This document shows positions 1 to 64,000 of a DNA stretch of 64,000 nucleotides, in pieces. Position numbers and translations under genes: made by a program. The stretch covers positions 1,312,001-1,376,000 of the forward strand of contig CAWCYI010000006.1 in NCBI GenBank assembly GCA_963799845.1, read 5' to 3'. Origin of the DNA: an uncultured Nitrososphaerota archaeon. GTDB taxonomy: Archaea > Thermoproteota > Nitrososphaeria > Nitrososphaerales > CADDZS01. The notes beneath the pieces are model-generated. The model did not search any database, was not told where the DNA came from, and saw nothing but the letters and a program-made list of their open reading frames with translations. How positions within the stretch are numbered: the first letter of the stretch is position 1; each line of letters begins with the position of its first letter.

Positions 1-1160
1 AAGTCTTGTGTACATTTTGGAAAGCGGAGACCATCTTCTGCTCGAGCTTTTCATTAACAACCTTCTCCGTCCAGTGTTCTCTCGTTAGATTTTGGACCCA
101 TTCAAAATAGCTGACGACGACGCCTCCAGAGTTTGCCAAGATATCTGGCACGATGAAAACATTGTTTCTTGAAAGAATCTTGTCGGCACCAGGAGTGGTC
201 GGACCGTTGGCTGCTTCGCACACTATTTTCGCTTTCACTTTGGATGCATTTTTCTCTGTTATTGCGTTTTCGAGAGCTGCAGGAATCAGAATGTCTAAAT
301 CCATTTCCAATAACTCTTCATTCGTTATTTCTTGCGTCCCTTGTAAACCCACTACCGAACCCGTTTTGTCTTTGTGAGATTGAACTTTGTCGGGATCAAG
401 AGCCGTAGTAGATTTGATTCCTCCACGGGAATCACTGACCGCCAATACTCTCACGCCCAATTCGTTGAGAAATACAGCGGCCCATGATCCTGCGTTTCCG
501 TATCCTTGAATCGCAGCAGTCGCGCCCTTCAAGTTGATCATCTTAACCTTGGCCGCTTCGCGAGTGCAGATAACGCAGCCGCGCGCTGTTGAATTGTTTC
601 TTCCTTCTGACCCTCCTAAAGAAATTGGCTTTCCAGTGACAACTTCAGGAACCTGGTATCCTTTCATCTGGCTGTAAGTATCGAGTATCCAAGCCATTAT
701 CTGCGAGTCGGTGTAAACATCGGGAGCGGGAACATCTTTGTGGGGACCTATGAACTCCGATATTGCAGACGCATATCTGCGCGTCAGCCTCTCCTTTTCG
801 CCAGGGGACATGTTTTTGGGATCGCAGATTACTCCTCCTTTTGCGCCTCAGTAAGGAATATCGACAACAGCGCATTTCCAGGTCATCCATGTCGCGAGTG
901 CCTTAACTTCGTCAAGAGTAACATTTGGATGATACCTAATTCCTCCTTTGAATGGTCCCCTCGCGTCCATATACTGGACGCGATAACCTTGAAAATTCTT
1001 GACCTTACCGTCGTCCATCTTGACTGGCAAAGAGACGGAGAGGATTCTCTTAGGCTGTGAAAGAACCTCAACAACATCAGAATCCAGATTGATCAGCTTG
1101 GCAGTATCACTTCAGCTGTCTCATCGCGTTCCCGTACGGATTTAGTTCAGTGCTTGACAA
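1..1160 (-). CDS. gdhA: Glu/Leu/Phe/Val dehydrogenase (glutamate dehydrogenase); 3' end outside window, several frameshifts
   Basis: Fragments MSSTELNPYGNAMRQL, GYRVQYMDARGPFKGGIRYHPNV..EVKALATWMTWKCAVVDIPY, DVPAPDVYT, VTGKPISLGGSEGR, IQGYGNAG, GANGPTTP, DILANSGGVVVSYFEWVQN spread over different frames. Confidence 0.9.
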
Positions 1161-1862
1161 TAATTCTCGATCTCGCTCTCAGCTAAAATTCAGATACTTA
1201 ATGAAAGATGTACAATACGTTAAGCTAGGTTATTTAACCAGGACTATATTCAGCTCAGTTGGCAATATCGAGAGCTTTATTAATCATCCTATGAAAGTGA
1301 CGCTCAGATATTTTGTCTAAGAATTGACTTTCGTCTGAAACTTTGAGATGTTTGTCGCCCATTTTCACCTCTATTGGATCTAAGTACCTGAGCCTTTGCG
1401 TTCACGGGCTTTGAATCAACAATGATGAAATTTTTTATGAATTCACTTGTGACGAATCCTTTAGTTCTACCGAATGGATCTCCCTCGATAAAATTCAGTA
1501 GATGCGCGAATCTGCTTCTTGGGAATGGTTTGGTGATGTTGCTTATGGCAGACATGAGCCTGATGTTAGATCGCAGGTGTGGGTGGTATCCGGTCGAATT
1601 CGAGCAGCTCGGGCACGTGGTAAATTGCATCGGGTCGATCTCGATAGATCCCCCTTGCAACTTTAACCTTCATCAACGGCTGAGTTTTATCCTTGATTTC
1701 GAGAAGCCCGCCGTAAACGCCGTTGAAGTACTCCATTCGACTCATGTTATTTGCTGTATTTGGTGTTTCAGGGGTTTTGGTGAAGTCGAACTCAATTATC
1801 TCGTATTCGCCCACCTTGTTTCGTCCCTGAACCTTCTGCCCCGGCTTGTTTCCAAGCCTGCC

Positions 1863-2159
1863 CTAAGGCTCGTTAACTGCTCTGATTGTTGATTCGCTGA
1901 GAGCAACCTCGTTCATTTCACAAATTCCCTTTATCGGACGGAGATACCCTCTTACTGTATCATCTTCCTTTTTTCCTGCATCGACACGAGCCTGCTCTTT
2001 CACAAACCAATTCTTAATGGTCTCATACACCCATTGGGGATCTTTCTTAGCCTTGGCGATGAATTCTTTCGCTTGGATTCGAAGGATCCTCTTCTTCGCC
2101 TGCTGAATATTTCTCTTATTCTCCTGATAGTTGCCATCAATGGACTCGGATATTTCCAC
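1863..2159 (-). pseudogene. Truncated tyrosine-integrase N-terminal fragment (thaumarchaeal type)
   Basis: KEFIAKAKKDPQWVYETIKNWFVKEQARV..TVRGYLRPIKGICEMNEV resembles the N-terminal region of thaumarchaeal integrases; begins ~40 bp downstream of the tRNA-His 3' duplicate; no catalytic RHRY domain found. Confidence 0.6.
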
Positions 2160-2196
2160 ATGTGTGATTATTTGAGTCCGACCATAAAAGACCCTG

Positions 2197-2221
2197 AAAA
2201 GAGGGCCGCCGGTGGGATTTG
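2197..2221 (-). repeat. att-like direct repeat: duplicated 3' end of tRNA-His (distal island boundary)
   Basis: AAAAGAGGGCCGCCGGTGGGATTTG is identical to 43968-43992; identity stops inside the T-loop. Confidence 0.9.
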
Positions 2222-2250
2222 CACTCGATAACAGGGTTTTTCACAACAAA

Positions 2251-2622
2251 CTAGAACAAATCGACAGATTTCACCACTTGAAGAAATATCCTCTTCTTCT
2301 GAGCTCGGAATCCAGTTCCTCTTTTCTCGATCGAACAAGCCGCGCAGCGTCGAGCATACTCAGCTTCTGACCAGTTCCTCAATTCCTCCGGAGTCAAGAC
2401 ACGGTTACACAGCGGATTTTCCGAGCTATCATCAAGAAACTCATCCATCTTTCGCCCTTCCTTCATACCAGACCGTGTCTTGACAAACTCTGCTAGCGCA
2501 ATACGAAATACACTCGTAATATCGCGCCCTTCGTTCTTTGCTATACTTAGCGCGGCATCAAGCACAGGTTTGTCTTGCGCTCGCATGTTTACGGGAATTG
2601 TCCATCGCGGCTGTGGCGCCAT
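2251..2622 (-). CDS. Ribbon-helix-helix (CopG-like) DNA-binding protein
   Basis: MAPQPRWTIPVNMRAQDKPVLDAALSIAKNEGRDITSVFRIALAEFV fits a beta-alpha-alpha RHH pattern; C-terminus may be frameshifted; GTGCAT-gt-ATGCAC palindrome at 2662-2675 upstream. Confidence 0.55.
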   Translation of the reverse strand: MAPQPRWTIPVNMRAQDKPVLDAALSIAKNEGRDITSVFRIALAEFVKTRSGMKEGRKMDEFLDDSSENPLCNRVLTPEELRNWSEAEYARRCAACSIEKRGTGFRAQKKRIFLQVVKSVDLF

Positions 2623-2708
2623 TTGAACCAAGCACCGTCTCAAACTGGAAGCGATGAATGCGTGCATGTATGCACTGCTGCCGTACCCCTATACCCTGCT
2701 TAGGCGCG

Positions 2709-3245
2709 TCAATTGTTTTTTCCTTCCTCTTCTATCAGGATTGCATCTTCATGAATTGTATACCTCGGGCTCCAATTATTCCCCTCCATCGCTGACCTGA
2801 TTAGTCCCTTCTGCGTTATTCTCCAAATGCCGAGCGGCTTATCTTCACTGACAGCGTAGATTTCCCCCTTCAAAACAAGATTTTTCTTTGCAAACTTGAT
2901 TATGCTGTCAACAATTGTCTTTTTTGATTTCGGATAGCGAGCCCGGCGATCGTCGTCATCGAGCTCGCTGAACCATTTCGAGCTCCTCACCTCTTGTAAG
3001 ACCTGCCTGGTACTCACACCATTGACTGGTGCATTCGATAAGACGCTCAATATTGGGATCTCGCAAGTGCTGGCGGTCTGAGCTTTTGATCTCACCCGAG
3101 TGGTTGTCTTTGCTCTCTTGGCCCGGCTACCTTTCATCGTTTGATTCTCATCTGACTTTGTCTTTTCTATTGGCTGAAGTTCCTTCAAACCTTTTTCAAG
3201 ACATGCGACAGAACTACAGGCTTCCATAAGGGTTGTCGTCTGCAA
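2709..3245 (-). CDS. Mrr N-terminal-like winged-helix protein (no nuclease domain)
   Basis: PILSVL..STRQVLQEV..ELDDDDR..IKFAKKNLVLKGEI..GIWRITQKG matches the Mrr_N pattern; start uncertain. Confidence 0.6.
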   Translation of the reverse strand: MQTTTLMEACSSVACLEKGLKELQPIEKTKSDENQTMKGSRAKRAKTTTRVRSKAQTASTCEIPILSVLSNAPVNGVSTRQVLQEVRSSKWFSELDDDDRRARYPKSKKTIVDSIIKFAKKNLVLKGEIYAVSEDKPLGIWRITQKGLIRSAMEGNNWSPRYTIHEDAILIEEEGKNN

Positions 3246-3480
3246 AAACAGACTAGAAGTCTGCGATGTGTCTTGTCGGGCAGATCATCCAGAGCAATAT
3301 TTAGGCTCATCCTGTCATCTCTTACCGCCCATTTGCGGATCAAGTCCTTAGCAGCTTATGCTAAGCATACCTCGTGAGATTCCTATGACTCGAGTACTCT
3401 GCTTTTTCTCAACTTTATAATCAAGTCAATGAAAAAAGAATAAATTACTCTTCGAGTCGGTTCGACGCGCCGATGCATCT

Positions 3481-3696
3481 TTGAGAAAATATCTTTTCAC
3501 AAGTCTAGAGAGAAGGTTGGTGCGTTCCTATCTGAAGAATGGGCGTAGGGACAAGCACTTCAGCGTGTTATTGAGCCTCATCCGCAGAAATCAAAATACT
3601 CTTACAGAGGATTTCAATCTCTTGATAAAAGTTTCAAACAAAGCTGGTCCAGTAAATGGAAAAATGAAGAAGTCTCATTCTCGAAAGAAAGGATAA
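3481..3696 (+). CDS. Small basic hypothetical protein
   Basis: 71-aa ORF MRKYLFTSLERRLVRSYL.. with upstream AT-rich TATA-like sequence. Confidence 0.5.
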   Translation: MRKYLFTSLERRLVRSYLKNGRRDKHFSVLLSLIRRNQNTLTEDFNLLIKVSNKAGPVNGKMKKSHSRKKG

Positions 3697-3882
3697 CTGC
3701 AATGAATAGAAAATGAATGGTCAGAAATGAAACTGAGAAAATAATCATTCACAGAATTTTTCTGATTAAGAGGAGCATCAAAGTTGTCCTTTGATGATGT
3801 CAACGTAGCTCAGTAGAATCTTAGGTAAATTTCGAAAAGATGCCGGCAATCCATAAATTGGACGAGGTTTAATCCCAATTCA

Positions 3883-4826
3883 ATGTCACTCACTTTTGAA
3901 GGAGCAGAACACTGCTGGATGGATGGCCAGATCATTGATAACAAGAATGCAGTTTGCTCCGTCTTGAGCCCCACCCATCTTGGGATTTTTGAAGGGATAA
4001 GGGCCTACGCGCAGGGAGACATCATGAGTCAGAGTGGGAACATTGCGATATTCAGATGGAACGATCACGTCAAAAGATTATGGCGATCCGCTTCCGTTTC
4101 TTCCATAGAGATTCCAATGAGCAAAGAGCAGTTGCTTGATTATGTCAGAGATACCGTCCGATCAAACAATCTCAAAGGGAACTCGTACATCCAGCCCCGA
4201 ATTTGACCAAAGTATACAAAGTCGGCGGCATGTCAGAAAAGGACGTCCATGTTGTAATCCATGTGATGCCCATGAATACTCTATTGGATAATGGGAATTC
4301 CACATTCATGGACAAGCGCAGCCTACTTGTTTCATCTTGGAGAAGGATTGCCTCGGATGCGCTTCCACCGCAGAATAAGACTTTGGGGAATTACGCAAAC
4401 TCTCGTCTGGGGGAGAACGAAGCAAATCGACTTGGTTACTATGGTTGTCTTTTCTTGGACAACCGAGGATTTGTTTCAGAGGCGGGGTCTACATGCGTGA
4501 TGATGGTCAAGGACGGAGTTCTTTTCACTCCACCCGTCACTGCCTCTATTCTCGATAGCGTAACACGAGATTCTTTGATCACCCTTGCTAGGGAGGATCT
4601 CGGTATTAGGGTAGAAGAGAGAGACATTACTAGAGTCGAGCTTTACGGAATGGATGAGGTATTCCTTTGCGGAACGGGCGGTGAGATTCGCCCTGTTAGT
4701 AGCATAGACGACATACCGCTTGGCTCGGAGTACCCTGGCACAATTACCAAGAAAATTGCTACTCATTACGCGCAGGCCGTAACAGGGAATTTAGAGCATA
4801 GGTCAAACTGGCTCACACCACTGTAG
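3883..4826 (+). CDS. ilvE: Class IV (branched-chain) aminotransferase, split by frameshift near 4203
   Basis: GIFEGIRAY, FRWNDHVKRL, catalytic Lys in KTLGNY, GFVSEAGS, ILDSVTR, DEVFLCGTGGEIRPV. Confidence 0.85.
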
Positions 4827-4922
4827 TATTAGATGGCGATCCTCCTGCGAAAAATTGTAGTGTATCACGACTCTTCCATGGAGTACCTCCCGCAGTCATG
4901 CGAGCGGGAGAAAATTAGTCGC

Positions 4923-6047
4923 CTATTTAGACATAGTACTATGGCTTTGAGGTGATTCCATGACGGGTCTCTTCTGCTTTTGAAGCAATCTTACAGGATT
5001 TTCAACTAATGAGGAAATCGTCTCCTTGCTTGGTTCATCGTAGTTTGAGCAATGCATATGGACTACCTTCCAGCCTTGATTGGTTCGCTGGAAGATACAA
5101 GTCGACCTGTTTGATCTTTTATGATGATTTGCGGGAAAGTCGACATCGAATAACATTACAAAAGTGGCGTAAGCTACGTCTCCGTGAACGTGTACTTCGA
5201 GATCCTTCAAGCTTCGATTCTTCTTGAAAGAGGTTTGCTTTTCAAAATAACTTCGGGATTGTAATTCATCCCGACCAAGAGAGGGGAATATTGGTTCATC
5301 TGAATAACAGCTGAATTCTTTGCTGTGCAGCGATGTAGAGAAAGAATGGAAGTCCCTATTGTTGAGTCCTTCGATCAGGGTGAAGACAAGTTCACGAATT
5401 TCTTCCCGTTTAGTCGATCTTGTTCTCTTTTTTGTATTTCTTTTCCCATCGGAGCTCGGATACAGTCTCTGTAATTCTCTAACCCCCATTCCAGAGCTAA
5501 CGACTAATTTGGCGGTGTTCCATCTATCCTCGGCATCTTCAATCCTATTCAGAATTCTAGCATGATTTTCGGTGAGAAGTGACAAAACTCTCAATTGTTC
5601 GTCTCTTGGAGCAACTGAGTCAGAGAACAAATGAAGCATAGCGACGTGTTGTGACACAAACGCACGGGATCTACCGATGAGATCGCCTAATTGATCATAA
5701 CTGCTTCCAGTGGTTTTGTGCAACTTGTCCAAGATTAGTGCTTTTTCGTAATCCGTGAATCCTTTCCTGTCGACATTTTCTGAAAACGCCATCATTAACG
5801 CTTCAGAATCTGAAGCTTCTACAATGTTCGCATTTATCGACTTCCATCCCAATTTTTTGGCGGCTGATAATCTTCGGTATCCAAATATTAACTCAAATTC
5901 GAACGAAGTCGACTTGGAAGGCCTCACGAGGATGGGCGCAAGCTGTCCAAGCTTTGACAAGGATGTGTATAGATCGTCTGCTTCCGATTCGCTTTCAACT
6001 CGACTTTCTAAGAATGGACGTATAGATTCGACAGGAACCTCTAACAT
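4923..6047 (-). CDS. ParB/Srx CTPase domain + HTH + C-terminal SnoaL/NTF2-like domain fusion
   Basis: GQLAPILVRP, LIFGYRRLSAA (GxRR), SENVDR, HTH SYDQLGDLIGRSRAFVSQH, LTENHAR; C-terminus LNNRDF..DLEVHVHGDVAYA..RSTCIFQRTNQGWKVVHMHCS. Start ATG 6047 or TTG 6068. Confidence 0.85.
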   Translation of the reverse strand: MLEVPVESIRPFLESRVESESEADDLYTSLSKLGQLAPILVRPSKSTSFEFELIFGYRRLSAAKKLGWKSINANIVEASDSEALMMAFSENVDRKGFTDYEKALILDKLHKTTGSSYDQLGDLIGRSRAFVSQHVAMLHLFSDSVAPRDEQLRVLSLLTENHARILNRIEDAEDRWNTAKLVVSSGMGVRELQRLYPSSDGKRNTKKRTRSTKREEIRELVFTLIEGLNNRDFHSFSTSLHSKEFSCYSDEPIFPSLGRDELQSRSYFEKQTSFKKNRSLKDLEVHVHGDVAYATFVMLFDVDFPANHHKRSNRSTCIFQRTNQGWKVVHMHCSNYDEPSKETISSLVENPVRLLQKQKRPVMESPQSHSTMSK

Positions 6048-6087
6048 TACTTGTTTTTTGCGAGTCAATGCTTTTATTTATGTTGAT

Positions 6088-6105
6088 TGTTCACGCGCGT
6101 GAACA
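6088..6105. promoter_or_regulatory. Perfect 18-bp palindrome TGTTCACGCGCGTGAACA (parS-like operator)
   Basis: Lies in the divergent promoter between the ParB fusion and the MR/MLE gene, just upstream of an ATAAATAAAA TATA-like box on the - strand; near copy at 27916. Confidence 0.75.
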
Positions 6106-6244
6106 TGTATACTCTAATGGAATGTTCTCAAGTGTAAGATTAGATCTGATAACATGCTAAAGATTGACAATTATTTTCATCTTTATTTTATAACACAATC
6201 GATAGGAGCATTTTGCAATTCTTATCTAAATTCGTTTCCGTTTC

Positions 6245-7393
6245 GTGACTAGGGAGTTCATCCGTATGAAGATCAAAGAGGTTGAGGCAGTTGGAGTAGA
6301 ATGCAAGCTGGAGGGATTTATGCATCCTACTCGCAGATATCTATTGGCAAAAATTACCACTGACGACGGTCTTGTCGGATGGGGTCAATGTGGAACAACA
6401 GGAGCTCCAGAAGTAGCTCTAATGTTGCTTAACCGGCTCAGACCTTTACTAATCGGAGAAGATCCCTTCGACAGGCCGAAAATCTGGGAGAGTTGGCTAA
6501 ATTCTCCGCTTGCTACTCTATCAGAAGGACACAAGGGTGCAGAATCATTTGCAATTAGCGGCGTCGATATTGCTCTTTGGGATATACTAGGAAAGGCTTG
6601 CAACAAGCCCATTCACAAACTTATTGGCGGATTCCGTGATAAAATTCGGTTGTACGCAAGTCATGGTGATCCGGATAATTTTCAACTTTATCTCGACTAT
6701 GGATTCACAGGATTCAAAATTGGCATATCTCATCCTGGCATATTTCCAGGAAAAGTTGGAACTGCCGCTGAACTAGATGTCACGCTAAAGCAGCTAAGGG
6801 ACATAATTGGTTATAAGAATGATCTGATGGTAGACGCTTGGCAGGGATTCTCACTATCCGAGGCAATTCGAGTTGCAAAGGTCCTTGAAAAATACGAAAT
6901 TACATGGTTTGAGGAGCCTATCTTGTCTTATGATTTCGATGGTCTAGCAATCATTTCTCGAAGTACGACAGTTCCAATAGCTGCTGGGGAGCACCAATAC
7001 ATGAACAGAGAAGCTGCTGACCTGATTTTAAAGAGCGGGATTCAGCTAGTCCAGTGCGATCCTGTCAGCTGCGGTGGAATCTCAGAATCGTACAAGATTG
7101 CTTCTATAGCTCAATCAAGGGGAGTAAAATACCAGCCTCATTGCACTGAAACCCCTCTGAATTTTGCAGCTGTAATGCAAGTCATGGCTTCTACGCCTAA
7201 TTCGTTTCTCGCGGAGTGGCAGGTAGGTCATGGAATGGGAGTCAAGTATGGAGAAGAGCTTCCTCTCCGATGGGAATTAATCAAACAACCATTTTCGGTT
7301 CGAAATGGGTGGGTAGACGTTCCCAAAGGACCTGGTCTAGGAATTGAGATTGACGAAAAGGCACTAAGAAAATTTGAATGGAAGATTTTCTAG
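6245..7393 (+). CDS. Mandelate racemase/muconate lactonizing enzyme family protein
   Basis: AISGVDIALWDILGK, FKIG, LMVDAW, WFEEP, IAAGE, PH, PKGPGLGIE. Confidence 0.9.
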   Translation: MTREFIRMKIKEVEAVGVECKLEGFMHPTRRYLLAKITTDDGLVGWGQCGTTGAPEVALMLLNRLRPLLIGEDPFDRPKIWESWLNSPLATLSEGHKGAESFAISGVDIALWDILGKACNKPIHKLIGGFRDKIRLYASHGDPDNFQLYLDYGFTGFKIGISHPGIFPGKVGTAAELDVTLKQLRDIIGYKNDLMVDAWQGFSLSEAIRVAKVLEKYEITWFEEPILSYDFDGLAIISRSTTVPIAAGEHQYMNREAADLILKSGIQLVQCDPVSCGGISESYKIASIAQSRGVKYQPHCTETPLNFAAVMQVMASTPNSFLAEWQVGHGMGVKYGEELPLRWELIKQPFSVRNGWVDVPKGPGLGIEIDEKALRKFEWKIF

Positions 7394-7546
7394 GCAATCT
7401 GTTTATGAAGTATAAAGAAGAATCAAACTAATGATCTCAATTACATTTCTGAGTTTATTCACTTTTTTTGGAGGCAAGGTCGATCCAGAATAGACCTCGC
7501 TCCGAATTTTTTGTAAACCAAAAGTTTTCCGTGAGGGTTAGAGAAG

Positions 7547-9010
7547 TTGAAAACAAATTTCAAGTTCCGAATGTATGAGAAGCTTCAGAAGGAATATCCC
7601 GAGATAATTTCCGAAGCAAAGAGGGTGCCGGAGGAAATTGGAATGCCAGATTCTTTGAAAGGTAAGATAGGGCTTACTGGAGCAATTTCAGGCATGCCTC
7701 GTGTCCTCGGCAAGGATGTTAGAGATGCGATAGAAGTTGCGCATCGGCAACCCATGCCGTTAAGCGGTCTCGTCGACCAAATCCGGGAGTTGGTTAAGGG
7801 TTTTTACGGAGATGAATATGACGCAGTCCCGGCGAATACCTGCGAATCGGCACTCTGTCTATCTTTTGATGTACTTGCTGCTCCGCCAATGCAAGGCAGG
7901 GGAGATAACTATCGAACTAGATACGTTACACTTTACGAGAAGCATCTCTTCCATCAGGGAGCTTACGGGAGACCATTCCCTCCCAAATACAAGGATGTTT
8001 TTTCGGACGCGGGAGTAACTTCAGGAGAATTTTCTTCCGCAGGAAAGAGACTAAACAATCTCGATACAGTGGTTGTTCCGCTGATCGGAGCAAGATATGA
8101 TGTACATGGGATAAAGTATTGCCCCACTATGTTATTAGAAAATGTTGACGCTAAAGCCTCCGCAGAAAAGATCGCAGAAGTGGCAGATAGAAATTCAGCT
8201 TTCGTTTCCGCATTTTCTACTCTTACGATGGATACGCCGGGTTACGGACGGAGAGAGAAAGACAGCGCGGGCGCCTCGATCCTCGAGAAGATGATAAGCA
8301 AAGTCGCCCAAAGGTATGATGTTCCTTACATTACTGATAATGCAACTGGACTGCCCTTCATTGGTAACGATTTGAGAAAGACCGATTGTGACCTGATGCT
8401 ATACAGTATGGACAAGGACGCTCTGAGTCCGACGAGCGGATTGATCATCGGAAAAGAGGAGTATATGGTGCCTCTTCGTAAGGCAATGGGTTTCCACAGT
8501 AATCGTTACGGGACAATCTCTGCGTATGGTAAAGCCGCATATTCTTCATTCGATCCTGGGAAGACCGGCCTCGTGGGGCAAATTGCAGCCCTGAAGGCTC
8601 TCAGAGACAAGCGTTCGCTAATAATTAGGTGGACCGATAAAGTGTACGAGATAACTATGGAAGAATTTGCCAAGATTAATCCCAAACTTGGAAAGGGAAT
8701 CGAGGTTACAAAATCTTACAATTTTGGCGGAGTCGAAGTTAACTATGCAAAAACTTGGATAGACGGAGAAATTGGGATACCAATGTTCAGCAGCGAAGAC
8801 ATCTTCGCTGGCGTAGATCCTTTATTCAACGGGTTTTTGGAGATGGGAATAGGACCGACACCTGTTTCGAGCGGAAATTTTGTCGTAATGCCCGGGTTTG
8901 GAACCCTTGACGACACGTATGGTCTATTGGAGGAAAATATGAGATACGCCTTAAAAGCTATGGTTAAGATGCTTGAAATTATCAGCAAGCATGCGGGCAC
9001 GTTGGACTAG
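7547..9010 (+). CDS. Fold-type I PLP-dependent enzyme (SelA/DgaE-like, uncharacterised)
   Basis: VPYITDNA (PLP Asp), DLMLYSMDK (Schiff-base Lys), PTSGLIIGKEE. Confidence 0.65.
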   Translation: MKTNFKFRMYEKLQKEYPEIISEAKRVPEEIGMPDSLKGKIGLTGAISGMPRVLGKDVRDAIEVAHRQPMPLSGLVDQIRELVKGFYGDEYDAVPANTCESALCLSFDVLAAPPMQGRGDNYRTRYVTLYEKHLFHQGAYGRPFPPKYKDVFSDAGVTSGEFSSAGKRLNNLDTVVVPLIGARYDVHGIKYCPTMLLENVDAKASAEKIAEVADRNSAFVSAFSTLTMDTPGYGRREKDSAGASILEKMISKVAQRYDVPYITDNATGLPFIGNDLRKTDCDLMLYSMDKDALSPTSGLIIGKEEYMVPLRKAMGFHSNRYGTISAYGKAAYSSFDPGKTGLVGQIAALKALRDKRSLIIRWTDKVYEITMEEFAKINPKLGKGIEVTKSYNFGGVEVNYAKTWIDGEIGIPMFSSEDIFAGVDPLFNGFLEMGIGPTPVSSGNFVVMPGFGTLDDTYGLLEENMRYALKAMVKMLEIISKHAGTLD

Positions 9011-9090
9011 GTAAATCAACTTCGAATAGATGAAAGATTAGCGAATATATGATATCGAACGTAAAGTCATTTTCATTCTCTCTTCTAACC

Positions 9091-10299
9091 TTAATGCATT
9101 TCATCATAAGGAGATCGTGTCAATCTTTCATAGCCATTATCTGTAACTAGAAGAGTATCACTTAGAAACACACCTCCGACTTCCGAAGCGTGGAACCCCA
9201 CTTGAACGGCGAGAACCATCCCTTTTTGTAATGGAGTCGTATCCTTCTCTATTATCTGAGGTCTTTCGTTTATTTCTACACCGATACCGTGGCCAAACCC
9301 GTAATCAATCTTTAAGGATCCAGCTTTCAAGTCGCGACAGATTTCAGTTGTGTCCCTTGCAAGGGAGGAAGCTGTAATCCCGGGCTTTACCTTTTCCAAC
9401 ATTCTAGAATAGATTTTGATTGCGGTCTTGTTTAGATTTGATTGCTTTTCATTTGCCTCTCCGACTACTAGCGTCCTTCCGATCTGTGACCAATATTTCC
9501 AATTTTCGAACGCCATCAGAAGCAGTACGGGATCACCTTTTTTCAAGACCCGACCGGGCATTCCTAAAGATCTCTGAGCATCGGGGCCGCTTGCAATCAA
9601 GGATCTGAAATTATGAGCTCCTATTGTTCTAGTGGCAGCGTCTATATCGGAAAGAACATCCGACTCCGTCTTTCCTTCTTGGATTGAACTTTTGAATGTT
9701 TGAAATGCCGCATCAGAAATTTGACTTGCTTTCTTGATTAGGTGCACTTCCGCTTCGCTTTTTACCATCCTCTGATTCTCAATAATGTCTGTCGCATCTT
9801 CGAAAGAGACATTAGGAAGTTCACGCTTGAGGGTTACGTAAGAGCCTGCGTCCATCCAGCCCGCACCTACAAGACCTACTTTTCCAGAAGTCAGGTTCAA
9901 GCCGTCCAACACTCTCCTAACATTTGGACCCAAGTCATATGTACCCATCACTCGGAATTCCAAAGATCTGACGTCCCTGATCCAGGTCGAAGCTCGAACC
10001 TCCCATCCAAAGTCTCGAGGAATCCAACAACCAAGTAATGTTGGATCTCCTTCTCGAGGGATTATGAGTCCAATCGACCTGTTGTAGCAAACGTTAGCGT
10101 TTGCAAGATAAAGCACATTGCCGTTCTTCCACGACCCATCAGCTCTGCCGAATACAAGTAGCGCATCGATTCCTCTTCGACCCATTTCCTTCTTCGATCG
10201 TGAAACGCGATCCCTGAATTCCTCGATGGGCATTTCAAGAGCGTTCCATCCCCACGGTCCGGTTGAATAGCCGCCAAACAGCGGGCGTAGTGAAAGCAT
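9091..10299 (-). CDS. M24 (creatinase/prolidase fold) family protein with degenerate metal site
   Basis: Creatinase_N-like start (EFRDRVSR..GIDALLV), RMVKSEAEV, GHGIG; SQIGRT/AVQVG/FLSDT replace canonical D/E ligands. Confidence 0.85.
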   Translation of the reverse strand: MLSLRPLFGGYSTGPWGWNALEMPIEEFRDRVSRSKKEMGRRGIDALLVFGRADGSWKNGNVLYLANANVCYNRSIGLIIPREGDPTLLGCWIPRDFGWEVRASTWIRDVRSLEFRVMGTYDLGPNVRRVLDGLNLTSGKVGLVGAGWMDAGSYVTLKRELPNVSFEDATDIIENQRMVKSEAEVHLIKKASQISDAAFQTFKSSIQEGKTESDVLSDIDAATRTIGAHNFRSLIASGPDAQRSLGMPGRVLKKGDPVLLLMAFENWKYWSQIGRTLVVGEANEKQSNLNKTAIKIYSRMLEKVKPGITASSLARDTTEICRDLKAGSLKIDYGFGHGIGVEINERPQIIEKDTTPLQKGMVLAVQVGFHASEVGGVFLSDTLLVTDNGYERLTRSPYDEMH

Positions 10300-10304
10300 T
10301 CAAA

Positions 10305-11453
10305 TCACTCCCTAACTTCTCGTTCCGTCGAATACAGTTTGTAGGGCATCTTGGTTAGGCGTTCGTAACCATTCTCCGTTACGAGAAATGGTTCGCCTAG
10401 AGCCAAATAACCTGTGTCTGGAAAATAGTTATTCGGATGAAGTGTGAAAACCATACCCTCTGCCAATGTCGTCTTATTGCCGACTAATATTTCCATTCCC
10501 CCTACATCTCCATGCCCTCGCACACGCGAATTTGGGGGGCGAAGGTTCTCCCAAAACCCAGCTGAGGCCAATACGTCCTCCTGGGCAATCGCTAGAGCCT
10601 CAACCGGGAGTCCAGGCTTTATCATTGCCACAGCTTTTTCAAAGGCTTTTGTCAATAAATCAAATCTCGTTCTAACGATCTCTGATGCCTTGCCTACTAC
10701 CACGGTTCGACATATTTCTACAAACAAGCCATCGTAAAGGGGATTCGGCTCCATTACGATGATGTCCCCTTCTTTGATGGTTCTGCCCGTAGGAGAGGTC
10801 ATGGAGGTTGGGCGTGCACCAGAACCAATCAAAGTAGCAGCGTCATCTGCACCCATGCGTCGCATCGCGACCTGGGTCGCAGCCTGGAGTTCTAAATCTG
10901 TCACATTCGGTCTAATTGCATCCAATAGAGCTTGAAATCCAGCCTCAGCAATCTCAGCAGCTTTTAGGTAGCGCTCCATTTCCATTTTGCTCTTTGGAAA
11001 AAGAACATCTCTTGCAATATCAGTGCAGGGCTCGATCTTGGTATTTGGCAGCACCTTATGCCGATCTTCAAAGGAGTCGGCATACAGAAATTCTTCGCCC
11101 GTCATTCCTATTTTTTGTTCTAGAAGGCCATCCCGTCGCAAGATTTCCTTGCAATCTTCCCAAAGCTTGGTCGTCACTCTCACATCCTTTATCCACGATT
11201 TCTCTTTCGCTCTGTCTAAATCCCATGCTTCAGAAATTAATAGAACGGGGGCACCGCTTTTCGGAAGTATGACCATTGAATAATTTCCAAGCATGTCATA
11301 ATTCGAAATCCAGTAGACAGTATCAAAGTTGGTGTTACTCCAAATATGACCAGTTAGAGGGTAGGAATAAATTAACAAGACATCGAGCTTTCTCTTGTCC
11401 ATCAGACTAGTGATCTTAGATCTCCGCCATTCGAACTCGTTCAAATTATTCAT
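10305..11453 (-). CDS. M24 family protein with altered metal ligands
   Basis: EFEWRRSKI..LDVLLI, PKSKME, VMEPN..VEICRT, RGHG, TLHPN, LGEP. Confidence 0.85.
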   Translation of the reverse strand: MNNLNEFEWRRSKITSLMDKRKLDVLLIYSYPLTGHIWSNTNFDTVYWISNYDMLGNYSMVILPKSGAPVLLISEAWDLDRAKEKSWIKDVRVTTKLWEDCKEILRRDGLLEQKIGMTGEEFLYADSFEDRHKVLPNTKIEPCTDIARDVLFPKSKMEMERYLKAAEIAEAGFQALLDAIRPNVTDLELQAATQVAMRRMGADDAATLIGSGARPTSMTSPTGRTIKEGDIIVMEPNPLYDGLFVEICRTVVVGKASEIVRTRFDLLTKAFEKAVAMIKPGLPVEALAIAQEDVLASAGFWENLRPPNSRVRGHGDVGGMEILVGNKTTLAEGMVFTLHPNNYFPDTGYLALGEPFLVTENGYERLTKMPYKLYSTEREVRE

Positions 11454-11574
11454 TCAGAGCCCGTAACGACGCGCGTTCCTTCAGTTCTTAAATAATTCTC
11501 GAAAAAAGTAACAGGGCAATAATATTTACTTAAAATCGGCGGTGGCAGAGGAAATTCTCGTTACTTGGGTCAGT

Positions 11575-12069
11575 TCAAGTTTTTCCTAACCTCTTCTTTA
11601 ATAGTGGCATAATTCCTCCAGCTTCAAGAACATTGAGCATCACTGATGAGAGAGGCTTACTTTCCGATTGTTGACCGCTACTTAGGTTCTTGATAGTCCC
11701 CGTTGCAGGATCGATCTCGCCCTGATCTCCGTCATTGAAAAGTTTAGCAACTTCGGGGCAAATCACGATAGGTAGTCCTATCGCAATGCAGTTTCTAAAA
11801 AATATCCGTCCGGTGGACTCGGCAAGGATTCCACTAATCCCAAGCGCCTTAATGTTCTCAGGAGCAATTTCTCTGCTCGATCCGCATCCAAAATTTCTTC
11901 CCGCGACGATTAGATCGCCCGGTCTAACATTTTCAGGAAACTCAGGTCGAACTGATTTTAAGCAATACTTTTTGAATTCATTCGTAGGGAGTCCAACATA
12001 TATCCCAGGTGCCATCGCGTCAGTATCGATATTGTCTCCGAATTTCCATACTCTGCCACTAATTTGCAC
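11575..12069 (-). CDS. LeuD/HacB/DmdB-type hydratase small subunit
   Basis: GRVWKFGDNIDTD, GRNFGCGSSRE, RIFFRNCIAIG. Confidence 0.92.
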   Translation of the reverse strand: MQISGRVWKFGDNIDTDAMAPGIYVGLPTNEFKKYCLKSVRPEFPENVRPGDLIVAGRNFGCGSSREIAPENIKALGISGILAESTGRIFFRNCIAIGLPIVICPEVAKLFNDGDQGEIDPATGTIKNLSSGQQSESKPLSSVMLNVLEAGGIMPLLKKRLGKT

Positions 12070-13336
12070 GAAGGTACTCCCTCGGATCTGTGATTCTCCC
12101 TCTTATTGATGAAGCAGCAACGGTTGCAGGAGAAGCAAGGTATACTTCAGCCTCAGGACTTCCCATCCTGCCCTTGAAGTTCCTGTTTGAAGACGAGATG
12201 CATTTTTCTCCGGGTGCCAATACACCGTTGCAGCCACCCATGCACGGACCGCAAGATGAGTTGGTGACTACTGCACCGCTTTCGACAAAGATTTTGAGAA
12301 GCCCTTCGTCCATAGCTTTTAGATAAACATCCCATGAAGCGGGCGTAACGATCAAGCGAGTGCTTGAAGAGACTTTGTGGCCTTTCAATACTCTGGCAGC
12401 CGCCTCCAGATCCTCGTATCTTGCATTTGCACACGAACCAATGAAGGCTTGATCTACTGGGGTTCCTTGCAGCTCAGAAACGGGTTTTGAGTTGGCCAGT
12501 GAATGGGGCGCAGCTACGTACGGCTCCAAGTCGGAGACATCAACCGAGAACTTCGAATCGTAAGTTGCATCCTTGTCACTCTTCACGGGCTCAAATCGAT
12601 GGGTGGTTCTAGTGCTCAAATAATCTAGTATTTTGTCGTCAACCTCGAAGAGCCCAAATTTTGCACCTAACTCGATTGACATATTGCTCATAACCATTCT
12701 ACTCGCGAGTGTCATCTCGCCGACGCAAGGACCTCCCCATTCTATTGACTTGTATTGCGCCAACTCTATTCCATACCTCCCCGCGATGTACAAAATCAGG
12801 TCTTTAGAATAGACCGAATCTGGAAACTTTCCGGTGATATGAATCTTCACTGTACTAGGTACGGTAAACCACAACTCGCCAGTGGAGAGCACGTACGCCA
12901 TTTCCGAGTTTCCAATTCCCGCACCCGCAGCATTTAGAGCGCCATAGGTACAAGTGTGCGAGTCCGCTCCCAGAATCAAGCTTCCAGGAAGGACGTGACC
13001 CTTTTCCGTCAAAACTTGATGACAAATGCCAGCGTTAATATCGTAAAAGTGCCTGATTCCGTATCTTTCTGCCAATTTCCGCAGTATAGCGTGATAGTTT
13101 GCGGTAGTAACAGTGGGTGCAGCGGACCAATGGTCCAAAACCACGACGACTTTTTCAGGATCCCAGACTGATGGCAGGCCTTCGGGTAGTCCCTCTTTGA
13201 TAAGGGTTTGATGCATCATTGCAAAACCTTCGTGAATCATGACCAGGTCCACTTTGGCGGTCAAATGATCCCCTGGAGAAACATGTTTTTCTCCCGAAGC
13301 CCGCGCGAGAATTTTCTCGGCAATCGTCATGCTCAT
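12059..13336 (-). CDS. LeuC/HacA/DmdA-type [4Fe-4S] hydratase large subunit
   Basis: MTIAEKIL, DH, GICHQV, GADSHTCTYG, FIGSCAN, CGPCMG, SSNRNFKGRMG, YLASP. Confidence 0.93.
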   Translation of the reverse strand: MSMTIAEKILARASGEKHVSPGDHLTAKVDLVMIHEGFAMMHQTLIKEGLPEGLPSVWDPEKVVVVLDHWSAAPTVTTANYHAILRKLAERYGIRHFYDINAGICHQVLTEKGHVLPGSLILGADSHTCTYGALNAAGAGIGNSEMAYVLSTGELWFTVPSTVKIHITGKFPDSVYSKDLILYIAGRYGIELAQYKSIEWGGPCVGEMTLASRMVMSNMSIELGAKFGLFEVDDKILDYLSTRTTHRFEPVKSDKDATYDSKFSVDVSDLEPYVAAPHSLANSKPVSELQGTPVDQAFIGSCANARYEDLEAAARVLKGHKVSSSTRLIVTPASWDVYLKAMDEGLLKIFVESGAVVTNSSCGPCMGGCNGVLAPGEKCISSSNRNFKGRMGSPEAEVYLASPATVAASSIRGRITDPREYLRAN

Positions 13337-13371
13337 GAAGATATCATGGTCCCCGAAAAAATTCGATAATC

Positions 13372-14499
13372 CTACACAACTAGTTCTGGAAATTTAATCT
13401 TTTGGGCGATCGCATCTCCGAACTCCTTCGTACTCGATGTTCCTCCCAGATCATAGGTCCTGATTTTCCCTTCTTTTAGGACCGCGGCAAGCGAATCCTC
13501 GATGAGACGCCCTCCTGAGGACAATTTTTCATCGCTGTATTTTTCTCCCATCCAATCCAACATCATAGAAGAAGAGAGTATCATTGAACAGGGATCGGCT
13601 ACATTTTTGCCGGCGTATTTTGGAGCAGATCCGTGAATGGCTTCAAAATAGGCATAGTTGTCCCCGATATTGGCGGCTCCTGCTAGTCCCAGGGAACCCT
13701 GAATCGCGCCGGCGAGATCTGTGATAATATCGCCGAAGACATTGGTCGTGACACAAACGTTGAAGAACTCTGGTTTTCGGATGACCCACTGCGTCCATGC
13801 GTCAATGTAAGCGTAGTCTTTCTCGATGTCAGGATATTTAGGCGCTATCTCATCGTAGATGTCTCTGAATAATCGGCAACCCAAGAGCACGTTGCTCTTG
13901 TCTATGCAGGTGACTCTTTTCTTGCCGTCAGAAGGAGCACCACGCTTTCTGCGCGTTGCCAACTTGAAAGCGTGATCAATTACTCTTTCAGAGCCTTTTC
14001 TCGTGATGACCCTGACGTCAACACTCATTTCCGTGTTACCGCCTCGAGTTATCGACCCCCTAATCGGCAGATATAGATCCTCTGTATTTTCTCTTACAAT
14101 AACAAAATCAATGTCTCCGACTTTTCTACCCACCAAGGGTGAGCTGACACCTTCGTATAATTTGCACGGCCTGATATTTGCGTATGTGTCCAGGTCGAAT
14201 CTTAAACCTAGAACTACTTCACCAATAGCTTCTCTGCCGTCGGGCAGGTTTGCTCCTGGCCAGCCCATCGGACCCTTTAGAATCGCGTTTGCATGCTTAC
14301 ATGTGTTAAGTGAACCTTCAGGCCACGAGGTTTTCTTTCCAGAATCTAGAAAATATTTTCCGCCGCTGGGTATCTTTATGAATTCAAAATTCAACCCCTC
14401 AATTTCTTCCACGGCTTTTAGGACTTTTACTGCCTCGGGTATGGTATCCCAGGCTATCCCGTCTCCTTCCAATATGGCTATTTCATACGTTCTTACCAA
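13372..14499 (-). CDS. Beta-decarboxylating dehydrogenase (isopropylmalate/tartrate/D-malate dehydrogenase family)
   Basis: GDGIA, YANIRP, IVRENTEDLY, IDKSNV, NVFGDIITD, EAIHGSAP. Confidence 0.92.
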   Translation of the reverse strand: MVRTYEIAILEGDGIAWDTIPEAVKVLKAVEEIEGLNFEFIKIPSGGKYFLDSGKKTSWPEGSLNTCKHANAILKGPMGWPGANLPDGREAIGEVVLGLRFDLDTYANIRPCKLYEGVSSPLVGRKVGDIDFVIVRENTEDLYLPIRGSITRGGNTEMSVDVRVITRKGSERVIDHAFKLATRRKRGAPSDGKKRVTCIDKSNVLLGCRLFRDIYDEIAPKYPDIEKDYAYIDAWTQWVIRKPEFFNVCVTTNVFGDIITDLAGAIQGSLGLAGAANIGDNYAYFEAIHGSAPKYAGKNVADPCSMILSSSMMLDWMGEKYSDEKLSSGGRLIEDSLAAVLKEGKIRTYDLGGTSSTKEFGDAIAQKIKFPELVV

Positions 14500-14637
14500 A
14501 GGGGTATTCAGACGAGTGGATCATTCTGTGGGATTTATGAATAACTGGACATGAACTAGTTTCTCAAAAATTTTCAATCAATAAAACTGATCTTATTCAA
14601 TAACGATATATCGGCAGAGTCGGCGGCCTAGCAATCT

Positions 14638-15993
14638 ATGTCAAGCCAAACGGAAACCGTGGCCTCATTTGTTGCCAGCCTTGATTACAAAAATATTCCA
14701 ACGAATATCGTGAATAATCTAAAGGCATCCATACTGGACACCCTTGGCAGTGGTATTTACGGATCCACGCTATCCTGGGTTAGATCTTTTTCAGATCTGG
14801 TCATGAATTGGAAAGGAAATGGTGAGGCAAGCGTCTGGGGGCGAGGTAGGAAATTACCTTCAATGAATGCTGCTTTCATAAACGGAACAATGGCCCATGC
14901 ATTCGAGCTAGACGATGCTCATAGAAATAGTGTAACTCATCCAGGCACAGTCGTTATTCCGGCCGTTCTCGCTATGGCAGAGTTGAAGGGAAATGTCGAT
15001 GGAAAAACATTCCTTACGGCGGTAACAGCCGGTTACGAAGTTATGTGCAGGGTAGGAATAGCTTTGGGTGTTTCTCACAGGCTTCGAGGATTTCATCCAA
15101 CTGGGACTTGTGGCGTATTCGGAAGCGCTTCTGGAGCCGCGAAAATCCTAGGATTAGACGAAGAAAGAACAATTTGTGCTTTATCGATAGCCGGCACGGA
15201 GGCATCTGGTCTATACAACCCTTCACTGGTAAAGAGATTGAATGCTGGAAGGGCGGCACAGACAGGAATCATGGCGGCACTGCTGGCTCAGTCGGGTCTT
15301 AGTGGCACGAAAGATGTCTTGGAAGCACCGCACGGAGGATTTTGCAGGGGTTTTTCTGACAACCCCGACATCGGGAGGCTGGTAACCGATTTAGGAAAGT
15401 CATTCGAGGCAGGCAACGTGTCACTGAAACCATATTCGTGTGATGCAGGAAATTGTAGAACTATAGACGCGGTAAAAAAGGCGATCGAGGGGCACGAAAT
15501 CGCTCCAGAATCAATAGAAAAAATTGTAGTCAAAACAAGCACTCAAAACAAAGAATTCAGCTATGGCTTCAAAGTAGACAGCGTTTCTTCGGCAATGATG
15601 AGTCTGCCTTATTGCGTTGCAGTTTTTCTCATTGAGAAGAATGCCTTTCTTGACCAATTCACTGAGAAGAAAATCCGCGATTCGAATATACTTAGTCTCT
15701 CTAAGAGGGTAGAGGTAATGGCGGATCCGGAAATTGACCGTCAAATGATGTCAGACCCAACTCGCCCAGTGAACGTTCATGTCGAAATTAAGTTGACTGA
15801 TGGAAAAAGTTTCAGCAGTAGTGTAATGCATTCCAAGGGAAGCCCGATGAACCCGATGTCCCCTCGAGAAATCAGAGACAAATTTACGAAACTGGCATCG
15901 TACGTCCTCGACAAAAACAAGATAGAGTTCATTATTTCGACTGTAGAAGACCTCGAAGAACTTAGTTGTGTTGACCAAATCGTTCCAGAATGA
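14638..15993 (+). CDS. MmgE/PrpD family protein
   Basis: NGTMAHAFELDDAH, HPG, GYEV, GFHPT, KRLNAG, KPYSC, KGSPMNPMS. Confidence 0.92.
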   Translation: MSSQTETVASFVASLDYKNIPTNIVNNLKASILDTLGSGIYGSTLSWVRSFSDLVMNWKGNGEASVWGRGRKLPSMNAAFINGTMAHAFELDDAHRNSVTHPGTVVIPAVLAMAELKGNVDGKTFLTAVTAGYEVMCRVGIALGVSHRLRGFHPTGTCGVFGSASGAAKILGLDEERTICALSIAGTEASGLYNPSLVKRLNAGRAAQTGIMAALLAQSGLSGTKDVLEAPHGGFCRGFSDNPDIGRLVTDLGKSFEAGNVSLKPYSCDAGNCRTIDAVKKAIEGHEIAPESIEKIVVKTSTQNKEFSYGFKVDSVSSAMMSLPYCVAVFLIEKNAFLDQFTEKKIRDSNILSLSKRVEVMADPEIDRQMMSDPTRPVNVHVEIKLTDGKSFSSSVMHSKGSPMNPMSPREIRDKFTKLASYVLDKNKIEFIISTVEDLEELSCVDQIVPE

Positions 15994-16028
15994 CTTTATT
16001 TTTTCAAACTGGGGAAGTGGATCGTTTT

Positions 16029-17410
16029 TCAGTTTTTTTCGATAATCAGTTCAGTAATATCAGTGATTCTTTCAATAGATTCAAGATGATTTATCAATTT
16101 CAAAATCTCTTCGCTTTGCATACCGGTAGTGTTTTCTTGAAACTTTGATGTCAGTTCATTCGTACTTAGCGGATTGTTGGGACCCCCGATAGCCTGATCC
16201 ACCCTCGAGCTTACTGAATTCCCGTCTCGAAAGGTTATTGATACCTCAGCTGGAGAATATGGGATTCCATCCATTTGTCGATCCGCTTCAACATGAATCG
16301 TTTTTGCCAGTTCAAGTACTGGCCTTCTTCGGATTGCAGAATCAGAAAAACTCTGAATCGACATATTGCCATCGATCAAGATTGTCGAGATGCAGAAGTA
16401 AAGACTCTGTTGGGCTTCAAGGGGTGTCAATGGATTCATTCTCTGCTCCTCTGGATCGGCTACGTCCTTGAAAGTTAGACTCGGAACATGAACGGACATA
16501 GTCTCCACCATATCAGGTTCGAAATCGTATTTCCTACGTAGCTCGAGGACCGCATCGATTGAGGCATGACACCCCCGACAACATGGATATTTTTTGAAAA
16601 TAGTGTCCAGAATGGCGTAACTTTCAGCCAGCCCGTTAGTTATTATCGTGTCGTCATAATGATCGGAAAAGCTCGTAAAAATCCATCGCGACCCTCGAAA
16701 ATAGTTCTCGGTCCAGAAAGACCCCTCGCTGCTAGTTGAGCTGAAGAGATACCATCATGAGCAGCTTTTCCCGGATGTAGTCGTTTGACTGGGGACCCAT
16801 CAGCTAAGAATTCTTGAATCCCTGATGCATGACTTCCGGCTAGCCCCAGAGCATCAGCAATTTGTTCACTATCAAGACCCATAATCACAGACGCTGCAGC
16901 AGCAGCGCCAAATGGACCACATGTAGATGTAGGGTGGAAGCCACGAAAGACGTGACTACGATAAGGCTGGGGATTAACCGCCCGCGAGACACGGATCATC
17001 ACTTCATAACCAGCTACGATTGCAACAATCAAATCTCTGCCATTTGCTTGCGAGGCTTCCGCGGTGGCAATAGCGGATGGAACAATTACAGCTCCAGGAT
17101 GAAGCATTGATCTTTCGGCGTCATCATATTCCCAAGCGTGAGCAAAAGAACCATTCGCATAGGCGGCATTTTGTGGCAAAGTTTTGAAATCATTCTTATA
17201 AATAGAAGATTGCTCGGTACCGCCTAACGATCTAACATAATCTGCGATGATTTTACTCCAAGGGGCCTCTGCTCCCGCGATTGCCACGCCTATAGTGTCC
17301 ATTAAACAAAGTTTGGCTTGTTTTATTATCGGAGCTGGCAGTTTATCGTACTGGAGATCGGTAACAAATTCAGCGAGTTTCATTGAAGAGGATTTCATCG
17401 CTTGGCTCAC
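16029..17410 (-). CDS. Second MmgE/PrpD family protein, frameshift near 16660
   Basis: HAWEYDD, HPG, GFHPT, KRLHPG, then KKYPCC..HASID and GGPNNPLS in the next frame. Confidence 0.85.
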
Positions 17411-17544
17411 TTGGCTAGGCTCAAAAAATTAAGTCATATTCCTTAAGGGTCCCGGTGCCGCATAACAAAATCCAGAATCGGCAAGGCGGAATCAAAGAGG
17501 ACTTTCTTTTCGATTGTGCCCCGTGGATGAACCAACTGGGCTCT

Positions 17545-18042
17545 TCAAATAATATTTTTTTCCTGCAAACGTGAAATAAGTAGTGGAACTATGCCACCTT
17601 GATCCAACATTCGAACTAGATCAGGGGGAAGCGGCTTTGTGGATAGAGTTTTTCCAGTAGTCAGGTTCCTAATTTTACCAGTAGATATTTCAGCTTCTAT
17701 TGTGTCACCTTCATTGAATATTGAAGTCACACCCTTGCAAGGTACAGCGGGCAACCCAATTGCCATGCAGTTTCTGAAATAAATTCTGGCGATTGAATCT
17801 GCGAAAATTGCCCTAATGCCAAGCTCCTTAAGAAAGCTGCAGGCCTGCTCTCTCTGAGAACCACAGCCAAAGTTGGTGCCCGCAACTATTACATCGTTCT
17901 CCCTGACTTCTTGATAGAAATTTGGCCTTATAGCACCGAATAATGCTTTCTTGAGGTCTTTATCGGCCGTCTCAATGGGTGCAATAACGGTCGTGTCGAT
18001 ATTGTCACCGAACTTCAGAACTCTGCCCACTATTGTGCCCAA
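17545..18042 (-). CDS. LeuD/HacB-type small subunit (copy 2)
   Basis: GDNIDT, NFGCGSQRE, RIYFRN. Confidence 0.9.
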   Translation of the reverse strand: MGTIVGRVLKFGDNIDTTVIAPIETADKDLKKALFGAIRPNFYQEVRENDVIVAGTNFGCGSQREQACSFLKELGIRAIFADSIARIYFRNCMAIGLPAVPCKGVTSIFNEGDTIEAEISTGKIRNLTTGKTLSTKPLPPDLVRMLDQGGIVPLLISRLQEKNII

Positions 18043-19309
18043 TTACACCACATCCCTTGGATCCGTTATGACACCACGTAATGCAGAGGCAGCAACAGTT
18101 GCAGGTGAGGCTAGGTATATCTTAGCATCATAGCTACCCATTCTTCCCTTGAAATTTCTTGGTGTTGCAGCAATGCATACTTCTCCTTTAGCCAACGCGC
18201 CCGCGCTCCCTATGCATACCCCGCACCCAGGATTAGTGATAATAGCTCCAGATTTCGCAAGTTTGTAGATCAAGCCCGCGGCGAGAGCTTTCTCATAAAC
18301 TTCCGCTGATGCAGAACCGACGATGAATCTTGTTCCAGGATGTACTCTCTTTCCTTCTACTATTTGCGCAGCAATTTCCAAATCTTCAAAGCGACCGTTG
18401 GTGCAAGATCCGATTACGGCCTGATCTATAGGTACCCCTTTTATTTCAGAAATTGGTTTTACATTACCGACGGTATCTGGACAAGCTACCTGCGGTTCGA
18501 TTCCCGAAACGTCTATATCGTATTCCTCTTCGAATACTGCGCCAGAATCTGAACGCACAGGGGTAATAGGTTTTTGAACTCTTGATCTCAGAAAATCATT
18601 GGTCTTTTCATCCGCCTCGAAGAGTCCGAATTTGGCTCCAAGCTCGACAGACATATTGCTCATCGTCATTCTACTGTCAATACTCAGGCTTGTAGCAAGG
18701 GGTCCGTCCCATTCGATTGATTTGTATTGCGCCACCTCGGTACCAAATGAACCAGCAATGTGAAGCATGATATCCTTAGCGTAAACAAATGGGGAAAGCG
18801 TTCCGTTGAGCATGAACCTTATAGTTTCGGGTACTCTGAACCAAAGTTCTCCTGTTCCGAGGACGTATGCCATCTCGGTGGCTCCTATTCCCGTCCCCGC
18901 TGCGTTGAAAGCGCCATAGGTGGTAGAATGAGAATCTTTGCCAACTATCAATTGTCCAGGGGTTACATGGCCTTTCTCAGGAAGGACTTGATGGGAGATT
19001 CCTGCATCAATATCGTAAAAGTAGGTTAATCCATATTTCTTGGCTAGTTCTCGATTATTGCGATACCTTTCAGCTGCGGCTACGGAAATGGTGGGACTAC
19101 GATGATCGAGTACCACTATCACTTTGTCTTTATCCCATACGCTTGTTAGTCCCTGCTTATACCCCGCGCTGACCAGAACGTCGCTGGGCTCGTTCAAAAC
19201 CTCTGGGACCATTGCCAGATCTATCTTCAGCTGTTACGATGTCGCCAGCTTCTGCAGTCTCTTTACCCGAGCATCGCGCGAGGATTTTTTCGGCAATCGT
19301 CATTTCCAT
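18043..19309 (-). CDS. LeuC/HacA-type large subunit (copy 2), N-terminal frameshift
   Basis: MEMTIAEKILAR from 19309 in another frame; DH, GKDSHSTTYG, IGSCTNGR, CGVCIG, RNFKGRMG. Confidence 0.88.
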
Positions 19310-19744
19310 TTCAACAGCACCCAAATTTGCTAATAGCGTCCGACAATAATATAAGAATTCCTCGATTTTGTGGGCCTTTTACGGTAGATCCGGATAGCTA
19401 CCAAGAGCATTTCAACTATCCACCTCTAATGCTGAAAAAACTTCAGTTGATCTCGTTTAGGTTAGTTGTCAGACAAGACTTGGCTGAACAATCCGCATTG
19501 AAAAATCAGCACCCCGAATGATTAATTGAAATTTTCGAATACAACAAACATGAATGTGACGCATTGGACGACTGTGTCTCCATTGATAGGCGAAGGGAGC
19601 CTCTTCATTCGATTCAGAAAAATTCGAGTTTGGGCTCCTAGTCGTCTTAAGCCAGTAAGCTTTTCTTCAAGAGAGCCTAATAGGTTCACGTGTTAGATCG
19701 TTCGTCTTGTTCGTTTTCGAAGTGTAATCACCAGAGGATCTTCT

Positions 19745-21184
19745 ATGAGCATTAAAGATCTTAGAGATTTCATAAGAAAAGTCGATGAACTGGGAGAGCT
19801 CAGGTCCATAAATGGCGCCGACGTTATCTCCGAAGTGGGACCAATATCTTCCTTAGCTAGGATGATTGAGGGTTGTCCCGCAGTTTTGTTTGACGAAATA
19901 ATTGGGTATCCCAAGGGACACCGAGTCTTTGCGAACAACGTAAACTCTCCTAAAAGAACTGCGTTAGCGCTAGGAATAGATCCCCTTCTCTCAGACATGG
20001 GTATCTTGAGGGCTTGGAGAGAAAAGAAGAAGAATTCGAGAGAAATACCTCCTAAGTTTGTGACTGCCGCACCGTTTCTCGAGAATGTTCTTAGTTTAGG
20101 GCAAATTGATATTCTGAGATTCCCCGTCCCCAAGTGGCACGAACAGGATGGAGGCCGCTACATTGGTACAGGAGGCGTTTGTGTTCTAAGAGATCCAGAA
20201 AAAGACTGGATAAATGTTGGTATATACCGAATTCAAGTTCATGATAAAGCTACGCTTGGTCTACACTTTGATCACACAAAGCGGCATGGATACATGATCG
20301 CGCAGAAATATTGGGAAGGCGGAAAGAATTGTCCGGTTGCGGTTGCCTTTGGTGAAGATCCCGCTCTTTTCATGGCCGCCGCAGAAAAGTCTCCCTGGGG
20401 CTCATCTGAGTACTCATTAGCGGGACTGATGAAAGGTTCAAACTTCGAGGTATTTGAAAGCGATCTAACAGGTCTACCTTTACCTGCCAATTCCGAATTT
20501 GTGATCGAGGGCGAGATGCCGCCTCCTTCGAGTGATTCACGATTAGAAGGGCCATTTGGCGAGCTTACTGGTTACTATTCAAGCAGCGCTCGTGTTGCTC
20601 CCATAATCAAAGTAAAGAGGATAATGCATAGAAATGATCCAATTCTTTCAGGGAATCCGCCCCTACGTCCTCCGTATCACACAACAGGTATCCCAATAAA
20701 CGCAGGATACATCTGGGACGATATTGAGGAGGCTGGGATTCAAGCTTCTGGGGTTTGGCAACCAAGCAGAGGATTAACAGTTATTTCTCTGAAACAAATT
20801 GCAAGAGGTGAAGCTGAAAAGGCTGGCGAGATTGCATCCAAAAGTAGAGGAGCCTTTTTGGACAGAGTGATTGTGATCGTTGACGAAGATATAGATCCCA
20901 CCAGTCTCCAGGATCTGGCTTGGGCTTTGAGTACAAGATGTGAAGCATCCACAGGAATTAAGATCCTAACGGGTCTACCGTGCAGTACTCTAGACCCACT
21001 AATTTCTCCTGATAGAGTTGCGAAAGGCGACTTCTTTCATTCTAAAGCTATCATAAACGCGTGCAAACCATTCGAGTGGAAAGATAATTTTCCCGAACCT
21101 GTAAGGCTCGATGATAAAACTCGCAAGAGGATTTCTGACAAGTGGTTACGCGATCTGATGTCGAAGAATAAGCCTAACAACTGA
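19745..21184 (+). CDS. UbiD family (prFMN-dependent) decarboxylase
   Basis: DLRDFI, DGGRYIGT, NVGIYRIQ, EGPFGELTGYY, IVDEDID, WALSTRC. Confidence 0.93.
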   Translation: MSIKDLRDFIRKVDELGELRSINGADVISEVGPISSLARMIEGCPAVLFDEIIGYPKGHRVFANNVNSPKRTALALGIDPLLSDMGILRAWREKKKNSREIPPKFVTAAPFLENVLSLGQIDILRFPVPKWHEQDGGRYIGTGGVCVLRDPEKDWINVGIYRIQVHDKATLGLHFDHTKRHGYMIAQKYWEGGKNCPVAVAFGEDPALFMAAAEKSPWGSSEYSLAGLMKGSNFEVFESDLTGLPLPANSEFVIEGEMPPPSSDSRLEGPFGELTGYYSSSARVAPIIKVKRIMHRNDPILSGNPPLRPPYHTTGIPINAGYIWDDIEEAGIQASGVWQPSRGLTVISLKQIARGEAEKAGEIASKSRGAFLDRVIVIVDEDIDPTSLQDLAWALSTRCEASTGIKILTGLPCSTLDPLISPDRVAKGDFFHSKAIINACKPFEWKDNFPEPVRLDDKTRKRISDKWLRDLMSKNKPNN

Positions 21185-21218
21185 GCTTATCTGAATCAGT
21201 CTTAAATATTCAATTTCA

Positions 21219-21827
21219 ATGTCGAATGTTCCAGTGATTGTTTTGGATCCGAGAAAGACCGCGTTGCTTGTTGTTGATATGCAGAAGGGCATTTTGAGCA
21301 AGACCGGTAGCGCGCATCTAATGCAGACTCAGAAAATAATCCCCGGGCTCAGGAAAATCATAGACCTTTGTCGGAAACAAGGAGTTATGATCATCTTCAG
21401 CAGACACAGCAACGAGTTTGCGAATCAGGTCTATAGGGAACTGAGACCTTACTTCTTCAATCAAGACGGCTCACCAATGGTTTCTAAGAAAAGTGAATTC
21501 TTTCAAGTTATAGATGATTTAGGTGCCAACACTGATGATATTTTTATTGACAAAGACCGGTCCAGTCCATTTTACCAAACTCATCTAGAGACGATTCTTA
21601 GAACTCGCAAGATTGAGAACGTAGTGATCGCGGGCGTCGCGACGAACGTGTGTTGCGAGGCTGCCGCACGAGATGCGTACTACCGGGATTTCAGAGTTTA
21701 CATGATAGAAGATTGTTGCACGGCTCTCAGCGAAGAATTTCACAACGTTTCTATAAAGACTATTAGGGAATACTTTGGCTTTATCATATCATCAACAGAG
21801 TTCTCTGAGTCAATTAGTAACATCTAA
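21219..21827 (+). CDS. Isochorismatase-family cysteine hydrolase (amidase)
   Basis: TALLVVDMQ, IDKDRSSPF, GVATNVCCE (Asp-Lys-Cys triad). Confidence 0.9.
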   Translation: MSNVPVIVLDPRKTALLVVDMQKGILSKTGSAHLMQTQKIIPGLRKIIDLCRKQGVMIIFSRHSNEFANQVYRELRPYFFNQDGSPMVSKKSEFFQVIDDLGANTDDIFIDKDRSSPFYQTHLETILRTRKIENVVIAGVATNVCCEAAARDAYYRDFRVYMIEDCCTALSEEFHNVSIKTIREYFGFIISSTEFSESISNI

Positions 21828-21932
21828 TCCTAAATGACTTTCCATTTTTTACCAAATATTTTTGGGAGCTGGGCTCTCGCTATTGCATGATATTCCGCGC
21901 AATAATAATCTTGATTTTTGGTATTAACTTGA

Positions 21933-22955
21933 TTAGGTTAGGATTGGTGATCTCGGATCCCCGATCGAATTCTCTAGAGTCTCCCAAAAAAAGCAGGCAG
22001 CGAGATGGTCAACGCCTTCCAATTGGGGCTCGGATTCACGGCACTTTTCTCTAGCATACGGACATCTAGTATTGAATCGACATCCTTTTGGAGGATTTGA
22101 TGCTGAAGGAATTTCCCCCTTAAGTGTCACGGGTACCCGAGTCTTCATCAAATCGTAGTCGGGTACTGGGATCGAAGAAATTAAGACTCTAGTATATGGA
22201 TGACGGGGATGACTAAAGATTTCTGCAGCAGGACCAATTTCCATTATCTTCCCAAGATAAATCACTGCAACTAAATGACTGATGTGCTGTACGACCCCCA
22301 AATCATGAGACACGAAGAGATATGTTAGATTCATTTCATCTCTTAGTTTTATCAGCAAATTGATTATTTTTGCTTGGACCGACACATCAAGCGCCGAGAC
22401 AGCCTCATCGGCTACGATGAAATCTGGAGAAAGAGACAAAGCTCGAGCGAGTGCTATTCGTTGTCTTTGACCCCCACTGAACTGGTGTGGATATTTGTTG
22501 GAGTCTGAGCTACTCAAACCAACTTTCTCTAAAAGACGATAAACCATTTCCTTTCTGTACGCCTTGTCTCCCACGTTATAGACATCAAGTGGTTCTGAAA
22601 TTATTCCCTGAGCATTCATTCTAGGATCTAGAGAAGAATAGGGATCTTGAAAGACAACGCCAATTCTCCTTCGGATTCCAGAAGACATGAGGTTACCTCT
22701 GTTCATTCGGGTTATATCAACTCCGTCGAAGAGTACACTGCCAGCGGTTGGATCAGAGAGTTTGAGGATCAAACTAGCAATAGTAGTCTTTCCCGAACCA
22801 CTTTCTCCCACGAGGCTCAGAGTTTTTCCTTTTGGAATTGAAAAGTTAACCCCATCAACGGCTTTCACACTTCCCGCGTTCCGTTTGAAGATGACGCCTT
22901 TTGTAATAGGAAAATACTTTTTGAGCTCTTTCACTTCAACAAGTGGTTGATCCAT
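21933..22955 (-). CDS. Oligopeptide/dipeptide ABC transporter ATPase (OppF/DppF-like)
   Basis: GESGSGKT, FSGGQRQR, DEAVSALD, GCRFNTRC. Confidence 0.95.
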   Translation of the reverse strand: MDQPLVEVKELKKYFPITKGVIFKRNAGSVKAVDGVNFSIPKGKTLSLVGESGSGKTTIASLILKLSDPTAGSVLFDGVDITRMNRGNLMSSGIRRRIGVVFQDPYSSLDPRMNAQGIISEPLDVYNVGDKAYRKEMVYRLLEKVGLSSSDSNKYPHQFSGGQRQRIALARALSLSPDFIVADEAVSALDVSVQAKIINLLIKLRDEMNLTYLFVSHDLGVVQHISHLVAVIYLGKIMEIGPAAEIFSHPRHPYTRVLISSIPVPDYDLMKTRVPVTLKGEIPSASNPPKGCRFNTRCPYAREKCRESEPQLEGVDHLAACFFWETLENSIGDPRSPILT

Positions 22956-23965
22956 TATGTTTTACCCCAAACTTCTTCCTGATACATAAGACAGCTAACA
23001 AAATGATCTGGTTCGACTTCGAGAAGATCCGGCTCAACCTTGGAACAGATCTCTTTCGCATGCGTGCACCTAGGGTGAAAGCGACAACCCGAAGGCGGGG
23101 AGACAAGGTCGGGCACTTCACCGCTTATTTGCCCTAATTCGGATCTACTATCCTCTCCTAGCTTTGGGACTGAATTCAAGAGGGCCTGGGCGTACGGGTG
23201 CAGGGGAGAAGAGAAAAGATCAGCAGTGAGACATTTTTCAACAATCTTGCCCGCATACATCACATTAACTCGATCGCACAGCCATGCGACTATTCCAAGA
23301 TTATGGGTGATGAACAGAACAGCAGTGCCTTTTGTGTCGCGCACAGTTCTAATCAGCTCTAAGATCTGAGCTTGAATGGTTACGTCCAAATTTGTGGTTG
23401 GTTCGTCAGCAATCAATAGGATTGGAGATGTACAAATTGCAAGGGCTATCATGATTCTTTGACGCATGCCTCCACTAAGCTCGAAAGGATATTGATCCAT
23501 CCTGAGTTCGGGATCGGGGATACCAACCGCAGAAAGTAGTTCGATACCCTTTTGTTTTGCCTCCTTCTTGCTCAACTTATCATGAGCCAAGATCGTCTCT
23601 GTTAATTGTTTCCCAACCTTGATAATCGGGTTAAGGGAAGACAATGGGTCTTGAAATATCATACCCACCTTGCTCCCTCTAGATTTCCGCATTTGTTTCT
23701 CCGTTAGCTGAACGAGATCTATGGCCTCGAGAAATATCTTTCCACTTACTATTTTTGCTGGAGGATTTGGAATGAGCTTAAGAATTGAAAGACAGGTAAC
23801 TGATTTTCCGCATCCTGACTCTCCAACTAGTCCGGCTATTTCCCCTTTGGCAATATCAATTGACACTCCATCTACAGCCTTCACAACTCCCCTGGATGTG
23901 AAAAAGTATGTTTTTAGATCTTGAATCGACAAAACGTTCAGTGAGTCTGAGCTTACATCGATCAC
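22955..23965 (-). CDS. Oligopeptide/dipeptide ABC transporter ATPase (OppD/DppD-like)
   Basis: GESGCGKS, LSGGMRQR, DEPTTNLD, GCRFHPRC. Confidence 0.95.
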   Translation of the reverse strand: MIDVSSDSLNVLSIQDLKTYFFTSRGVVKAVDGVSIDIAKGEIAGLVGESGCGKSVTCLSILKLIPNPPAKIVSGKIFLEAIDLVQLTEKQMRKSRGSKVGMIFQDPLSSLNPIIKVGKQLTETILAHDKLSKKEAKQKGIELLSAVGIPDPELRMDQYPFELSGGMRQRIMIALAICTSPILLIADEPTTNLDVTIQAQILELIRTVRDTKGTAVLFITHNLGIVAWLCDRVNVMYAGKIVEKCLTADLFSSPLHPYAQALLNSVPKLGEDSRSELGQISGEVPDLVSPPSGCRFHPRCTHAKEICSKVEPDLLEVEPDHFVSCLMYQEEVWGKT

Positions 23966-23980
23966 TAATCTGTCACAATC

Positions 23981-24832
23981 TCATAATCGCATTCTTGGGT
24001 CAAGCGCGTCCCTCAAACCATCTCCGATGACATTGAAAGCCAAAACTGTCGTTGTTATGGCCAGCCCGGGAAACAAGGCGGACCATGGAGAAAATAGAAA
24101 ATAATCTCTGCCAGTCGCTATCATGTTCCCCCAACTGGGAAAAGGTGCTTGGACACCCAAACCCAAAAAGCTTAATCCTGCTTCTGCAAGTATCGCCCAT
24201 CCAAATCCCAAACTAATCAGGATGATCATAGGTCCCAACGAATTTGGTATCAAGTGGCGAAACAGAATTCTTCTATCGTTAGATCCTATTGCTTTTGCTG
24301 CCTTGACGAAATCGCTAGTTCTAAGGGAGAGGCATTGGCTTCTTACCACCCTCGCAAAATTCGGCCAGTTGACTATTGATAGTGCGATCATCAAGTTCAC
24401 TATGCCATTTCCAAATGCTGCTATAATTGCAATTGCGAGTACAAGCCCCGGGAAAGCAAGAAAAACGTCTGCTACGCGCATTATAGCTGCATCGATTTTT
24501 CCACCATAGTACCCAGCTACTGAGCCAGAAAGTATTCCTACAAAAGATGAGATTGATACGACTATTATTCCAACTTCAAAAGAGATTTTTGCTCCATACA
24601 TTAGTCGGGTTAATGTATCTCGACCCAAGCTATCTGTGCCCATCGGATGGGCAATTGAGGGCCCAGCAAGCGCTGAAGTAGATGGTTGTATAGGATTGTA
24701 AGCGGAAATGTAAGGAGCTGCAAGCGCGATCACTATCAAAAAAACCAAATAACCGAGGGCTACCGAGGCGCCTCGATTGCCCTTTAGGAAAAACCAAATT
24801 GCGTCGATTTTGGTTCCCCCAATTGATTTCAA
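23981..24832 (-). CDS. ABC permease (OppC/DppC-like)
   Basis: HPMGTDSLGRD, EAA loop, EAGLSFLGLG, GDGLRDALDP. Confidence 0.95.
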   Translation of the reverse strand: MKSIGGTKIDAIWFFLKGNRGASVALGYLVFLIVIALAAPYISAYNPIQPSTSALAGPSIAHPMGTDSLGRDTLTRLMYGAKISFEVGIIVVSISSFVGILSGSVAGYYGGKIDAAIMRVADVFLAFPGLVLAIAIIAAFGNGIVNLMIALSIVNWPNFARVVRSQCLSLRTSDFVKAAKAIGSNDRRILFRHLIPNSLGPMIILISLGFGWAILAEAGLSFLGLGVQAPFPSWGNMIATGRDYFLFSPWSALFPGLAITTTVLAFNVIGDGLRDALDPRMRL

Positions 24833-24852
24833 AAGTCGATCTCCTGACTTTG

Positions 24853-25776
24853 TTATGCGTACTGTATGCGAGGATCAATGTAAGAGTAAGCGATGTCAAC
24901 AATCAACGTAACTAGAACGAAGAGCAGAGTCGTAATCAGGATGGTCCCCGTCACGAGGGGATAGTCCAGATTGCTAATAGCCTGATATGTCAAGTACCCT
25001 ATTCCTGGCCATGCGAACACCACCTCGACAAGGTATGCGCCTCCCATGAGGTAACCGAAATATAGCCCGATAAGAGTGAAGATCGGAATGACCGCATTTC
25101 TCAGAGCATGAAATATGACGACGGTTCTTTCATTCAACCCCCTTGCCCTGGCTGATACAATGTAATCTTGTCTTATCACTTCTAACAATGAAGATCTAGT
25201 AAGCCGCGCAATGGAACCTGCTATTGATAGTCCCAAAGTTAGAGCGGGTAGTATAACCTGCCCAGGAGTTCCATAACCCGCGACTGGGACAAGTCTAAGA
25301 TAATAAGCAAAGATCAGAATCAATATGAGTCCGAGCCAATAGTTGGGCATCGACGCCGCAAACAAAGAAGCGATCATAGAAATTCGATCAAAAATCGAAT
25401 TCTGTTTAAGCGCAGCTACGATTCCTGCAACCAATCCGATTGGGATAGCAATCAATAACCCCGCAACAGTTAATATAATTGTTCTTGGGAGCGCTTGACT
25501 GACAAGTGAGAGTACAGATCTTCCAGTAGAAATGCTATTGCCTAAATTTCCGTGAATTAACCTCCATAAGAACAATCCGAATTGAACGGGAAGTGGCTGG
25601 TCAAGACCGAGCTCGTGTTCGTAAGCGGCTATGTCAGCGGTTGTGCCTCCTGTTCTTCCCATCATGACCCTAACAGGGTCACCGGGGGTAAGTTTTAGAA
25701 TAAAAAAAGTTAGAAGGGCGACACCTATTACGACCGGTATCGCTTGAAGTATTCTGCCAACTACATATTTTAGCAA
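24853..25776 (-). CDS. ABC permease (OppB/DppB-like)
   Basis: PGDP, GLDQP, ARARGL, HALRNA, EVVFAWPGIG, DPRI. Confidence 0.95.
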   Translation of the reverse strand: MLKYVVGRILQAIPVVIGVALLTFFILKLTPGDPVRVMMGRTGGTTADIAAYEHELGLDQPLPVQFGLFLWRLIHGNLGNSISTGRSVLSLVSQALPRTIILTVAGLLIAIPIGLVAGIVAALKQNSIFDRISMIASLFAASMPNYWLGLILILIFAYYLRLVPVAGYGTPGQVILPALTLGLSIAGSIARLTRSSLLEVIRQDYIVSARARGLNERTVVIFHALRNAVIPIFTLIGLYFGYLMGGAYLVEVVFAWPGIGYLTYQAISNLDYPLVTGTILITTLLFVLVTLIVDIAYSYIDPRIQYA

Positions 25777-25807
25777 GTCCGGAGCTTAGTCCGAAGTTTT
25801 TCGAATC

Positions 25808-27605
25808 TCAGCTCGGTGTATTGAGCCAGACCTTCGCACCTATCTGCGGGATCCAGATAGCTCCACCTTCGTACCAACTGCTCGGGTGGACGTTATACCC
25901 CACAAGCATTGGTGTGGAGGCATATATGAAGGGTATCCAATAGAGCGGGGCATCTACTGAGATGTTCTGGGCAATCTGTGTTAACTGAGCAACATATGGT
26001 GCGGCAGCGGTGGAGTTACTTTCAGCAATCTCGGCTGCGAGCTGTGCCAGCTGTGAATTGTTGATGTAATTTAGATCCCACGTCTCTCCTGGTGTATAAT
26101 AATCTCTAAACCTTGTATTTGATTCGCTAAACTGGTTTAGAAGGAGATCCCAATGAGTTCCGCCTGGTCCGCCGTATGCCGTATTAATGTAAGATGGAAA
26201 GTTCAATGAAATCAAGTTGGTGTTAATTCCAGCAGCAGCAAGATCGGCCTGCACCGTCTCTGCGACTATCTGATTATTTCCGAGATCAACATAGACAAAT
26301 GGAAGCATTTGGCCGGCGTAATTCGATTTCGCCAGAAACTGCTTTGCCAGGGTAACATTTCCATTGACTGGATAGACCGAGTTCAGGGACGCATTGAACC
26401 AGGGCCAAGCAGGGTTGATGAGCGTCTCAGATATTGTTCCAAAACCCGCGGAAGCACTGATAATAACCTGGGTACGATTAATTGCATAGTTTACGGCATC
26501 TCGCAAGTACTGATTTAACATCGCTCCGCTACCAAAAGTTGTATTTTCATTTCAGCTGCACCATGTAAAGATCATCAGAGGCCTCGACCTTTACTGGAAA
26601 TCCAGCGCTTAGTACGCTAGGTACATCTGATGGCAACGTTACATCAATGAGTTGATACTCCCCTGTCTCGAGACCTAAAACTCTCGCTGACTCGTCCGGA
26701 ACTATTGATACAACGATTTTACTGATGTATGGTTTGCCGCCCCAGTAATTCGGGTTGGCAACGAGGATTTCTTGGTCATTGGGTATCCACGATGTCAGCA
26801 TATATGGCCCTGTCCCGACTGGATGCTGACCGTAGCTAGATCCGTATTTCGCTACAGCTGTAGGTGAAACGGGAGCGCATTCATCTGCAATTAATTGAAG
26901 AAAGTACCCAATCGGTTTAGAAAGGACAATCTGTATTTGGTACGCACTCAACACATTGATTGCGGATACATAGACAAAATCTCCTGCGATATTACTTCCC
27001 GCCGCGCTCTGGTTCGCGCACTGTTCAAAAGTTAGTTGCACTGCGGTCGCATTAAATGGAGTCCCATCTTGAAAAGTGGCGTTTTGAACTAGATTAAACG
27101 TGTATACAGTACCGTTAGGGCTCACCGTCCAGGATTGCGCAAGTTCCGGTTGGATAGTCCCACCAAATCCTTCAACAGTCAGAGTATTATAAATGGCCTT
27201 GTACATGAAGGCCGTCCACTGATCGGATCCCCCGAAAAATCTTGGGTCGAGACCGAAACTTCCGGCTCCTTCTTCATCCATCCCAACGTTGAGCGTACCA
27301 CCCTGAACAACACCAGAAACGTTACCCGTTAGAGTAACAGTCGACGTAGCTGTCGATCCGGATGTAAGTAGTGAGGTGAGAGTTGAAACTGCTGTCGAGA
27401 CAGAAGTTGAAACGGCAGTTGACGTTGAAACAGCAGTAGACACAGAAGTGGATACAGATCCCGATGCGGTGCTCGTGCTTACTACGGTCGTCGTCTTGGC
27501 ACCACCTTCATATACTAAAACTCCAGCCGCCGCAGCGATAATAATTACAATAATCACTACAGCCACACTAATCATTCTTGCGATAGCGCTAGAACCGCGT
27601 TTCAT
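25808..27605 (-). CDS. Family 5 ABC substrate-binding protein, frameshift near 26545
   Basis: N-terminal TM helix plus S/T-rich linker, PELAQSW, FQDGTPFNA, PVGTGPY, NPNYWG; continues LRDAVNYAINR in 25808-26521. Confidence 0.88.
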
Positions 27606-27915
27606 ATGCTGGCTCGAAGACTCAAGTACATACTTAAAGATTATCCCAAAAATTGCTCAGCCACAATCTTCGGGGCCAGGTCTGTTAGGTAGAAATTGAC
27701 GTTCCAAACAGAAATAATGCCTAATATCTTTTGATTTCTCTTCCAGTTAATCATATTTTTTTGCGAGATGTTTTGAATTCAGGGAATTAGCGCGGTAGTC
27801 CGTTCCATCTGATTGAGCGATATGTGATCTAATTCGATACAGACTCATTTCCCTGCGAAAACAATAATTCCAGCCTACAAAAAAGCTGGTACGCGGTCCT
27901 TGTTCGACGCAAGTT

Positions 27916-27933
27916 TGTTCACGCGCGTGACAC
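27916..27933. promoter_or_regulatory. Second copy of the parS-like palindrome (TGTTCACGCGCGTGAcac)
   Basis: First 15 bp identical to 6088-6102; lies in the divergent region between the ABC operon and the LLM operon; flanked by partial half-sites TGTTCGACGC (27901) and TGTCACG (27942). Confidence 0.7.
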
Positions 27934-28173
27934 ATAAACGATGTCACGAATCAAGCTCCACTTTACAGTTTGGTTCCAGTCTTCTAAGGGCTTACTAGTT
28001 CTCTCCTGAAATATTTTTGCTCTTCATGAAAGCTATGGGTGGGAGTTCTCGGCAATCCTTAGTATTAATGAAGAATTGGTTTCATTCTTTCATAACCAAT
28101 AATAAGATACTATGGAGCATATTTAGAGCAACAAAACCTTATAGTTGTTTACTGTCGCGAGATTACGAATCCT

Positions 28174-29235
28174 TTGAATAGCGTTCTATCGAAAGTATCG
28201 CTTTCTATTGGAGGACTGCCTATAGAAGATGATATCGAGATCTGCAAACTTGCAGAATCTTTAGGTTTCAAAGGCTATTGGCTCCATGAGGTTACTGGTA
28301 GAGATGCCTTTACACACATTGCAGTTCTTTCACAACAAACGGTACGTATTAGACTCGGTACAAGTATAGTCGGAATATTTGGTAGGAGTCCACTCGTTAC
28401 TGCAATGAGCTCTTTCTCACTAAACGAAATAAGCAAAGGAAGATTCGTCCTTGGTCTGGGAACGCAAGCGGAAAATTACGTGGTTGGATGGCACGGAGCA
28501 AAGTTTAGGCGCCCGACTATCAGTATGATAGAATACGTCACACTTGTCAAAAGCATTCTGTCAGGAGAGAGGGTTTCCTACGACGGAAAAATATTTCGAA
28601 TGCAAAATTTCAAATTTCAAGCAAAACCAAGCTATGACACAAAGATACTAGTTGCTGCGATCGGACCCAGAATGATTGAGGTTGCTGGCAGAGTCGCCGA
28701 TGGAGTCATTGGAAATTTCTGGTCGGAGGATTATGTGCGGAAGACCGTGATTCCAAACTTGAAGATTGGTGCGCAAGCGTCTGGGAGAAAACTGGAGGAC
28801 CTGCAAATAATTAGCGGCCACGCGTGTTTTCCTACAGACGGATCCTCGGCTCAAGTTGGAACAACTAAACCAGTCGTTGTCACTTTTGCTCTCGTACCTT
28901 ATTATCGAAAGATATTTTCCGATAGTAATTTCGACGATGAATACTCGAAGATTAACAAGGCCATGGCAAAAGGAGACGTGAAGGGCGCTCTGGACGCTGT
29001 AACTGATGAGATGACCAAGGCGCTAACCATAGTTGGGGATCGATCAGAATTCAATAGAAGAATCCAAGGATTGCTCGCAGCGGGAGTCAATGAGGTGAAA
29101 CTCCACCCTGTGACTAGCTATAGTTTTCATCCACTTTATCCTGGCAGCTTGCCCGATAATATTTCAGAATTTAACGGGCCTCAATTGTATTCGCTTTATG
29201 AAACCAGTAAAAAAGTCATTGATGTCTTGTCATGA
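28174..29235 (+). CDS. Luciferase-like (LLM) flavin/F420-dependent oxidoreductase, Mer-like
   Basis: AESLGFKGYWLHE, RIRLGTSI, RSP, SKGRFVLGLG, AAIGPRMIEVAGRVADG. Confidence 0.88.
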   Translation: MNSVLSKVSLSIGGLPIEDDIEICKLAESLGFKGYWLHEVTGRDAFTHIAVLSQQTVRIRLGTSIVGIFGRSPLVTAMSSFSLNEISKGRFVLGLGTQAENYVVGWHGAKFRRPTISMIEYVTLVKSILSGERVSYDGKIFRMQNFKFQAKPSYDTKILVAAIGPRMIEVAGRVADGVIGNFWSEDYVRKTVIPNLKIGAQASGRKLEDLQIISGHACFPTDGSSAQVGTTKPVVVTFALVPYYRKIFSDSNFDDEYSKINKAMAKGDVKGALDAVTDEMTKALTIVGDRSEFNRRIQGLLAAGVNEVKLHPVTSYSFHPLYPGSLPDNISEFNGPQLYSLYETSKKVIDVLS

Positions 29236-29292
29236 GCCTTCTGTCTCCAAAACAGCTCCCTGTTTGACGTACGTTCAATACTCCCCAAATAG

Positions 29293-30187
29293 ATGCCAAA
29301 ATTGTTAAGAAATAATCGGCGATACTTCGCAAATTTCTTCATTTGGGATCGCGCTCCTAATCCTTCAAACTTTGTCATCTTGCAGAGGATTTCAAGACTA
29401 GGATTCGATGGTGTTGAAATTCTTTCTCCTGAAACTCTTCGAGAAACCCAATCTTACATCCAAGCTTTGAAATCAACATCGAAATCATCAAGAAAAAGAG
29501 AGCCACTTGATACAATTATTATCGGAGCGAGTAATTTTGAGGCCGATCCGAGCTCAAGCGCCCTAAACGTACAGCGACGAGCGATAGATCACCTAAAGAA
29601 ATGCGTCGATTTCTCCGCAAAAGTTGAGGGGGACCTAATTGCCGGCCCCGTTCAATCTCCCGTGGGAGAGAATGTGTTCATGACTCACGAAGAAAGAAAG
29701 AGGAGGACGATTAGGGCAGCGGAGACTCTCAAGGTGGTCACTGGTTATGCCAAAGATAGGGGGGTAAAAATCGCATTCGAACCTTTGTGTCGGTACGATC
29801 AGCTCCTTCATAAATACTGTAAACCAAGCGCTCATTCTTTGTGATCTGGTGTCCGAAGAGAACTTTGGCTTGCTCTTGGACACTTTTCACATGAACGTCG
29901 AGGAGGATTCGACCTATTCCGCGATAGTTTCAGCAAAAGGCAAGATTCTTCACGTACACGCCTCGGAAAACAATCGTGGCATCCCAGGAAATGGTCAGAT
30001 AAATTGGTTGCGAATCAAGGAAGCCCTATCGAATACTAGCTATAACGGTGCAATTGGCATCGAGTCCTTCACGCCCCTAGTCAAGACATTCGCTACCCAA
30101 AATCATTCTTGGCGCAGGCTCGCTCGATCACAAGACAAGATCGCGTCAGATGGCTTGAAGTTTCTGAAAAATGAACTCGATTTGTGA
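29293..30187 (+). CDS. Sugar epimerase/isomerase (D-tagatose/psicose 3-epimerase-like TIM barrel), frameshift near 29800
   Basis: GFDGVEI, AFEPLCRY, LLDTFHMNVEE, HVHASENNRGIPG, IESF. Confidence 0.85.
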
Positions 30188-30194
30188 TTTTTGG

Positions 30195-31737
30195 TCAAGC
30201 AATTCCCGAAAGTGCCATTAGGGCGGCGTTTCTGCCTGGAAGACCTGTCACTCCTCCACCCGGATGAGTAGTAGGTCCGAACATGTAAAGTCCCTTAATT
30301 GGAGTCTTGTACTGAGACCACCCCGGGAACGGACGTAAAGCAAGGGATTGATCTAGTGAAACACTTCCACCCGCGGGATCGCCGTTAACAAGATTTGGAT
30401 TCAGAGATTCTATATCCTGCGGCGAGAGTATTACTTCTTTCAAAATAATTTGTTTAGCCTTCGGCGAGTACTCGCACAATCTATCTATGCAGGAACCGGC
30501 AAATCGTTCCTTTTCCTCGACGGTCCAAATTCTACCGTCAAGAAATACCGGCGCTCTTACGAAGTTCCATAGCGTATGTTTTCCGGGAGGCGCCCTCGAT
30601 GGGTCGTAACAGGAGGTGTTGTTTATTGTCATGAATGGTCTTTTGGGCAGACTTACCGTTTACGCATTCGTTGTAAGCTTGCGAGATCTCATCCAACGAT
30701 TCGCCAATCTGAATGACGCCGGATTTTTTAACGTCGTCAGATGCAAAGTCCAACCATTCATTTAGGGCGGCGTGAATCATGACCTCAGTCACTCTCGAAT
30801 ATCTGAAGCGTTTCACTTTTTTCCGAAAATCGTCTCCGATTGCAGATTCAGGAACGAGATTCAAGAATAAGGATTTTGGCTCAACGCCGGCAAGTATACC
30901 TTTTCTTGCGTGAAAAACTCGTCCGTTAGTTGTCTTGACCGATATAGCTTCTCCGTCATTCACCTCAATTGACTGCACTCCATCTCCCAATATGACAGAT
31001 CCTCCGTGACTAAAATAGTACTTCTGCAATGAATTAACGAGGGTCTTTATCCCTCCGATCGGTACTGCAACTCCTCTTTTCTGCAAAAGCCCTGTGAAGA
31101 AGAAGACCGTGAAAGCGCTACGTGCAGCTTCGGGGGAAAGTGGAGCATGGTTAGCGCCCAAGAGGGCTAGAAACGCCTTGACCTCTTCTGACTCGAAGTT
31201 TTCCTCCAGCCAGTCTCTCGCGGACATGTAGGAAAATTGAAGAAAGTCGAGGCCTGTGTCTGATTCCTCCAAAGCAGACATTTGGGAAGAAAAAGGGAGT
31301 GGGGGCGCCTGCATAGAACCAAAATATATTTCTTCGGATTCTTGATAGAAATCAAATATCTCCTTGAATTTTTTGGGGTCTTTTTCAGAAAGATGGGAAA
31401 TGGATTTTAGTGTCAAATTCAAGTCCTTGTAAATCGACATCGAGCTTCCGTGGACAAATGGGGTCGACGCTACTGGATTTGGCTCAATTTCTCGATACCC
31501 GTACTTTTCAAGCTCTAATTCGGATTGGACAGGACTGGCCTTCCAGAAGTTAATCGAAGTTGCCAGCACATCGTGCTTGAATCCTGGCAAGGTAAGTTCC
31601 TCTGTAAAGGCTGCACCACCCAGATAGCTTTTCTTTTCAATTAGTAAACAGGAGCAGCCCTGTTTTGAAACATAGGAAGCGGCAGAGAGACCATTCGTGC
31701 CCCCGCCGATCACTATGAAATCATACGTTGACATCAA
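30195..31737 (-). CDS. Phytoene-desaturase-like FAD oxidoreductase, frameshift near 30645
   Basis: IGGGTNGL, LGGA..EELTLPGFKHD, DPSRAPPGKHT, YKTPIKGLY, THPGGGVTGLPG. Confidence 0.85.
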
Positions 31738-32572
31738 TAATTCAGGTAATCAAAAAGCATTCAGTCATAAAAAGTGATATGGATTCCATTACATTTCTTT
31801 CGCCGCGAAAGAACATGAGTTATTATGAAGAGTAAGTTATCACAATCTCTAGAGAGGTAAGAGAATCCTCAGATTAGAAGCAATCAATCTTGCGAATTCT
31901 ATTCGAACTTGTAGATTCAGTTCGTTTCATCAGAGAGCGACGTTAAGGTATTATGGCTTCAAGCTTGAGATGGAGAGAATTCCAGTAATGCGCAAATGAT
32001 AATTCTAGTCTGCCATCAGGTCTTCCATTACGATGATTGTCGCGTTGTGTCCGGGTAACCCGCACACTCCGCCCCCTGGATGACTTGCTGGACTGCACAT
32101 ATACAACCCCCGGATTGGAGTTCTGTATTCTGACCAATTCGGGAAAGGCTTCAGTGCCAGGGATTAATCCAACGTTGGCTTGTCCAAAATGAGGATCCGA
32201 TATGCATCGATTTGACCGCCATCCCGTAATGCTCGTCATCCAACACGAACATTGGATTGCTGCTTGGAGCCGCGGCGAACTTTCGTTCTGGCGCTTCCTC
32301 TCCATTGTATCCAACATTTCTCATCCTTCTTGTTTTTGGATTTCCGGGTGAGGATTCATACATTACTTGATTTCAGAAGTCACGACATGACATCGTTCGG
32401 TATTATGCCATTTTGCCTTGTTGATCAGTTTAGCGGTCTGCGAAAAGCATTCAGTTTTCGAGGTTGTTCTAGAAATTCTAGTTGGAATTTGAGGCAACCA
32501 ATTGGAACAACTTACGGCTCTGCTCGAAAAAACCGGAACAGATTCACACGGGGGCGCTCACTGTTACGAAGA

Positions 32573-32883
32573 GAGGACCGCCGGTGGGACTATTATCTGT
32601 TCCTTTCAAATCCCACCGTCATGATCGAAAAGATAAATCCGTGGATAGGTGACTTGGGTAAGAATTGTTCAGAAGAACATGGCTTTTGTTCATGGCGGGT
32701 GCAAATCCTCGGGCGGGATTAGGAACCTTCGGGACACAATCCCCAACATAGTCAAGTGCGGGGGGCGGGAATTGAACTTTAGGTTCGATGCGGTCTTTTT
32801 TGCTATCTTTGACAACTCTCTCGAATAGAAGTCATCCACAATCGGCAAAAGGGATGGGATTTGACCCTAATTATCTTCAAATC
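32573..32883. repeat. Cluster of tRNA T-arm/acceptor fragments (att-like scars)
   Basis: 32573-32589 matches the tRNA-His end at 16/17; 32605-32618 TTCAAATCCCACCG is an exact inverted copy; 32757-32786 is near-identical to 43679-43707; 32851-32867 GGGATGGGATTTGACCC. Confidence 0.7.
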
Positions 32884-33042
32884 GTAGTCGCAAACAATAC
32901 CATTCTCTCGCATCCTTGACCAGCAATTAAAATAGAAGTTCTATTTTGCTCTGCGAAGAAAGGATGGTAAAGCCCTGAACATCGTCCAATGGTTACAATA
33001 GCTTTAACTCAATTAGAGTCAGTCCAATTTCTCGATACGTCT

Positions 33043-34395
33043 ATGGAAGCTCCTAAAATCAGTGTGATTGGAGCCGGAAGTGCTGAATTTTCTGTTTCCC
33101 TTGTTAGAGATATCTGTCTGACAGATGGTCTAGTCCGAAGCACTATCTCGCTCATGGATACAAACAAGCAAAGGCTTGATGCAATCTATGCTATGGCTAC
33201 AAGGTATGCCGAAAAACTAGGGAAAAAAATAAGATTTGAGAAGACAACTTCAAGGGCCAACACTCTCCAAGACTCAGACTTTGTCGTGAACACCGCTTTG
33301 GTCACCGGACACGAGAGAGAAGAGCGAATGAGAGAAGCCGCCCAAAAGGAGGGTTATTACAGAGGTCTTGATGCGAATTGTGGTTTAGCGATATGTCTGA
33401 AAGATCATCATCAATACAGGCTTTTTCTCGACTTGGCTCAGGACATGCATGATATATGCCCCTCTGCCTGGCTCCTACAAGTCGCTAACCCGATGTACGA
33501 AGGCATGACTCTGCTGCTAAGAAAAAGCAAAGTCAAGTCTCTCGCAGGTTTTTGTCATGGAGGACAACACGGGATGGAGGCTATCGCTGGAGCACTAGGA
33601 ATCAATTATGACGAAATGTATTATCAGGTCGCAGGTTTCAACCATTGGATTTTCCTCACCCAATTCCGCTACAAGGGTGAGGATGCGACTCCTCTTGTGG
33701 ACGAATGGATATCAAAAAGAGCTGAGAATTTTTGGAAGACTAACGATCTGATATTTCAACAGACAATGAGCAGAGCTGCTGTTGACATGTATAAACTGTG
33801 GGAGCTTTACCCTATAGGCGATACAGCCAGGTCAGGCCTCTGGAAGTATCATTATGATCTTAAGACTAAGAAGAAATGGTATGGCAAATACGGTGGGTTT
33901 GACTCGGAGATAGGTTGGGGAATTTACCTAAAGAAGCTTGAGAATAGAACGATGAGAATCGCAAGTTTGTTAGACAAACCGATAAGTGCCCTAATGAACG
34001 CATTTCCTCCTAAAAAGAGTTCGGACAGCATCGTGACATTCATCAATGCTATGACGAACGGTACTCGAGAAAGGCTCATCCTCAATATTCGCAATAACGG
34101 CGTAATTCGTGGTGTCCCACAAGATATGGCAGTTGAGGTGCCGTGCTTAATCGATAAAGGTAAGATCCATCCCGAGAAAGTCTCATTCTCTTCAGATACT
34201 ATGAATAGGGTTATGATTCCTAGGATAAACCGAGCCGAACTTGCTCTAAATTCCTTTCTAAGTGGCAGAAAGGACATTCTCTTAGAGATACTATACCGAG
34301 ACCCTCGGACGAGAAGCGATGCTCAGGCTCAAAATGCATTGGATGCAGTTTTCTCCCTTCCTTTCAACAAGGACTTGTGTAAATATTACAATTAG
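33043..34395 (+). CDS. Glycoside hydrolase family 4 (NAD+/Mn-dependent alpha-glycosidase)
   Basis: KISVIGAGS, DFVVNT, WLLQVANP, GFCHG, AGFNH, YPIGDT, VEVP. Confidence 0.92.
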   Translation: MEAPKISVIGAGSAEFSVSLVRDICLTDGLVRSTISLMDTNKQRLDAIYAMATRYAEKLGKKIRFEKTTSRANTLQDSDFVVNTALVTGHEREERMREAAQKEGYYRGLDANCGLAICLKDHHQYRLFLDLAQDMHDICPSAWLLQVANPMYEGMTLLLRKSKVKSLAGFCHGGQHGMEAIAGALGINYDEMYYQVAGFNHWIFLTQFRYKGEDATPLVDEWISKRAENFWKTNDLIFQQTMSRAAVDMYKLWELYPIGDTARSGLWKYHYDLKTKKKWYGKYGGFDSEIGWGIYLKKLENRTMRIASLLDKPISALMNAFPPKKSSDSIVTFINAMTNGTRERLILNIRNNGVIRGVPQDMAVEVPCLIDKGKIHPEKVSFSSDTMNRVMIPRINRAELALNSFLSGRKDILLEILYRDPRTRSDAQAQNALDAVFSLPFNKDLCKYYN

Positions 34396-34647
34396 GTTAG
34401 AATTATTATCTCGAAATCGGTCCAGACTAAAAGTTTGGCCGATTCCATATGCTGTAACAGTCCTAGTAACGAAAGTTGGTTGAATCTTTGAAACGGTCGA
34501 AAAAATCTTCGAAATCAATTACAATTCGCTTCCTCAGTCTAAGGATATATCGACCATCAAAGGAATGAAACAGACAGCAACGATAAAGTGATGTAACTCC
34601 AGGCAAAGCCGAATACCTTATGACTACATACCTGCCCATTTGTAATC

Positions 34648-36126
34648 ATGACTGATTTCTTTGTAGAACCTGAAAGAAAGACTCCAATAATGTTCAAAGA
34701 ACCATTTGATGTGGTTGTTGTTGGGGGTGGGTCCGCAGGGATAGCTGCATCTCTAGCGGCAGCCAGAAATGGAGCCAAAACCATCTTGATAGAGCAACAT
34801 GGAACACTTGGGGGTACTTCGACTTTGGGACTTTGTGATAACTTTGATGGGATTGATCGTTCTGTGCAAGGAGGAATATTTATCGAGATGCTCGATAGAC
34901 TTCGCGCCGAAAATGCCGCGTTGGAGCGATGGGAAGGATTGTACGATCGAGAGATCCTCAAAAGGATTGCGTTTGAGCTTATGGAAAAGTCAGGTGTTAA
35001 CCTTCTGCTGTATGCGCATGCAGTCTCCGTGGTAAAAGAAGATAATGAGATTCGAGCGGTCATTATAGAAGGCAAGTCAGGTCGTTTAGCCGTTACCGGA
35101 AAAGTATTCATTGATGCATCGGCCGACGCCGATATTTCCCAAAGGGCAGGCGCTCGCATAATGAAAGGAGGAAAAGATGGTCGCAGCCAAGCTATAACGC
35201 TTTTGTTTGTAATTTCTGGGTTCGACATTGAGAAGGTAAAGCAATTTCAAGAGAGCATTTCTTTGGGATGGGAAGGTCCCTGCTCTTGCTTGCACGGCAG
35301 AATAAAGAATGCAGGGTGCACTTGTGGAAGACTCTTCTTTGTTCCTCATCAGATGGTAAAAAAAGCAAGAGATAGTGGAGAATTATATTTGACGCACGAA
35401 GGTCTCGGCGGTTGGTTCTTGTTGAGGCAAGGTCAGCTTCACTTTAACTCCATTCACATCATTGGTATTGATCCATTAGATATTCAACAGCTCACGCGCG
35501 CGGAAATTGAAGCAAGAAAGCAGGTCACATCAATCTTGAATTTCTTGAAAAAGAACGTATCTGGCTTTGAAAATGCCTACGTTTTAACCACGGCAAGCAT
35601 GATCGGAGTCAGAGAAAGCGCCAGGATAGTTGGAGATTATGTACTCGAGGAAGAATCCACGACAAGTGGTGAAAGTTTTCCAGACTCAATTGGCATCGGA
35701 AATTACATTCAAGATCTTCACGGTCCAGACGAATTTCATTATTTTCTTCCGGCTCATTATGTAATTCCTTTCGATATTCCATATCGTACTCTTTTAGTTA
35801 AAGGCATAGACAATCTCCTTGTGGCTGGAAGATGTATATCGACTGACTTTAGGACTCAGTCGATTACAAGGCAGATTCCAGTTTGTTATCAGACAGGAGA
35901 AGCGGCTGGCATTGCTGCAGCTCTCGCAACAATGAAAGGAATTTCTATAAGACACATTGAAATCGAAGACTTACAATCCATCCTAATAAAACAAGGTGGC
36001 AAAATCCTCAGGACTATTCAAAATTTGAAATCGATCAACGAGAAGTACGATCGTCAGAATAAGATTTTCAAAAGGCTTGATGATATGCGGGATATGTCGA
36101 AACCAGAATTATATTCTTCCGGATAA
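34648..36126 (+). CDS. FAD-dependent oxidoreductase (FAD_oxidored family)
   Basis: VVVGGGSAGIAA, FIDASADAD, GVRESARIVG, DIPYRTL, NLLVAGRCIS, GEAAG. Confidence 0.9.
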   Translation: MTDFFVEPERKTPIMFKEPFDVVVVGGGSAGIAASLAAARNGAKTILIEQHGTLGGTSTLGLCDNFDGIDRSVQGGIFIEMLDRLRAENAALERWEGLYDREILKRIAFELMEKSGVNLLLYAHAVSVVKEDNEIRAVIIEGKSGRLAVTGKVFIDASADADISQRAGARIMKGGKDGRSQAITLLFVISGFDIEKVKQFQESISLGWEGPCSCLHGRIKNAGCTCGRLFFVPHQMVKKARDSGELYLTHEGLGGWFLLRQGQLHFNSIHIIGIDPLDIQQLTRAEIEARKQVTSILNFLKKNVSGFENAYVLTTASMIGVRESARIVGDYVLEEESTTSGESFPDSIGIGNYIQDLHGPDEFHYFLPAHYVIPFDIPYRTLLVKGIDNLLVAGRCISTDFRTQSITRQIPVCYQTGEAAGIAAALATMKGISIRHIEIEDLQSILIKQGGKILRTIQNLKSINEKYDRQNKIFKRLDDMRDMSKPELYSSG

Positions 36127-36197
36127 GTAAGGGCGGTAATATTAATTATATCAGTAGAAATGTGGAGAATTAGCAAGAATTCTATTACTGGTGTTTC

Positions 36198-37088
36198 CTA
36201 AAGTCCTCTTTCCCTCTGCAGCGCGACCTTGAGTCCGTCTCCCAAGAGTGCAAATCCTATCGTGACTATGACGATTACTGCTGCGGGAATAAGAGGTAAC
36301 CACGGATACAAAATAATATACTGTTGATACTCGGCGACCATGAGTCCCCAATCAGGGGCGGGAGGCGAGACTGAAAATCCAAGGTATGCCAATCCAGAGT
36401 AAGCCAGAACAACCATGCCTATGTCGAAAGTTGCATAAGTAAGTAGAGTTGCGCTCGCTATTCGGAAAATGTGACGAAAGAGTATCCTAGAGGATGATAG
36501 TCCAGAAAGTTTCGCCGACTCTACAAATGAGCTATTGGTTAACTTCAGAGCTTCCGACCTCGCAATTCTGGCATAAGGCGGCCACCAAAGAACAGTCAGA
36601 GCAAACGTGAGATTAAGAACACTCGGGCCAAGAACAGAGACAATTACAATAGCCAGAATTAAACCTGGAATGACAAAAAAAATATCTGTAAGTCTCATCA
36701 GAATTTCATCGAGTATGCCACCTCTGAAACCAGCAGTTGATCCAAAAACACCGCCGACAAAGAACGAAAAACCGACAACACAGAAGCTGACTAAAGCGTC
36801 GTTTGGAGTTCCCGCAATTACTCTGCTGAGCATGTCCCTACCGAAATCCTCGGTTCCAAAAGGATGAGTGAACGTTGGAGGGAGGAAAGTTTTTCCAACC
36901 GTAGCTAAAGGATTATACGGAAGAATTCGGTCACCAAACACTGCGACCAATATTGCGCTACCGACGAATATTGAAACAATAAGGAATCCAATCTTAGTTT
37001 CATAATTGAAGGTAACAAAAGTCCACAGGTTGCCTAAACGTCGATGCATTCTTTGCTCTATACGCTGATACATCTCGTTCGCTCCCAC
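36198..37088 (-). CDS. ABC permease (OppC-like)
   Basis: HPFGTEDFGRD, PPAPDWG, LLGDGL. Confidence 0.93.
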   Translation of the reverse strand: MGANEMYQRIEQRMHRRLGNLWTFVTFNYETKIGFLIVSIFVGSAILVAVFGDRILPYNPLATVGKTFLPPTFTHPFGTEDFGRDMLSRVIAGTPNDALVSFCVVGFSFFVGGVFGSTAGFRGGILDEILMRLTDIFFVIPGLILAIVIVSVLGPSVLNLTFALTVLWWPPYARIARSEALKLTNSSFVESAKLSGLSSSRILFRHIFRIASATLLTYATFDIGMVVLAYSGLAYLGFSVSPPAPDWGLMVAEYQQYIILYPWLPLIPAAVIVIVTIGFALLGDGLKVALQRERGL

Positions 37089-37130
37089 AAATTCTAGGAA
37101 ATAAAATGGATGTACTATCCCAAATGTGGC

Positions 37131-38147
37131 TCAGAGCCTTACTCGCGGGTCAACAGCTGCATATAGGATGTCTGCTGACAAATTCACGGCTACAACAAAG
37201 ACTGCATAAACTAGAGTAACGCCGAAAAGGCCGGCATAATCAAATGCTAATGCAGTTTGCAACGCATACCTTCCCATGCCTGGGTAAGAAAAAATCTGCT
37301 CTACAAAAAGATCTCCGATTAAGGTAAAGGTAAAAACTAAGGACGATAGAGTTACAAGCTCGATTAAAGAGTTCTTGAAAGCATAACGGTACAGTACCTG
37401 CGAAGATGAAACACCTCGCGCTTTTGCAGCTCGAACAAAATTGCTTCCTAGTTTCTCAATTAAGGACGATCTTAAGATTCTTGTCATCATTCCGTAGTTA
37501 GTTATAGCTAATGCCACGCTTGGTAAAATCAAATGCTGAATAAGACTTCCAAAAGCTTGCAATTTTCCTTCAAGTAACGCATCAATGAGTGGAAATCCGG
37601 TAATTGGACGAGGGAGCTGAATTGTAAGTCCTATCAGTCCTCCACTTGGCAGTATAGGAATTACATAAGAGAAAACAACTACGAAAAGAAGAGCTATCAA
37701 AAAGGGTGGAGAGCCTTGTCCCAGCATATATAGCAGCCTAGTCACCTTGTCCGGAAGTCTCCCAGCGAAACTCGCCGACAACAAAGCCCCGGCAAGACTT
37801 AGGAGAATTGTGATCACTACCGAAAGAACTACTAATTGCAGTGTTATAGGTAATGTCTGAGAGATTGCTTGCGAAACTAATTCATCTTTCGTAAATGAGA
37901 ATCCGAGCTGCAAGTGAAGAAGCCCATTTATGTAATAGAAAAACTGGATGTAAAGAGGATCGTTCAAATGATATGTGCGATCATATAACGCGGCCAAACC
38001 CGGATTGAACAGTGCGGTCTTCCCAAGCCAAGCGACCAAAGGATTGAAGGATAATGAATGCGCAAGCGTGAAAGTAATTACGGTGACTCCGAGGAGGACA
38101 CCAAAGCCCGTGCCAATCCTTCTCACGATAAATCCTAGCAGGCTCAT
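37131..38147 (-). CDS. ABC permease (OppB-like)
   Basis: HLILP, AKARG, EQIFSYPGMG, DPRVR. Confidence 0.93.
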   Translation of the reverse strand: MSLLGFIVRRIGTGFGVLLGVTVITFTLAHSLSFNPLVAWLGKTALFNPGLAALYDRTYHLNDPLYIQFFYYINGLLHLQLGFSFTKDELVSQAISQTLPITLQLVVLSVVITILLSLAGALLSASFAGRLPDKVTRLLYMLGQGSPPFLIALLFVVVFSYVIPILPSGGLIGLTIQLPRPITGFPLIDALLEGKLQAFGSLIQHLILPSVALAITNYGMMTRILRSSLIEKLGSNFVRAAKARGVSSSQVLYRYAFKNSLIELVTLSSLVFTFTLIGDLFVEQIFSYPGMGRYALQTALAFDYAGLFGVTLVYAVFVVAVNLSADILYAAVDPRVRL

Positions 38148-38237
38148 CTAAGAACACGCACAAGAAGGCGGAGCCGAAATTTCCTTTGACTCAGGGAAAT
38201 CGTACGATTACCCCAATGCTAATGATTGTTGACTATA

Positions 38238-40199
38238 TCATCCAGGTTGAATCGTGTTTAGAGCAGGGAGATCGCTCACACCGGTGTCATCAGGTACCAT
38301 CAAGAGTCCAGCCACAGCCGCTTTGCTATAGACCCAAGAACCATCAGTGAAAAGTAGTTTTGGAGCAAACAACCAAGCAAAAGGCGCAGCATTGTAGACC
38401 TGCTGCTGAGCAATCTTAAGTTCAGCTAATGTCGCCGCCGTGTTATTCCCGGATAATAGAGTTAGAGCTGTGTCGGCTGCAGGACTATTATACATCGACC
38501 AGTCTCCAGCAGCAGAAGAATTCGTAACGAATGTTGTCCAGTAATCTGAAGGAGCAAGGTAGTCTGGACAGAAAGCGCTACTACTTCCCAGCAATATATT
38601 GGGAACAATGGAAGGATCCTTTATCAGGGTACCATAGGGAACCGTGAGTATTTGCGAAACGATGTAGCTCCTGGCTTCGACCTGTAACGACACTTTGATT
38701 CCGATCTGAGCGAGGCCTTGTTGAATTATCTCCGCTGCTGGTAGAGCCCAAGTCGTAGATCCGCTGTTGACAACAAGTGGCATTGTTGGAAGACCAGTCC
38801 CGTTTGGAAAGCCAGCAGCTGAAAGATATTGATTAGCTTCTGTAATATTGAAATCATAGGGAGGAAGATTGCCTGGATCATAATATTGGCCATAGTTAGG
38901 CGTCTCAGGCCCCATAACTGGTATCGCCTGACCTGAAACAGCTTGATCAATTATGGCTGTATAATTTATTGCATGTACAATTGCTTGCCTAACATCCGTG
39001 ATATTAGTCGGATAAATCTGAGTGTTGAGACCCATTCTAACTATGCACGCCGGGTAGGGAAGCGAAATATATCCAAACTGTGGGCTCTGCTGTACAGCTT
39101 GAAAATTCGCCCCCTCCACTTGTGCTATTTGCGCTTTCGAGCTTGAAAGGTCGAGGTACTCTGAAGTCGGATTGGGAACTTGGTTCACTACTATAGTCCC
39201 AAATTGTCCTGGTTGAATCAGAGGGTTTTCTGAATCCTCAGTTGTTGTCAAGTTATTACCCCAATATCCAGAGTTTTTCGTGAAGGTAAGAGATGAGTCA
39301 ACAGCGATGTTCGACATAACATATGGGCCAGTTCCTGGGGGAGGATTCGCGTTCAGGTAAGCGTTCGGAGAGACAGGAGTCCCAGGTCCACCATGTTGCA
39401 TAATGTACAACGGATCAAACATCATACTTCCCCAACCGACAAATGAGTTCAGAAAGAATTGGAAAGGCGTGCTCAAATGGAACACTATTCTGTCCGGGCT
39501 AGTGACATACACCGGCCAAGACGAATTGGACATTAAAGCCATTAATTGAGATGAAGGATTTGCCAAGCTAGTGCCGTTCATCAAAGAAAGCGTCGCAGGA
39601 CCAAACTCAACGGCAGATGAGTTAAAAATTGGAAGTGGTACCCAGAAGAATGTTGAATTCGAGGAGGCATAGTAGAAGAGGTAAAAGTCTTCCCAAGCTG
39701 TGTATGCATTGAATGAATCTCCGTTTGAAAACTGAATGCCAGTTCTAATGTTGAAGGTATACGTCTCACCATCGGAGGACACGTTCCAACTAGAGGCTAA
39801 CCCTGGTAAGAATTGAATTTGTCCCGAATACTCTGCTGCTGTCGCATTCATAACAACAAGTGGTTGATAAACTGCATATTCCTGCCAGTAGGGATAGGGA
39901 AACGCTAATGGATCCAGAGAAGGACTCGGCCAAGTCGGATCATCGATAATGAGTGTAGACGGGACAGCAGAAGTTGATGTTGTCGAAGTTGACGTGGACA
40001 GAGAACTTGCTGCGGTGGTAGAAATTGAGCTTGATGCTGTAGTCAAAGTCGAGCTAGTCGCGATTGAAGAGGAAGTAGTAGTAGTTGAACTCGTACTTAG
40101 AGAAACATAGACAGCGGCCGCTGCGATAATGAGAATGACGACAACTATCGCGACAATAATAAGAATAGTTCTGGCAATTGCATTTTTGTTTCTGTCCAT
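38238..40199 (-). CDS. Family 5 ABC substrate-binding protein (archaeal, S/T-rich linker)
   Basis: PGLASSWNVS, FSNGD, GTGPY, VRQAIVHAIN; N-terminal TM helix. Confidence 0.9.
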   Translation of the reverse strand: MDRNKNAIARTILIIVAIVVVILIIAAAAVYVSLSTSSTTTTSSSIATSSTLTTASSSISTTAASSLSTSTSTTSTSAVPSTLIIDDPTWPSPSLDPLAFPYPYWQEYAVYQPLVVMNATAAEYSGQIQFLPGLASSWNVSSDGETYTFNIRTGIQFSNGDSFNAYTAWEDFYLFYYASSNSTFFWVPLPIFNSSAVEFGPATLSLMNGTSLANPSSQLMALMSNSSWPVYVTSPDRIVFHLSTPFQFFLNSFVGWGSMMFDPLYIMQHGGPGTPVSPNAYLNANPPPGTGPYVMSNIAVDSSLTFTKNSGYWGNNLTTTEDSENPLIQPGQFGTIVVNQVPNPTSEYLDLSSSKAQIAQVEGANFQAVQQSPQFGYISLPYPACIVRMGLNTQIYPTNITDVRQAIVHAINYTAIIDQAVSGQAIPVMGPETPNYGQYYDPGNLPPYDFNITEANQYLSAAGFPNGTGLPTMPLVVNSGSTTWALPAAEIIQQGLAQIGIKVSLQVEARSYIVSQILTVPYGTLIKDPSIVPNILLGSSSAFCPDYLAPSDYWTTFVTNSSAAGDWSMYNSPAADTALTLLSGNNTAATLAELKIAQQQVYNAAPFAWLFAPKLLFTDGSWVYSKAAVAGLLMVPDDTGVSDLPALNTIQPG

Positions 40200-40450
40200 T
40201 TTCAGCAATCCCGTTCAAATACATGCGCATAAATAAACGTTACGTGAAAGAACGAGAGAAAAAATTCAAAACAGAATTCGAGTCCTTAACTTTCACACTT
40301 TGAATCCGAATCATAGTTTCCAACCAAGCTAATTATAGATTGAAAATAAGAGTTGAATCCTGTCACTTATGCAGCAATTGTCGCTATTACGCCCGTTCTG
40401 GTTTTCTGGGCATAAGTCATAAGTTAATAGAATGCATTAGAGTGGCACTA

Positions 40451-41511
40451 ATGGCAGCACAAAAAACACAAGATTCCATTTTGCTGAGGGTTGAACAGCT
40501 TCTCTTGTGTACAAAACTTTCAAACGCTCCATTTATGCATTAGACAAAGTAAACCTTAATGTTAGAAAGAAGGAATTTTTGGCAATAGTTGGCGAATCTG
40601 GTGCAGGAAAAAGTACTCTTGCTCTAACAATAATTGGTCTTTTTCCTTCTTCGGCGACTGTTTCAGGAACTGTAATCTACAAAAATGTGAATCTTCTTGA
40701 TCTCAGTAAGAAAGCGTGGGATGATTATCGTGGCACTGAAATCGGAATGATTTTCCAAGAGCCCGCTAGTTCGCTTAATCCCACCGAAAAGGTAGGAAAG
40801 CAAATGTTAGAGGCTCTAAACATCGAGAAAAAAAGGAGATACGAAAATGCTGGCTCTATGGTTTCTTCAGCTGGTGCTAATGAACAACAAGATAGAATCA
40901 AGGTGGAGAGAAAGGAGAATGAGAAAGCCGAGTTGCAAGAGGTCTACGAGTGGCTGAAAAAGGTCAGAATACCGGACCCGGAAAGCGTGGCGGAAAGATA
41001 TCCCTTCCAGTTGAGCGGAGGAATGATCCAAAGGGTCATGATAGCTATGGCGCTTTCTGAGAGACCGTCTGTGCTTCTAGCTGATGAGCCAACAACCGCC
41101 CTCGACGTGACAACTCAGGCTCAGATATTGAAATTGATGAAGGAGCTGATAGATACTCAAGATACCGCAATAATACTAGTTACTCATGACCTAGGCGTTG
41201 CTGTCCAAGTTGCTGATAGAATAATTGTCACATACGCGGGGAATATTGTAGAAGATGGGAGCACTGAGAGAATATTTAGCAATCCTCTGCATCCTTACAC
41301 CAAGGCTTTGCTTATGTGTTATCCAAAGTCCGCAAAATCGAAGGAGAGATTACAAACCCTTCCGGGCTCGATTCCAGATATGAGCAAGTATATTGTTGGC
41401 TGCAAGTTTTCTGACCGTTGTCCCTACGTGAAAGACATCTGCCGTCAAGCAGATGTGAGATTTGTCGAAGTTGAGCAAGACCACTATGCAAAGTGCACGC
41501 TATACTATTGA
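40451..41511 (+). CDS. ABC ATPase (OppD-like), frameshift near 40505
   Basis: MAAQKTQDSILLRVEQL joins YKTFKRSIYALD; GESGAGKS, LSGGMIQR, DEPTTALD. Confidence 0.9.
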
Positions 41512-42502
41512 AGACAAAGTCGTTCTCAGAGTAGAGAACATTACAAAGAGAATTACTATTAAGACCGGCCGTGGTTTTGGAAAAAAGAAGCCTACCACAC
41601 TAATTAATGATGTTACTTTCGATGTTCATTCTGGCGAGACGCTGGGAATCGTGGGTGAAAGTGGTTCGGGAAAAACCACTTTGTTGCGTGCCCTCGCGAT
41701 GATATCAAAACCATCGTCTGGCAAGTTGATTCTTAATGGAGAATTGGTTTTTGATAACGGCAAAATCATTTCAAATGTAAATGGAAAGATACAGATGGTG
41801 TTTCAGGATCCCGATGCTTCACTAAACCCAATGCTAACTGTGAAGGAATTGGTGAGAGAACCATTAATCCCGTTTAAGCTGAGCAAGGAAGAGAGTTCTA
41901 GTCGGGTTATCAACTCTTTGAAACGGGTCGGTATTGATGACACTTTTCTCGAGAAATTTCCAGCACAATTGAGCGGAGGTCAGAAGCAAAGAGTTAGTAT
42001 CGCTCGTGCGATTGTTCCAAATCCATCTTTGATCTTGCTCGACGAACCTAGCAGTGCATTGGATGCAGCGGTACAAGCGCAGGTTTTGAATCTATTGTTG
42101 GATCTGCAGGAGACTCTTAAACTCACATATATTTTCGTTACTCACAATATCTCCGTTGCTAGATATGTTTCTGATTACATCGCTGTGTTTTACGCAGGAT
42201 CCATTCGGGAGTTCGGCCCTGCTCAAGAAGTACTGAATCATCCAATGCACCCGTACACTTCCACATTGATCGATGCTTTTCCAGTATTGAATCCTTCTGC
42301 TAGAACCCTGCTAAAGACCGAAGTCATGGGCGAACCACCGAGTCTTATTAGCCCTCCGGCCGGATGCAAATTTCATCCGAGGTGCCATTATGCCAGAGAT
42401 GTGTGTAAGTCTAAGGAACCTGATCTGGCTCTAGTTTCAGACGATCATCTAGCCGCTTGCTATTTTGCAAAGGAAATTCAGAATCAAAAGACTCTAAGTT
42501 GA
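41462..42502 (+). CDS. ABC ATPase (OppF-like)
   Basis: GESGSGKT, LSGGQKQR, DEPSSALD, GCKFHPRC; exact start uncertain. Confidence 0.93.
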   Translation: MSKLSKTTMQSARYTIEDKVVLRVENITKRITIKTGRGFGKKKPTTLINDVTFDVHSGETLGIVGESGSGKTTLLRALAMISKPSSGKLILNGELVFDNGKIISNVNGKIQMVFQDPDASLNPMLTVKELVREPLIPFKLSKEESSSRVINSLKRVGIDDTFLEKFPAQLSGGQKQRVSIARAIVPNPSLILLDEPSSALDAAVQAQVLNLLLDLQETLKLTYIFVTHNISVARYVSDYIAVFYAGSIREFGPAQEVLNHPMHPYTSTLIDAFPVLNPSARTLLKTEVMGEPPSLISPPAGCKFHPRCHYARDVCKSKEPDLALVSDDHLAACYFAKEIQNQKTLS

Positions 42503-42589
42503 CTTGTTAAAGGTCACTATTCGACGGTTGCATCCAGAAACTTTAACCTTAAATCAATTAGCAATTTGAACTTCTCCTTGAGATAAATC

Positions 42590-43489
42590 TTGGATAAACC
42601 CAGAGGTATCATTCCAGCTTTAAGCACAGTTACCTTGGATAATGGAGATCTTGATCAAGTAGGGTTGAAGTGTCTTGCTAGTAAAAATATCGAGTGGGGT
42701 GCTGACGGTGTTGCAGTATCGGTTGTCGCTGGGGAATTTTACAAATTTTCTGATGAGGAAAGAAAAAAATGTTATGAATTGGTCGTGGACAAAGTTGACG
42801 GAAAAGTGCCTGTCTGGGCAGGCGTATCCCACATGGGTACTGAACCATCAGTCGAACTGGCTAAGTTTGCAAAAGAAGTTGGAGCTGATGGCATCATTGC
42901 TATGCCACCTTTGGTGGGAAGAGAATCTTCTATGGCATTCGAGGAACATTTCACAACCATTATGAGGAAGGTGGATTTGCCATTGATGATACAAGACGCA
43001 GAGGGTTTTGCGCCTATCTTCATGAGCCCGACATTGTATCTAAGACTCAGTGATGAATACTCCAATCTTGTTTCAGTCAAGATAGAAGGAGGAAACACTC
43101 TTGCCAAAATTAGGGATGTCAAAAAATTAGTCGGAGGCAGGTTAACAATATTGGGAGGTATGGCTGCCGTTCAGATGTTCGAGGAAATGGAATTGGGATC
43201 GGAAGGCAATGTTCCAGATGCTTGTTTGACTGACATGCTGGTCAATGTCTACAAGAATTACAAAAACCGTAATGTGACCGCAGCTCGAAGTATTTTTGCA
43301 AAGTATTTACGATGGGCAAATTTTATGATGCTTCATCAAAGGTCAGCGTCCGAAATAGAAAAAGAAACGTTGCGATTAAGAGGAGTAGTCGGTTCGTCGC
43401 ACACACGGAGTCCTCACGTTCCATTGAAAGATGAGGAAAAATTTGAACTACGAACTCTGCTGAATCAAATCGGCACGACGCAGGGATGA
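42590..43489 (+). CDS. DapA/NanA (DHDPS-like) class I aldolase/dehydratase
   Basis: GIIPAL, AGEF..SDEER, GKVPVWAG, GADG..PP, Schiff-base Lys in SVKIE. Confidence 0.88.
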   Translation: MDKPRGIIPALSTVTLDNGDLDQVGLKCLASKNIEWGADGVAVSVVAGEFYKFSDEERKKCYELVVDKVDGKVPVWAGVSHMGTEPSVELAKFAKEVGADGIIAMPPLVGRESSMAFEEHFTTIMRKVDLPLMIQDAEGFAPIFMSPTLYLRLSDEYSNLVSVKIEGGNTLAKIRDVKKLVGGRLTILGGMAAVQMFEEMELGSEGNVPDACLTDMLVNVYKNYKNRNVTAARSIFAKYLRWANFMMLHQRSASEIEKETLRLRGVVGSSHTRSPHVPLKDEEKFELRTLLNQIGTTQG

Positions 43490-43678
43490 CGATTGTATTT
43501 CCTGCGCCGATAGTCGAAGAGTTATTGATAACAATAGGTTCTAAGAAAAGGACGACCTGGGTCTACAGGAAAAGCTCAGACGATGAGAAATTGGGTGCGC
43601 GACTTCGACCTTATGTGTACGAAAGTCATGTGAAACCAATCGAATTTGCGGAGAACGAATTTGCTAGTAAAAGACAAA

Positions 43679-43707
43679 TGCGGGGGGTGGAGTTGAACTT
43701 TAGGTTC
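43679..43707. repeat. tRNA(Leu-like) 3'-end fragment, direct repeat with 32757-32786
   Basis: TGCGGGGGGTGGAGTTGAACTTTAGGTTC versus TGCGGGGGGCGGGAATTGAACTTTAGGTTC. Confidence 0.7.
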
Positions 43708-43792
43708 AAATCGCACTCTGGCCGCTATCACCTGTAGCGGCAGTTTGCACACTTTCCCCTTTCCTTGCCATCTCCCTTCTGATAGATTACGA

Positions 43793-43930
43793 TCAGAAGA
43801 AGGTACGATCTTTTGAGATTCCTAAATCCTCATAGAAATCGAGCAAAATTAAGCCATAGTTGTATTTCGTGTCCCCGTTGTGGAGTGAGCTAAAGTACTC
43901 AGCCAAGGCGTCTATCTCGGAGATTTCCAT
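43793..43930 (-). pseudogene. Integrase N-terminal stub
   Basis: MEISEIDALAEYFSSLHNGDTKYNY..; same MEISE start and similar spacing from the tRNA 3' end as the remnant at 2159. Confidence 0.5.
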
Positions 43931-43974
43931 CGGGTCAGGTAATAAGGATCGATTATCTAAGACCCGAAAAAGAG

Positions 43975-44099
43975 GGCCGCCGGTGGGATTTGAACCCACG
44001 ATCGAGAGGTGTCTGCTCTCACTCGAGAACCACAGCCTCCTATGCTAACCAAACTGCGCCCGTAGCAGAAGATTTGCTGCAGTCTGCACCACAGCGGCC
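43975..44099 (-). tRNA. tRNA-His(GTG) with two BHB introns (15/16: 44054-44083; 37/38: 44011-44029)
   Basis: Spliced sequence G-GCCGCTG TG GTGC AGTTTGGTTA GCAT A GGAGG CT GTG GA CCTCT CGATC GTGGG TTCAAAT CCCAC CGGCGGC C folds as a cloverleaf; encoded G-1 and C73; no CCA. Confidence 0.93.
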
Positions 44100-44140
44100 A
44101 AGGAGTAAGCGATTGATTCGAAGGAGATTCGGCCGACCGG

Positions 44141-44154
44141 ATATAACGCTTTTC
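44141..44154 (-). promoter_or_regulatory. BRE/TATA promoter of tRNA-His
   Basis: GAAAAGCG-TTATAT on the - strand ~42 bp upstream of the tRNA. Confidence 0.65.
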
Positions 44155-44192
44155 GGGATTGTCCGAGCGTAATATTCTTATCAAATGAATTC

Positions 44193-44732
44193 ATGTTAGT
44201 CCAATTACAAACAAAAATGGAATTACTGAGTGGCGAAGCGCTTTCCAAGTACTTGCTGGAAAAATATTCCAGAAATCCGAAGGGATGGAATTTTACGATT
44301 GCGCCGGCGGCCAAAGACAACTTCTTCGATGCACTGGTCTCTGGACCGGAAGAAAACTGGCAGCTGAAGATCGACTCGATCTTCAAACCGTCTCCCATCG
44401 TTCTTGGCGCGAAGGTCGAAACACCACTAAGAAGGTCTGTGCCTAAAGGAGTCTTCCCATCTTACGGCTACCGAAAGCTGGAACCTGAAGTCATTCTAAA
44501 AATCCTCAGAGAACAAACTTCGGATGAGCCCGAAAATTCCGGAAATCTGGACAAGATAATCGGCTCACTGGAACCGACCGCTCCAACTCGTGGTGAAAGC
44601 TATGCTGAGGGCCCGTTCGTATTTACAAATAAGAAGATCCTAGATATCTCAGATAGCCAGAAGAAGCTTGACGAAAGGCTCAGTTCCGGAATCAGGAATC
44701 TGCTCAGAGAAAAGTACATCGGCTATGGCTAG
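44193..44732 (+). CDS. Conserved archaeal hypothetical protein
   Basis: Intact ORF (likely start MELLSGE), WQLKIDSIF, EGPFVF, ends IGYG. Confidence 0.7.
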   Translation: MLVQLQTKMELLSGEALSKYLLEKYSRNPKGWNFTIAPAAKDNFFDALVSGPEENWQLKIDSIFKPSPIVLGAKVETPLRRSVPKGVFPSYGYRKLEPEVILKILREQTSDEPENSGNLDKIIGSLEPTAPTRGESYAEGPFVFTNKKILDISDSQKKLDERLSSGIRNLLREKYIGYG

Positions 44733-45127
44733 ACGTGGCGAGCTAGCCGCTCTGCGTAAGGAGTGAGCTCTTCTACGTGTCTGATCTTTCCCTTACTCGC
44801 CGGGAGCAGCTCCCTCTGATAAAAGGTATCGATGCGAACCCTTCCCTGGAGGATCTTCCTAGTTCTGTCGGCAAGCTTTCTTCCCTCGCTGTCGTTGTCT
44901 AGGAGCAGTATGGTCTTCTTGAATCTCGCCGCGGTTTCTTCCAGCGTAAGTATGTTGTTCTTGTGGCAGAGCATGAACAGCTCCCCATCAAATCCGGCTT
45001 CGCGGAGTGCATTCGCATCCCTTATCCCCTCGACTACAACGAGCGCGTTCTCCTCGTCGTTGAGTTTTCTCATAAAGCTCGAAAGACTCTCAATCAGTGA
45101 GGACTCGGCTGCGAGGATTTTATCCAT
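44729..45127 (-). CDS. Stand-alone Toprim domain protein
   Basis: LVVVEGIRDANAL, LLLDNDSEGRKL; the longer ORF call runs into the IS. Confidence 0.85.
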   Translation of the reverse strand: MDKILAAESSLIESLSSFMRKLNDEENALVVVEGIRDANALREAGFDGELFMLCHKNNILTLEETAARFKKTILLLDNDSEGRKLADRTRKILQGRVRIDTFYQRELLPASKGKIRHVEELTPYAERLARHV

Positions 45128-45195
45128 GAGGATGATTGCAAAATGGTCTCGGCTCACTTCATAGTTAAACTGTCCTGAAGTCCGGGAATCTGCTG

Positions 45196-45861
45196 TTAAG
45201 ATAGCGCCATCGCTTCCTTGATCTCTTTTATGAATGATTTCTTGTATTCGGGCTGATTGTGCAGCCAAAAGAGGTTGATCCAGTTGAAGACATGTTTCAG
45301 CCTGCATCGAGTACCGCGGCTCCTGCAAGGAAACAGATCGTCGAATGATTCTGTCCTGTCTTTCAGCTTCTCCATCTGCCTCTCCATGACCTTCCAGAGC
45401 CAAGAACCGTGCATGTAGGTGTGGTGTTTGAGATTCGTCGACACACAAGCCGGAGGGTACCAGTCACCTCCATCCGTCCAGACAGGATGGTGGCCGTACT
45501 TGCTCACTAGATCCCGAAGAAACATTTCTACTGATATGGAATTTGGATTCCATGCGAAATATAATCCAAGGATCCTGTTTGCGAATGGCTCGTATGCAAC
45601 GAAAAAGTATGCTTCAGCACCGGCAACGTTCACTCCGGTCTCGTCGATTGCGAATATTTTAACTCGCTCTCTTCCAAGCCTGAATAATCTGTGCATCTTC
45701 TCGTACGAGCCCATCTCCTGGCACCACTGCCAGACAGCAACGTGGCTTCTCTTAGTGAATGGTTCGATTGCTCGAGAGCATGCCCTGAAGGACAGTCCCT
45801 CGAAAACTAGATAGATGGCGTAGTATATTACCTCCAATGGAGTTCGTTCTCTTTCCATCAT
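45196..45861 (-). CDS. IS6-family DDE transposase
   Basis: GLSFRA..RSHVAVWQW, AIDET, TDGGDWY, MERQMEKLKDRT. Confidence 0.9.
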   Translation of the reverse strand: MMERERTPLEVIYYAIYLVFEGLSFRACSRAIEPFTKRSHVAVWQWCQEMGSYEKMHRLFRLGRERVKIFAIDETGVNVAGAEAYFFVAYEPFANRILGLYFAWNPNSISVEMFLRDLVSKYGHHPVWTDGGDWYPPACVSTNLKHHTYMHGSWLWKVMERQMEKLKDRTESFDDLFPCRSRGTRCRLKHVFNWINLFWLHNQPEYKKSFIKEIKEAMALS

Positions 45862-46020
45862 TCAAAATCAAATGGTAGGAGAGCGAGCTCTCGGCCCAGA
45901 CTGTCTGAAAACCCTTCGTCAGGATGTCAGAATTGTTCAATGAATTAAGCCCAACATTCGAAAGTGCCGCAAAAGATTTTCGTAAGTCGAGCGATTGTGG
46001 TAGAAGCGTTTGAACTGTCC

Positions 46021-46428
46021 ATGGCACGTTCGTGGGAAGACAGGGTCGCAGAGTATGTTGATTCACCAAGACTGCGCCAACGTCTGAAGCTCAATCAACA
46101 GATCTCGTGTGCAGTCGATGGTAACTACGGCATATACAGAACTCAAGCTTCCTTGAAGGGGGGAATGAAGTCTTTTTCCTGTTCCTGCCCTTCAGACGAG
46201 TACCCCTGCAAGCATGTGGGCGCCTTGTTACGAACTTACAAAATTCATCCGCGATCCTTCCTAGATCTTGATACAATCATGAAAAGGTTAGTCAAGATGG
46301 AGAAAGTCGAGCTTCTAAAGATAATACGTAAGATGGTCATTGTATCTCCATCGTCGCTATCCGCATTGGGTGTGAAGGGCTTTGAAGAGCCTCAGAGAGA
46401 CGAGTACGAGGAGGAGGAACATTGGTAA
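46021..46428 (+). CDS. SWIM zinc-finger protein (IS passenger)
   Basis: CSCPSDEYPCKH (CxC..CxH), VDGNYGIY. Confidence 0.85.
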   Translation: MARSWEDRVAEYVDSPRLRQRLKLNQQISCAVDGNYGIYRTQASLKGGMKSFSCSCPSDEYPCKHVGALLRTYKIHPRSFLDLDTIMKRLVKMEKVELLKIIRKMVIVSPSSLSALGVKGFEEPQRDEYEEEEHW

Positions 46429-46489
46429 TCGATTTGTGCCCTCCTCGAAAATGAGAAGGCCTTTATTCTGGTACGCCCTAACGGCTCTC

Positions 46490-48007
46490 ATGAATAGCTC
46501 AAACAATGTTTATGTGAAGGGGCAAGATAGGAACCAGCTCATCCTGTTTCCTGGAAGCATTGAAGAGTATATCGACCAAGACAACTCTGTCAGAGTGATA
46601 GATGAATTCGCAGATGGCCTTAACCTAGAAGAGCTTGGGTTCATTCACTTCGAGCCTAAGGATCTTGGTGGGAGACCAGCTTACGACCCTTACGATTTGC
46701 TGAAACTCTATCTCTACGGATATTTGAACGGGATTCGAACCAGCAGGAAGCTCGCCAGGGAATGCAAAAGAAACATCGAACTGATGTGGCTCCTAAGAAA
46801 GGTCACGCCAGATTTCAGGACCATTTCAGATTTCAGGAAAGATAATATCGACTGCATCAAGAAGGTGTTTCGGAAATTTGTCGAGCTATGCAAGAGTCTT
46901 GACCTGATAGGAGGAGAGCTCGTTGGGGTCGACGGAACAAAGCTCAAGGCTCTTAATTCAAAGGGCAGGAATTTCAACAAAGCGAAGCTCGAGTACAGGA
47001 TAAAGAGGCTTGAGCTCCATATAGCTGAGTATCTGAGGGAGCTTGAAGAGAACGATCAAAAGGCATCCAATGATGAGGAAGAGCAGGAAGAAGAACAAAC
47101 TACTCAGCCGTCACCATCGGAAGTTCAACACGCCAAAGAAGAGATAGAGAAACTCGAATACAGGAAGACCAAATACAACAATTTGCTAGCAAAACTCAGA
47201 GAAACGGGACAATCCGAGGTCTCGCTCACAGATCCTGAGTGCAGGACAATGAAGAATAACGAGAGACTAGAACCATGCTACAACGCTCAGGTTTCCGTGG
47301 ATTCCAAATTTCATCTTATCCCTGAGTATTACGTAACGAATGAACCAGTTGATCATTCGCAGCTTTCAAAGATTGCAATCAGCACAAAAGAAGTTCTTGG
47401 GGTTGGGAGATTGGATGTTACAGCTGATAAGGCGTACTTCAATTCGCAGAAGATCAAGGAATGTTTAGAGAGCGGAATCGTCACATACGTTCCTGAATTA
47501 GGAAAAGACGGAATTGTTGCCAATCCAATCGGCGTGCCAAAACCCGCGTTTTACAGAAACAAATTTCATTATGACAGTGAGCAAGACATCTACATCTGTC
47601 CAGCCAATCAAGAGCTTCTCTTTCGAAAGTGGCAGACTGACAGGTACGGCAAGAGAATGAAAATCTACAGAACTGAACGCGGAACGTGCAGTGCCTGCCA
47701 GTTCAGAGCCAGGTGCACAAAAAGTAGCTCAAGAGCAATAGAAAGGTGGGAAAGTGAAGAGATAATCGAAGAGTTAAGGTCGAAGCTCAAAACTCGTGAA
47801 GCTTCGAAGATAATCGAAAAGAGAAAGGAGCTTACTGAACATCCATTTGGAACGATTAAGAGAGCGTTCAATCAGGGTTATTTGCTCTTGAAGGGTCTTC
47901 GTAAAGTCAATGGGGAAGTCGGTCTCACAATGCTATCTTACAATTTGAGGAGAGTAATCAACGTGCTTGGAAGCAAAAATCTCGTCATGGCAATCAAGAA
48001 AGCGTAG
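46490..48007 (+). CDS. IS1182-family transposase
   Basis: GRPAYDP..LKLYLYGY..SRKL, PDFRTISDFR, VDGTK, TDPE, ADKAY, CPA..C..C, EHPFGTIK. Confidence 0.95.
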   Translation: MNSSNNVYVKGQDRNQLILFPGSIEEYIDQDNSVRVIDEFADGLNLEELGFIHFEPKDLGGRPAYDPYDLLKLYLYGYLNGIRTSRKLARECKRNIELMWLLRKVTPDFRTISDFRKDNIDCIKKVFRKFVELCKSLDLIGGELVGVDGTKLKALNSKGRNFNKAKLEYRIKRLELHIAEYLRELEENDQKASNDEEEQEEEQTTQPSPSEVQHAKEEIEKLEYRKTKYNNLLAKLRETGQSEVSLTDPECRTMKNNERLEPCYNAQVSVDSKFHLIPEYYVTNEPVDHSQLSKIAISTKEVLGVGRLDVTADKAYFNSQKIKECLESGIVTYVPELGKDGIVANPIGVPKPAFYRNKFHYDSEQDIYICPANQELLFRKWQTDRYGKRMKIYRTERGTCSACQFRARCTKSSSRAIERWESEEIIEELRSKLKTREASKIIEKRKELTEHPFGTIKRAFNQGYLLLKGLRKVNGEVGLTMLSYNLRRVINVLGSKNLVMAIKKA

Positions 48008-48223
48008 AGAGCCGAAAGAAAAAGAAATCATGTCATGAAGAGGATCTAAAACTCGGCTGAACTCTAGACTAGGCGGTAATGAAGAAACAGTGGCAAAATG
48101 AGGTTTTCAGACAGTCTGGGCCTTAGGCCGTTCGGTTCAAATCACGCTTAAGTTAACGGCAGAGTCCGGGAAAACAGACATCATTATATCTTCGTTTGTT
48201 CCATTATTCTGGTTCGAGTCAAC

Positions 48224-49114
48224 ATGTTCGGCAGGTTAGTTCTGATGTTTACGACGCTTACTCTGTTCCTTGTAGCATTTGCTCTCGTAATCGGCTACGC
48301 GCTTCAGCTTGATCCCTTATCCATGGTAGTCATAGCACTTGTTTTCTCGGCGTTGATCAACGTCGCAACATACGTTTGGAGCGACAAGCTCGTTCTCTGG
48401 TCGACCCACACCAGGTTGATATCTGAACAGGATAATCCGCAGCTATATTCCATAGTGAGAAATGTCGCGGCGAAGGCAAACATTCCCATGCCACGCGTCG
48501 GCATCGTGGATTCTCAGCAGCCGAACGCTTTCGCGACCGGCAAAGGTCCGGACAAAGCGATCGTCGTAGCGACGACTGGAATCCTGCGGACGCTAACTCC
48601 GGGCGAACTGGAGGCCGTAATCGGTCACGAAATCAGCCACGTGACGCACCGCGATGTCCTGGTCGCAAGCGTTGCTGCGGCAATCGCGGGAACTATCTCT
48701 TTTCTCGGGCAGATGGTTCTGTTCAACTCATTTTTTGGCGGGAGTAACAGCAAGAACAGGAGCAACGGCAATTTTGGAGTCCTGATTATCGCGGCGTTCT
48801 TAATTCCGATCGGAGCGATGCTCGTTCATCTTGGCATCTCAAGGAGCAGGGAAAGTTCCGCGGATGCAGCCGGAGCGAAGTTGACCGAAAAGCCGCAGGA
48901 GCTTATCAATGCACTTCGCAAGATTTCAAAGCGCGCTTCCTCGTCTCAATGGAACCAGTCTAACGCTCCAGCGCCGGCAACCGCTTCCTTGTGGATAGTC
49001 AACCCGCTAAAGGGATCAGCTTGGACGGAGCTCTTTTCGACTCACCCGAGCCTCGATAAACGCGTTGCAAATATCTCCAAAGTGGCCCAAGAGATGGGCA
49101 TCCTTGTTTCTTAA
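48224..49114 (+). CDS. htpX: M48 zinc metalloprotease HtpX
   Basis: PNAFATG, ELEAVIGHEISH, SRSRE..AD, FSTHP. Confidence 0.93.
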   Translation: MFGRLVLMFTTLTLFLVAFALVIGYALQLDPLSMVVIALVFSALINVATYVWSDKLVLWSTHTRLISEQDNPQLYSIVRNVAAKANIPMPRVGIVDSQQPNAFATGKGPDKAIVVATTGILRTLTPGELEAVIGHEISHVTHRDVLVASVAAAIAGTISFLGQMVLFNSFFGGSNSKNRSNGNFGVLIIAAFLIPIGAMLVHLGISRSRESSADAAGAKLTEKPQELINALRKISKRASSSQWNQSNAPAPATASLWIVNPLKGSAWTELFSTHPSLDKRVANISKVAQEMGILVS

Positions 49115-49160
49115 GGCGCAGGTATCCGTCACCTGTCTTCGCCAAACGCGGAATTCATCG

Positions 49161-49783
49161 GTGTCTACGACAATTCTCGAATCGAGCTTAATAGCGGAAT
49201 TACTGTATCGTTCCATGAGGAGGGTGAGGAATCCAAACCACCTCTCGTTCTTCTGCACGGCTTTAATGCGCATTCAGGAACCTGGCGGAATAACATCCCG
49301 GTTCTTTCAAGAGAGAGGAGAGTTATTGCGCCTTCACTTCCGCCGTGGCACGGCCCCCCTGTATCTCTGGAGATTTCCAACTATGTAGAAATTGTGGATG
49401 AGCTCCTTTCAAGGATGAAGCTCTCCAAACTTGCAATAGGAGGGAACTCCATGGGAGGATGGATTGCGATGCGAATAGCAAGTATTCGTCCTGAACGTGT
49501 CCAATCTCTTATTCTGGAGGACTCTGCTGGTGTCTCCGATCCGAGTGACGATCAGTCGATCCTAAATCTCAATTTTTCCGGAATTCCAGTCTTGATTGTA
49601 TGGGGAATAAACGATCGGATCATTCCAGTCGATGCCGCGAGGTACCTCCACTCGAAGATAAAGTCAAGTTCTTTGAATGTCCTGCAGGGTACCGGTCATG
49701 TGCCTCACTGGGAAAAACCTGATGAGTTCAACCGTCTAGTGCTGGATTTTCTCAGGCAAGAGAAAGAAAGACAAAGAAAATGA
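49161..49783 (+). CDS. Alpha/beta hydrolase, N-terminal frameshift
   Basis: PLVLLHGF upstream in frame with GNSMGG, VWGINDRII, GHVPHWEKP. Confidence 0.8.
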
Positions 49784-49907
49784 AACAGGGGACAAGCATC
49801 ACGATCGTTGCGGATCTCAGGAATTTTGAGCAGAGTTGAGTTATAGTTAAAAGTGCATTCACTAAGCTTTGAAACAATCACTTGGAGATTCTTGCGACTA
49901 AAGAGGC

Positions 49908-50552
49908 GTGATTTACATGGAAATATCGAAAACTCCCTACGAGGAGTATCTGAGGCAGTCTATTACAGATGAAAAGGCCCGCCTCGACTCTCTGTACAAC
50001 GAGTTCGCAAAGTCAAATCCGATCAAAAAGCAGATTCTGAAAAGGCAAATCGAAGAGGTGATGCAGAACATCGAACTCCTTTCCGCTGATCTGGAAAAAT
50101 ATGGTCACGGTCTATCTTGGCTCCGGGAGCCCAGCAAGGAAAGAGATGAAAAGGCAGAGCATCTGCCTAAATTAGAAAAGGAAGCAGCTCCTCCTGCGCC
50201 AGCCGCACAGAGTGCAGCCCCAGGTCAGGCGAGACCAGTCCCGACAAGGCCCGTGATTGGAAAACCAGTCGGCGCAACAAGCGCTCCACAAACGAGTCAG
50301 CCAGTAGCACCGCGACCCTCTGTTGGCACCCCGGTTGCGAGACCGAAAATCGGATCGCCCGTCGGAACTCCGAGCGCTCAGCCATCGAGCGGAACCCCTC
50401 AGGCGCAAGGTTCGAACACGTCGCAGACGCCAGCGGCGAAACCGATTATTGGGACTCCAGTGAAGAGGCCGGTAATCGGGACGCCAATTGGCACTCCAAA
50501 GACTCAGAAAAAAGACGAGAATCAGGAAACCAAAAGCGACGAGTCAGCCTGA
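49908..50552 (+). CDS. Hypothetical protein: coiled-coil N-terminus plus Pro-rich repeats
   Basis: Five RP/KP-x-[IV]G[TSK]P[VI] repeats. Confidence 0.75.
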   Translation: MIYMEISKTPYEEYLRQSITDEKARLDSLYNEFAKSNPIKKQILKRQIEEVMQNIELLSADLEKYGHGLSWLREPSKERDEKAEHLPKLEKEAAPPAPAAQSAAPGQARPVPTRPVIGKPVGATSAPQTSQPVAPRPSVGTPVARPKIGSPVGTPSAQPSSGTPQAQGSNTSQTPAAKPIIGTPVKRPVIGTPIGTPKTQKKDENQETKSDESA

Positions 50553-51212
50553 CTTTCCGAGAACATTCTCCTTGTAGTATTTGCACATTTTCTTGACAGG
50601 GCAAATCTGGCACTTTGGCCCAACGGGCCGGCATATAGTCTGACCAAAACTGACAAACAGTTCATTGACGTCGAGCCAGTATTTCCGCTTGTACAACCGT
50701 AGCAGTTCTGCTTCAGTTTCCTCAGGGGTTTTAGTTTGCACTAGACCGATCCTATTCGGGATCCTGTGGACGTGCGTGTCAACAGGAATCGCCGGCTCTC
50801 CAAAACCGTAAACTATCACGCAACCGGCGGTCTTTCTTCCGACGCCGGGCAATTCCATCAGCTCCGGATAACTTTTTGGAACTTTCCCATGAAATCTCTC
50901 GACTATTTGCTTTGACGCTTCCACGATGTACTTCGATTTCTGATTGTAAAATGAAACGGGCATGATCATATTTGCGACTTGGCGCGGATCAGCCTTTGCT
51001 AGCGATCTGGCATCATCATATTTCGCAAATAGCCGGGCCGAAGCTTTCTCGGTCACCGGATCTCTGGTTCGAGCTGAGAGGATGGTCGAAATCAAAATCC
51101 TGAAGGGATCAGAGTTGCTGACTTCCCTTATCTCTCCAAGGGCCGTCGTCGTGTGAACGGCTGAGCGAATCAGCTTCAATACTCTCTCTGCTTTCGTCCG
51201 ATCGGCGTTCAT
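50544..51212 (-). CDS. nth: Endonuclease III
   Basis: LISTILSART, LPGVGRKTA, VDTHVHRI, C..PKCQICPVKKMC 4Fe-4S motif. Confidence 0.95.
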   Translation of the reverse strand: MNADRTKAERVLKLIRSAVHTTTALGEIREVSNSDPFRILISTILSARTRDPVTEKASARLFAKYDDARSLAKADPRQVANMIMPVSFYNQKSKYIVEASKQIVERFHGKVPKSYPELMELPGVGRKTAGCVIVYGFGEPAIPVDTHVHRIPNRIGLVQTKTPEETEAELLRLYKRKYWLDVNELFVSFGQTICRPVGPKCQICPVKKMCKYYKENVLGKSG

Positions 51213-51457
51213 CGGATCGCGCGTCAATTTATCCTCGATCCTCCAAAGACAGTCACAATTCAGTTTTCTTCCTATTTGAAGACACAAAAATTTCTCACAT
51301 GAGCAAGTACGAGGATAAGGATCTTTTTCATGAACCAGCATCTAGGGACCTACATAAGGCCTGAAAACTTTCTCGGAGCGCAGTAATCGAGGCCAACAGT
51401 GGAATACTTTTATCTATTTTATTCTATCGCATTATCCATCGCTGGCCCCAAATTTCG

Positions 51458-51799
51458 TTGACTCATTTCTTTACTCCCGAGGAAGCAAACAAAGCTATAC
51501 CTGAAATAGTAATCCTTGTTACTCAGGTCGTTGAGCTCAAGAAAAAAATTGACCGCTCTCGTGATTCTGAGAGAAGTTCCGACCTTGATAAGCTCTCAAC
51601 TTTGATGGCGAAGATTGAAGAAAAGGGCGCTGAACTAAAGGATGCGGACGTTGGTTTGATCGATTTTCCAGCGCTTAGGTTTAACGAACCGGTTTATCTT
51701 TGCTGGAAGCTCGGGGAAGACGAGGTTCTTTACTGGCACGGGTCAGAGGGCTTCCGAGGTAGAAAACCGCTAAGGCCAGAAGCGACAAAAATCGTTTGA
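51458..51799 (+). CDS. DUF2203-like protein
   Basis: FTPEEAN, GLIDFPA, YLCWKLGE..YWH..GFRGRKP. Confidence 0.85.
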   Translation: MTHFFTPEEANKAIPEIVILVTQVVELKKKIDRSRDSERSSDLDKLSTLMAKIEEKGAELKDADVGLIDFPALRFNEPVYLCWKLGEDEVLYWHGSEGFRGRKPLRPEATKIV

Positions 51800-52016
51800 A
51801 TCGAGCTACGCATAGTAGCAAGATATCAGAAAGTTGGGTTCAGCTCGATTTGAACCTGCGATTGGGAAGTACGAATTCGAAGGCTGGGCTTCTTTGAAGA
51901 ATGCAATCGGAGAATTTTCTGAATCGTATCGTCTATATCCGTCGATCTCCGAACTGCTTTTTTTGTTTGAGTTGGCAGATGTCTTACATTTGCGTCGAGA
52001 AATTAGTAATGTTCAG

Positions 52017-53600
52017 CTAATTCTTCTTATCGCCGTTCTTCGTTAGCTCCTCATAGAAGGAGATGACAGCTTTTTCCTGTTTCTTCTCGATTGATCCTGG
52101 TCTTTTTGATCTTATCTTGGAGATAGCCTCGTCAGGAGCCAAGCCATACATCTTGCAGAGGTAGGCGGCAAGAACCGTTCCTGTCCTGCCTTTTCCCGCC
52201 GCGCAATTATGAACGATTGCACCATTTGCTAGGTAAGTATGGTTATCTTCAATTTCAAGGTTGTAAACAAGTCCGGAATACATCGATTTCTCAAGCGATA
52301 CAACCGGCATGCAATAGTAATTTGACCATAGAGCAGTATAGTGAGATGTGCTCTTCTCCCTCCACTCGACAATCCAAGCCGGGGATGGCCTTTCAAATCC
52401 GCTGTGCCGTTTGAATTGTCTTATGTACGGATGCCATCCGTTTTCCAGCACTAGATTCCAAACCTGAAAGGCCAGCGTCAAAGAAGTAGAGAAAAACGAC
52501 GAGCTTTCTCTTTTAGTCGAATAATAGGCATCGCCGTCGGTTACACCCTCCAGCACTGCCTTAGAATCGCATCCATGAAGGAACCCCGGCAAGCGTTTTT
52601 CCAATGAATTCGTCCCGAACCAATTTCGGAAATTATATGTCAACGTTCTCGAGTAGACTTTGATCCTTGTGTAGTTCTCGTGCTCGTCGACCTTCGGTTC
52701 AACCCCAAATTGGCCGAAAGCTCGTAGGGCCCGATCAATATCATCATTTTTTCCTAGAGTTAGTTGCAAACCTCTCGACCCGATCGATGAGCCGTCTGCC
52801 GCGTAGAGACCCATCAGCCATGAGACGTCAGCAGAGGCTAAAGGCTCAACCACTTTGTTCGAATTCGGATTGTCTGATTTCCACTCGAATCTGATCTTGC
52901 CTTCTTGTCTAGATTTCTGAGCAACTATCGGCGAGAGAAGAAAATCCCCAGGTACCAAATCCTTTGCCAAAACCCAGATTGGTTGTGTCTTATCCCAATT
53001 TCGGAGGATCGGATATTTTTTGCGACCTTTTCCGATCCAGTTTGGCTTGTAAGAGTAACCTTTTGGCTCTCTGTGCGGTCTGTAGATTAGAAACGGGTGC
53101 TCTGGGGTGCAAGTAATCGGCAAGGTCCCCCTTGATCTTATCTGAAACACCGGACCGTTGTAATAACGCTCGAATTTTTTGACTATCTTGTTCGATACTC
53201 CATCGCTACTGGTAACATATCCGAAGATTCTGTTTATCGGCGTGGGTAATGAAGACCCTACTACCGTGGACGGGATGAAGCAATGGACGTCAGTCTTATG
53301 ATTGAGTCCTCGCTCTGAAACCAGGAAATCGACGGACTCTCGCAATTGGGAGATGGTTGGAATCGCATGGTTTACCATTGGTACATTCTTGAAGTCTAGC
53401 CCGTCGATCCAATTCTTGTTGATTGGCTCTTCGGTCAGGGAGAGTAGCGCCTTGACACCATTTCTCTTCAGCCAGTCGACCTCTCTCTGAGAAAAGGGTC
53501 GCGCAGAAGCGCTCACGTAGTCGTCTATGAAGGAGAAATTCATTGGCTTCCCCAAAACTCTCCCGTAAATCCATCGGACGATATCCCCTGGTTCAAACAT
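52017..53600 (-). CDS. Dual-specificity protein phosphatase containing an intein
   Basis: Exteins give ~168 aa with P-loop VH|CAAGKGRTG; intein aa 107-465. Confidence 0.9.
   Translation of the reverse strand: MFEPGDIVRWIYGRVLGKPMNFSFIDDYVSASARPFSQREVDWLKRNGVKALLSLTEEPINKNWIDGLDFKNVPMVNHAIPTISQLRESVDFLVSERGLNHKTDVHCFIPSTVVGSSLPTPINRIFGYVTSSDGVSNKIVKKFERYYNGPVFQIRSRGTLPITCTPEHPFLIYRPHREPKGYSYKPNWIGKGRKKYPILRNWDKTQPIWVLAKDLVPGDFLLSPIVAQKSRQEGKIRFEWKSDNPNSNKVVEPLASADVSWLMGLYAADGSSIGSRGLQLTLGKNDDIDRALRAFGQFGVEPKVDEHENYTRIKVYSRTLTYNFRNWFGTNSLEKRLPGFLHGCDSKAVLEGVTDGDAYYSTKRESSSFFSTSLTLAFQVWNLVLENGWHPYIRQFKRHSGFERPSPAWIVEWREKSTSHYTALWSNYYCMPVVSLEKSMYSGLVYNLEIEDNHTYLANGAIVHNCAAGKGRTGTVLAAYLCKMYGLAPDEAISKIRSKRPGSIEKKQEKAVISFYEELTKNGDKKN
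52206..53282 (-). mobile_element. Intein with LAGLIDADG homing endonuclease (359 aa)
   Basis: C1 CFIPST, block B CTPEHPF, GLYAADGS, LEGVTDGDA, block F VYNLEI, terminal HN followed by C+1. Confidence 0.93.
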
Positions 53601-53682
53601 ACTCAGACACCTGTTTTGATATTCGGTTGCTTTCCCAATCCTCGAAGTAGTACGTTTTGTAACTTTTCCTCTTCCCTAGTCG

Positions 53683-54437
53683 GGTACCGGCCACTTAAGG
53701 ACAAAGGATATGGCCAGGGAACTATCTTCTATCGTTTTTGGTGACGAAACAATGGAGGACGAGTTCTACCTAGCCACACTCGACCGTAAGATATTTCGTG
53801 AGAAATAAGGTTTCAAGAGAAATCAAGGCAGAAGCTGTCAGGCTCTACTTGGAGGGTCTGTCTCTCAGGGTGATAGCAAGAAAGTTTTCTGTGAGCAAGG
53901 AGTCTGTCAGGCAGTGGGTGCTCAAATTCGAGGAAGCTTTTGCAGAAAAGAAGCTTACAGGGAAGAAGGAGAGACCTGTAATTCTATTGGATGAGACCAA
54001 GCTCAAGAGGCATGGAAGGATCGTGTACGTCTCAGTGTGCCTAGATCTCGAACGAAGAGAGGTAATTTCAACGCAGTGCATGAGGTCCATTACACTGGTA
54101 AACACGGTGGGGATCGTGAGGGAGGCTCTCAAATCATGCGCAAATGAGAAACCACTTTTAATCGTGGATCATGCGCCATGGTACAAACCAGTCTTCGAAT
54201 GGCTAAAAGTAGATTTCATACAAAGGACGTTTGGAATCAGGAATTACATCGAGAGGTGGTATAGAACGTTCAAGGAGAGGACGAGGAGATTCTACAACAA
54301 CTTCCCTATCAAAAATGAGGCAAGAGCTATCGAGCGAATAGCTAGATTCCTTCATCTGTTCACCTATTGGTACAACCACATGCGACCTCATGAGACGTTC
54401 AAAGGGAGAGTTCCATCGTCCTTATCTTGACGGTACC
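53683..54437 (+). mobile_element. IS6-family element
   Basis: IRs GGTACCGGCCACTTAAGG / CCTTATCTTGACGGTACC (14/18); 9-bp DR CCCTAGTCG. Confidence 0.85.
53798..54430 (+). CDS. IS6-family DDE transposase
   Basis: GLSLR..VSKESVRQW, LDETK, VDHAPWY, RNYIERWYRTFKERT. Confidence 0.92.
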   Translation: MRNKVSREIKAEAVRLYLEGLSLRVIARKFSVSKESVRQWVLKFEEAFAEKKLTGKKERPVILLDETKLKRHGRIVYVSVCLDLERREVISTQCMRSITLVNTVGIVREALKSCANEKPLLIVDHAPWYKPVFEWLKVDFIQRTFGIRNYIERWYRTFKERTRRFYNNFPIKNEARAIERIARFLHLFTYWYNHMRPHETFKGRVPSSLS

Positions 54438-54665
54438 CCCTAGTCGCTAGATCAGATTTTATATGGTCGATATAATAGCGGCGGTCGAAGATAGCAGACT
54501 GAATGTCTGAGGAGTTAGATCAATCAAATTAATTGCTGGCAAACTGAGAACATGCAGTTCTCAATTGCGATCAATTCATATGGAATTGCCTTTGGTTCGG
54601 GTGAGCAAATCAAGAGTGAAACCCGAAGGGAATTTGAATCGAGGTTGACCAAGGCTTATCTAGAA

Positions 54666-55756
54666 TAGGAGTTACGCATTTGGCCGAAAAGAATTTGGCC
54701 AGGATTGTTTCTCTGGTTCATCAGACGCTGCATGAACCCTCCAAAATGCGATGACAATGACTACATAGACTTCCTGATAGCATCCCAGAAATCATTCGCT
54801 TGCACCGAAGCTGCTAGATGTCAGCCTGATGATGATGCAGGAGTCACGCCGCCAGCACACGATAGCTTCACCCGCCTTCTGGAGAGACTGCCTGCGGATA
54901 CAGAAGCGCTCTGGGATGAGGCGAAGAGGATCATCGCCGTTACTGCGGGAGGAGTACTGATAGTCGATGATTCAACTCTGGACAAACCGTACGCGGAGAA
55001 GATGGATTACGTCACGTACCACTGGAGCGGAAAACACCACAGTGTGGTGAAGGGGATAAATCTCATCACAACACTATGGAGCGATGGTAACGCCCTCATT
55101 CCATGTGACTTTAGACTCTACAATGCGTCAAAAGACGGTCTCACCAAGAACGATCACTTCCAGGACATGTTGTTGGTTGCAAAGCAGAGAGGGATGGAAC
55201 CAAAATACGTCCTCTTTGACAGCTGGGTACTCGAGCATGGAAAATCTGAAGCTCATCGCAAGGGAGCTCGGGTGGCATTTCTTCTGCCGCCTCAAGGAGA
55301 ACAGGCTCGTCAATCCAACGGGCAGAAAAAAAGGAAACAAACCAATCAAGGACGTGGAGATCCCGCCTGAGGGAACCACGGTTCATCTCATGGGATTCGG
55401 AATGGTCAGGGTGTTCAGGACAGCCTCCAAGAAAGGAGACATTGAACACTGGGCTACCGATGACGTTGGGATGAATGAGGAAAAGAGAGATGAACTCTCT
55501 GACCAAGGATGGGGAATCGAGGAGTACCACAGAGGAGTCAAGCAGTGTTGTGGCATTGAGAGGGCTCAGGTCAGGAAGGCGACATCCATTCTGAATCACA
55601 TCCACATGTCAATAAGGGCGTTCATACGTCTAGAATTGTGCAGATTGATGACCGGGATAAGCTGGTACGAAGCGAAGGCGAGAATCGTCAGAGATGCGAT
55701 AAGGAGCTGACATTGCACACCCAATCTATCTTCTTGGGTCAACCGCGTAACTCCTA
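54666..55756 (+). mobile_element. IS701-family element; transposase (54732-55710) frameshifted near 55225
   Basis: IR TAGGAGTTACGC, 5-bp DR TAGAA; HDSFTRLL, IVDDSTLDKPY, LFDSW|YSS, WGIEEYHRGVKQ. Confidence 0.88.
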
Positions 55757-55922
55757 TAGAAGATGTGTCACTGTTTGAGCCTCGATCGCAAATGGTCGTA
55801 ACAGATCGCCCTGAGTCTCAATTGGGCTCCTTTAGTCACGTTGTCAATATCATTTGGGTTCTAATGATCACCAGACGCAAATCTGCGGGGGTCAAATAAA
55901 TTTGGGCAGTTTAACTCCAGAA

Positions 55923-56516
55923 ATGGTCAAGAGAATTAACGAAGTTTATGCTGAAATTCCTGTTTACAAAAAAGTAGCCCAAAAAATCAGTGCTGAAACG
56001 GGCACGAGACTTGATTAGCGTACAGTCAAGAAGTATGTTAAAGCATCTTCACGCCGATCAAGCCGAGCGGAAGTAAATGTACGTGCTCTTGCCAATAAGT
56101 CTCATTCCGATGCGCAAGCGACGAGCACTGCTTTCAAGATGTTTCGCGGGGGCAAATCGGCAGTAGACGTTGTGACGGTCATTGGATTGGATCCAAAGAA
56201 AGCACTCGAACTGCACAAGGGATTCCAGAGCCTGAAGGAAATAGAGATGCAGACAGAAGGGGAGCCTTGGTCGTACAAGATAAAGTTGGAAGAATTGCAG
56301 AGGAATTATGATGCCCTTGATCTCGCAAGCTCAAAAGATGCCGCTATCAGTGCGAGTGTAATTCGTTCACTCCAAAAACAGATCAGAGTGAAGGACCTGC
56401 GGATCCGGGACCAGAAGGACGAACTCGATGCGCTCAAAAGTATGATCACAAACGGTGCTTTCGCGACTATTTCGCCACTCCAGAAAACCAAGAGTTTGAA
56501 CCTCCAACAATCCTGA
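55923..56516 (+). pseudogene. HTH/coiled-coil hypothetical protein with in-frame TAG at 56016
   Basis: ATG 55923 is in frame with ORF 56139; LD*RTVKKY looks like TGG>TAG; AFKMFRGGKSAVDVV HTH-like segment. Confidence 0.5.
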
Positions 56517-56722
56517 CTGGTACGACCGCGATCAATGTTGTCGACATATCCCATTTCATTAGGTTTAGCCGTTAAGCTCCAGACTCTCCTGCCGTAGGAT
56601 GTAATGGATCTATCTTATCATCCTGCTCAAGTTGCTCTTCTCAGATTCAAAGCCTTCTTATAACCAGTTCTGGGAGTTGATGCGAAGAAAAGAGCGATAG
56701 CATCATCGGAGGAATGCATTGA

Positions 56723-59350
56723 ATGGCAAATTACGATTATGATGTAATAATCGCGGGCGGCGGAATGGCCGGCCTCATTACGGCTGCCTCGATTTCTGTC
56801 TACTCCAAACAGAAAGCTCGCATACTTGTGGTTGACAGAAACCCCCCACAGGATCCCGGAAAGAAAACGATAAACGGGTGGACCTGTGGCGACGCGGTAA
56901 GTAAGCGAAGCGTCGATTACATAGCGGACAATATCGGAATTCGTTATGGAACACCTGAACTGGAGCATCCGGTGGAAGGCGTGCTCGTTTACTCTCCAGA
57001 CCACGAAACAAAGGTATTGTTTGAAGGTCAGGGTTTCATCCTCAATCGCAAGATCCTTCCACGCAGACAGGTCGAGGATGCAAAAAAACTCGGCGTAGAG
57101 TTCGTGTATAACGTAATTTGTGACAGACTTTACTCCGAGGACGGGTTTGTTCGCGGAGTAACTGGCCGCTCAATGCCCGAAGGAACTGCTTTCAAGAAGA
57201 CAGCGAAGATGGTAGTCGATGCGGCAGGCTCTGCAACAAAACTTCGCCCCAATCTTCCGTTTCAGACGAAAATCGATGCGAATATTGATCGGGATGATCT
57301 AGAAAGCACAGGCAGATACATCTTTGATTTTGAGGTTGGAACAGAAAATCAGACATGGTTTGATTCCCGTTATGCCCTGATTCATTTAGATCAATATCTC
57401 GCTCCAGGTGGTTACTGCCTTGCCCCCGATACCCCAGTAGTATGTCAAAACAGCTTGAAGCCAATTCAAGATGTAAAATTGGGCGATGAAGTCCTTACTT
57501 CCATGGGCTGGATTCCGGTGGTTGACACGAGTGTCAGGAATTACGAAGGTGAACTCGTCGTCGTCACTCCAAGTATGATAAACTATCCAATTCGACTCAC
57601 TTCGGATCACCTTGTAAGAGTGTGGAATCCTCGAACAGGGGAGTCTTGGAAGAGGGCCGAGGATCTTGTCAGAAGCACTGTCGCTAACCGTCGCAAAAGT
57701 GACTATTTGGTATTTCCCTTACCGAAGAAGAAGGAGTCGCCACTGGAGATTCTGGACATTACGGAATACTGCGAAGGGATTGTTGAGGGAGATTACATGC
57801 ATGTGAGGATTAGACAAGAATTCTACGCCGGAAGATCTCCAGATGGAAGCTATCTCAGAAGAACTGGATATGCAAAACATCCGAAGGGCACGAGATTACC
57901 CACGAAGATACAGCTCGATTCGGACTTCCTTGAACTTTGTGGCTGGTACCTGTCCGAAGGTTGCATAAAGAGAGGTCATGTTACGATCTCGAATACCAAT
58001 GAAGGGCATGTGGATCGAGTAACGTCGTTAATCGATAGATTAGGCTACAATTGGCTTGTTTGGGACAATAGAAGTAATGGGAGGAAACTGTGTCACAACA
58101 TAGAGATTACGAATTCACTTGTCGGAATGCTGTTTTCTAAATGCTTTGGCGTGGGTTCTCATAGTAAGAAACTTCCGAGTTGGGTGCATAACATAAGCGA
58201 GGAAAACAAGCTCGCATTGCTCCGGGGAATGTACTTGGGAGATGGTAGCATCGAACGGGGAAAAGACGGTCGTTCAGACAAACGAGACTACACTACCGTA
58301 TCGCGAGGTTTAGCCGTAGATCTTTGGCTGTTGCTGGCCGGAATGAAGATTGTCGGTTCACTCAAATTAATCAAAAAGAAGAACGCTTGGGCCGTAATAG
58401 TTCCTGGTCACCAAGCTGGATTCTTGGGAGAAAATCTGAATCAATCAAAGAAAAAGCAGAGAGGCGGATTTTTCATTGGAGACGACTGCATTTATCTTCG
58501 AATCAGATCCATCGGCCACGAGAAGTATTCCGGTCCAGTTTACGACATCAACTCTGCAGGGGACTTTACACCCCTGTTCAGTGTTCACAACTGCTGGACC
58601 TTCCCTAAAGGTAAAAGCAAGGTAAATATCGGCCTCGGCGTCCAGAAAAAGCTCTGGACGAGAGAAACAAAAATTTCGGTAAGAAGGACGGATTGCAGGA
58701 TCTGATAGACCAGTACGTTGGCATGAACAAGGTGATCAAAAATCCCGTCCAATCAAAGGAGGAGGACGACGGGGGCAATACGAAAGGGAGCTGGCAGGTC
58801 TCCGTAAGGAGACATAACGATTGTCTTGTAGCCAATGGGTATGCCATGGTCGGGGACGCCGCCTGGATGGCGCGGCCCATTGATGCAGGGGGGATTGGCC
58901 CTTCGATCTACGCAAGCGTGATGCTAGGCAAGGTAGTCGCTCGTGCGATCGAAGCAAACGACACGAGTGAGGAAGGGCTGTGGCAGTATAACCTGGATTA
59001 CATGAAGCATCACGGCTACCAGATGGCGAGTTTCGAGGTTCTTCGTAGGTACTTGCAAACTCTCACAAATGAGCAGATCAGTTATGGAATGAAGTACTTC
59101 CTCTCCGAAGACGATATCTCAAGTATAGTGAATCGCGAGCACCCTCGGTTCAGCCGGCTGAGATTTTTGAATCCGGCGATGATGGTTCGGATTGCAAAGG
59201 AGTCTAAGCTGAGCTTCCGGCCTGAAACACACAGCGGATTCAAGTGAGGAGCTGATAGCGCACAACATGAACTATCCGGAAAAACCAAGTGGTTTCGTCG
59301 AGTGGAAGAGCCAGTTTTTGTCAAAACTTCAGGAAGCCTTCAGGTTCTAA
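56723..59350 (+). CDS. Digeranylgeranylglycerophospholipid (geranylgeranyl) reductase family protein with intein; frameshifts near 58650 and 59215
   Basis: IAGGGMAG, CGDAVS, APGGY|CWTFPK..VNIGLG, VGDAAWMARPIDAGGI. Confidence 0.88.
57416..58591 (+). mobile_element. Intein with LAGLIDADG homing endonuclease (392 aa)
   Basis: CLAPDTPV, LTSDHLV, GWYLSEG, LRGMYLGDGS, VYDI, HN|C. Confidence 0.93.
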
Positions 59351-59550
59351 TTTCTCCAATCCCGTGGACAGATTGCAGAGATCGTTCTGAGTTACCTACG
59401 ACCGGATCAAATGTATCATATCGGTGCGCGTTAGTGATTTTTCCCAAAGATGGAAAATCATCATTTCGACTTACGCCAAATTTGCTTACATTGGGGGGAT
59501 TTCGTCTGGTATGTTCATCGAGTTTAACGTTTGGCAACTGGAGCAGGAAA

Positions 59551-59718
59551 ATGACCTTGGCAGCAAAAGAAGAGTTCACAAAAGAAGTCAGGTATGAGAT
59601 ATATTCGTGTGCGTTCTGCGAGTTCGTTCAAAATTCAATGGGAACTGAACGCCTCGAAGCGATTGACGAGAAAAAGTATCTGTTCCATTTGAAACATGTT
59701 CATAACCTTGAACGTTAA
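59551..59718 (+). CDS. Small C2H2-like zinc-finger protein (55 aa)
   Basis: CAFC...HLKHVH. Confidence 0.55.
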   Translation: MTLAAKEEFTKEVRYEIYSCAFCEFVQNSMGTERLEAIDEKKYLFHLKHVHNLER

Positions 59719-59836
59719 TCGGCAGTAGTCCAAGACTTATTGCGAGATTAGAATATCTGTCGCGGGAATTGCCTTAGTCGTTCCAGCAGTAGAATGCGCA
59801 ATTTTCATTGACAAAGGCAGGGGACTTGCGATATGC

Positions 59837-61117
59837 TTACTCTTGCACAGCGTCCTCAAACCAGAGCTCGTTTGAACCCAGGTCGTCCTCGTCATCTTCT
59901 TCATTTTCCTTGATACTTTTTATCTCAATCACTCTCAAAGGCTTCTTATCTTCTTGAGGGTGCTTCACTTCGACTTTGGGTACTTCAACCTCCACCTTCT
60001 GCCTAATTTCCTCTTCGGGGGCTTCGACTGCTGGCGACTTAATTTCTTTGATCACTTCAGGTTCAATCGGCGGCGCCTCTACTTTTGGGGCTTCGACCGG
60101 TAGCGGACGAGCAACTTCCTTTACTGGTTCAAGTCGTTTTTCCTCTATGCCAGATTGTTGGACTAGAACAACGGGTTTGGGCTCCTCCTTTGTGATCGGG
60201 CTGGTCTCGATTTCCATTTCGTCAAGTTCGACAGATCGAATTACTTTTTCGACCTCTTCGAGCGCTCTAACTTCGACTGATTTCGAAATCTTCTTCTCAG
60301 CTGGAGATTCCAATCTTTTTACTTCGATTCGAAGTTCTGAAAGCATCAGTGTCAAGGACCTTGTATCCTGGCTGTATACTTCTTCAGCCAGCATGAATTT
60401 CTTTTTCCGAAATGATTCAACTAGGCCCGCAGCCATTCCATGAAGAAAATAATTCCCAACCGCCTTTCCTGAAAATATTGGAGGATCGATAACTACTATC
60501 CGTTCAAAAGTCGTTTCAGATTCCCAGGTAAAAGATCCCCAACCCGCTGCCTTGAGATATCCTCTGACATTCTCCTGGATTGCATCTTCGGAAAAGCCGG
60601 GCGACATTTTGGTTCGCACCTGCTTCACGACATCCAGCGCATAATTGCGCCCCACGTCTCGCAAGGCAACTTTCGATTCCTCAGAGTTCAGGCGTTCTTG
60701 GATGAGAAAAGTAATGTTCGAGTCGATTGATACGACTCTATTTGTTAGCAATATTGTTTGCGGGAAAAGAAACCCGTCAAACATTCTGTTTTTCAGGCAG
60801 ATCGCATTAGCGTTTCTGACCTGTTTCATCCGTCTTAGTTCAATGATGAGGTCGTCAGGGGTTACACTAACTTCGCCTAGATCGCAAGATATGCAGAGAG
60901 TGAATTCTCTGTTTTTCTCATCGACATAACCCGTCTGCGAGACTATCCTTGCACCACGTTTTAGCAGAGTGTTCAATATCTGAACTTGGATTCCCCGATC
61001 TTCTCGACCATATACCAGGAACGCGTAACTTCTAGGAGTGCCGATTGCTAAATTGCCGATATTATTCGGATAATATTCAACCGAGGGGAGCCGCGGTTTT
61101 CCGAGATGGAAGCTCAT
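59837..61117 (-). CDS. ACT-like + V4R-like domain protein with acidic/Pro-rich tail
   Basis: EDRGIQVQILNTL..GARIV (ACT-like), LRDVGRNY, YLKAAGWG, FLHGMAAG (V4R-like). Confidence 0.6.
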   Translation of the reverse strand: MSFHLGKPRLPSVEYYPNNIGNLAIGTPRSYAFLVYGREDRGIQVQILNTLLKRGARIVSQTGYVDEKNREFTLCISCDLGEVSVTPDDLIIELRRMKQVRNANAICLKNRMFDGFLFPQTILLTNRVVSIDSNITFLIQERLNSEESKVALRDVGRNYALDVVKQVRTKMSPGFSEDAIQENVRGYLKAAGWGSFTWESETTFERIVVIDPPIFSGKAVGNYFLHGMAAGLVESFRKKKFMLAEEVYSQDTRSLTLMLSELRIEVKRLESPAEKKISKSVEVRALEEVEKVIRSVELDEMEIETSPITKEEPKPVVLVQQSGIEEKRLEPVKEVARPLPVEAPKVEAPPIEPEVIKEIKSPAVEAPEEEIRQKVEVEVPKVEVKHPQEDKKPLRVIEIKSIKENEEDDEDDLGSNELWFEDAVQE

Positions 61118-61523
61118 CCGGCCTTTCCTACGAGATTGAATGGAATAAGACGCAATTATAGGATTATGGACTTCAGATCTAGATCCTAGCCAACCCCCCA
61201 GTTTCTTCGAGTCGATCTGTTCTGAGCTATTTTGAATTTTGTAAACTCTAGCATCTTACAAACCACCTGGAGGAAGAAATCAAAGGAACCCCACAAAATC
61301 AATTTCGTTTATTCATCACCATTTGATTTGATCGTAGCTTATATCGTGGTGTCTTGGAAGAGTCAATAATTCTGCCTTGAAAAGGGAAATAATTCAGCAC
61401 CTTTCTACCGATCCGAATAGTGCTCGGGCCAGCGAGTTTGTACTGCCCACAAATCCGGAGCTCTTCATGAAAAGAGGGCATTATTCGATTTGAATCTGGA
61501 TTTTCTCGACTATGTTTAATTGA

Positions 61524-62902
<1,379 letters not shown>

Positions 62903-62920
62903 CGTGATGGTCGATCAATC

Positions 62921-63727
62921 ATGCCAGATGACGGCCAGACGAAGTTCCTATTCATCGCCTATTCGAAGAATGCTGAGAAAAAATATGCAACCATTACCCT
63001 GAACAGACCGGAAGTGATGAATGCTCTAAATCTTGAAATCAGGAAGGAGATCCTTGCCGCTCTTGACCTCGCCGAGAAAGATGAAACCGTGCGCGTCGTT
63101 GTTTTGACTGGAGCGGGAGAAAAAGCGTTCAGCGCAGGGGCAGACATCAGAATGTTTCAAACGATGACTCCCTTCTTGGCTAGAGAGTACCTGAAAACGA
63201 GCAAGGGAGCTTCGAGTCGGCTTGAAAACTTTCCCAAACCAGTAATCGCCGCGGTCAACGGTCATGCAATCGGCGGAGGACTGGAACTTGCGATGTCGTG
63301 CGACATTATCGTAGCATCGGCGAATGCAAAATTTGGTCAGGCCGAAATCAATGTAGGAGCCATCCCTGGAGTCGGAGGGACACAGAGGCTGCCGAGACGG
63401 ATCGGACTTTACAAAGCCAAAGAACTAATTTTCACAGGTGATCTAATTGATTCAAGTGAAGCCTTGAGGCTTGGGCTTGTCAACCGGGTGTTCCCCACAA
63501 TAAAGGAGATGATGGAATTTGTCGATAATCTCGCCGAAAAAATTTCTTCGAAGAGTCCGCTCATATTGAAGCTGGCGAAAGACTCGATCAATAGTTCAGC
63601 ATCCGGATTGCAGGAGGGACTTGATTACGAAAGTACGCTGTTTGCTTTCTGTTTTTCGACAGCCGATCAAAAAGAGGGAGCGAATGCCTTTCTGGAAAAG
63701 CGGAAGCCTGTATTTACAGGATCCTGA
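62921..63727 (+). CDS. Enoyl-CoA hydratase/crotonase
   Basis: LNRPEVMNAL, AFSAGADI, GGGLELA, FGQAE..PGVGGTQRL. Confidence 0.93.
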   Translation: MPDDGQTKFLFIAYSKNAEKKYATITLNRPEVMNALNLEIRKEILAALDLAEKDETVRVVVLTGAGEKAFSAGADIRMFQTMTPFLAREYLKTSKGASSRLENFPKPVIAAVNGHAIGGGLELAMSCDIIVASANAKFGQAEINVGAIPGVGGTQRLPRRIGLYKAKELIFTGDLIDSSEALRLGLVNRVFPTIKEMMEFVDNLAEKISSKSPLILKLAKDSINSSASGLQEGLDYESTLFAFCFSTADQKEGANAFLEKRKPVFTGS

Positions 63728-63754
63728 TTTTTTAAGAGATTATTTTTAAGGGTC

Positions 63755-64000
63755 TCACTTCCCTAATTCGAGTTCCATCTGTACACCGTTTCTGCCCCGT
63801 CCATAGTAATTCCTTATCGTCCCGCGAAATTCGAATCCGAATTTTGTGTATAGCGACTGGGCGGATGTGTTGTCGGCAGCAACTTGAAGGATGAGCTTCT
63901 TGATCGCATTTACAGGAGAAACCTCCTTCGCGATTCGAATTGCATCACCTAGGAGACTTGAGCCCACACCCCGATTTCTGAAATCGGGATGGGTTGCTAG
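63755..64000 (-). CDS. RimI/Ard1-like GNAT acetyltransferase (5' end outside window)
   Basis: HPDFRNRGVGSSLL, LQVAADN..AQSLYTKFGF..IRNYY. Confidence 0.85.
   Translation of the reverse strand, partial: LATHPDFRNRGVGSSLLGDAIRIAKEVSPVNAIKKLILQVAADNTSAQSLYTKFGFEFRGTIRNYYGRGRNGVQMELELGK

Follow-up and report, generated by a model that had tools for sequence, protein, structure and literature searches.

A ParB-derived candidate regulator with an NTF2-fold tail and a predicted palindromic operator in Nitrososphaeria

Results

In the 64,000-nucleotide stretch of DNA from an uncultured Nitrososphaerota archaeon of soil that we analysed (hereafter the window), a gene on the reverse strand encodes a ParB-derived protein of the KorB/VirB kind, in which an NTF2 fold stands in place of the canonical C-terminal domain. 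We give a probability of about 0.6 to the reading that this protein is a site-specific DNA-binding regulator working in five steps. The two HTH_ParB domains of a dimer would read the two arms of an 18-bp palindrome in a parS-like manner; because this site directly borders the BRE/TATA element of the regulator's own promoter, we propose that the protein controls its own transcription; the divergent metabolic gene or genes would probably be controlled too, with a transporter promoter at a distance of 21.8 kb as a further possible target; the NTF2/CaMKII-hub-like domain would substitute for the C-terminal dimerisation domain of canonical ParB and join the two chains; and the ParB_N domain would still bind a nucleotide, probably CTP, more likely as a switch that is locked or cycles slowly than as a normal ParB CTPase, because it is without two residues linked to hydrolysis. 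The palindromes upstream of relatives of this gene and the covariation of their half-sites with the recognition helix are new here.

The gene and the parts of its product are the following.

4923..6047, (-): ParB-type regulator gene, 374 aa, with ParB_N, HTH_ParB and NTF2-fold domains; database protein P0002 is identical
5772..5999, (-): ParB_N (NTP-binding) domain, residues 17-92, from Pfam, family invariants and alignment with Caulobacter ParB
5463..5747, (-): ParB-type HTH DNA-binding domain, residues 101-195, with the recognition helix ...RSRAFVSQHVAMLH...
5403..5462, (-): basic linker, residues 196-215, SSDGKRNTKKRTRSTKRE..., with pLDDT <50 at residues 202-209
5043..5408, (-): NTF2-fold domain (SnoaL_3 / CaMKII-hub-like), residues 214-335, from Pfam, AF2 and structural matches

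The stop codon occupies 4923-4925 and the start was taken as the ATG at 6047; the longest ORF (4923..6068, reverse strand) would begin with a TTG at 6068, an unlikely start because just 3 nt separate it from the TATA-like box described below. A preliminary description of this DNA had proposed a three-domain architecture, and it is real, all the domains being over their Pfam cut-offs: ParB_N (7.9e-12, 45.5 bits, cut-off 26.3), HTH_ParB (3.7e-9, 37.1 bits, cut-off 22.6) and, for the NTF2 fold, both SnoaL_3 (5.4e-11, 43.3 bits, cut-off 22) and CaMKII_AD (7.8e-11, 42.7 bits, cut-off 22.1). The model TIGR00180 (parB_part) scored 98.8 bits (cut-off 58.45), and the ParB motifs listed in that description can be read directly in the translation as GQLAPILVR, GYRR and ENVDR. 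The AF2 model of the full-length protein had a pLDDT of 85.7, and in Foldseek searches its N-terminal part matched Noc, ParB, Spo0J and KorB (E 3e-13 to 6e-9) and its C-terminal part CaMKII hubs. The N-terminus begins 3 residues ahead of the first strand, at the equivalent of Caulobacter ParB residue 47, and the protein therefore has no equivalent of the ~45-residue N-terminal tail of that ParB. PF23552, the canonical ParB C-terminal dimerisation domain, was absent from its Pfam matches; more distant ParBs have it.

Four features concern the predicted operator and its surroundings.

6088..6105, no strand: perfect 18-bp palindrome TGTTCACGCGCGTGAACA, predicted operator, from an exact match and from conservation and covariation in relatives
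6071..6081, (-): TATA-like A/T box ATAAATAAAAG, 24 nt upstream of the ATG
6245..7393, (+): enolase-superfamily (MR_MLE) gene resembling acid-sugar dehydratases, the divergent neighbour (208 bits, short of the equivalog cut-off, 311)
27916..27933, no strand: possible second site TGTTCACGCGCGTGACAC, whose first 15 nt are the same as those of the 6088-6105 palindrome

The perfect palindrome noticed earlier next to a TATA-like box is exact and lies 6 nt from the box on the strand of the gene; from archaeal promoter geometry, we take the box to be a promoter element. As the predicted operator is upstream of the TATA box, its position fits activation as well as repression. The palindrome is the sole perfect one with arms of at least 8 bp in the window, matches with up to 3 mismatches averaged 0.03 in 100 shuffles of the window, and it is one of 30 perfect palindromes with arms of at least 9 bp in the 4.6-Mb genome, so that the chance of finding such a palindrome within the 200-nt region upstream of the regulator is ~1e-3. 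As it is upstream of both divergent genes, we rejected its reading as a terminator hairpin. It is 140 nt from the ORF start of the enolase-superfamily gene, which makes the latter a candidate co-regulated target; of the promoter that the regulator was said to share with the catabolic genes, what the sequence shows is an intergenic region common to both genes and not a shared promoter as such. For positions 4700-7400, the sequencing runs listed were DNA runs from soil and bioreactors, with no RNA run among them. The possible second site also lies between divergent genes, in the intergenic stretch that separates a peptide/nickel-type ABC transporter operon (reverse strand) from an F420-type luciferase-like oxidoreductase gene (forward strand). 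Its case is based on 15 identical contiguous bases, proximity and intergenic position, since the genome-wide count of copies with up to 3 mismatches is at chance level (one extra copy, ~1.6 expected). Similarly, TTCAC-N4-GTGAA occurred 6 times in the genome (~4.4 expected), with no sign of a dispersed regulon, and GTTCAC-N4-GTGAAC once. Canonical parS was not found in the genome, nor was a comparable palindrome upstream of its three other ParB_N + HTH_ParB paralogues.

We then compared the window with relatives of the regulator. From a pool of 4 + 25 + 48 loci, 57 near-full-length matches were used, leaving out L020 (in-frame TAG), partial or N-terminal-only matches (L021, L033, L037, L039, L066, L086-L088, L090 and L092-L095) and distant ones from Bathyarchaeota and bacteria (L042-L047). 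Of the 57, L075 and L091 had no intact ORF. Twelve loci at least 90% identical to others were dropped (L019, L036, L059, L062, L063, L067, L077, L079, L080, L082, L084 and L089), and 43 loci plus the window remained after dereplication. Perfect palindromes whose arms were 7 bp or longer stood within 200 nt upstream of 20 out of 42 family genes, L054 having been left out of this count (<150 nt of upstream sequence), as against 23 out of 242 other genes at the same loci (Fisher p = 2.8e-8). Approximately half of the 23 control matches carried a palindrome of the family type: in these cases the site of the family gene was counted for the divergent gene as well, or a promoter close by had a site of its own. 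The expectation that homologues would have the palindrome upstream was thus borne out in these 20 relatives and not in the other 22, where no palindrome of that arm length was found; a misplaced start codon applied to some of the latter (L065 and L074) and not to most. Because the loci are related, the Fisher tests overstate significance.

The half-sites varied together with the recognition helix. TTCAC-N4-GTGAA was present upstream of 14 of the 24 members whose helix positions 133-134 read Q/H-H, and of none of the 20 others (p = 3.4e-5, the loci being related), whereas TTTAC-CCGG-GTAAA was found in three of five L-H members, and arms of the TATGC, TACGC or TTCGC type in 6 out of 15 N/S-Y members. 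Within the 14 TTCAC sites, the nine members with R/K at position 128 had G before TTCAC, and in the five where this residue is N, T, P or A the base was T/C. In all eight members of the K128 subgroup a TTTATTTAAG-like box preceded the start of the palindrome by 2-5 nt, while in the window and in L024, L049, L050, L052, L055 and L058 an A/T-rich box followed the palindrome. The operator-like palindromes thus border TATA-like boxes or overlap with them. Most loci displayed one operator only. Given its presence upstream of many relatives and the covariation with the helix, the palindrome is very probably the cognate site of the regulator, and the pattern points to a direct, parS-like and mostly self-regulating binding.

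The DNA-binding domain is consistent with such a site. HMMER alignment with Caulobacter ParB (6t1f, chain numbering +10) placed R173, T179, A184 and G201, the identities of which are given in PMC7383237, on R128, H134, H139 and N161 of P0002, in agreement with the R/H/H/N specificity residues that had been read by manual alignment. R173, which contacts guanine 1 of parS, and G201 are reported to be absolutely conserved among ParB orthologues (PMC7383237). The Caulobacter ParB DNA contacts G170, K171, S172 and R204 corresponded to G125, R126, S127 and R164; of these, S127 and R164 were invariant across the family and R126 was R/K in the closer relatives and other residues in a divergent branch.

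The family is almost confined to Nitrososphaeria records. All three Pfam domains were present in 42 of the 45 best database matches, and with the profile, both parts of the protein were matched in 85 of the 150 listed representatives at 50% identity. At E <= 1e-30 the regulator was detected in 4 out of 400 other genomes of the class, and in none of the 223 and 78 genomes, respectively, of its two best-sampled families. Several paralogues with different operators can occur within one genome, and one MAG carried five paralogues (L023-L027). In the 43 dereplicated loci the neighbours of family genes were enzymes and transporters with no ParA among them, in line with the catabolic setting without parA in the preliminary description. 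For 124 neighbours, 25 families were listed; these included aminotransferases, dehydrogenases, M24 hydrolases and ABC transporters, and no ParA-type, TFIIB, conjugation or integrase family; likewise, no deviant Walker A motif was seen in the called ORFs of 55 loci. The absence of parA noted earlier for the window extended to the genome (86.7% complete), where no PF13614 match exceeded the cut-off and the sole CbiA-family match (C6:133264-133917) was 1.18 Mb from the window. Archaeal AmoA (PF12942) gave no match in this genome either, but neither did the control of that search, so that this negative carries no information.

The protein might alternatively bind a centromere in partition or organise the chromosome, or it might be a ParB that belongs to an integrated conjugative element. 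Its strong similarity to chromosomal ParB and Noc and its parS-like half-sites would suit either role, and thaumarchaeal integrated conjugative elements are described as encoding ParB-like proteins beside TFIIB homologues (PMC6563490). However, the protein lacks a ParA partner, the N-terminal peptide that activates ParA, and PF23552, and its family has paralogues with different operators in one genome. In view of the missing ParA, the enzymes and transporters as neighbours (with no TFIIB, conjugation or integrase family in the list above) and the operators on core promoters, we rejected both readings, whose probability we consider very low.

Turning to the ParB_N domain, the residues that are predicted to form the nucleotide site are S29, G34, G56-Y-R58-R59, E90-N91 and R94. 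S29, G34, R58, R59, N91 and R94 align with S74, G79, R103, R104, N136 and R139 of Caulobacter ParB, whose alanine or serine mutants bind CTP weakly or not at all (PMC8367383), and E90 aligns with E135; R16 is probably the equivalent of R60, one column off in a gapped loop. G56, R58, R59, E90, N91, R94, S29 and G34 were invariant or nearly so in a family of ~40% overall identity. Judged by alignment, the CTP-binding residues are therefore conserved in the regulator. Two others were replaced. The equivalent of Q58 is L13, and that of E102 is Y57, a position occupied by N, H, Y or S in 44 out of 44 members and never by E, so that the family motif reads GNRR, GHRR, GYRR or GSRR and in no member GERR. 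Since Q58 and E102 are tied to CTP hydrolysis in Caulobacter ParB (PMC8367383), these replacements would speak against a normal ParB hydrolysis cycle.

The same domain could instead be a nucleotide-independent structural or oligomerisation element, the protein being then a plain palindrome-binding repressor with neither switch nor clamp. The replacement of both hydrolysis-linked residues in each of the 44 members compared would agree with this, a single operator per locus suffices for a simple repressor, and 17 of 28 purified ParB-fold proteins are reported not to bind NTPs in vitro (10.1101/2025.10.10.680097), a work which also states that nucleotide specificity is not predictable from sequence. 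Nevertheless, the conservation of the eight positions listed above, including those at which mutants of Caulobacter ParB bind CTP weakly or no longer (PMC8367383), is hard to explain without a nucleotide, and for that reason we regard this reading as improbable and favour a ParB_N domain that would still bind one.

With respect to the tail, the SnoaL/NTF2 assignment made previously held for the NTF2 fold and not for a SnoaL-specific identity, as by sequence and fold the domain is as near to the CaMKII hub as to SnoaL_3. A tail-only AF2 model (pLDDT 85.1) had as its best solved-structure matches CaMKII hub domains exclusively (TM 0.75-0.83, E 1e-9 to 2e-8), with sequence identities of 19-25% and a sequence match to 2f86 at 5.8e-6. 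W326, H330, H332 and S334 were invariant in the family and R314 nearly so; H330, H332 and S334 align with the H-x-H-x-S of the CaMKII hub, and the W...H-x-H-x-S strand motif is common to both. On the basis of strand alternation, the hub residues with which the invariant ones align would point away from the cavity, to the other face of the sheet. The CaMKII hub is described as a wedge-shaped dimer whose interface contains many histidines (10.1101/536094), and H330 and H332 might accordingly lie at a dimer interface, a placement drawn from strand alternation and from a paper that names neither residue. We infer that the tail is the dimerisation module of the regulator. Used alone as a query, the tail sequence matched only itself, and with a tail profile 13 of 13 longer proteins among the matches listed were ParB fusions. 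The tail was the fastest-evolving domain, with a mean pairwise identity of 28%, the remaining domains having 45% and 44%. Fast divergence of this kind is a pattern also seen in effector-sensing domains.

The preliminary description had seen in this tail a ligand pocket, a metabolite in the NTF2 cavity governing the CTP-dependent loading, closure or sliding of a clamp over catabolic genes, and our results support this interpretation in part. NTF2 folds frequently bind small molecules, and the cavity of the CaMKII-alpha hub is reported to bind GHB analogues (10.1101/2025.01.19.633782). The faster divergence of the tail (28% vs 45%) resembles that of sensor domains in sets of paralogous regulators, five paralogues occur in one MAG, catabolic enzymes and transporters surround the family genes, the predicted CTP-binding residues are retained, and the loss of the hydrolysis residues might leave room for another release signal. 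However, the ligand contacts of the hub (His395, Arg433, Arg453 and Arg469) align with S, M, C317 and C333 in the regulator, the relatives mostly have hydrophobic residues or Trp at the three arginine positions, and the cavity-based families AtzH-like, DUF4440 and HpxZ matched the tail below their cut-offs. Moreover, the nearest solved relatives of the tail are oligomerisation hubs, and the family-invariant residues would be on the other face of the sheet. We thus consider ligand gating rather unlikely and prefer a tail that would mainly join the two chains.

A tail of this fold might also build many-subunit rings; the ParB particle would then be multivalent and could bridge or condense DNA, for instance between the sites 21.8 kb apart. 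The best structural matches are indeed hubs whose rings have 12 to 16 subunits, assemblies of 14 to 20 are described for hub homologues of algae and bacteria (10.1101/536094), and the palindrome and its near-copy in the window bracket an enzyme and transporter cluster. Against this, the identity to hubs is 19-25%, compared with ~50% for ring-forming non-metazoan hubs, and three conserved arginines in a deep cavity, given as the hallmark of true hubs (10.1101/536094), are missing. Sites with up to 3 mismatches are at the chance level given above. In addition, NTF2-fold proteins are usually dimers. We find such an assembly highly improbable and retain the dimer. A bolder combination would be an archaeal one-component regulator of a new kind, a CTP-locked ParB clamp, devoid of the hydrolysis residues, on a parS-like operator, with a metabolite in the tail opening the C-terminal gate and so releasing the clamp, or with a multivalent hub bridging the two sites on either side of the 21.8-kb enzyme and transporter cluster; this we hold to be quite unlikely, even if, were it true, the nucleotide state and the nutrient state would be joined in a single DNA clamp.

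Discussion

The best sequence matches of the regulator were Caulobacter ParB (1.3e-17) and Noc (2.3e-16), and with chromosomal ParB/Spo0J and Noc it has in common the DNA-contact framework, the half-site core TTCAC/GTGAA and the CTP-binding residues. It differs from them in the spacing of the half-sites (TGTTCAC-GCGC-GTGAACA in the regulator, TGTTTCAC-GTGAAACA in ParB/Noc), in carrying N in place of G201, in the replacement of Q58 and E102, and in having no ParA peptide, PF23552 tail or membrane helix.

KorB of plasmid RK2 resembles the regulator in combining ParB_N with an HTH and, as predicted for the latter, in having palindromic operators at promoters and controlling transcription, and the Foldseek matches included 8qa8 and 8qa9 (E 3e-9 to 6e-9). 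KorB is plasmid-borne, has ParA (IncC) and KorA as partners, many operators and another C-terminal dimerisation domain. Unlike KorB, the regulator is archaeal, chromosomal and without ParA, usually with one operator per locus and with an NTF2-fold tail. VirB of Shigella is likewise described as ParB-derived, loading at a specific site and acting on transcription and not on segregation (PMC10770331). However, VirB counteracts H-NS on a virulence plasmid and has no tail domain in common with the family. We know of no role for VirB in the control of archaeal promoters.

For the tail, the nearest solved fold is the CaMKII hub, although the regulator lacks its cavity arginines and is fused to a DNA-binding protein instead of a kinase. 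A functional parallel may be found in ECF sigma factors with SnoaL_2, such as sigma-J of M. tuberculosis, in which a C-terminal NTF2 fold is reported to modulate promoter recognition (PMC5766207); these are bacterial, however, and have a sigma-2/sigma-4 scaffold and another NTF2 subfamily. Literature searches for ParB combined with SnoaL or NTF2 returned, by title and abstract, unrelated papers only. Kaljevic et al. 2025 (10.1101/2025.10.10.680097) describe ParB-CTPase and HTH fusions as scattered in archaea and rarely accompanied by ParA, and regard a role in segregation as unlikely. The main text of that work gives no operator or function for these orphan archaeal proteins, whereas the present family has predicted operators; the terms SnoaL, NTF2, DUF4440, CaMKII, Thaumarchae- and Nitrososphaer- are absent from its main text, and its supplementary tables may list SnoaL_3.

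ParB-fold CTP switches are a young field, and for the role of the many orphan archaeal ParB-HTH proteins this family offers a concrete, testable answer, as its members look like promoter-bound regulators with operators that can be read from the genome. The predicted recognition code, relating helix positions 128, 133 and 134 to half-site bases, would extend the specificity rules of ParB and Noc, and the exchange of the dimerisation domain for an NTF2/CaMKII-hub-like fold should be useful to the ParB field. Having apparently lost the hydrolysis residues and kept the binding ones, the protein could therefore serve as a natural 'E102-type' variant for the study of clamp locking. To our knowledge, operators have been predicted for few of the transcription factors of Nitrososphaeria. 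Those of this family adjoin genes that serve to use organic compounds, and the lineages concerned do not belong to the two families of the class with the best sampling.

A ParB-type protein with an NTF2-fold tail

The preliminary description had reported ParB motifs, an HTH and a SnoaL/NTF2-like C-terminus, with a palindrome directly upstream of the TATA-like box of the gene. This is confirmed here by translation, which gave the ParB box motifs GQLAPILVR, GYRR and ENVDR, by the Pfam matches listed below, and by NCBIfam TIGR00180 (ParB/RepB/Spo0J; 98.8 bits, cut-off 58.45), and the palindrome stands where it had been placed.

4923..6068, minus strand: open reading frame, TTG at 6068, 381-aa reading
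Residues 24-99 of the 381-aa reading: ParB_N (Pfam, 7.9e-12)
Residues 108-202 of the 381-aa reading: HTH_ParB (Pfam, 3.7e-9)
Residues 221-342 of the 381-aa reading: overlapping NTF2-clan matches, SnoaL_3 (5.4e-11) and CaMKII_AD (7.8e-11) (Pfam)
6071-6081, minus strand: A/T box ATAAATAAAAG, read from the sequence
6088-6105: palindrome TGTTCACGCGCGTGAACA, exact match, six bases upstream of the A/T box

The most likely start codon is the ATG at 6047, because the resulting 374-aa product is identical to a database protein and the A/T box lies 24 nt upstream; merely 3 nt separate the TTG at 6068 from this box. From general archaeal promoter geometry, we take the box to be a TATA element and the transcript to be nearly leaderless.

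The three-domain architecture defines a family. Among 5.8 billion proteins, all three Pfam domains were present in 42 of the 45 best matches, and an exhaustive profile search yielded 169 representatives at E <= 1e-30, of which, among the 150 listed, 85 aligned over tail and ParB part alike (our own count). A profile of the tail only, run against longer proteins, recovered this architecture in 13/13 of the matches listed. The named relatives were Nitrososphaerales or Nitrososphaeria MAGs; at E <= 1e-30 the protein was found in 4 of 400 other genomes of the class, and in none of those of its two largest families (0/223 and 0/78 genomes).

The palindrome as predicted cognate operator

The palindrome is the sole perfect one with arms of at least 8 bp in the window, which is C6:1312001-1376000 of a 4.6-Mb genome (9 contigs, 86.7% complete); palindromes whose arms reach 9 bp or more number 30 genome-wide. 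One further genomic site lies within three mismatches of it, at 27916-27933 in the window, with the first 15 bases identical; on one side of it is an F420-type luciferase-like oxidoreductase gene, on the other an ABC transporter operon of the peptide/nickel type. Compared with the consensus parS, TGTTTCAC-GTGAAACA (PMC7383237), the window site keeps the G...CAC logic but is one T shorter and has a GC-rich four-base centre between the CAC/GTG cores.

In a check that the preliminary description had proposed for homologues, a perfect palindrome (arms of at least 7 bp, at most 200 nt upstream) preceded 20 of 42 family genes, versus 23 of 242 other genes at the same loci (Fisher p = 2.8e-8). About half of these 23 were themselves of the family type: some were the site of the family gene approached from a divergent neighbour, others a distinct site at the promoter of a gene close by (loci L027, L051 and L085). 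The half-site varied with the recognition helix. TTCAC-N4-GTGAA occurred in 14 of the 24 members with Q/H-H at positions 133-134 (374-aa numbering), opposite Caulobacter ParB N178 and T179 in the alignment, and in none of the 20 others (p = 3.4e-5); L-H members had TTTAC-CCGG-GTAAA in 3/5 cases, and N/S-Y members TATGC, TACGC or TTCGC arms in 6/15. Position 128 aligns with Caulobacter R173, a residue that makes a hydrogen bond to parS guanine 1 (PMC7383237). Among the 14 TTCAC sites, G preceded TTCAC wherever residue 128 was R or K (nine members), and T or C wherever it was N, T, P or A (five members). The Caulobacter framework contacts G170, K171, S172 and R204 align with G125, R126, S127 and R164; S127 and R164 are invariant in the family, while R126 is R or K in closer relatives and variable in the divergent branch. 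The loci share kinship and the tests on enrichment and covariation overstate independence, but the direction of the evidence is consistent. Because of the upstream enrichment and of the half-site variation that follows the helix, we believe that the palindrome is very probably the cognate site of the protein. This is the main new result and, with the neighbour families below, it upholds one part of the earlier proposal, a regulator with a parS-like predicted operator in metabolic clusters.

Most loci had a single palindromic site. In the K128 subgroup (8/8 members) the palindrome occupies the stretch from 2-5 nt past a TTTATTTAAG-like box to shortly ahead of the start codon, an arrangement suggestive of autorepression, because protein bound there would block polymerase recruitment. 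The order is the reverse in the window and at loci L024, L049, L050, L052, L055 and L058, where the A/T box lies downstream of the palindrome; protein at the window site could occlude TFB/TBP or recruit them, so either sign is compatible.

Family-type palindromes were also seen at the promoters of genes 0.1-6 kb from the family gene (L085:7318-7333, L051:12008-12021 and L027:783-796), the upstream region of the family gene itself having none; they may serve as operators of target genes instead of auto-operators. One Nitrososphaerales MAG carries five paralogues (L023-L027), and the TTCAC-type sites among them (L023, L024 and L027) each have a different four-base centre, a sign that this part of the palindrome helps to keep paralogues apart.

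Predicted nucleotide site

HMMER and family alignments placed S29, G34, R58, R59, N91, R94 and E90 at the positions of Caulobacter S74, G79, R103, R104, N136, R139 and E135, all invariant or nearly so in the family, and R16 is probably the counterpart of R60. Caulobacter Q58 lies opposite L13, where the loop is shorter by two residues, and the E102 position is Y in the window protein and N, H, Y or S in 44/44 members. In Caulobacter ParB, alanine or serine mutants of S74, G79, R103, R104, N136 and R139 are reported to have lost CTP binding or to show it weakly, Q58A and E135A to bind CTP without hydrolysis, and E102A to be a clamp-locked non-hydrolyser (PMC8367383). We infer that the window protein would bind a nucleotide, with weak or no hydrolysis; nucleotide specificity is not predictable from sequence (10.1101/2025.10.10.680097).

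The C-terminal tail

AF2 gave confident models of the full-length protein (pLDDT 85.7), in which residues 202-209 form a disordered basic linker, and of the isolated tail (85.1). The tail structure matches listed were nearly all CaMKII hub domains (TM 0.75-0.83, 19-25% identity), the unrelated NTF2-like protein 2rfr ranking 39, and the sequence search agreed (2f86, 5.8e-6). Hub domains serve in oligomerisation and, as is seen in other proteins of the NTF2 fold, pair into a wedge-shaped dimer whose interface is rich in histidines; true hubs are distinguished by three arginines in the cavity (10.1101/536094). In CaMKII-alpha these arginines and His395 bind GHB analogues (10.1101/2025.01.19.633782). 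The window protein has M, C, C and S at the corresponding positions, and relatives mostly have a hydrophobic residue or Trp in place of the three arginines; because the cavity arginines are absent, a true CaMKII hub was rejected. The invariant W326, H330, H332 and S334 match the W...H-x-H-x-S of the hub; judged by strand alternation they point away from the cavity, and they would form the dimer interface. The tail is the most variable domain (mean pairwise identity 28%, versus 45% and 44% in the other two), as would suit a loosely constrained dimeriser and equally a diversifying sensor. Ligand sensing by the tail is thus the rival reading, and the metabolite-gated, spreading clamp of the preliminary description a hypothetical one; the evidence on the tail leans towards dimerisation, which we keep as the default role.

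Place among known systems and genomic context

We file the window protein with the ParB-derived transcription regulators, of which KorB, VirB and DndB-like proteins are known. A 2025 survey (10.1101/2025.10.10.680097) describes archaeal ParB-CTPase plus HTH proteins, seldom with ParA; the terms SnoaL, NTF2, DUF4440, CaMKII, Thaumarchae- and Nitrososphaer- are absent from its main text, supplements apart, and full-text literature searches returned no description of the ParB/NTF2-tail fusion or its operators. In thaumarchaeal ICEs, ParB adjoins TFIIB (PMC6563490), a context not seen for this family. A canonical segregation ParB was rejected, since the N-terminal peptide and the PF23552 tail are missing and the loci and genome examined gave no ParA.

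Genes between the sites at 6088-6105 and 27916-27933:
Enolase-superfamily dehydratase-like gene, 487-aa ORF, two M24 creatinase/prolidase-like genes
Two LeuC/LeuD-like pairs, isopropylmalate/tartrate-dehydrogenase-like gene, PrpD/MmgE-like genes
UbiD decarboxylase, isochorismatase, ABC transporter

Commonest Pfam families among 124 ORFs within two genes of a family member (43 dereplicated loci):
Class-III aminotransferase, 10; short-chain dehydrogenases, 8; ABC permeases, 6
Family-5 solute-binding proteins, 5; M24 with Creatinase_N, 5; zinc alcohol dehydrogenases, 4
Aldehyde:ferredoxin oxidoreductase, 3; AstE/AspA, 3

Given these enzymes and the transporter, the label "catabolic" is fair for the window, and the M24 genes of relatives' loci cluster with its own. 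The expectation of metabolic clusters without parA likewise held: no ORF in 55 loci had the ParA-type deviant Walker A motif. PF13614 had no match above cut-off in the genome (86.7% complete), and its single CbiA-family gene lies 1.18 Mb from the window.

The 487-aa ORF (7547-9010, plus strand), downstream of the enolase-superfamily gene, had no Pfam match and a weak DgaE/SelA-related PLP-enzyme match (28 bits, cut-off 385). Both LeuC/LeuD-like (homoaconitase-family) sets (11575-13336 and 17545-19212) and both PrpD/MmgE-like genes (14638-15993 and 16029-17410) fall within 8 kb, adjoining the isopropylmalate/tartrate-dehydrogenase-like gene, and a pathway for a substituted tricarboxylate is possible. 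Four genes appear to be split into two adjacent ORFs each, encoding a class-IV aminotransferase (3883-4206/4203-4826), PrpD/MmgE (16029-16511/16643-17410), a family-5 solute-binding protein (25808-26521/26547-27605) and a xylose-isomerase-like TIM barrel (29293-29844/29849-30187); these could be real frameshifts, pseudogenes or assembly indel errors. Among relatives, the near-identical homologues L075:3916-5485 and L091:6001-7594 matched 345 query residues across some 1,570-1,590 nt with no intact ORF, which could reflect an insertion, an intervening element or frameshifts within the gene, and the L020 homologue (G051:C96) has one in-frame TAG within the match.

The genome has 8 ParB_N matches in all. 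Three further ParB_N+HTH_ParB proteins of 294-324 aa (C6:1725856-1726761, C6:1288586-1289560 and C6:1212222-1213106, on the contig of the window) share a tail, ...LIGKRY..H..ID..I..., that matched no Pfam family, and a search upstream of their genes gave no clear palindrome. On another contig, C4:1977992-1979293 encodes a fusion of ParB_N with an N6_N4 DNA methylase.

Follow-up and report, generated by a model that had tools for sequence, protein, structure and literature searches.

The window, a stretch of 64,000 nucleotides of DNA from a soil archaeon, carries two copies of a short palindrome, designated site 1 and site 2, which lie 21.8 kb apart and both occupy divergent intergenic regions (Table 1). 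Site 1 separates a mandelate racemase/muconate lactonizing (MR_MLE) gene from the gene of a protein combining ParB_N, helix-turn-helix and NTF2-like domains, termed ParB-NTF2 here, of which P0001 is the sole full-length copy in the genome. The neighbors of the ParB-NTF2 gene are an aminotransferase IV gene and the MR_MLE gene, with no ParA-type gene adjoining it at the locus; additionally, no small DNA-binding gene was noticed next to either site. Archaeal promoters follow a general architecture, on the basis of which an A/T-rich element approximately 29 nt before the ParB-NTF2 ATG was read as TATA-like, and this spacing therefore points to a leaderless or short-leader mRNA. Site 1 is located 41–58 bp upstream of the same ATG, directly upstream of the TATA-like element.

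Site 2 lies within the 568 bp that separate an Opp/Dpp-type ABC operon from a divergent luciferase-like monooxygenase operon. Pfam assignments bear out the original prediction of a divergent intergenic position between ABC uptake and monooxygenase/epimerase genes. The site is 311 bp from the ATG of the substrate-binding protein (SBP) gene and 241 bp from the TTG of the monooxygenase gene; the putative TATA elements, assigned by eye, are approximately 290 bp away for the ABC operon and 217 bp away for the monooxygenase/isomerase operon. Both flanking operons contain an apparently split gene. Omitting base 26553, as in a short-read contig, restores a single 613-codon frame for the SBP_bac_5 gene, one of 42 SBP_bac_5 matches in the genome, and the TIM-barrel gene reads through 297 codons without the base at 29800; these frameshifts are assembly indels. 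At site 2 itself, two short-read contigs, X1 (26904–28983) and X4 (27786–27936), show no differences from the window and include its extra C, which was therefore rejected as an assembly error. Contig X1 may derive from the source sample. The possibility that site 2 encodes a known RNA or forms a structure was also rejected, given that Rfam returned no matches for 27000–28800 at E values up to 1 and the predicted DNA fold was unremarkable (z-score −0.37).

Table 1. Positions of the two palindromic sites and the surrounding features in the window.
Feature	Position	Strand	Remarks
ParB_N + HTH_ParB + SnoaL_3/NTF2-like protein gene (374 aa, P0001)	4923..6047	-	
TATA-like A/T-rich element of the ParB-NTF2 promoter	6071..6081	-	By eye
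Site 1	6088..6105	.	TGTTCACGCGCGTGAACA, perfect 18-bp palindrome
Mandelate racemase/muconate lactonizing (enolase superfamily) gene	6245..7393	+	Pfam; divergent from ParB-NTF2 across site 1
Rest of Opp/Dpp-type ABC operon: two permeases, two oligo_HPY ATPases	21933..25776	-	Pfam
SBP_bac_5 substrate-binding protein, at the head of the ABC operon	25808..27605	-	Pfam
Half-site-like string TGTTCGACGC	27901..27910	+	
Site 2	27916..27933	.	TGTTCACGCGCGTGACAC, imperfect palindrome copy
Half-site-like string TGTCACG	27942..27948	+	
Luciferase-like monooxygenase	28174..29235	+	Pfam; divergent from ABC operon across site 2
Xylose-isomerase-like TIM barrel (sugar-phosphate isomerase/epimerase-like)	29293..30187	+	Pfam

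The sequence TGTTCACGCGCGTGA occurs in the window at 27916–27930 and 6088–6102, and again on the minus strand at 6091–6105; it can be read on both strands at site 1 because that site is a perfect palindrome. The 15-bp identity originally predicted between the two sites understates the match. Although site 2 equals site 1 at 15 of 18 positions, the identity extends over 16 contiguous bases when the preceding T is included and over 20 of 21 bases when one inserted C is allowed (TTGTTCACGCGCGTGA[C]ACAT). Compared with the core TTCAC-N4-GTGAA, which characterizes one class of the protein family described below (the xQH class), site 1 agrees at all 14 positions and site 2 at 13 of 14, including the complete left arm and the GCGC center, while its right arm reads GTGAC-AC rather than the expected GTGAA-CA. 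The arms of the family site seem to resemble parS half-sites, but, unlike in parS, they are parted by a 4-bp center. Beyond the 21-base match the flanks of the two sites lack similarity, and a repeat or mobile element around them was rejected on this ground. The additional half-site-like strings were found where they had been predicted (Table 1); TGTCACG forms a 7-bp inverted repeat with CGTGACA (27926–27932) across a 9-nt gap, in a geometry unlike that of the family site.

Since 6% of the 15-mers in the genome recur, mostly as true repeats (0.3% recur within 32 kb), a repeated 15-mer is unremarkable in itself. A match to a single pre-specified palindrome at the promoter of a ParB-like gene is remarkable. 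At up to two mismatches, TGTTCACGCGCGTGA matched the window three times; shuffled sequences averaged 0.08 matches, and none of 100 shuffles reached three. Across the genome (4,603,561 bases in 9 contigs), sites 1 and 2 were the only matches to the 18-mer with up to three substitutions or up to three errors of any kind, and the only matches to the 14-bp core TTCACGCGCGTGAA with up to one mismatch, for which the reversed control gave none. A genome-wide scan at up to three mismatches had been proposed as a check of the original prediction, and the two copies it returned from 4.6 Mb argue against the dispersed genomic repeat that had been named as its refutation.

The two sites bracket the catabolic block at 6–28 kb as predicted, yet the word "regulon" was generous, given that they stand alone, that weaker sites show no excess in the window (29 against 34.5 expected), and that several of the divergent promoters within the block are without one. 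Genome-wide, matches fell to the control level at four mismatches for the 18-mer and at two for the 14-mer (9 weaker 14-mer sites against 10 in the control). A larger regulon built on weaker sites was therefore rejected. The sequence at C6:1442605 (TTCACGGTCGTGAA) lies within a 339-aa ORF and was taken as a chance occurrence. Exact TTCAC-N4-GTGAA occurs six times in total in the genome, with approximately 4.4 expected; two intergenic copies lie away from the window, at C6:113719 and C8:15761.

The ParB-NTF2 protein matches ParB_N (PF02195; 45.5 bits, cut-off 26.3) over residues 24–99 and HTH_ParB (PF17762; 37.1 bits, cut-off 22.6) over residues 108–202. The family profile matches Caulobacter crescentus ParB (6t1f) with an E value of 7e-29, aligns with it across the helix-turn-helix, and also matches Noc and KorB, in agreement with Foldseek; the best ParB/Noc matches by sequence and structure (6t1f; Noc 7nfu and 7ng0) span residues 1–200. 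Across 29 family members, six residues (G56, R59, A63, E90, N91 and R94) do not vary, and R58 is kept in at least 90% of these proteins. The corresponding GERRxRA-type box and ENxxR pocket motifs, so worded in PMC10786196, align with the equivalent ParB and Noc residues; judged from the alignment, the CTP-pocket motifs are conserved. On reading of the sequence, the N-terminus shows neither an extension nor an LGxGL-type ParA-binding motif as given in the same source, and the ParB_N fold begins at the start of the protein.

The C-terminal 130 residues instead match SnoaL_3 (PF13474; 43.3 bits, cut-off 22) and CaMKII_AD (PF08332; 42.7 bits, cut-off 22.1). The canonical C-terminal ParB dimerization domain (PF23552) was absent from the query and from 44 close homologs (P0002–P0045), appearing only in the distant matches P0047–P0053; in the query, SnoaL_3 takes its place. 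In the AlphaFold2 model, most blocks of the domain at residues 210–340 have pLDDT values of 84–93, with a dip to 53–75 over residues 251–280 and 301–310, and Foldseek aligned it with CaMKII hub domains at TM-scores, normalized to the target, of 0.74–0.82. A homodimer model of the NTF2 domain reached an ipSAE of 0.74, against 0.01 for the best of three controls, with at least 97% of contacts common between runs and a partner pLDDT of at least 77; of proteins solved as pairs, 20 of 30 reach the mark that this model passes, as does 1 of 23 solved as single chains, and the pass may mirror resemblance to solved NTF2/hub dimers. On this model, ParB-NTF2 is predicted to dimerize through its NTF2 domain.

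To place the palindrome within the protein family, 46 unique homolog loci from Nitrososphaerales archaea were compared, 44 of them excluding the locus studied here; a contig scan gave nine loci, mostly duplicates of those from the genome search. Within 279,940 bases of the 44 other loci there are 18 exact copies of TTCAC-N4-GTGAA where 0.27 would be expected; every one falls outside long ORFs apart from overlaps with gene starts, and 12 of the 18 lie no more than 130 nt upstream of a ParB-NTF2-type gene. Furthermore, one recognition-helix residue (Q, L or N), which is Q133 in P0001, covaries with the arm of the nearby 14-bp palindrome. In the fetched DNA, TTCAC-N4-GTGAA accompanies the xQH helix in 19 of 24 loci, TTTAC-N4-GTAAA the xLH helix in 4 of 5, and TATGC-N4-GCATA the xN. 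helix in 5 of 14, counts that overstate independence because kin have both protein and site in common. Matches across classes were absent except at L062, a locus with two paralogs. Footprinting across homolog loci and the helix–arm covariation thus back the originally predicted assignment of the palindrome to ParB-NTF2, and these sequence comparisons support its type as the putative cognate site of the family.

The family itself is restricted in distribution, with members in 10 of 12 genomes of family f1, 4 of 4 of family f13, and none of 44 genomes from the 18 remaining families of the order. Relatives carry up to six matches per genome at E values of 1e-20 or better, each with its own distinct site. 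SBP_bac_5 is the commonest immediate neighbor of the homologs (9 of 76 neighbors), and by tblastn of the 44 loci SBP turned up in 8, ABC ATPases and luciferase-like monooxygenase in 5 each, and MR_MLE in 4. Agreement between the position of site 2, ahead of an SBP_bac_5/ABC operon, and the commonest gene neighborhood of the family is therefore supported. In L079 and L082 the site stands between divergent SBP and ParB-NTF2 genes. Other loci offer precedents for a site remote from the promoters or from the gene: in L071 it is approximately 270–310 bp from both divergent starts, in L067 it is 5 kb from the gene, with an MFS gene on one side and, on the other, a cupin gene that ABC ATPases follow, and in L058 the distance is 5.7 kb and an MR_MLE gene adjoins the site. 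Some sites are found in convergent gaps downstream of the gene (L059 and L060).

Conservation in homologous islands, proposed as a further check on the original prediction, was not borne out for the two-site arrangement. None of 18 fetched loci, with 1.7–21 kb of DNA per locus, held a second copy, and none of seven relatives' genomes held an intergenic one. The extra matches at up to one mismatch in these genomes all fall within ORFs, including an exact 16-mer inside an ABC ATPase ORF of one relative (G057:C16), so that the arrangement with two sites lacks conservation. Given that the closest homolog of P0001 is just 46% identical, site 2 itself lies beyond footprinting.

We give roughly even credence to the view that site 2 is a second, weaker, promoter-distal recognition site of the genome's single ParB_N-HTH-NTF2 protein, which would work by a logic like that of KorB. 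The protein would read the core TTCAC-N4-GTGAA as a dimer, with one helix-turn-helix per arm, and its C-terminal NTF2/hub-like domain would join the two subunits in place of the canonical ParB dimerization domain. Site 1 adjoins both the core promoter of the regulator itself and the enolase-superfamily operon on the divergent side, and autoregulation through this site is most likely. Site 2 would act as a promoter-distal operator for the ABC uptake and monooxygenase/isomerase operons, where the protein would load and reach the core promoters through CTP-gated sliding or lateral spreading. The originally predicted loading, spreading and looping are hypothetical, drawn from the conserved CTP-pocket motifs and the analogy with KorB. 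A ParB-type dimer may bind poorly at site 2, or fail to close there, owing to the disturbed right arm. We infer the occupancy of site 2 in vivo, the direction of regulation, dependence on CTP, sliding, and any ligand that the NTF2 pocket would sense.

A rather unlikely alternative is that site 2 is a relic or neutral near-copy that is now functionless, for instance a remnant of an ancestral arrangement that placed the regulator gene right beside the ABC operon. In L079 and L082 the regulator and SBP genes are directly divergent, and a rearrangement could therefore have parted them here; the one-base insertion already disturbing the right arm, the distance of more than 200 bp from both putative core promoters, and the lack of a second site among the relatives searched all agree with decay. 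However, 16 contiguous and four further identical bases between dissimilar flanks should have eroded in the absence of selection, except after a recent split, and site 2 is unique in the genome and stands ahead of the family's favorite type of neighbor. A decayed ParB-like gene at site 2 was also rejected, since tblastn of 57 family proteins against 27501–28300 returned only noise (best E value approximately 0.1, in a tiny database). It is less probable still that the two sites serve as paired anchors, with hub-like NTF2 oligomers or ParB-type bridging looping out the 21.8-kb block. The bracketing of the block, the likeness of the C-terminal domain to CaMKII hub domains, which form large rings, and the modeled, hence predicted, self-association of the NTF2 domain would suit such a loop, but the model covers a dimer only and none of the relatives searched shows paired sites; most family members have a single site, and pairing is therefore not their general mode.

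It seems very improbable that some other, unlinked transcription factor uses the palindrome as its operator and that the palindrome stands beside ParB-NTF2 by coincidence. GC-centered palindromes are typical of many dimeric regulators, but here the arm follows the recognition helix of ParB-NTF2 through three classes, the site of the matching class is present at most xQH loci and commonly close upstream of the gene, and the 6–28 kb block holds no classical regulator among its Pfam-scanned ORFs. We consider it hardly probable at all that the sites are centromere-like parS sites for DNA segregation. The ParB-like fold would allow this, as would the form of the sites, which, like parS, are short inverted repeats and roughly match it in length (PMC10786196), and the occurrence of family sites in convergent gaps. 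Against it stand the missing ParA-type neighbor, the missing N-terminal extension and LGxGL-type motif, and the several matches per genome in relatives, each with its own site; moreover, chromosomal ParABS is generally absent in archaea according to a survey (PMC12704722).

The preferred reading, a promoter-distal second operator, finds its closest parallel in KorB of plasmid RK2, which likewise joins ParB_N to a helix-turn-helix, controls transcription rather than segregation alone, and appears among the sequence and fold matches of ParB-NTF2 (8qa8). As described in PMC11790492, KorB uses short palindromic OB operators both beside the promoter (4–10 bp) and far from it (45 to more than 1,000 bp), and slides up to 1.5 kb. 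Here, one candidate operator copy is promoter-proximal (site 1) and the other distal and imperfect (site 2). Nevertheless, ParB-NTF2 differs from KorB in residing on an archaeal chromosome rather than a bacterial plasmid, in ending in an NTF2/hub-like domain rather than a KorB/ParB dimerization domain, in having two sites only, with no KorA- or TrbA-type protein that would lock the clamp at promoters noticed beside either of them, and in facing archaeal TBP/TFB-type promoters. It shares the GxRR and ENxxR motifs with ParB/Spo0J and Noc but lacks the adjacent ParA, ParA-binding peptide, and canonical C-terminal domain of chromosomal ParB; its neighbors, unlike those of ParB and Noc, are uptake and catabolic genes, and the paralogs in relatives have distinct sites. 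VirB of Shigella and BisD of ICEclc are also ParB-fold proteins, reported as CTP-dependent and repurposed as regulators acting afar from specific sites, but both come from bacteria, where virulence plasmids or mobile elements encode them, and they function as activators or antisilencers (PMC10770331 and PMC12409273). In contrast to NTF2-like SnoaL_3/CaMKII hub proteins, the domain is fused here to a DNA-binding ParB module. No description of a ParB-NTF2/SnoaL fusion was found in the literature searched, which was largely open-access and included the main text of PMC12704722.

HTH-bearing ParB-fold proteins are scattered in archaea (PMC12704722). The ParB-fold CTP switches that regulate transcription, namely KorB, VirB and BisD, have so far been described from bacteria, encoded on plasmids and mobile elements (PMC11790492, PMC10770331 and PMC12409273). 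A possible, if doubtful, broader reading is that the ParB_N-HTH-NTF2 proteins of these Nitrososphaerales lineages are the first archaeal CTP-switch regulators. They would be one-component metabolic regulators, forming clamps at private parS-like palindromes and acting remotely on the TBP/TFB promoters of operons for uptake and catabolism. As tentative parts of the same reading, specificity would be set by one recognition-helix residue, the proteins would slide or bridge after loading, and the hub-like NTF2 domain would provide dimerization or higher oligomerization and possibly ligand sensing. If true, the two sites in the window would represent the first natural case of such a protein serving loci 21.8 kb apart. 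What has been gained is a lineage-restricted archaeal family with a readable protein-to-DNA specificity code, together with a perfect and an imperfect candidate site in one genome. Purified protein and short duplexes can therefore address whether archaeal promoters respond to CTP-gated DNA clamps, in what way a hub-like domain substitutes for the ParB C-terminal domain, and how the heterotrophic relatives of ammonia oxidizers control their many peptide-type uptake systems.

The sequence TGTTCACGCGCGTGA was found by sequence scan at 27916-27930 and 6088-6102 of the window, the latter copy being part of a perfect 18-bp palindrome, TGTTCACGCGCGTGAACA (6088-6105; site 1). The original prediction claimed identity over 15 bp between site 1 and the second copy (site 2). 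This identity is present, and its true extent is greater: local alignment of the flanks gave the shared stretch TTGTTCACGCGCGTGA[C]ACAT, comprising 16 contiguous bases, one inserted C and four more, and revealed no likeness between the sites outside it. Within the window, three matches with at most two mismatches were observed against a shuffle mean of 0.08, and none of 100 shuffles reached three. When the assembly (4,603,561 bases in 9 contigs, 86.7% complete) was scanned with up to three substitutions, or up to three errors including indels, the 18-mer was located only at these two sites. The 14-bp core with at most one mismatch occurred in the same two places (0 for the reversed control), and looser matches to the 18-mer or the core did not exceed the control level in the assembly. 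As background, 6% of all 15-mers in this genome recur anywhere and 0.3% recur within 32 kb; the match carries weight because the palindrome was singled out beforehand by its position at a ParB-like gene. The half-site-like strings claimed around site 2 were also located, at 27901-27910 and 27942-27948; together with 27926-27932, the second forms an everted 7-bp repeat, whose geometry is unlike that of the 14-bp inverted repeats near homologous genes. Exact TTCAC-N4-GTGAA occurs six times in this genome, close to the chance expectation of ~4.4; this total includes two intergenic copies elsewhere in the genome, at C6:113719 and C8:15761, with the centres CTTT and ACCG. GTTTCACACACGTGAGCA and TGTTGATGAGCGTGAAAG, 18-mers unrelated to the palindrome, each turn up at four places and probably belong to dispersed repeats or insertion sequences.

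The assembly was compared over 25500-30300 with public short-read contigs, drawn from four runs of a single soil study. Contigs X1 (26904-28983), which may represent the source sample, and X4 (27786-27936) show zero differences at site 2, and the inserted C is therefore real. The assembly does carry indel errors, with base 26553 absent from X1 and base 29800 absent from X1 and a third contig, X3. Dropping the former turns the "split" substrate-binding protein (SBP_bac_5) gene into one frame of 613 codons, and dropping the latter turns the "split" xylose-isomerase-like gene into one of 297 codons; therefore, both operons flanking site 2 look intact. An aminotransferase IV gene (3883-4206 and 4203-4826) and an MmgE/PrpD gene (16029-16511 and 16643-17410) are also split in the window, and these splits (4203-4206; 16511-16643) may share a cause in single-base assembly insertions.

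The claimed placement of site 2 between divergent operons was borne out by Pfam, with ABC uptake on one side and luciferase-like monooxygenase/isomerase-like genes on the other. The SBP gene starts (ATG) 311 bp from the site and the monooxygenase gene (TTG) 241 bp from it. Given general archaeal promoter architecture, TATA-like elements picked out by eye would place the core promoters ~290 bp (SBP) and ~217 bp (monooxygenase) from site 2. A gap of 6 nt separates the end of site 1 from a TATA-like element, itself ~29 nt before the ParB-like ATG. The duplicated aconitase pairs, the duplicated MmgE/PrpD genes and the adjoining dehydrogenase between the sites suggest that the block encodes a pathway whose substrate is a branched or substituted organic acid. 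No classical regulator was found among the Pfam-scanned ORFs of this interval. The intergenic region around site 2 (27606-28173) is, at 568 bp, unusually long for a compact archaeal genome and matches no Rfam family. A 54-codon ORF at 28017-28181 (51 codons from ATG 28027), with an A/T-rich element ~22 nt upstream, ends 8 nt inside the monooxygenase ORF. In the 4.6-Mb genome, SBP_bac_5 has 42 matches, which represent ~39 genes at an average spacing of about 118 kb (for example C4:1783731, C4:1273566 and C6:1350673, the last being window 38673-39812); this peptide/opine-type ABC uptake set is very large for a Nitrososphaerales member and points to a heterotrophic lifestyle.

Features around and between the two sites, and other places in the same genome (contig:position)
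Feature	Position	Strand	Remark
ParB-like gene	4923-6047	-	neighbour of site 1; Pfam
MR_MLE enolase-superfamily gene		+	neighbour of site 1; Pfam
487-aa ORF	7547-9010		between sites, downstream of MR_MLE gene; no Pfam family, E up to 0.001
Two aconitase-family large + small subunit pairs	11575-13336 and 17545-19212		between sites; Pfam
Two MmgE/PrpD genes	14638-15993 and 16029-17410		between sites; Pfam
Two M24/creatinase-like peptidases, isocitrate/isopropylmalate-type dehydrogenase, UbiD, isochorismatase			between sites; Pfam
SBP_bac_5, two BPD_transp_1 permeases, two ABC_tran/oligo_HPY ATPases	21933-27605	-	left of site 2; Pfam
A/T-rich TATA-like elements flanking site 2	27630-27639, 28139-28144		~30 nt before each start codon; by eye
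Luciferase-like monooxygenase, xylose-isomerase-like TIM-barrel protein		+	right of site 2; Pfam
Unrelated recurring 18-mers, first set of places	C1:2364, C4:886881, C4:956921, C6:81998
Unrelated recurring 18-mers, second set of places	C4:1959084, C6:237772, C6:782071, C6:1061294
ParB_N-like paralogues L004-L008	C6:1288712, C6:1212495, C6:1725946, C4:253611, C4:1534914

The 374-aa protein encoded beside site 1 (P0001) combines ParB_N, HTH_ParB and a SnoaL_3/CaMKII-association (NTF2-like) domain, each above the Pfam cut-off. The same architecture recurs in ~44 database proteins (P0002-P0045; 38-46% identity over the best local alignment), and those with named sources come from Thaumarchaeota metagenome bins. 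At E 1e-20 or better, 15 of 61 genomes of the order, this one included, contain a match; leaving this genome aside, these are 10 of 12 in family f1, 4 of 4 in f13 and 0 of 44 across 18 other families. Some genomes have up to six matches, and this one has a single full-length copy. In five more ParB_N-like paralogues here (L004-L008, 304-480 aa), the match to P0001 is confined to its N-terminal half; the NTF2 domain is therefore probably missing from them. Residues G56, R59, A63, E90, N91 and R94, invariant across an alignment of 29 members, align with nucleotide-pocket residues of C. crescentus ParB (6t1f, E 7e-29), Noc and KorB. The AlphaFold2 model (mean pLDDT 83) comprises a confident ParB-like N-terminal half, a short, low-confidence basic linker (residues 201-209) and an alpha+beta cone; Foldseek related its first part to Noc, ParB and KorB and its second to CaMKII hub domains (TM-score normalised to target 0.74-0.82). 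When residues 205-350 were modelled as two copies, the complex test was passed with ipSAE 0.74 (best control 0.01), at least 97% of contacts common to runs and partner pLDDT at least 77. Of proteins solved as pairs, 20 of 30 reach this mark, as does 1 of the 23 solved as single chains; since solved NTF2 and hub dimers exist, the result may stem from likeness to them. The modelled interface takes in invariant R314, H330, H332 and S334, and the model supports dimerisation of the NTF2-like domain.

To determine whose site the palindrome is, the loci of homologues are most informative. Nitrososphaerales genomes, genome contigs and metagenome contigs yielded 55 N-terminally anchored matches, or 46 unique loci once 9 duplicates were dropped; an unpublished genome, G001, contributed one site-less locus (L012) and three pattern matches, and no claim depends on it. 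In many loci, an inverted repeat with a GC centre precedes the aligned start by 25-115 nt. The 44 non-own loci (279,940 bases) contain 18 exact copies of TTCAC-N4-GTGAA where 0.27 would be expected, always outside long ORFs save for overlaps with over-extended starts. Loci were sorted by three recognition-helix residues (VSQH in P0001). TTCAC-N4-GTGAA was present in 19 of 24 xQH loci (182,104 bases), TTTAC-N4-GTAAA in 4 of 5 xLH loci and TATGC-N4-GCATA in 5 of 14 with helix xN., while the three remaining loci had no matching site, counts that overstate the statistics because kin are not independent. The sole match to another class's pattern in any of these groups, a TATGC site in the xQH locus L062, falls in a locus that also holds an xN. 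paralogue. Across loci L003-L082, the palindrome arm changes with a single residue of the recognition helix: TTCAC accompanies Q, TTTAC accompanies L and TATGC accompanies N. Since the sites have been kept while the proteins drifted to ~40% identity, and arm and helix change together, the palindrome is very probably the cognate site of the ParB-NTF2 family, as judged from these sequence comparisons. Paralogues within one genome have sites with different 4-bp centres and sixth arm positions, a pattern that suggests insulation between them. The family arms would look like canonical parS half-sites moved apart by four additional bases.

The placement of family sites is variable. Twelve of 18 lie at most 130 nt upstream of the ParB-NTF2 gene, beside a TATA-like element in f1 and between such an element and the start in f13, and one (L071) lies ~270-310 bp from both starts in a 592-bp divergent region. 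Three lie just downstream of the gene: that of L026 is 60 nt before the next gene, while those of L059 (locus positions 11006-11027, in G011:C64; a perfect 22-bp palindrome) and L060 (position ~2136, in G010:C224), from two species of one sister genus, occupy the short stop-to-stop gap with a convergent gene, where a promoter-operator role is therefore impossible. The other two are 5-6 kb away in different intergenic regions, one with an MFS gene on one side and a cupin gene, then ABC ATPases, on the other (L067) and one adjoining an MR_MLE gene (L058). Such free placement is unlike a classical operator and more like a loading site, and it is the main indirect argument for action at a distance. 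Among 76 immediate neighbours of homologues, SBP_bac_5 is the commonest (9), followed by class-III aminotransferases, short-chain dehydrogenases and MR_MLE (4 each), and UbiD and luciferase-like monooxygenase (2 each). Searching the 44 loci with window proteins (tblastn) gave SBP 8, ABC ATPases 5, luciferase-like monooxygenase 5 and MR_MLE 4. Assuming an SBP density in relatives like that of this genome, 8-9 per 280 kb of loci is a ~three-fold enrichment, so a site before an SBP/ABC operon fits the family habit; at L079 and L082, an SBP gene diverges from the regulator gene with the site directly in between.

Conservation of a second site, to which the original prediction had looked, was not found in relatives. 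An extra copy of the locus's own 18-mer, with up to three errors, was present in 0 of 18 loci, few of which reach 20 kb. In seven relatives' genomes, scanning with the own 14-mer at up to one mismatch recovered the known site in each and no intergenic second site, the only extras (G024, G038 and G057) being inside ORFs. G006, a genome with six paralogues and short contigs, has 8 copies of TTCAC-N4-GTGAA versus 2 in the control, some not beside a paralogue. By these searches, the two-site layout would be a peculiarity of this genome and not a family trait.

Whether site 2 is a functional distal operator is, in our judgment, evenly balanced. On the most economical account, both sites would be recognised by the one ParB-NTF2 protein of this genome. 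Its binding would be strong at site 1, which lies at the protein's own promoter and at that of the divergent enolase-superfamily operon, and weaker at site 2, because 13 of 14 core positions match there and the outer right arm is displaced by one base. The same differences, and the lack of a counterpart in the relatives searched, leave room for a non-functional relic or near-copy, which we consider rather unlikely beside the rarity of the match and its family-typical setting. Over 200 bp separate site 2 from each of the putative core promoters, so spreading, sliding or bridging would be needed for an effect on the ABC or monooxygenase operon. The documented case is KorB, whose operators lie either close to a promoter (4-10 bp) or at a distance from it (45 to >1,000 bp), and whose clamp, with CTP bound, slides up to 1.5 kb (PMC11790492). 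By analogy, the KorB model would fit the conserved pocket motifs and free site placement of the ParB-NTF2 family, as well as the preserved order of N-terminal gate, HTH, linker and C-terminal dimer.

A 21.8-kb loop, formed if hub-like oligomers paired the two sites, could draw on the CaMKII-like fold, and the two sites it requires had no counterpart in the relatives searched; we regard it as improbable. That the palindrome is the operator of another factor is very improbable beside the covariation of arm and helix. Least credible of all is a segregation centromere: the DNA-binding half is ParB-like, but Pfam detects no canonical ParB C-terminal domain in P0001 or P0002-P0045, no ParA-type gene adjoins the locus, and no N-terminal ParA-binding peptide is visible in the P0001 sequence. 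Together with the ParB-fold domains and motifs, these absences argue for a protein that would be of ParB/KorB type in its working, without ParABS membership. The full-text literature searched contains no description of a ParB-HTH-NTF2/SnoaL fusion, and a term search did not find it in the main text of a 2025 fold survey (PMC12704722), the supplements of which may list it. The second site alone is a modest point; more valuable is an archaeal family with a readable helix-to-site code.
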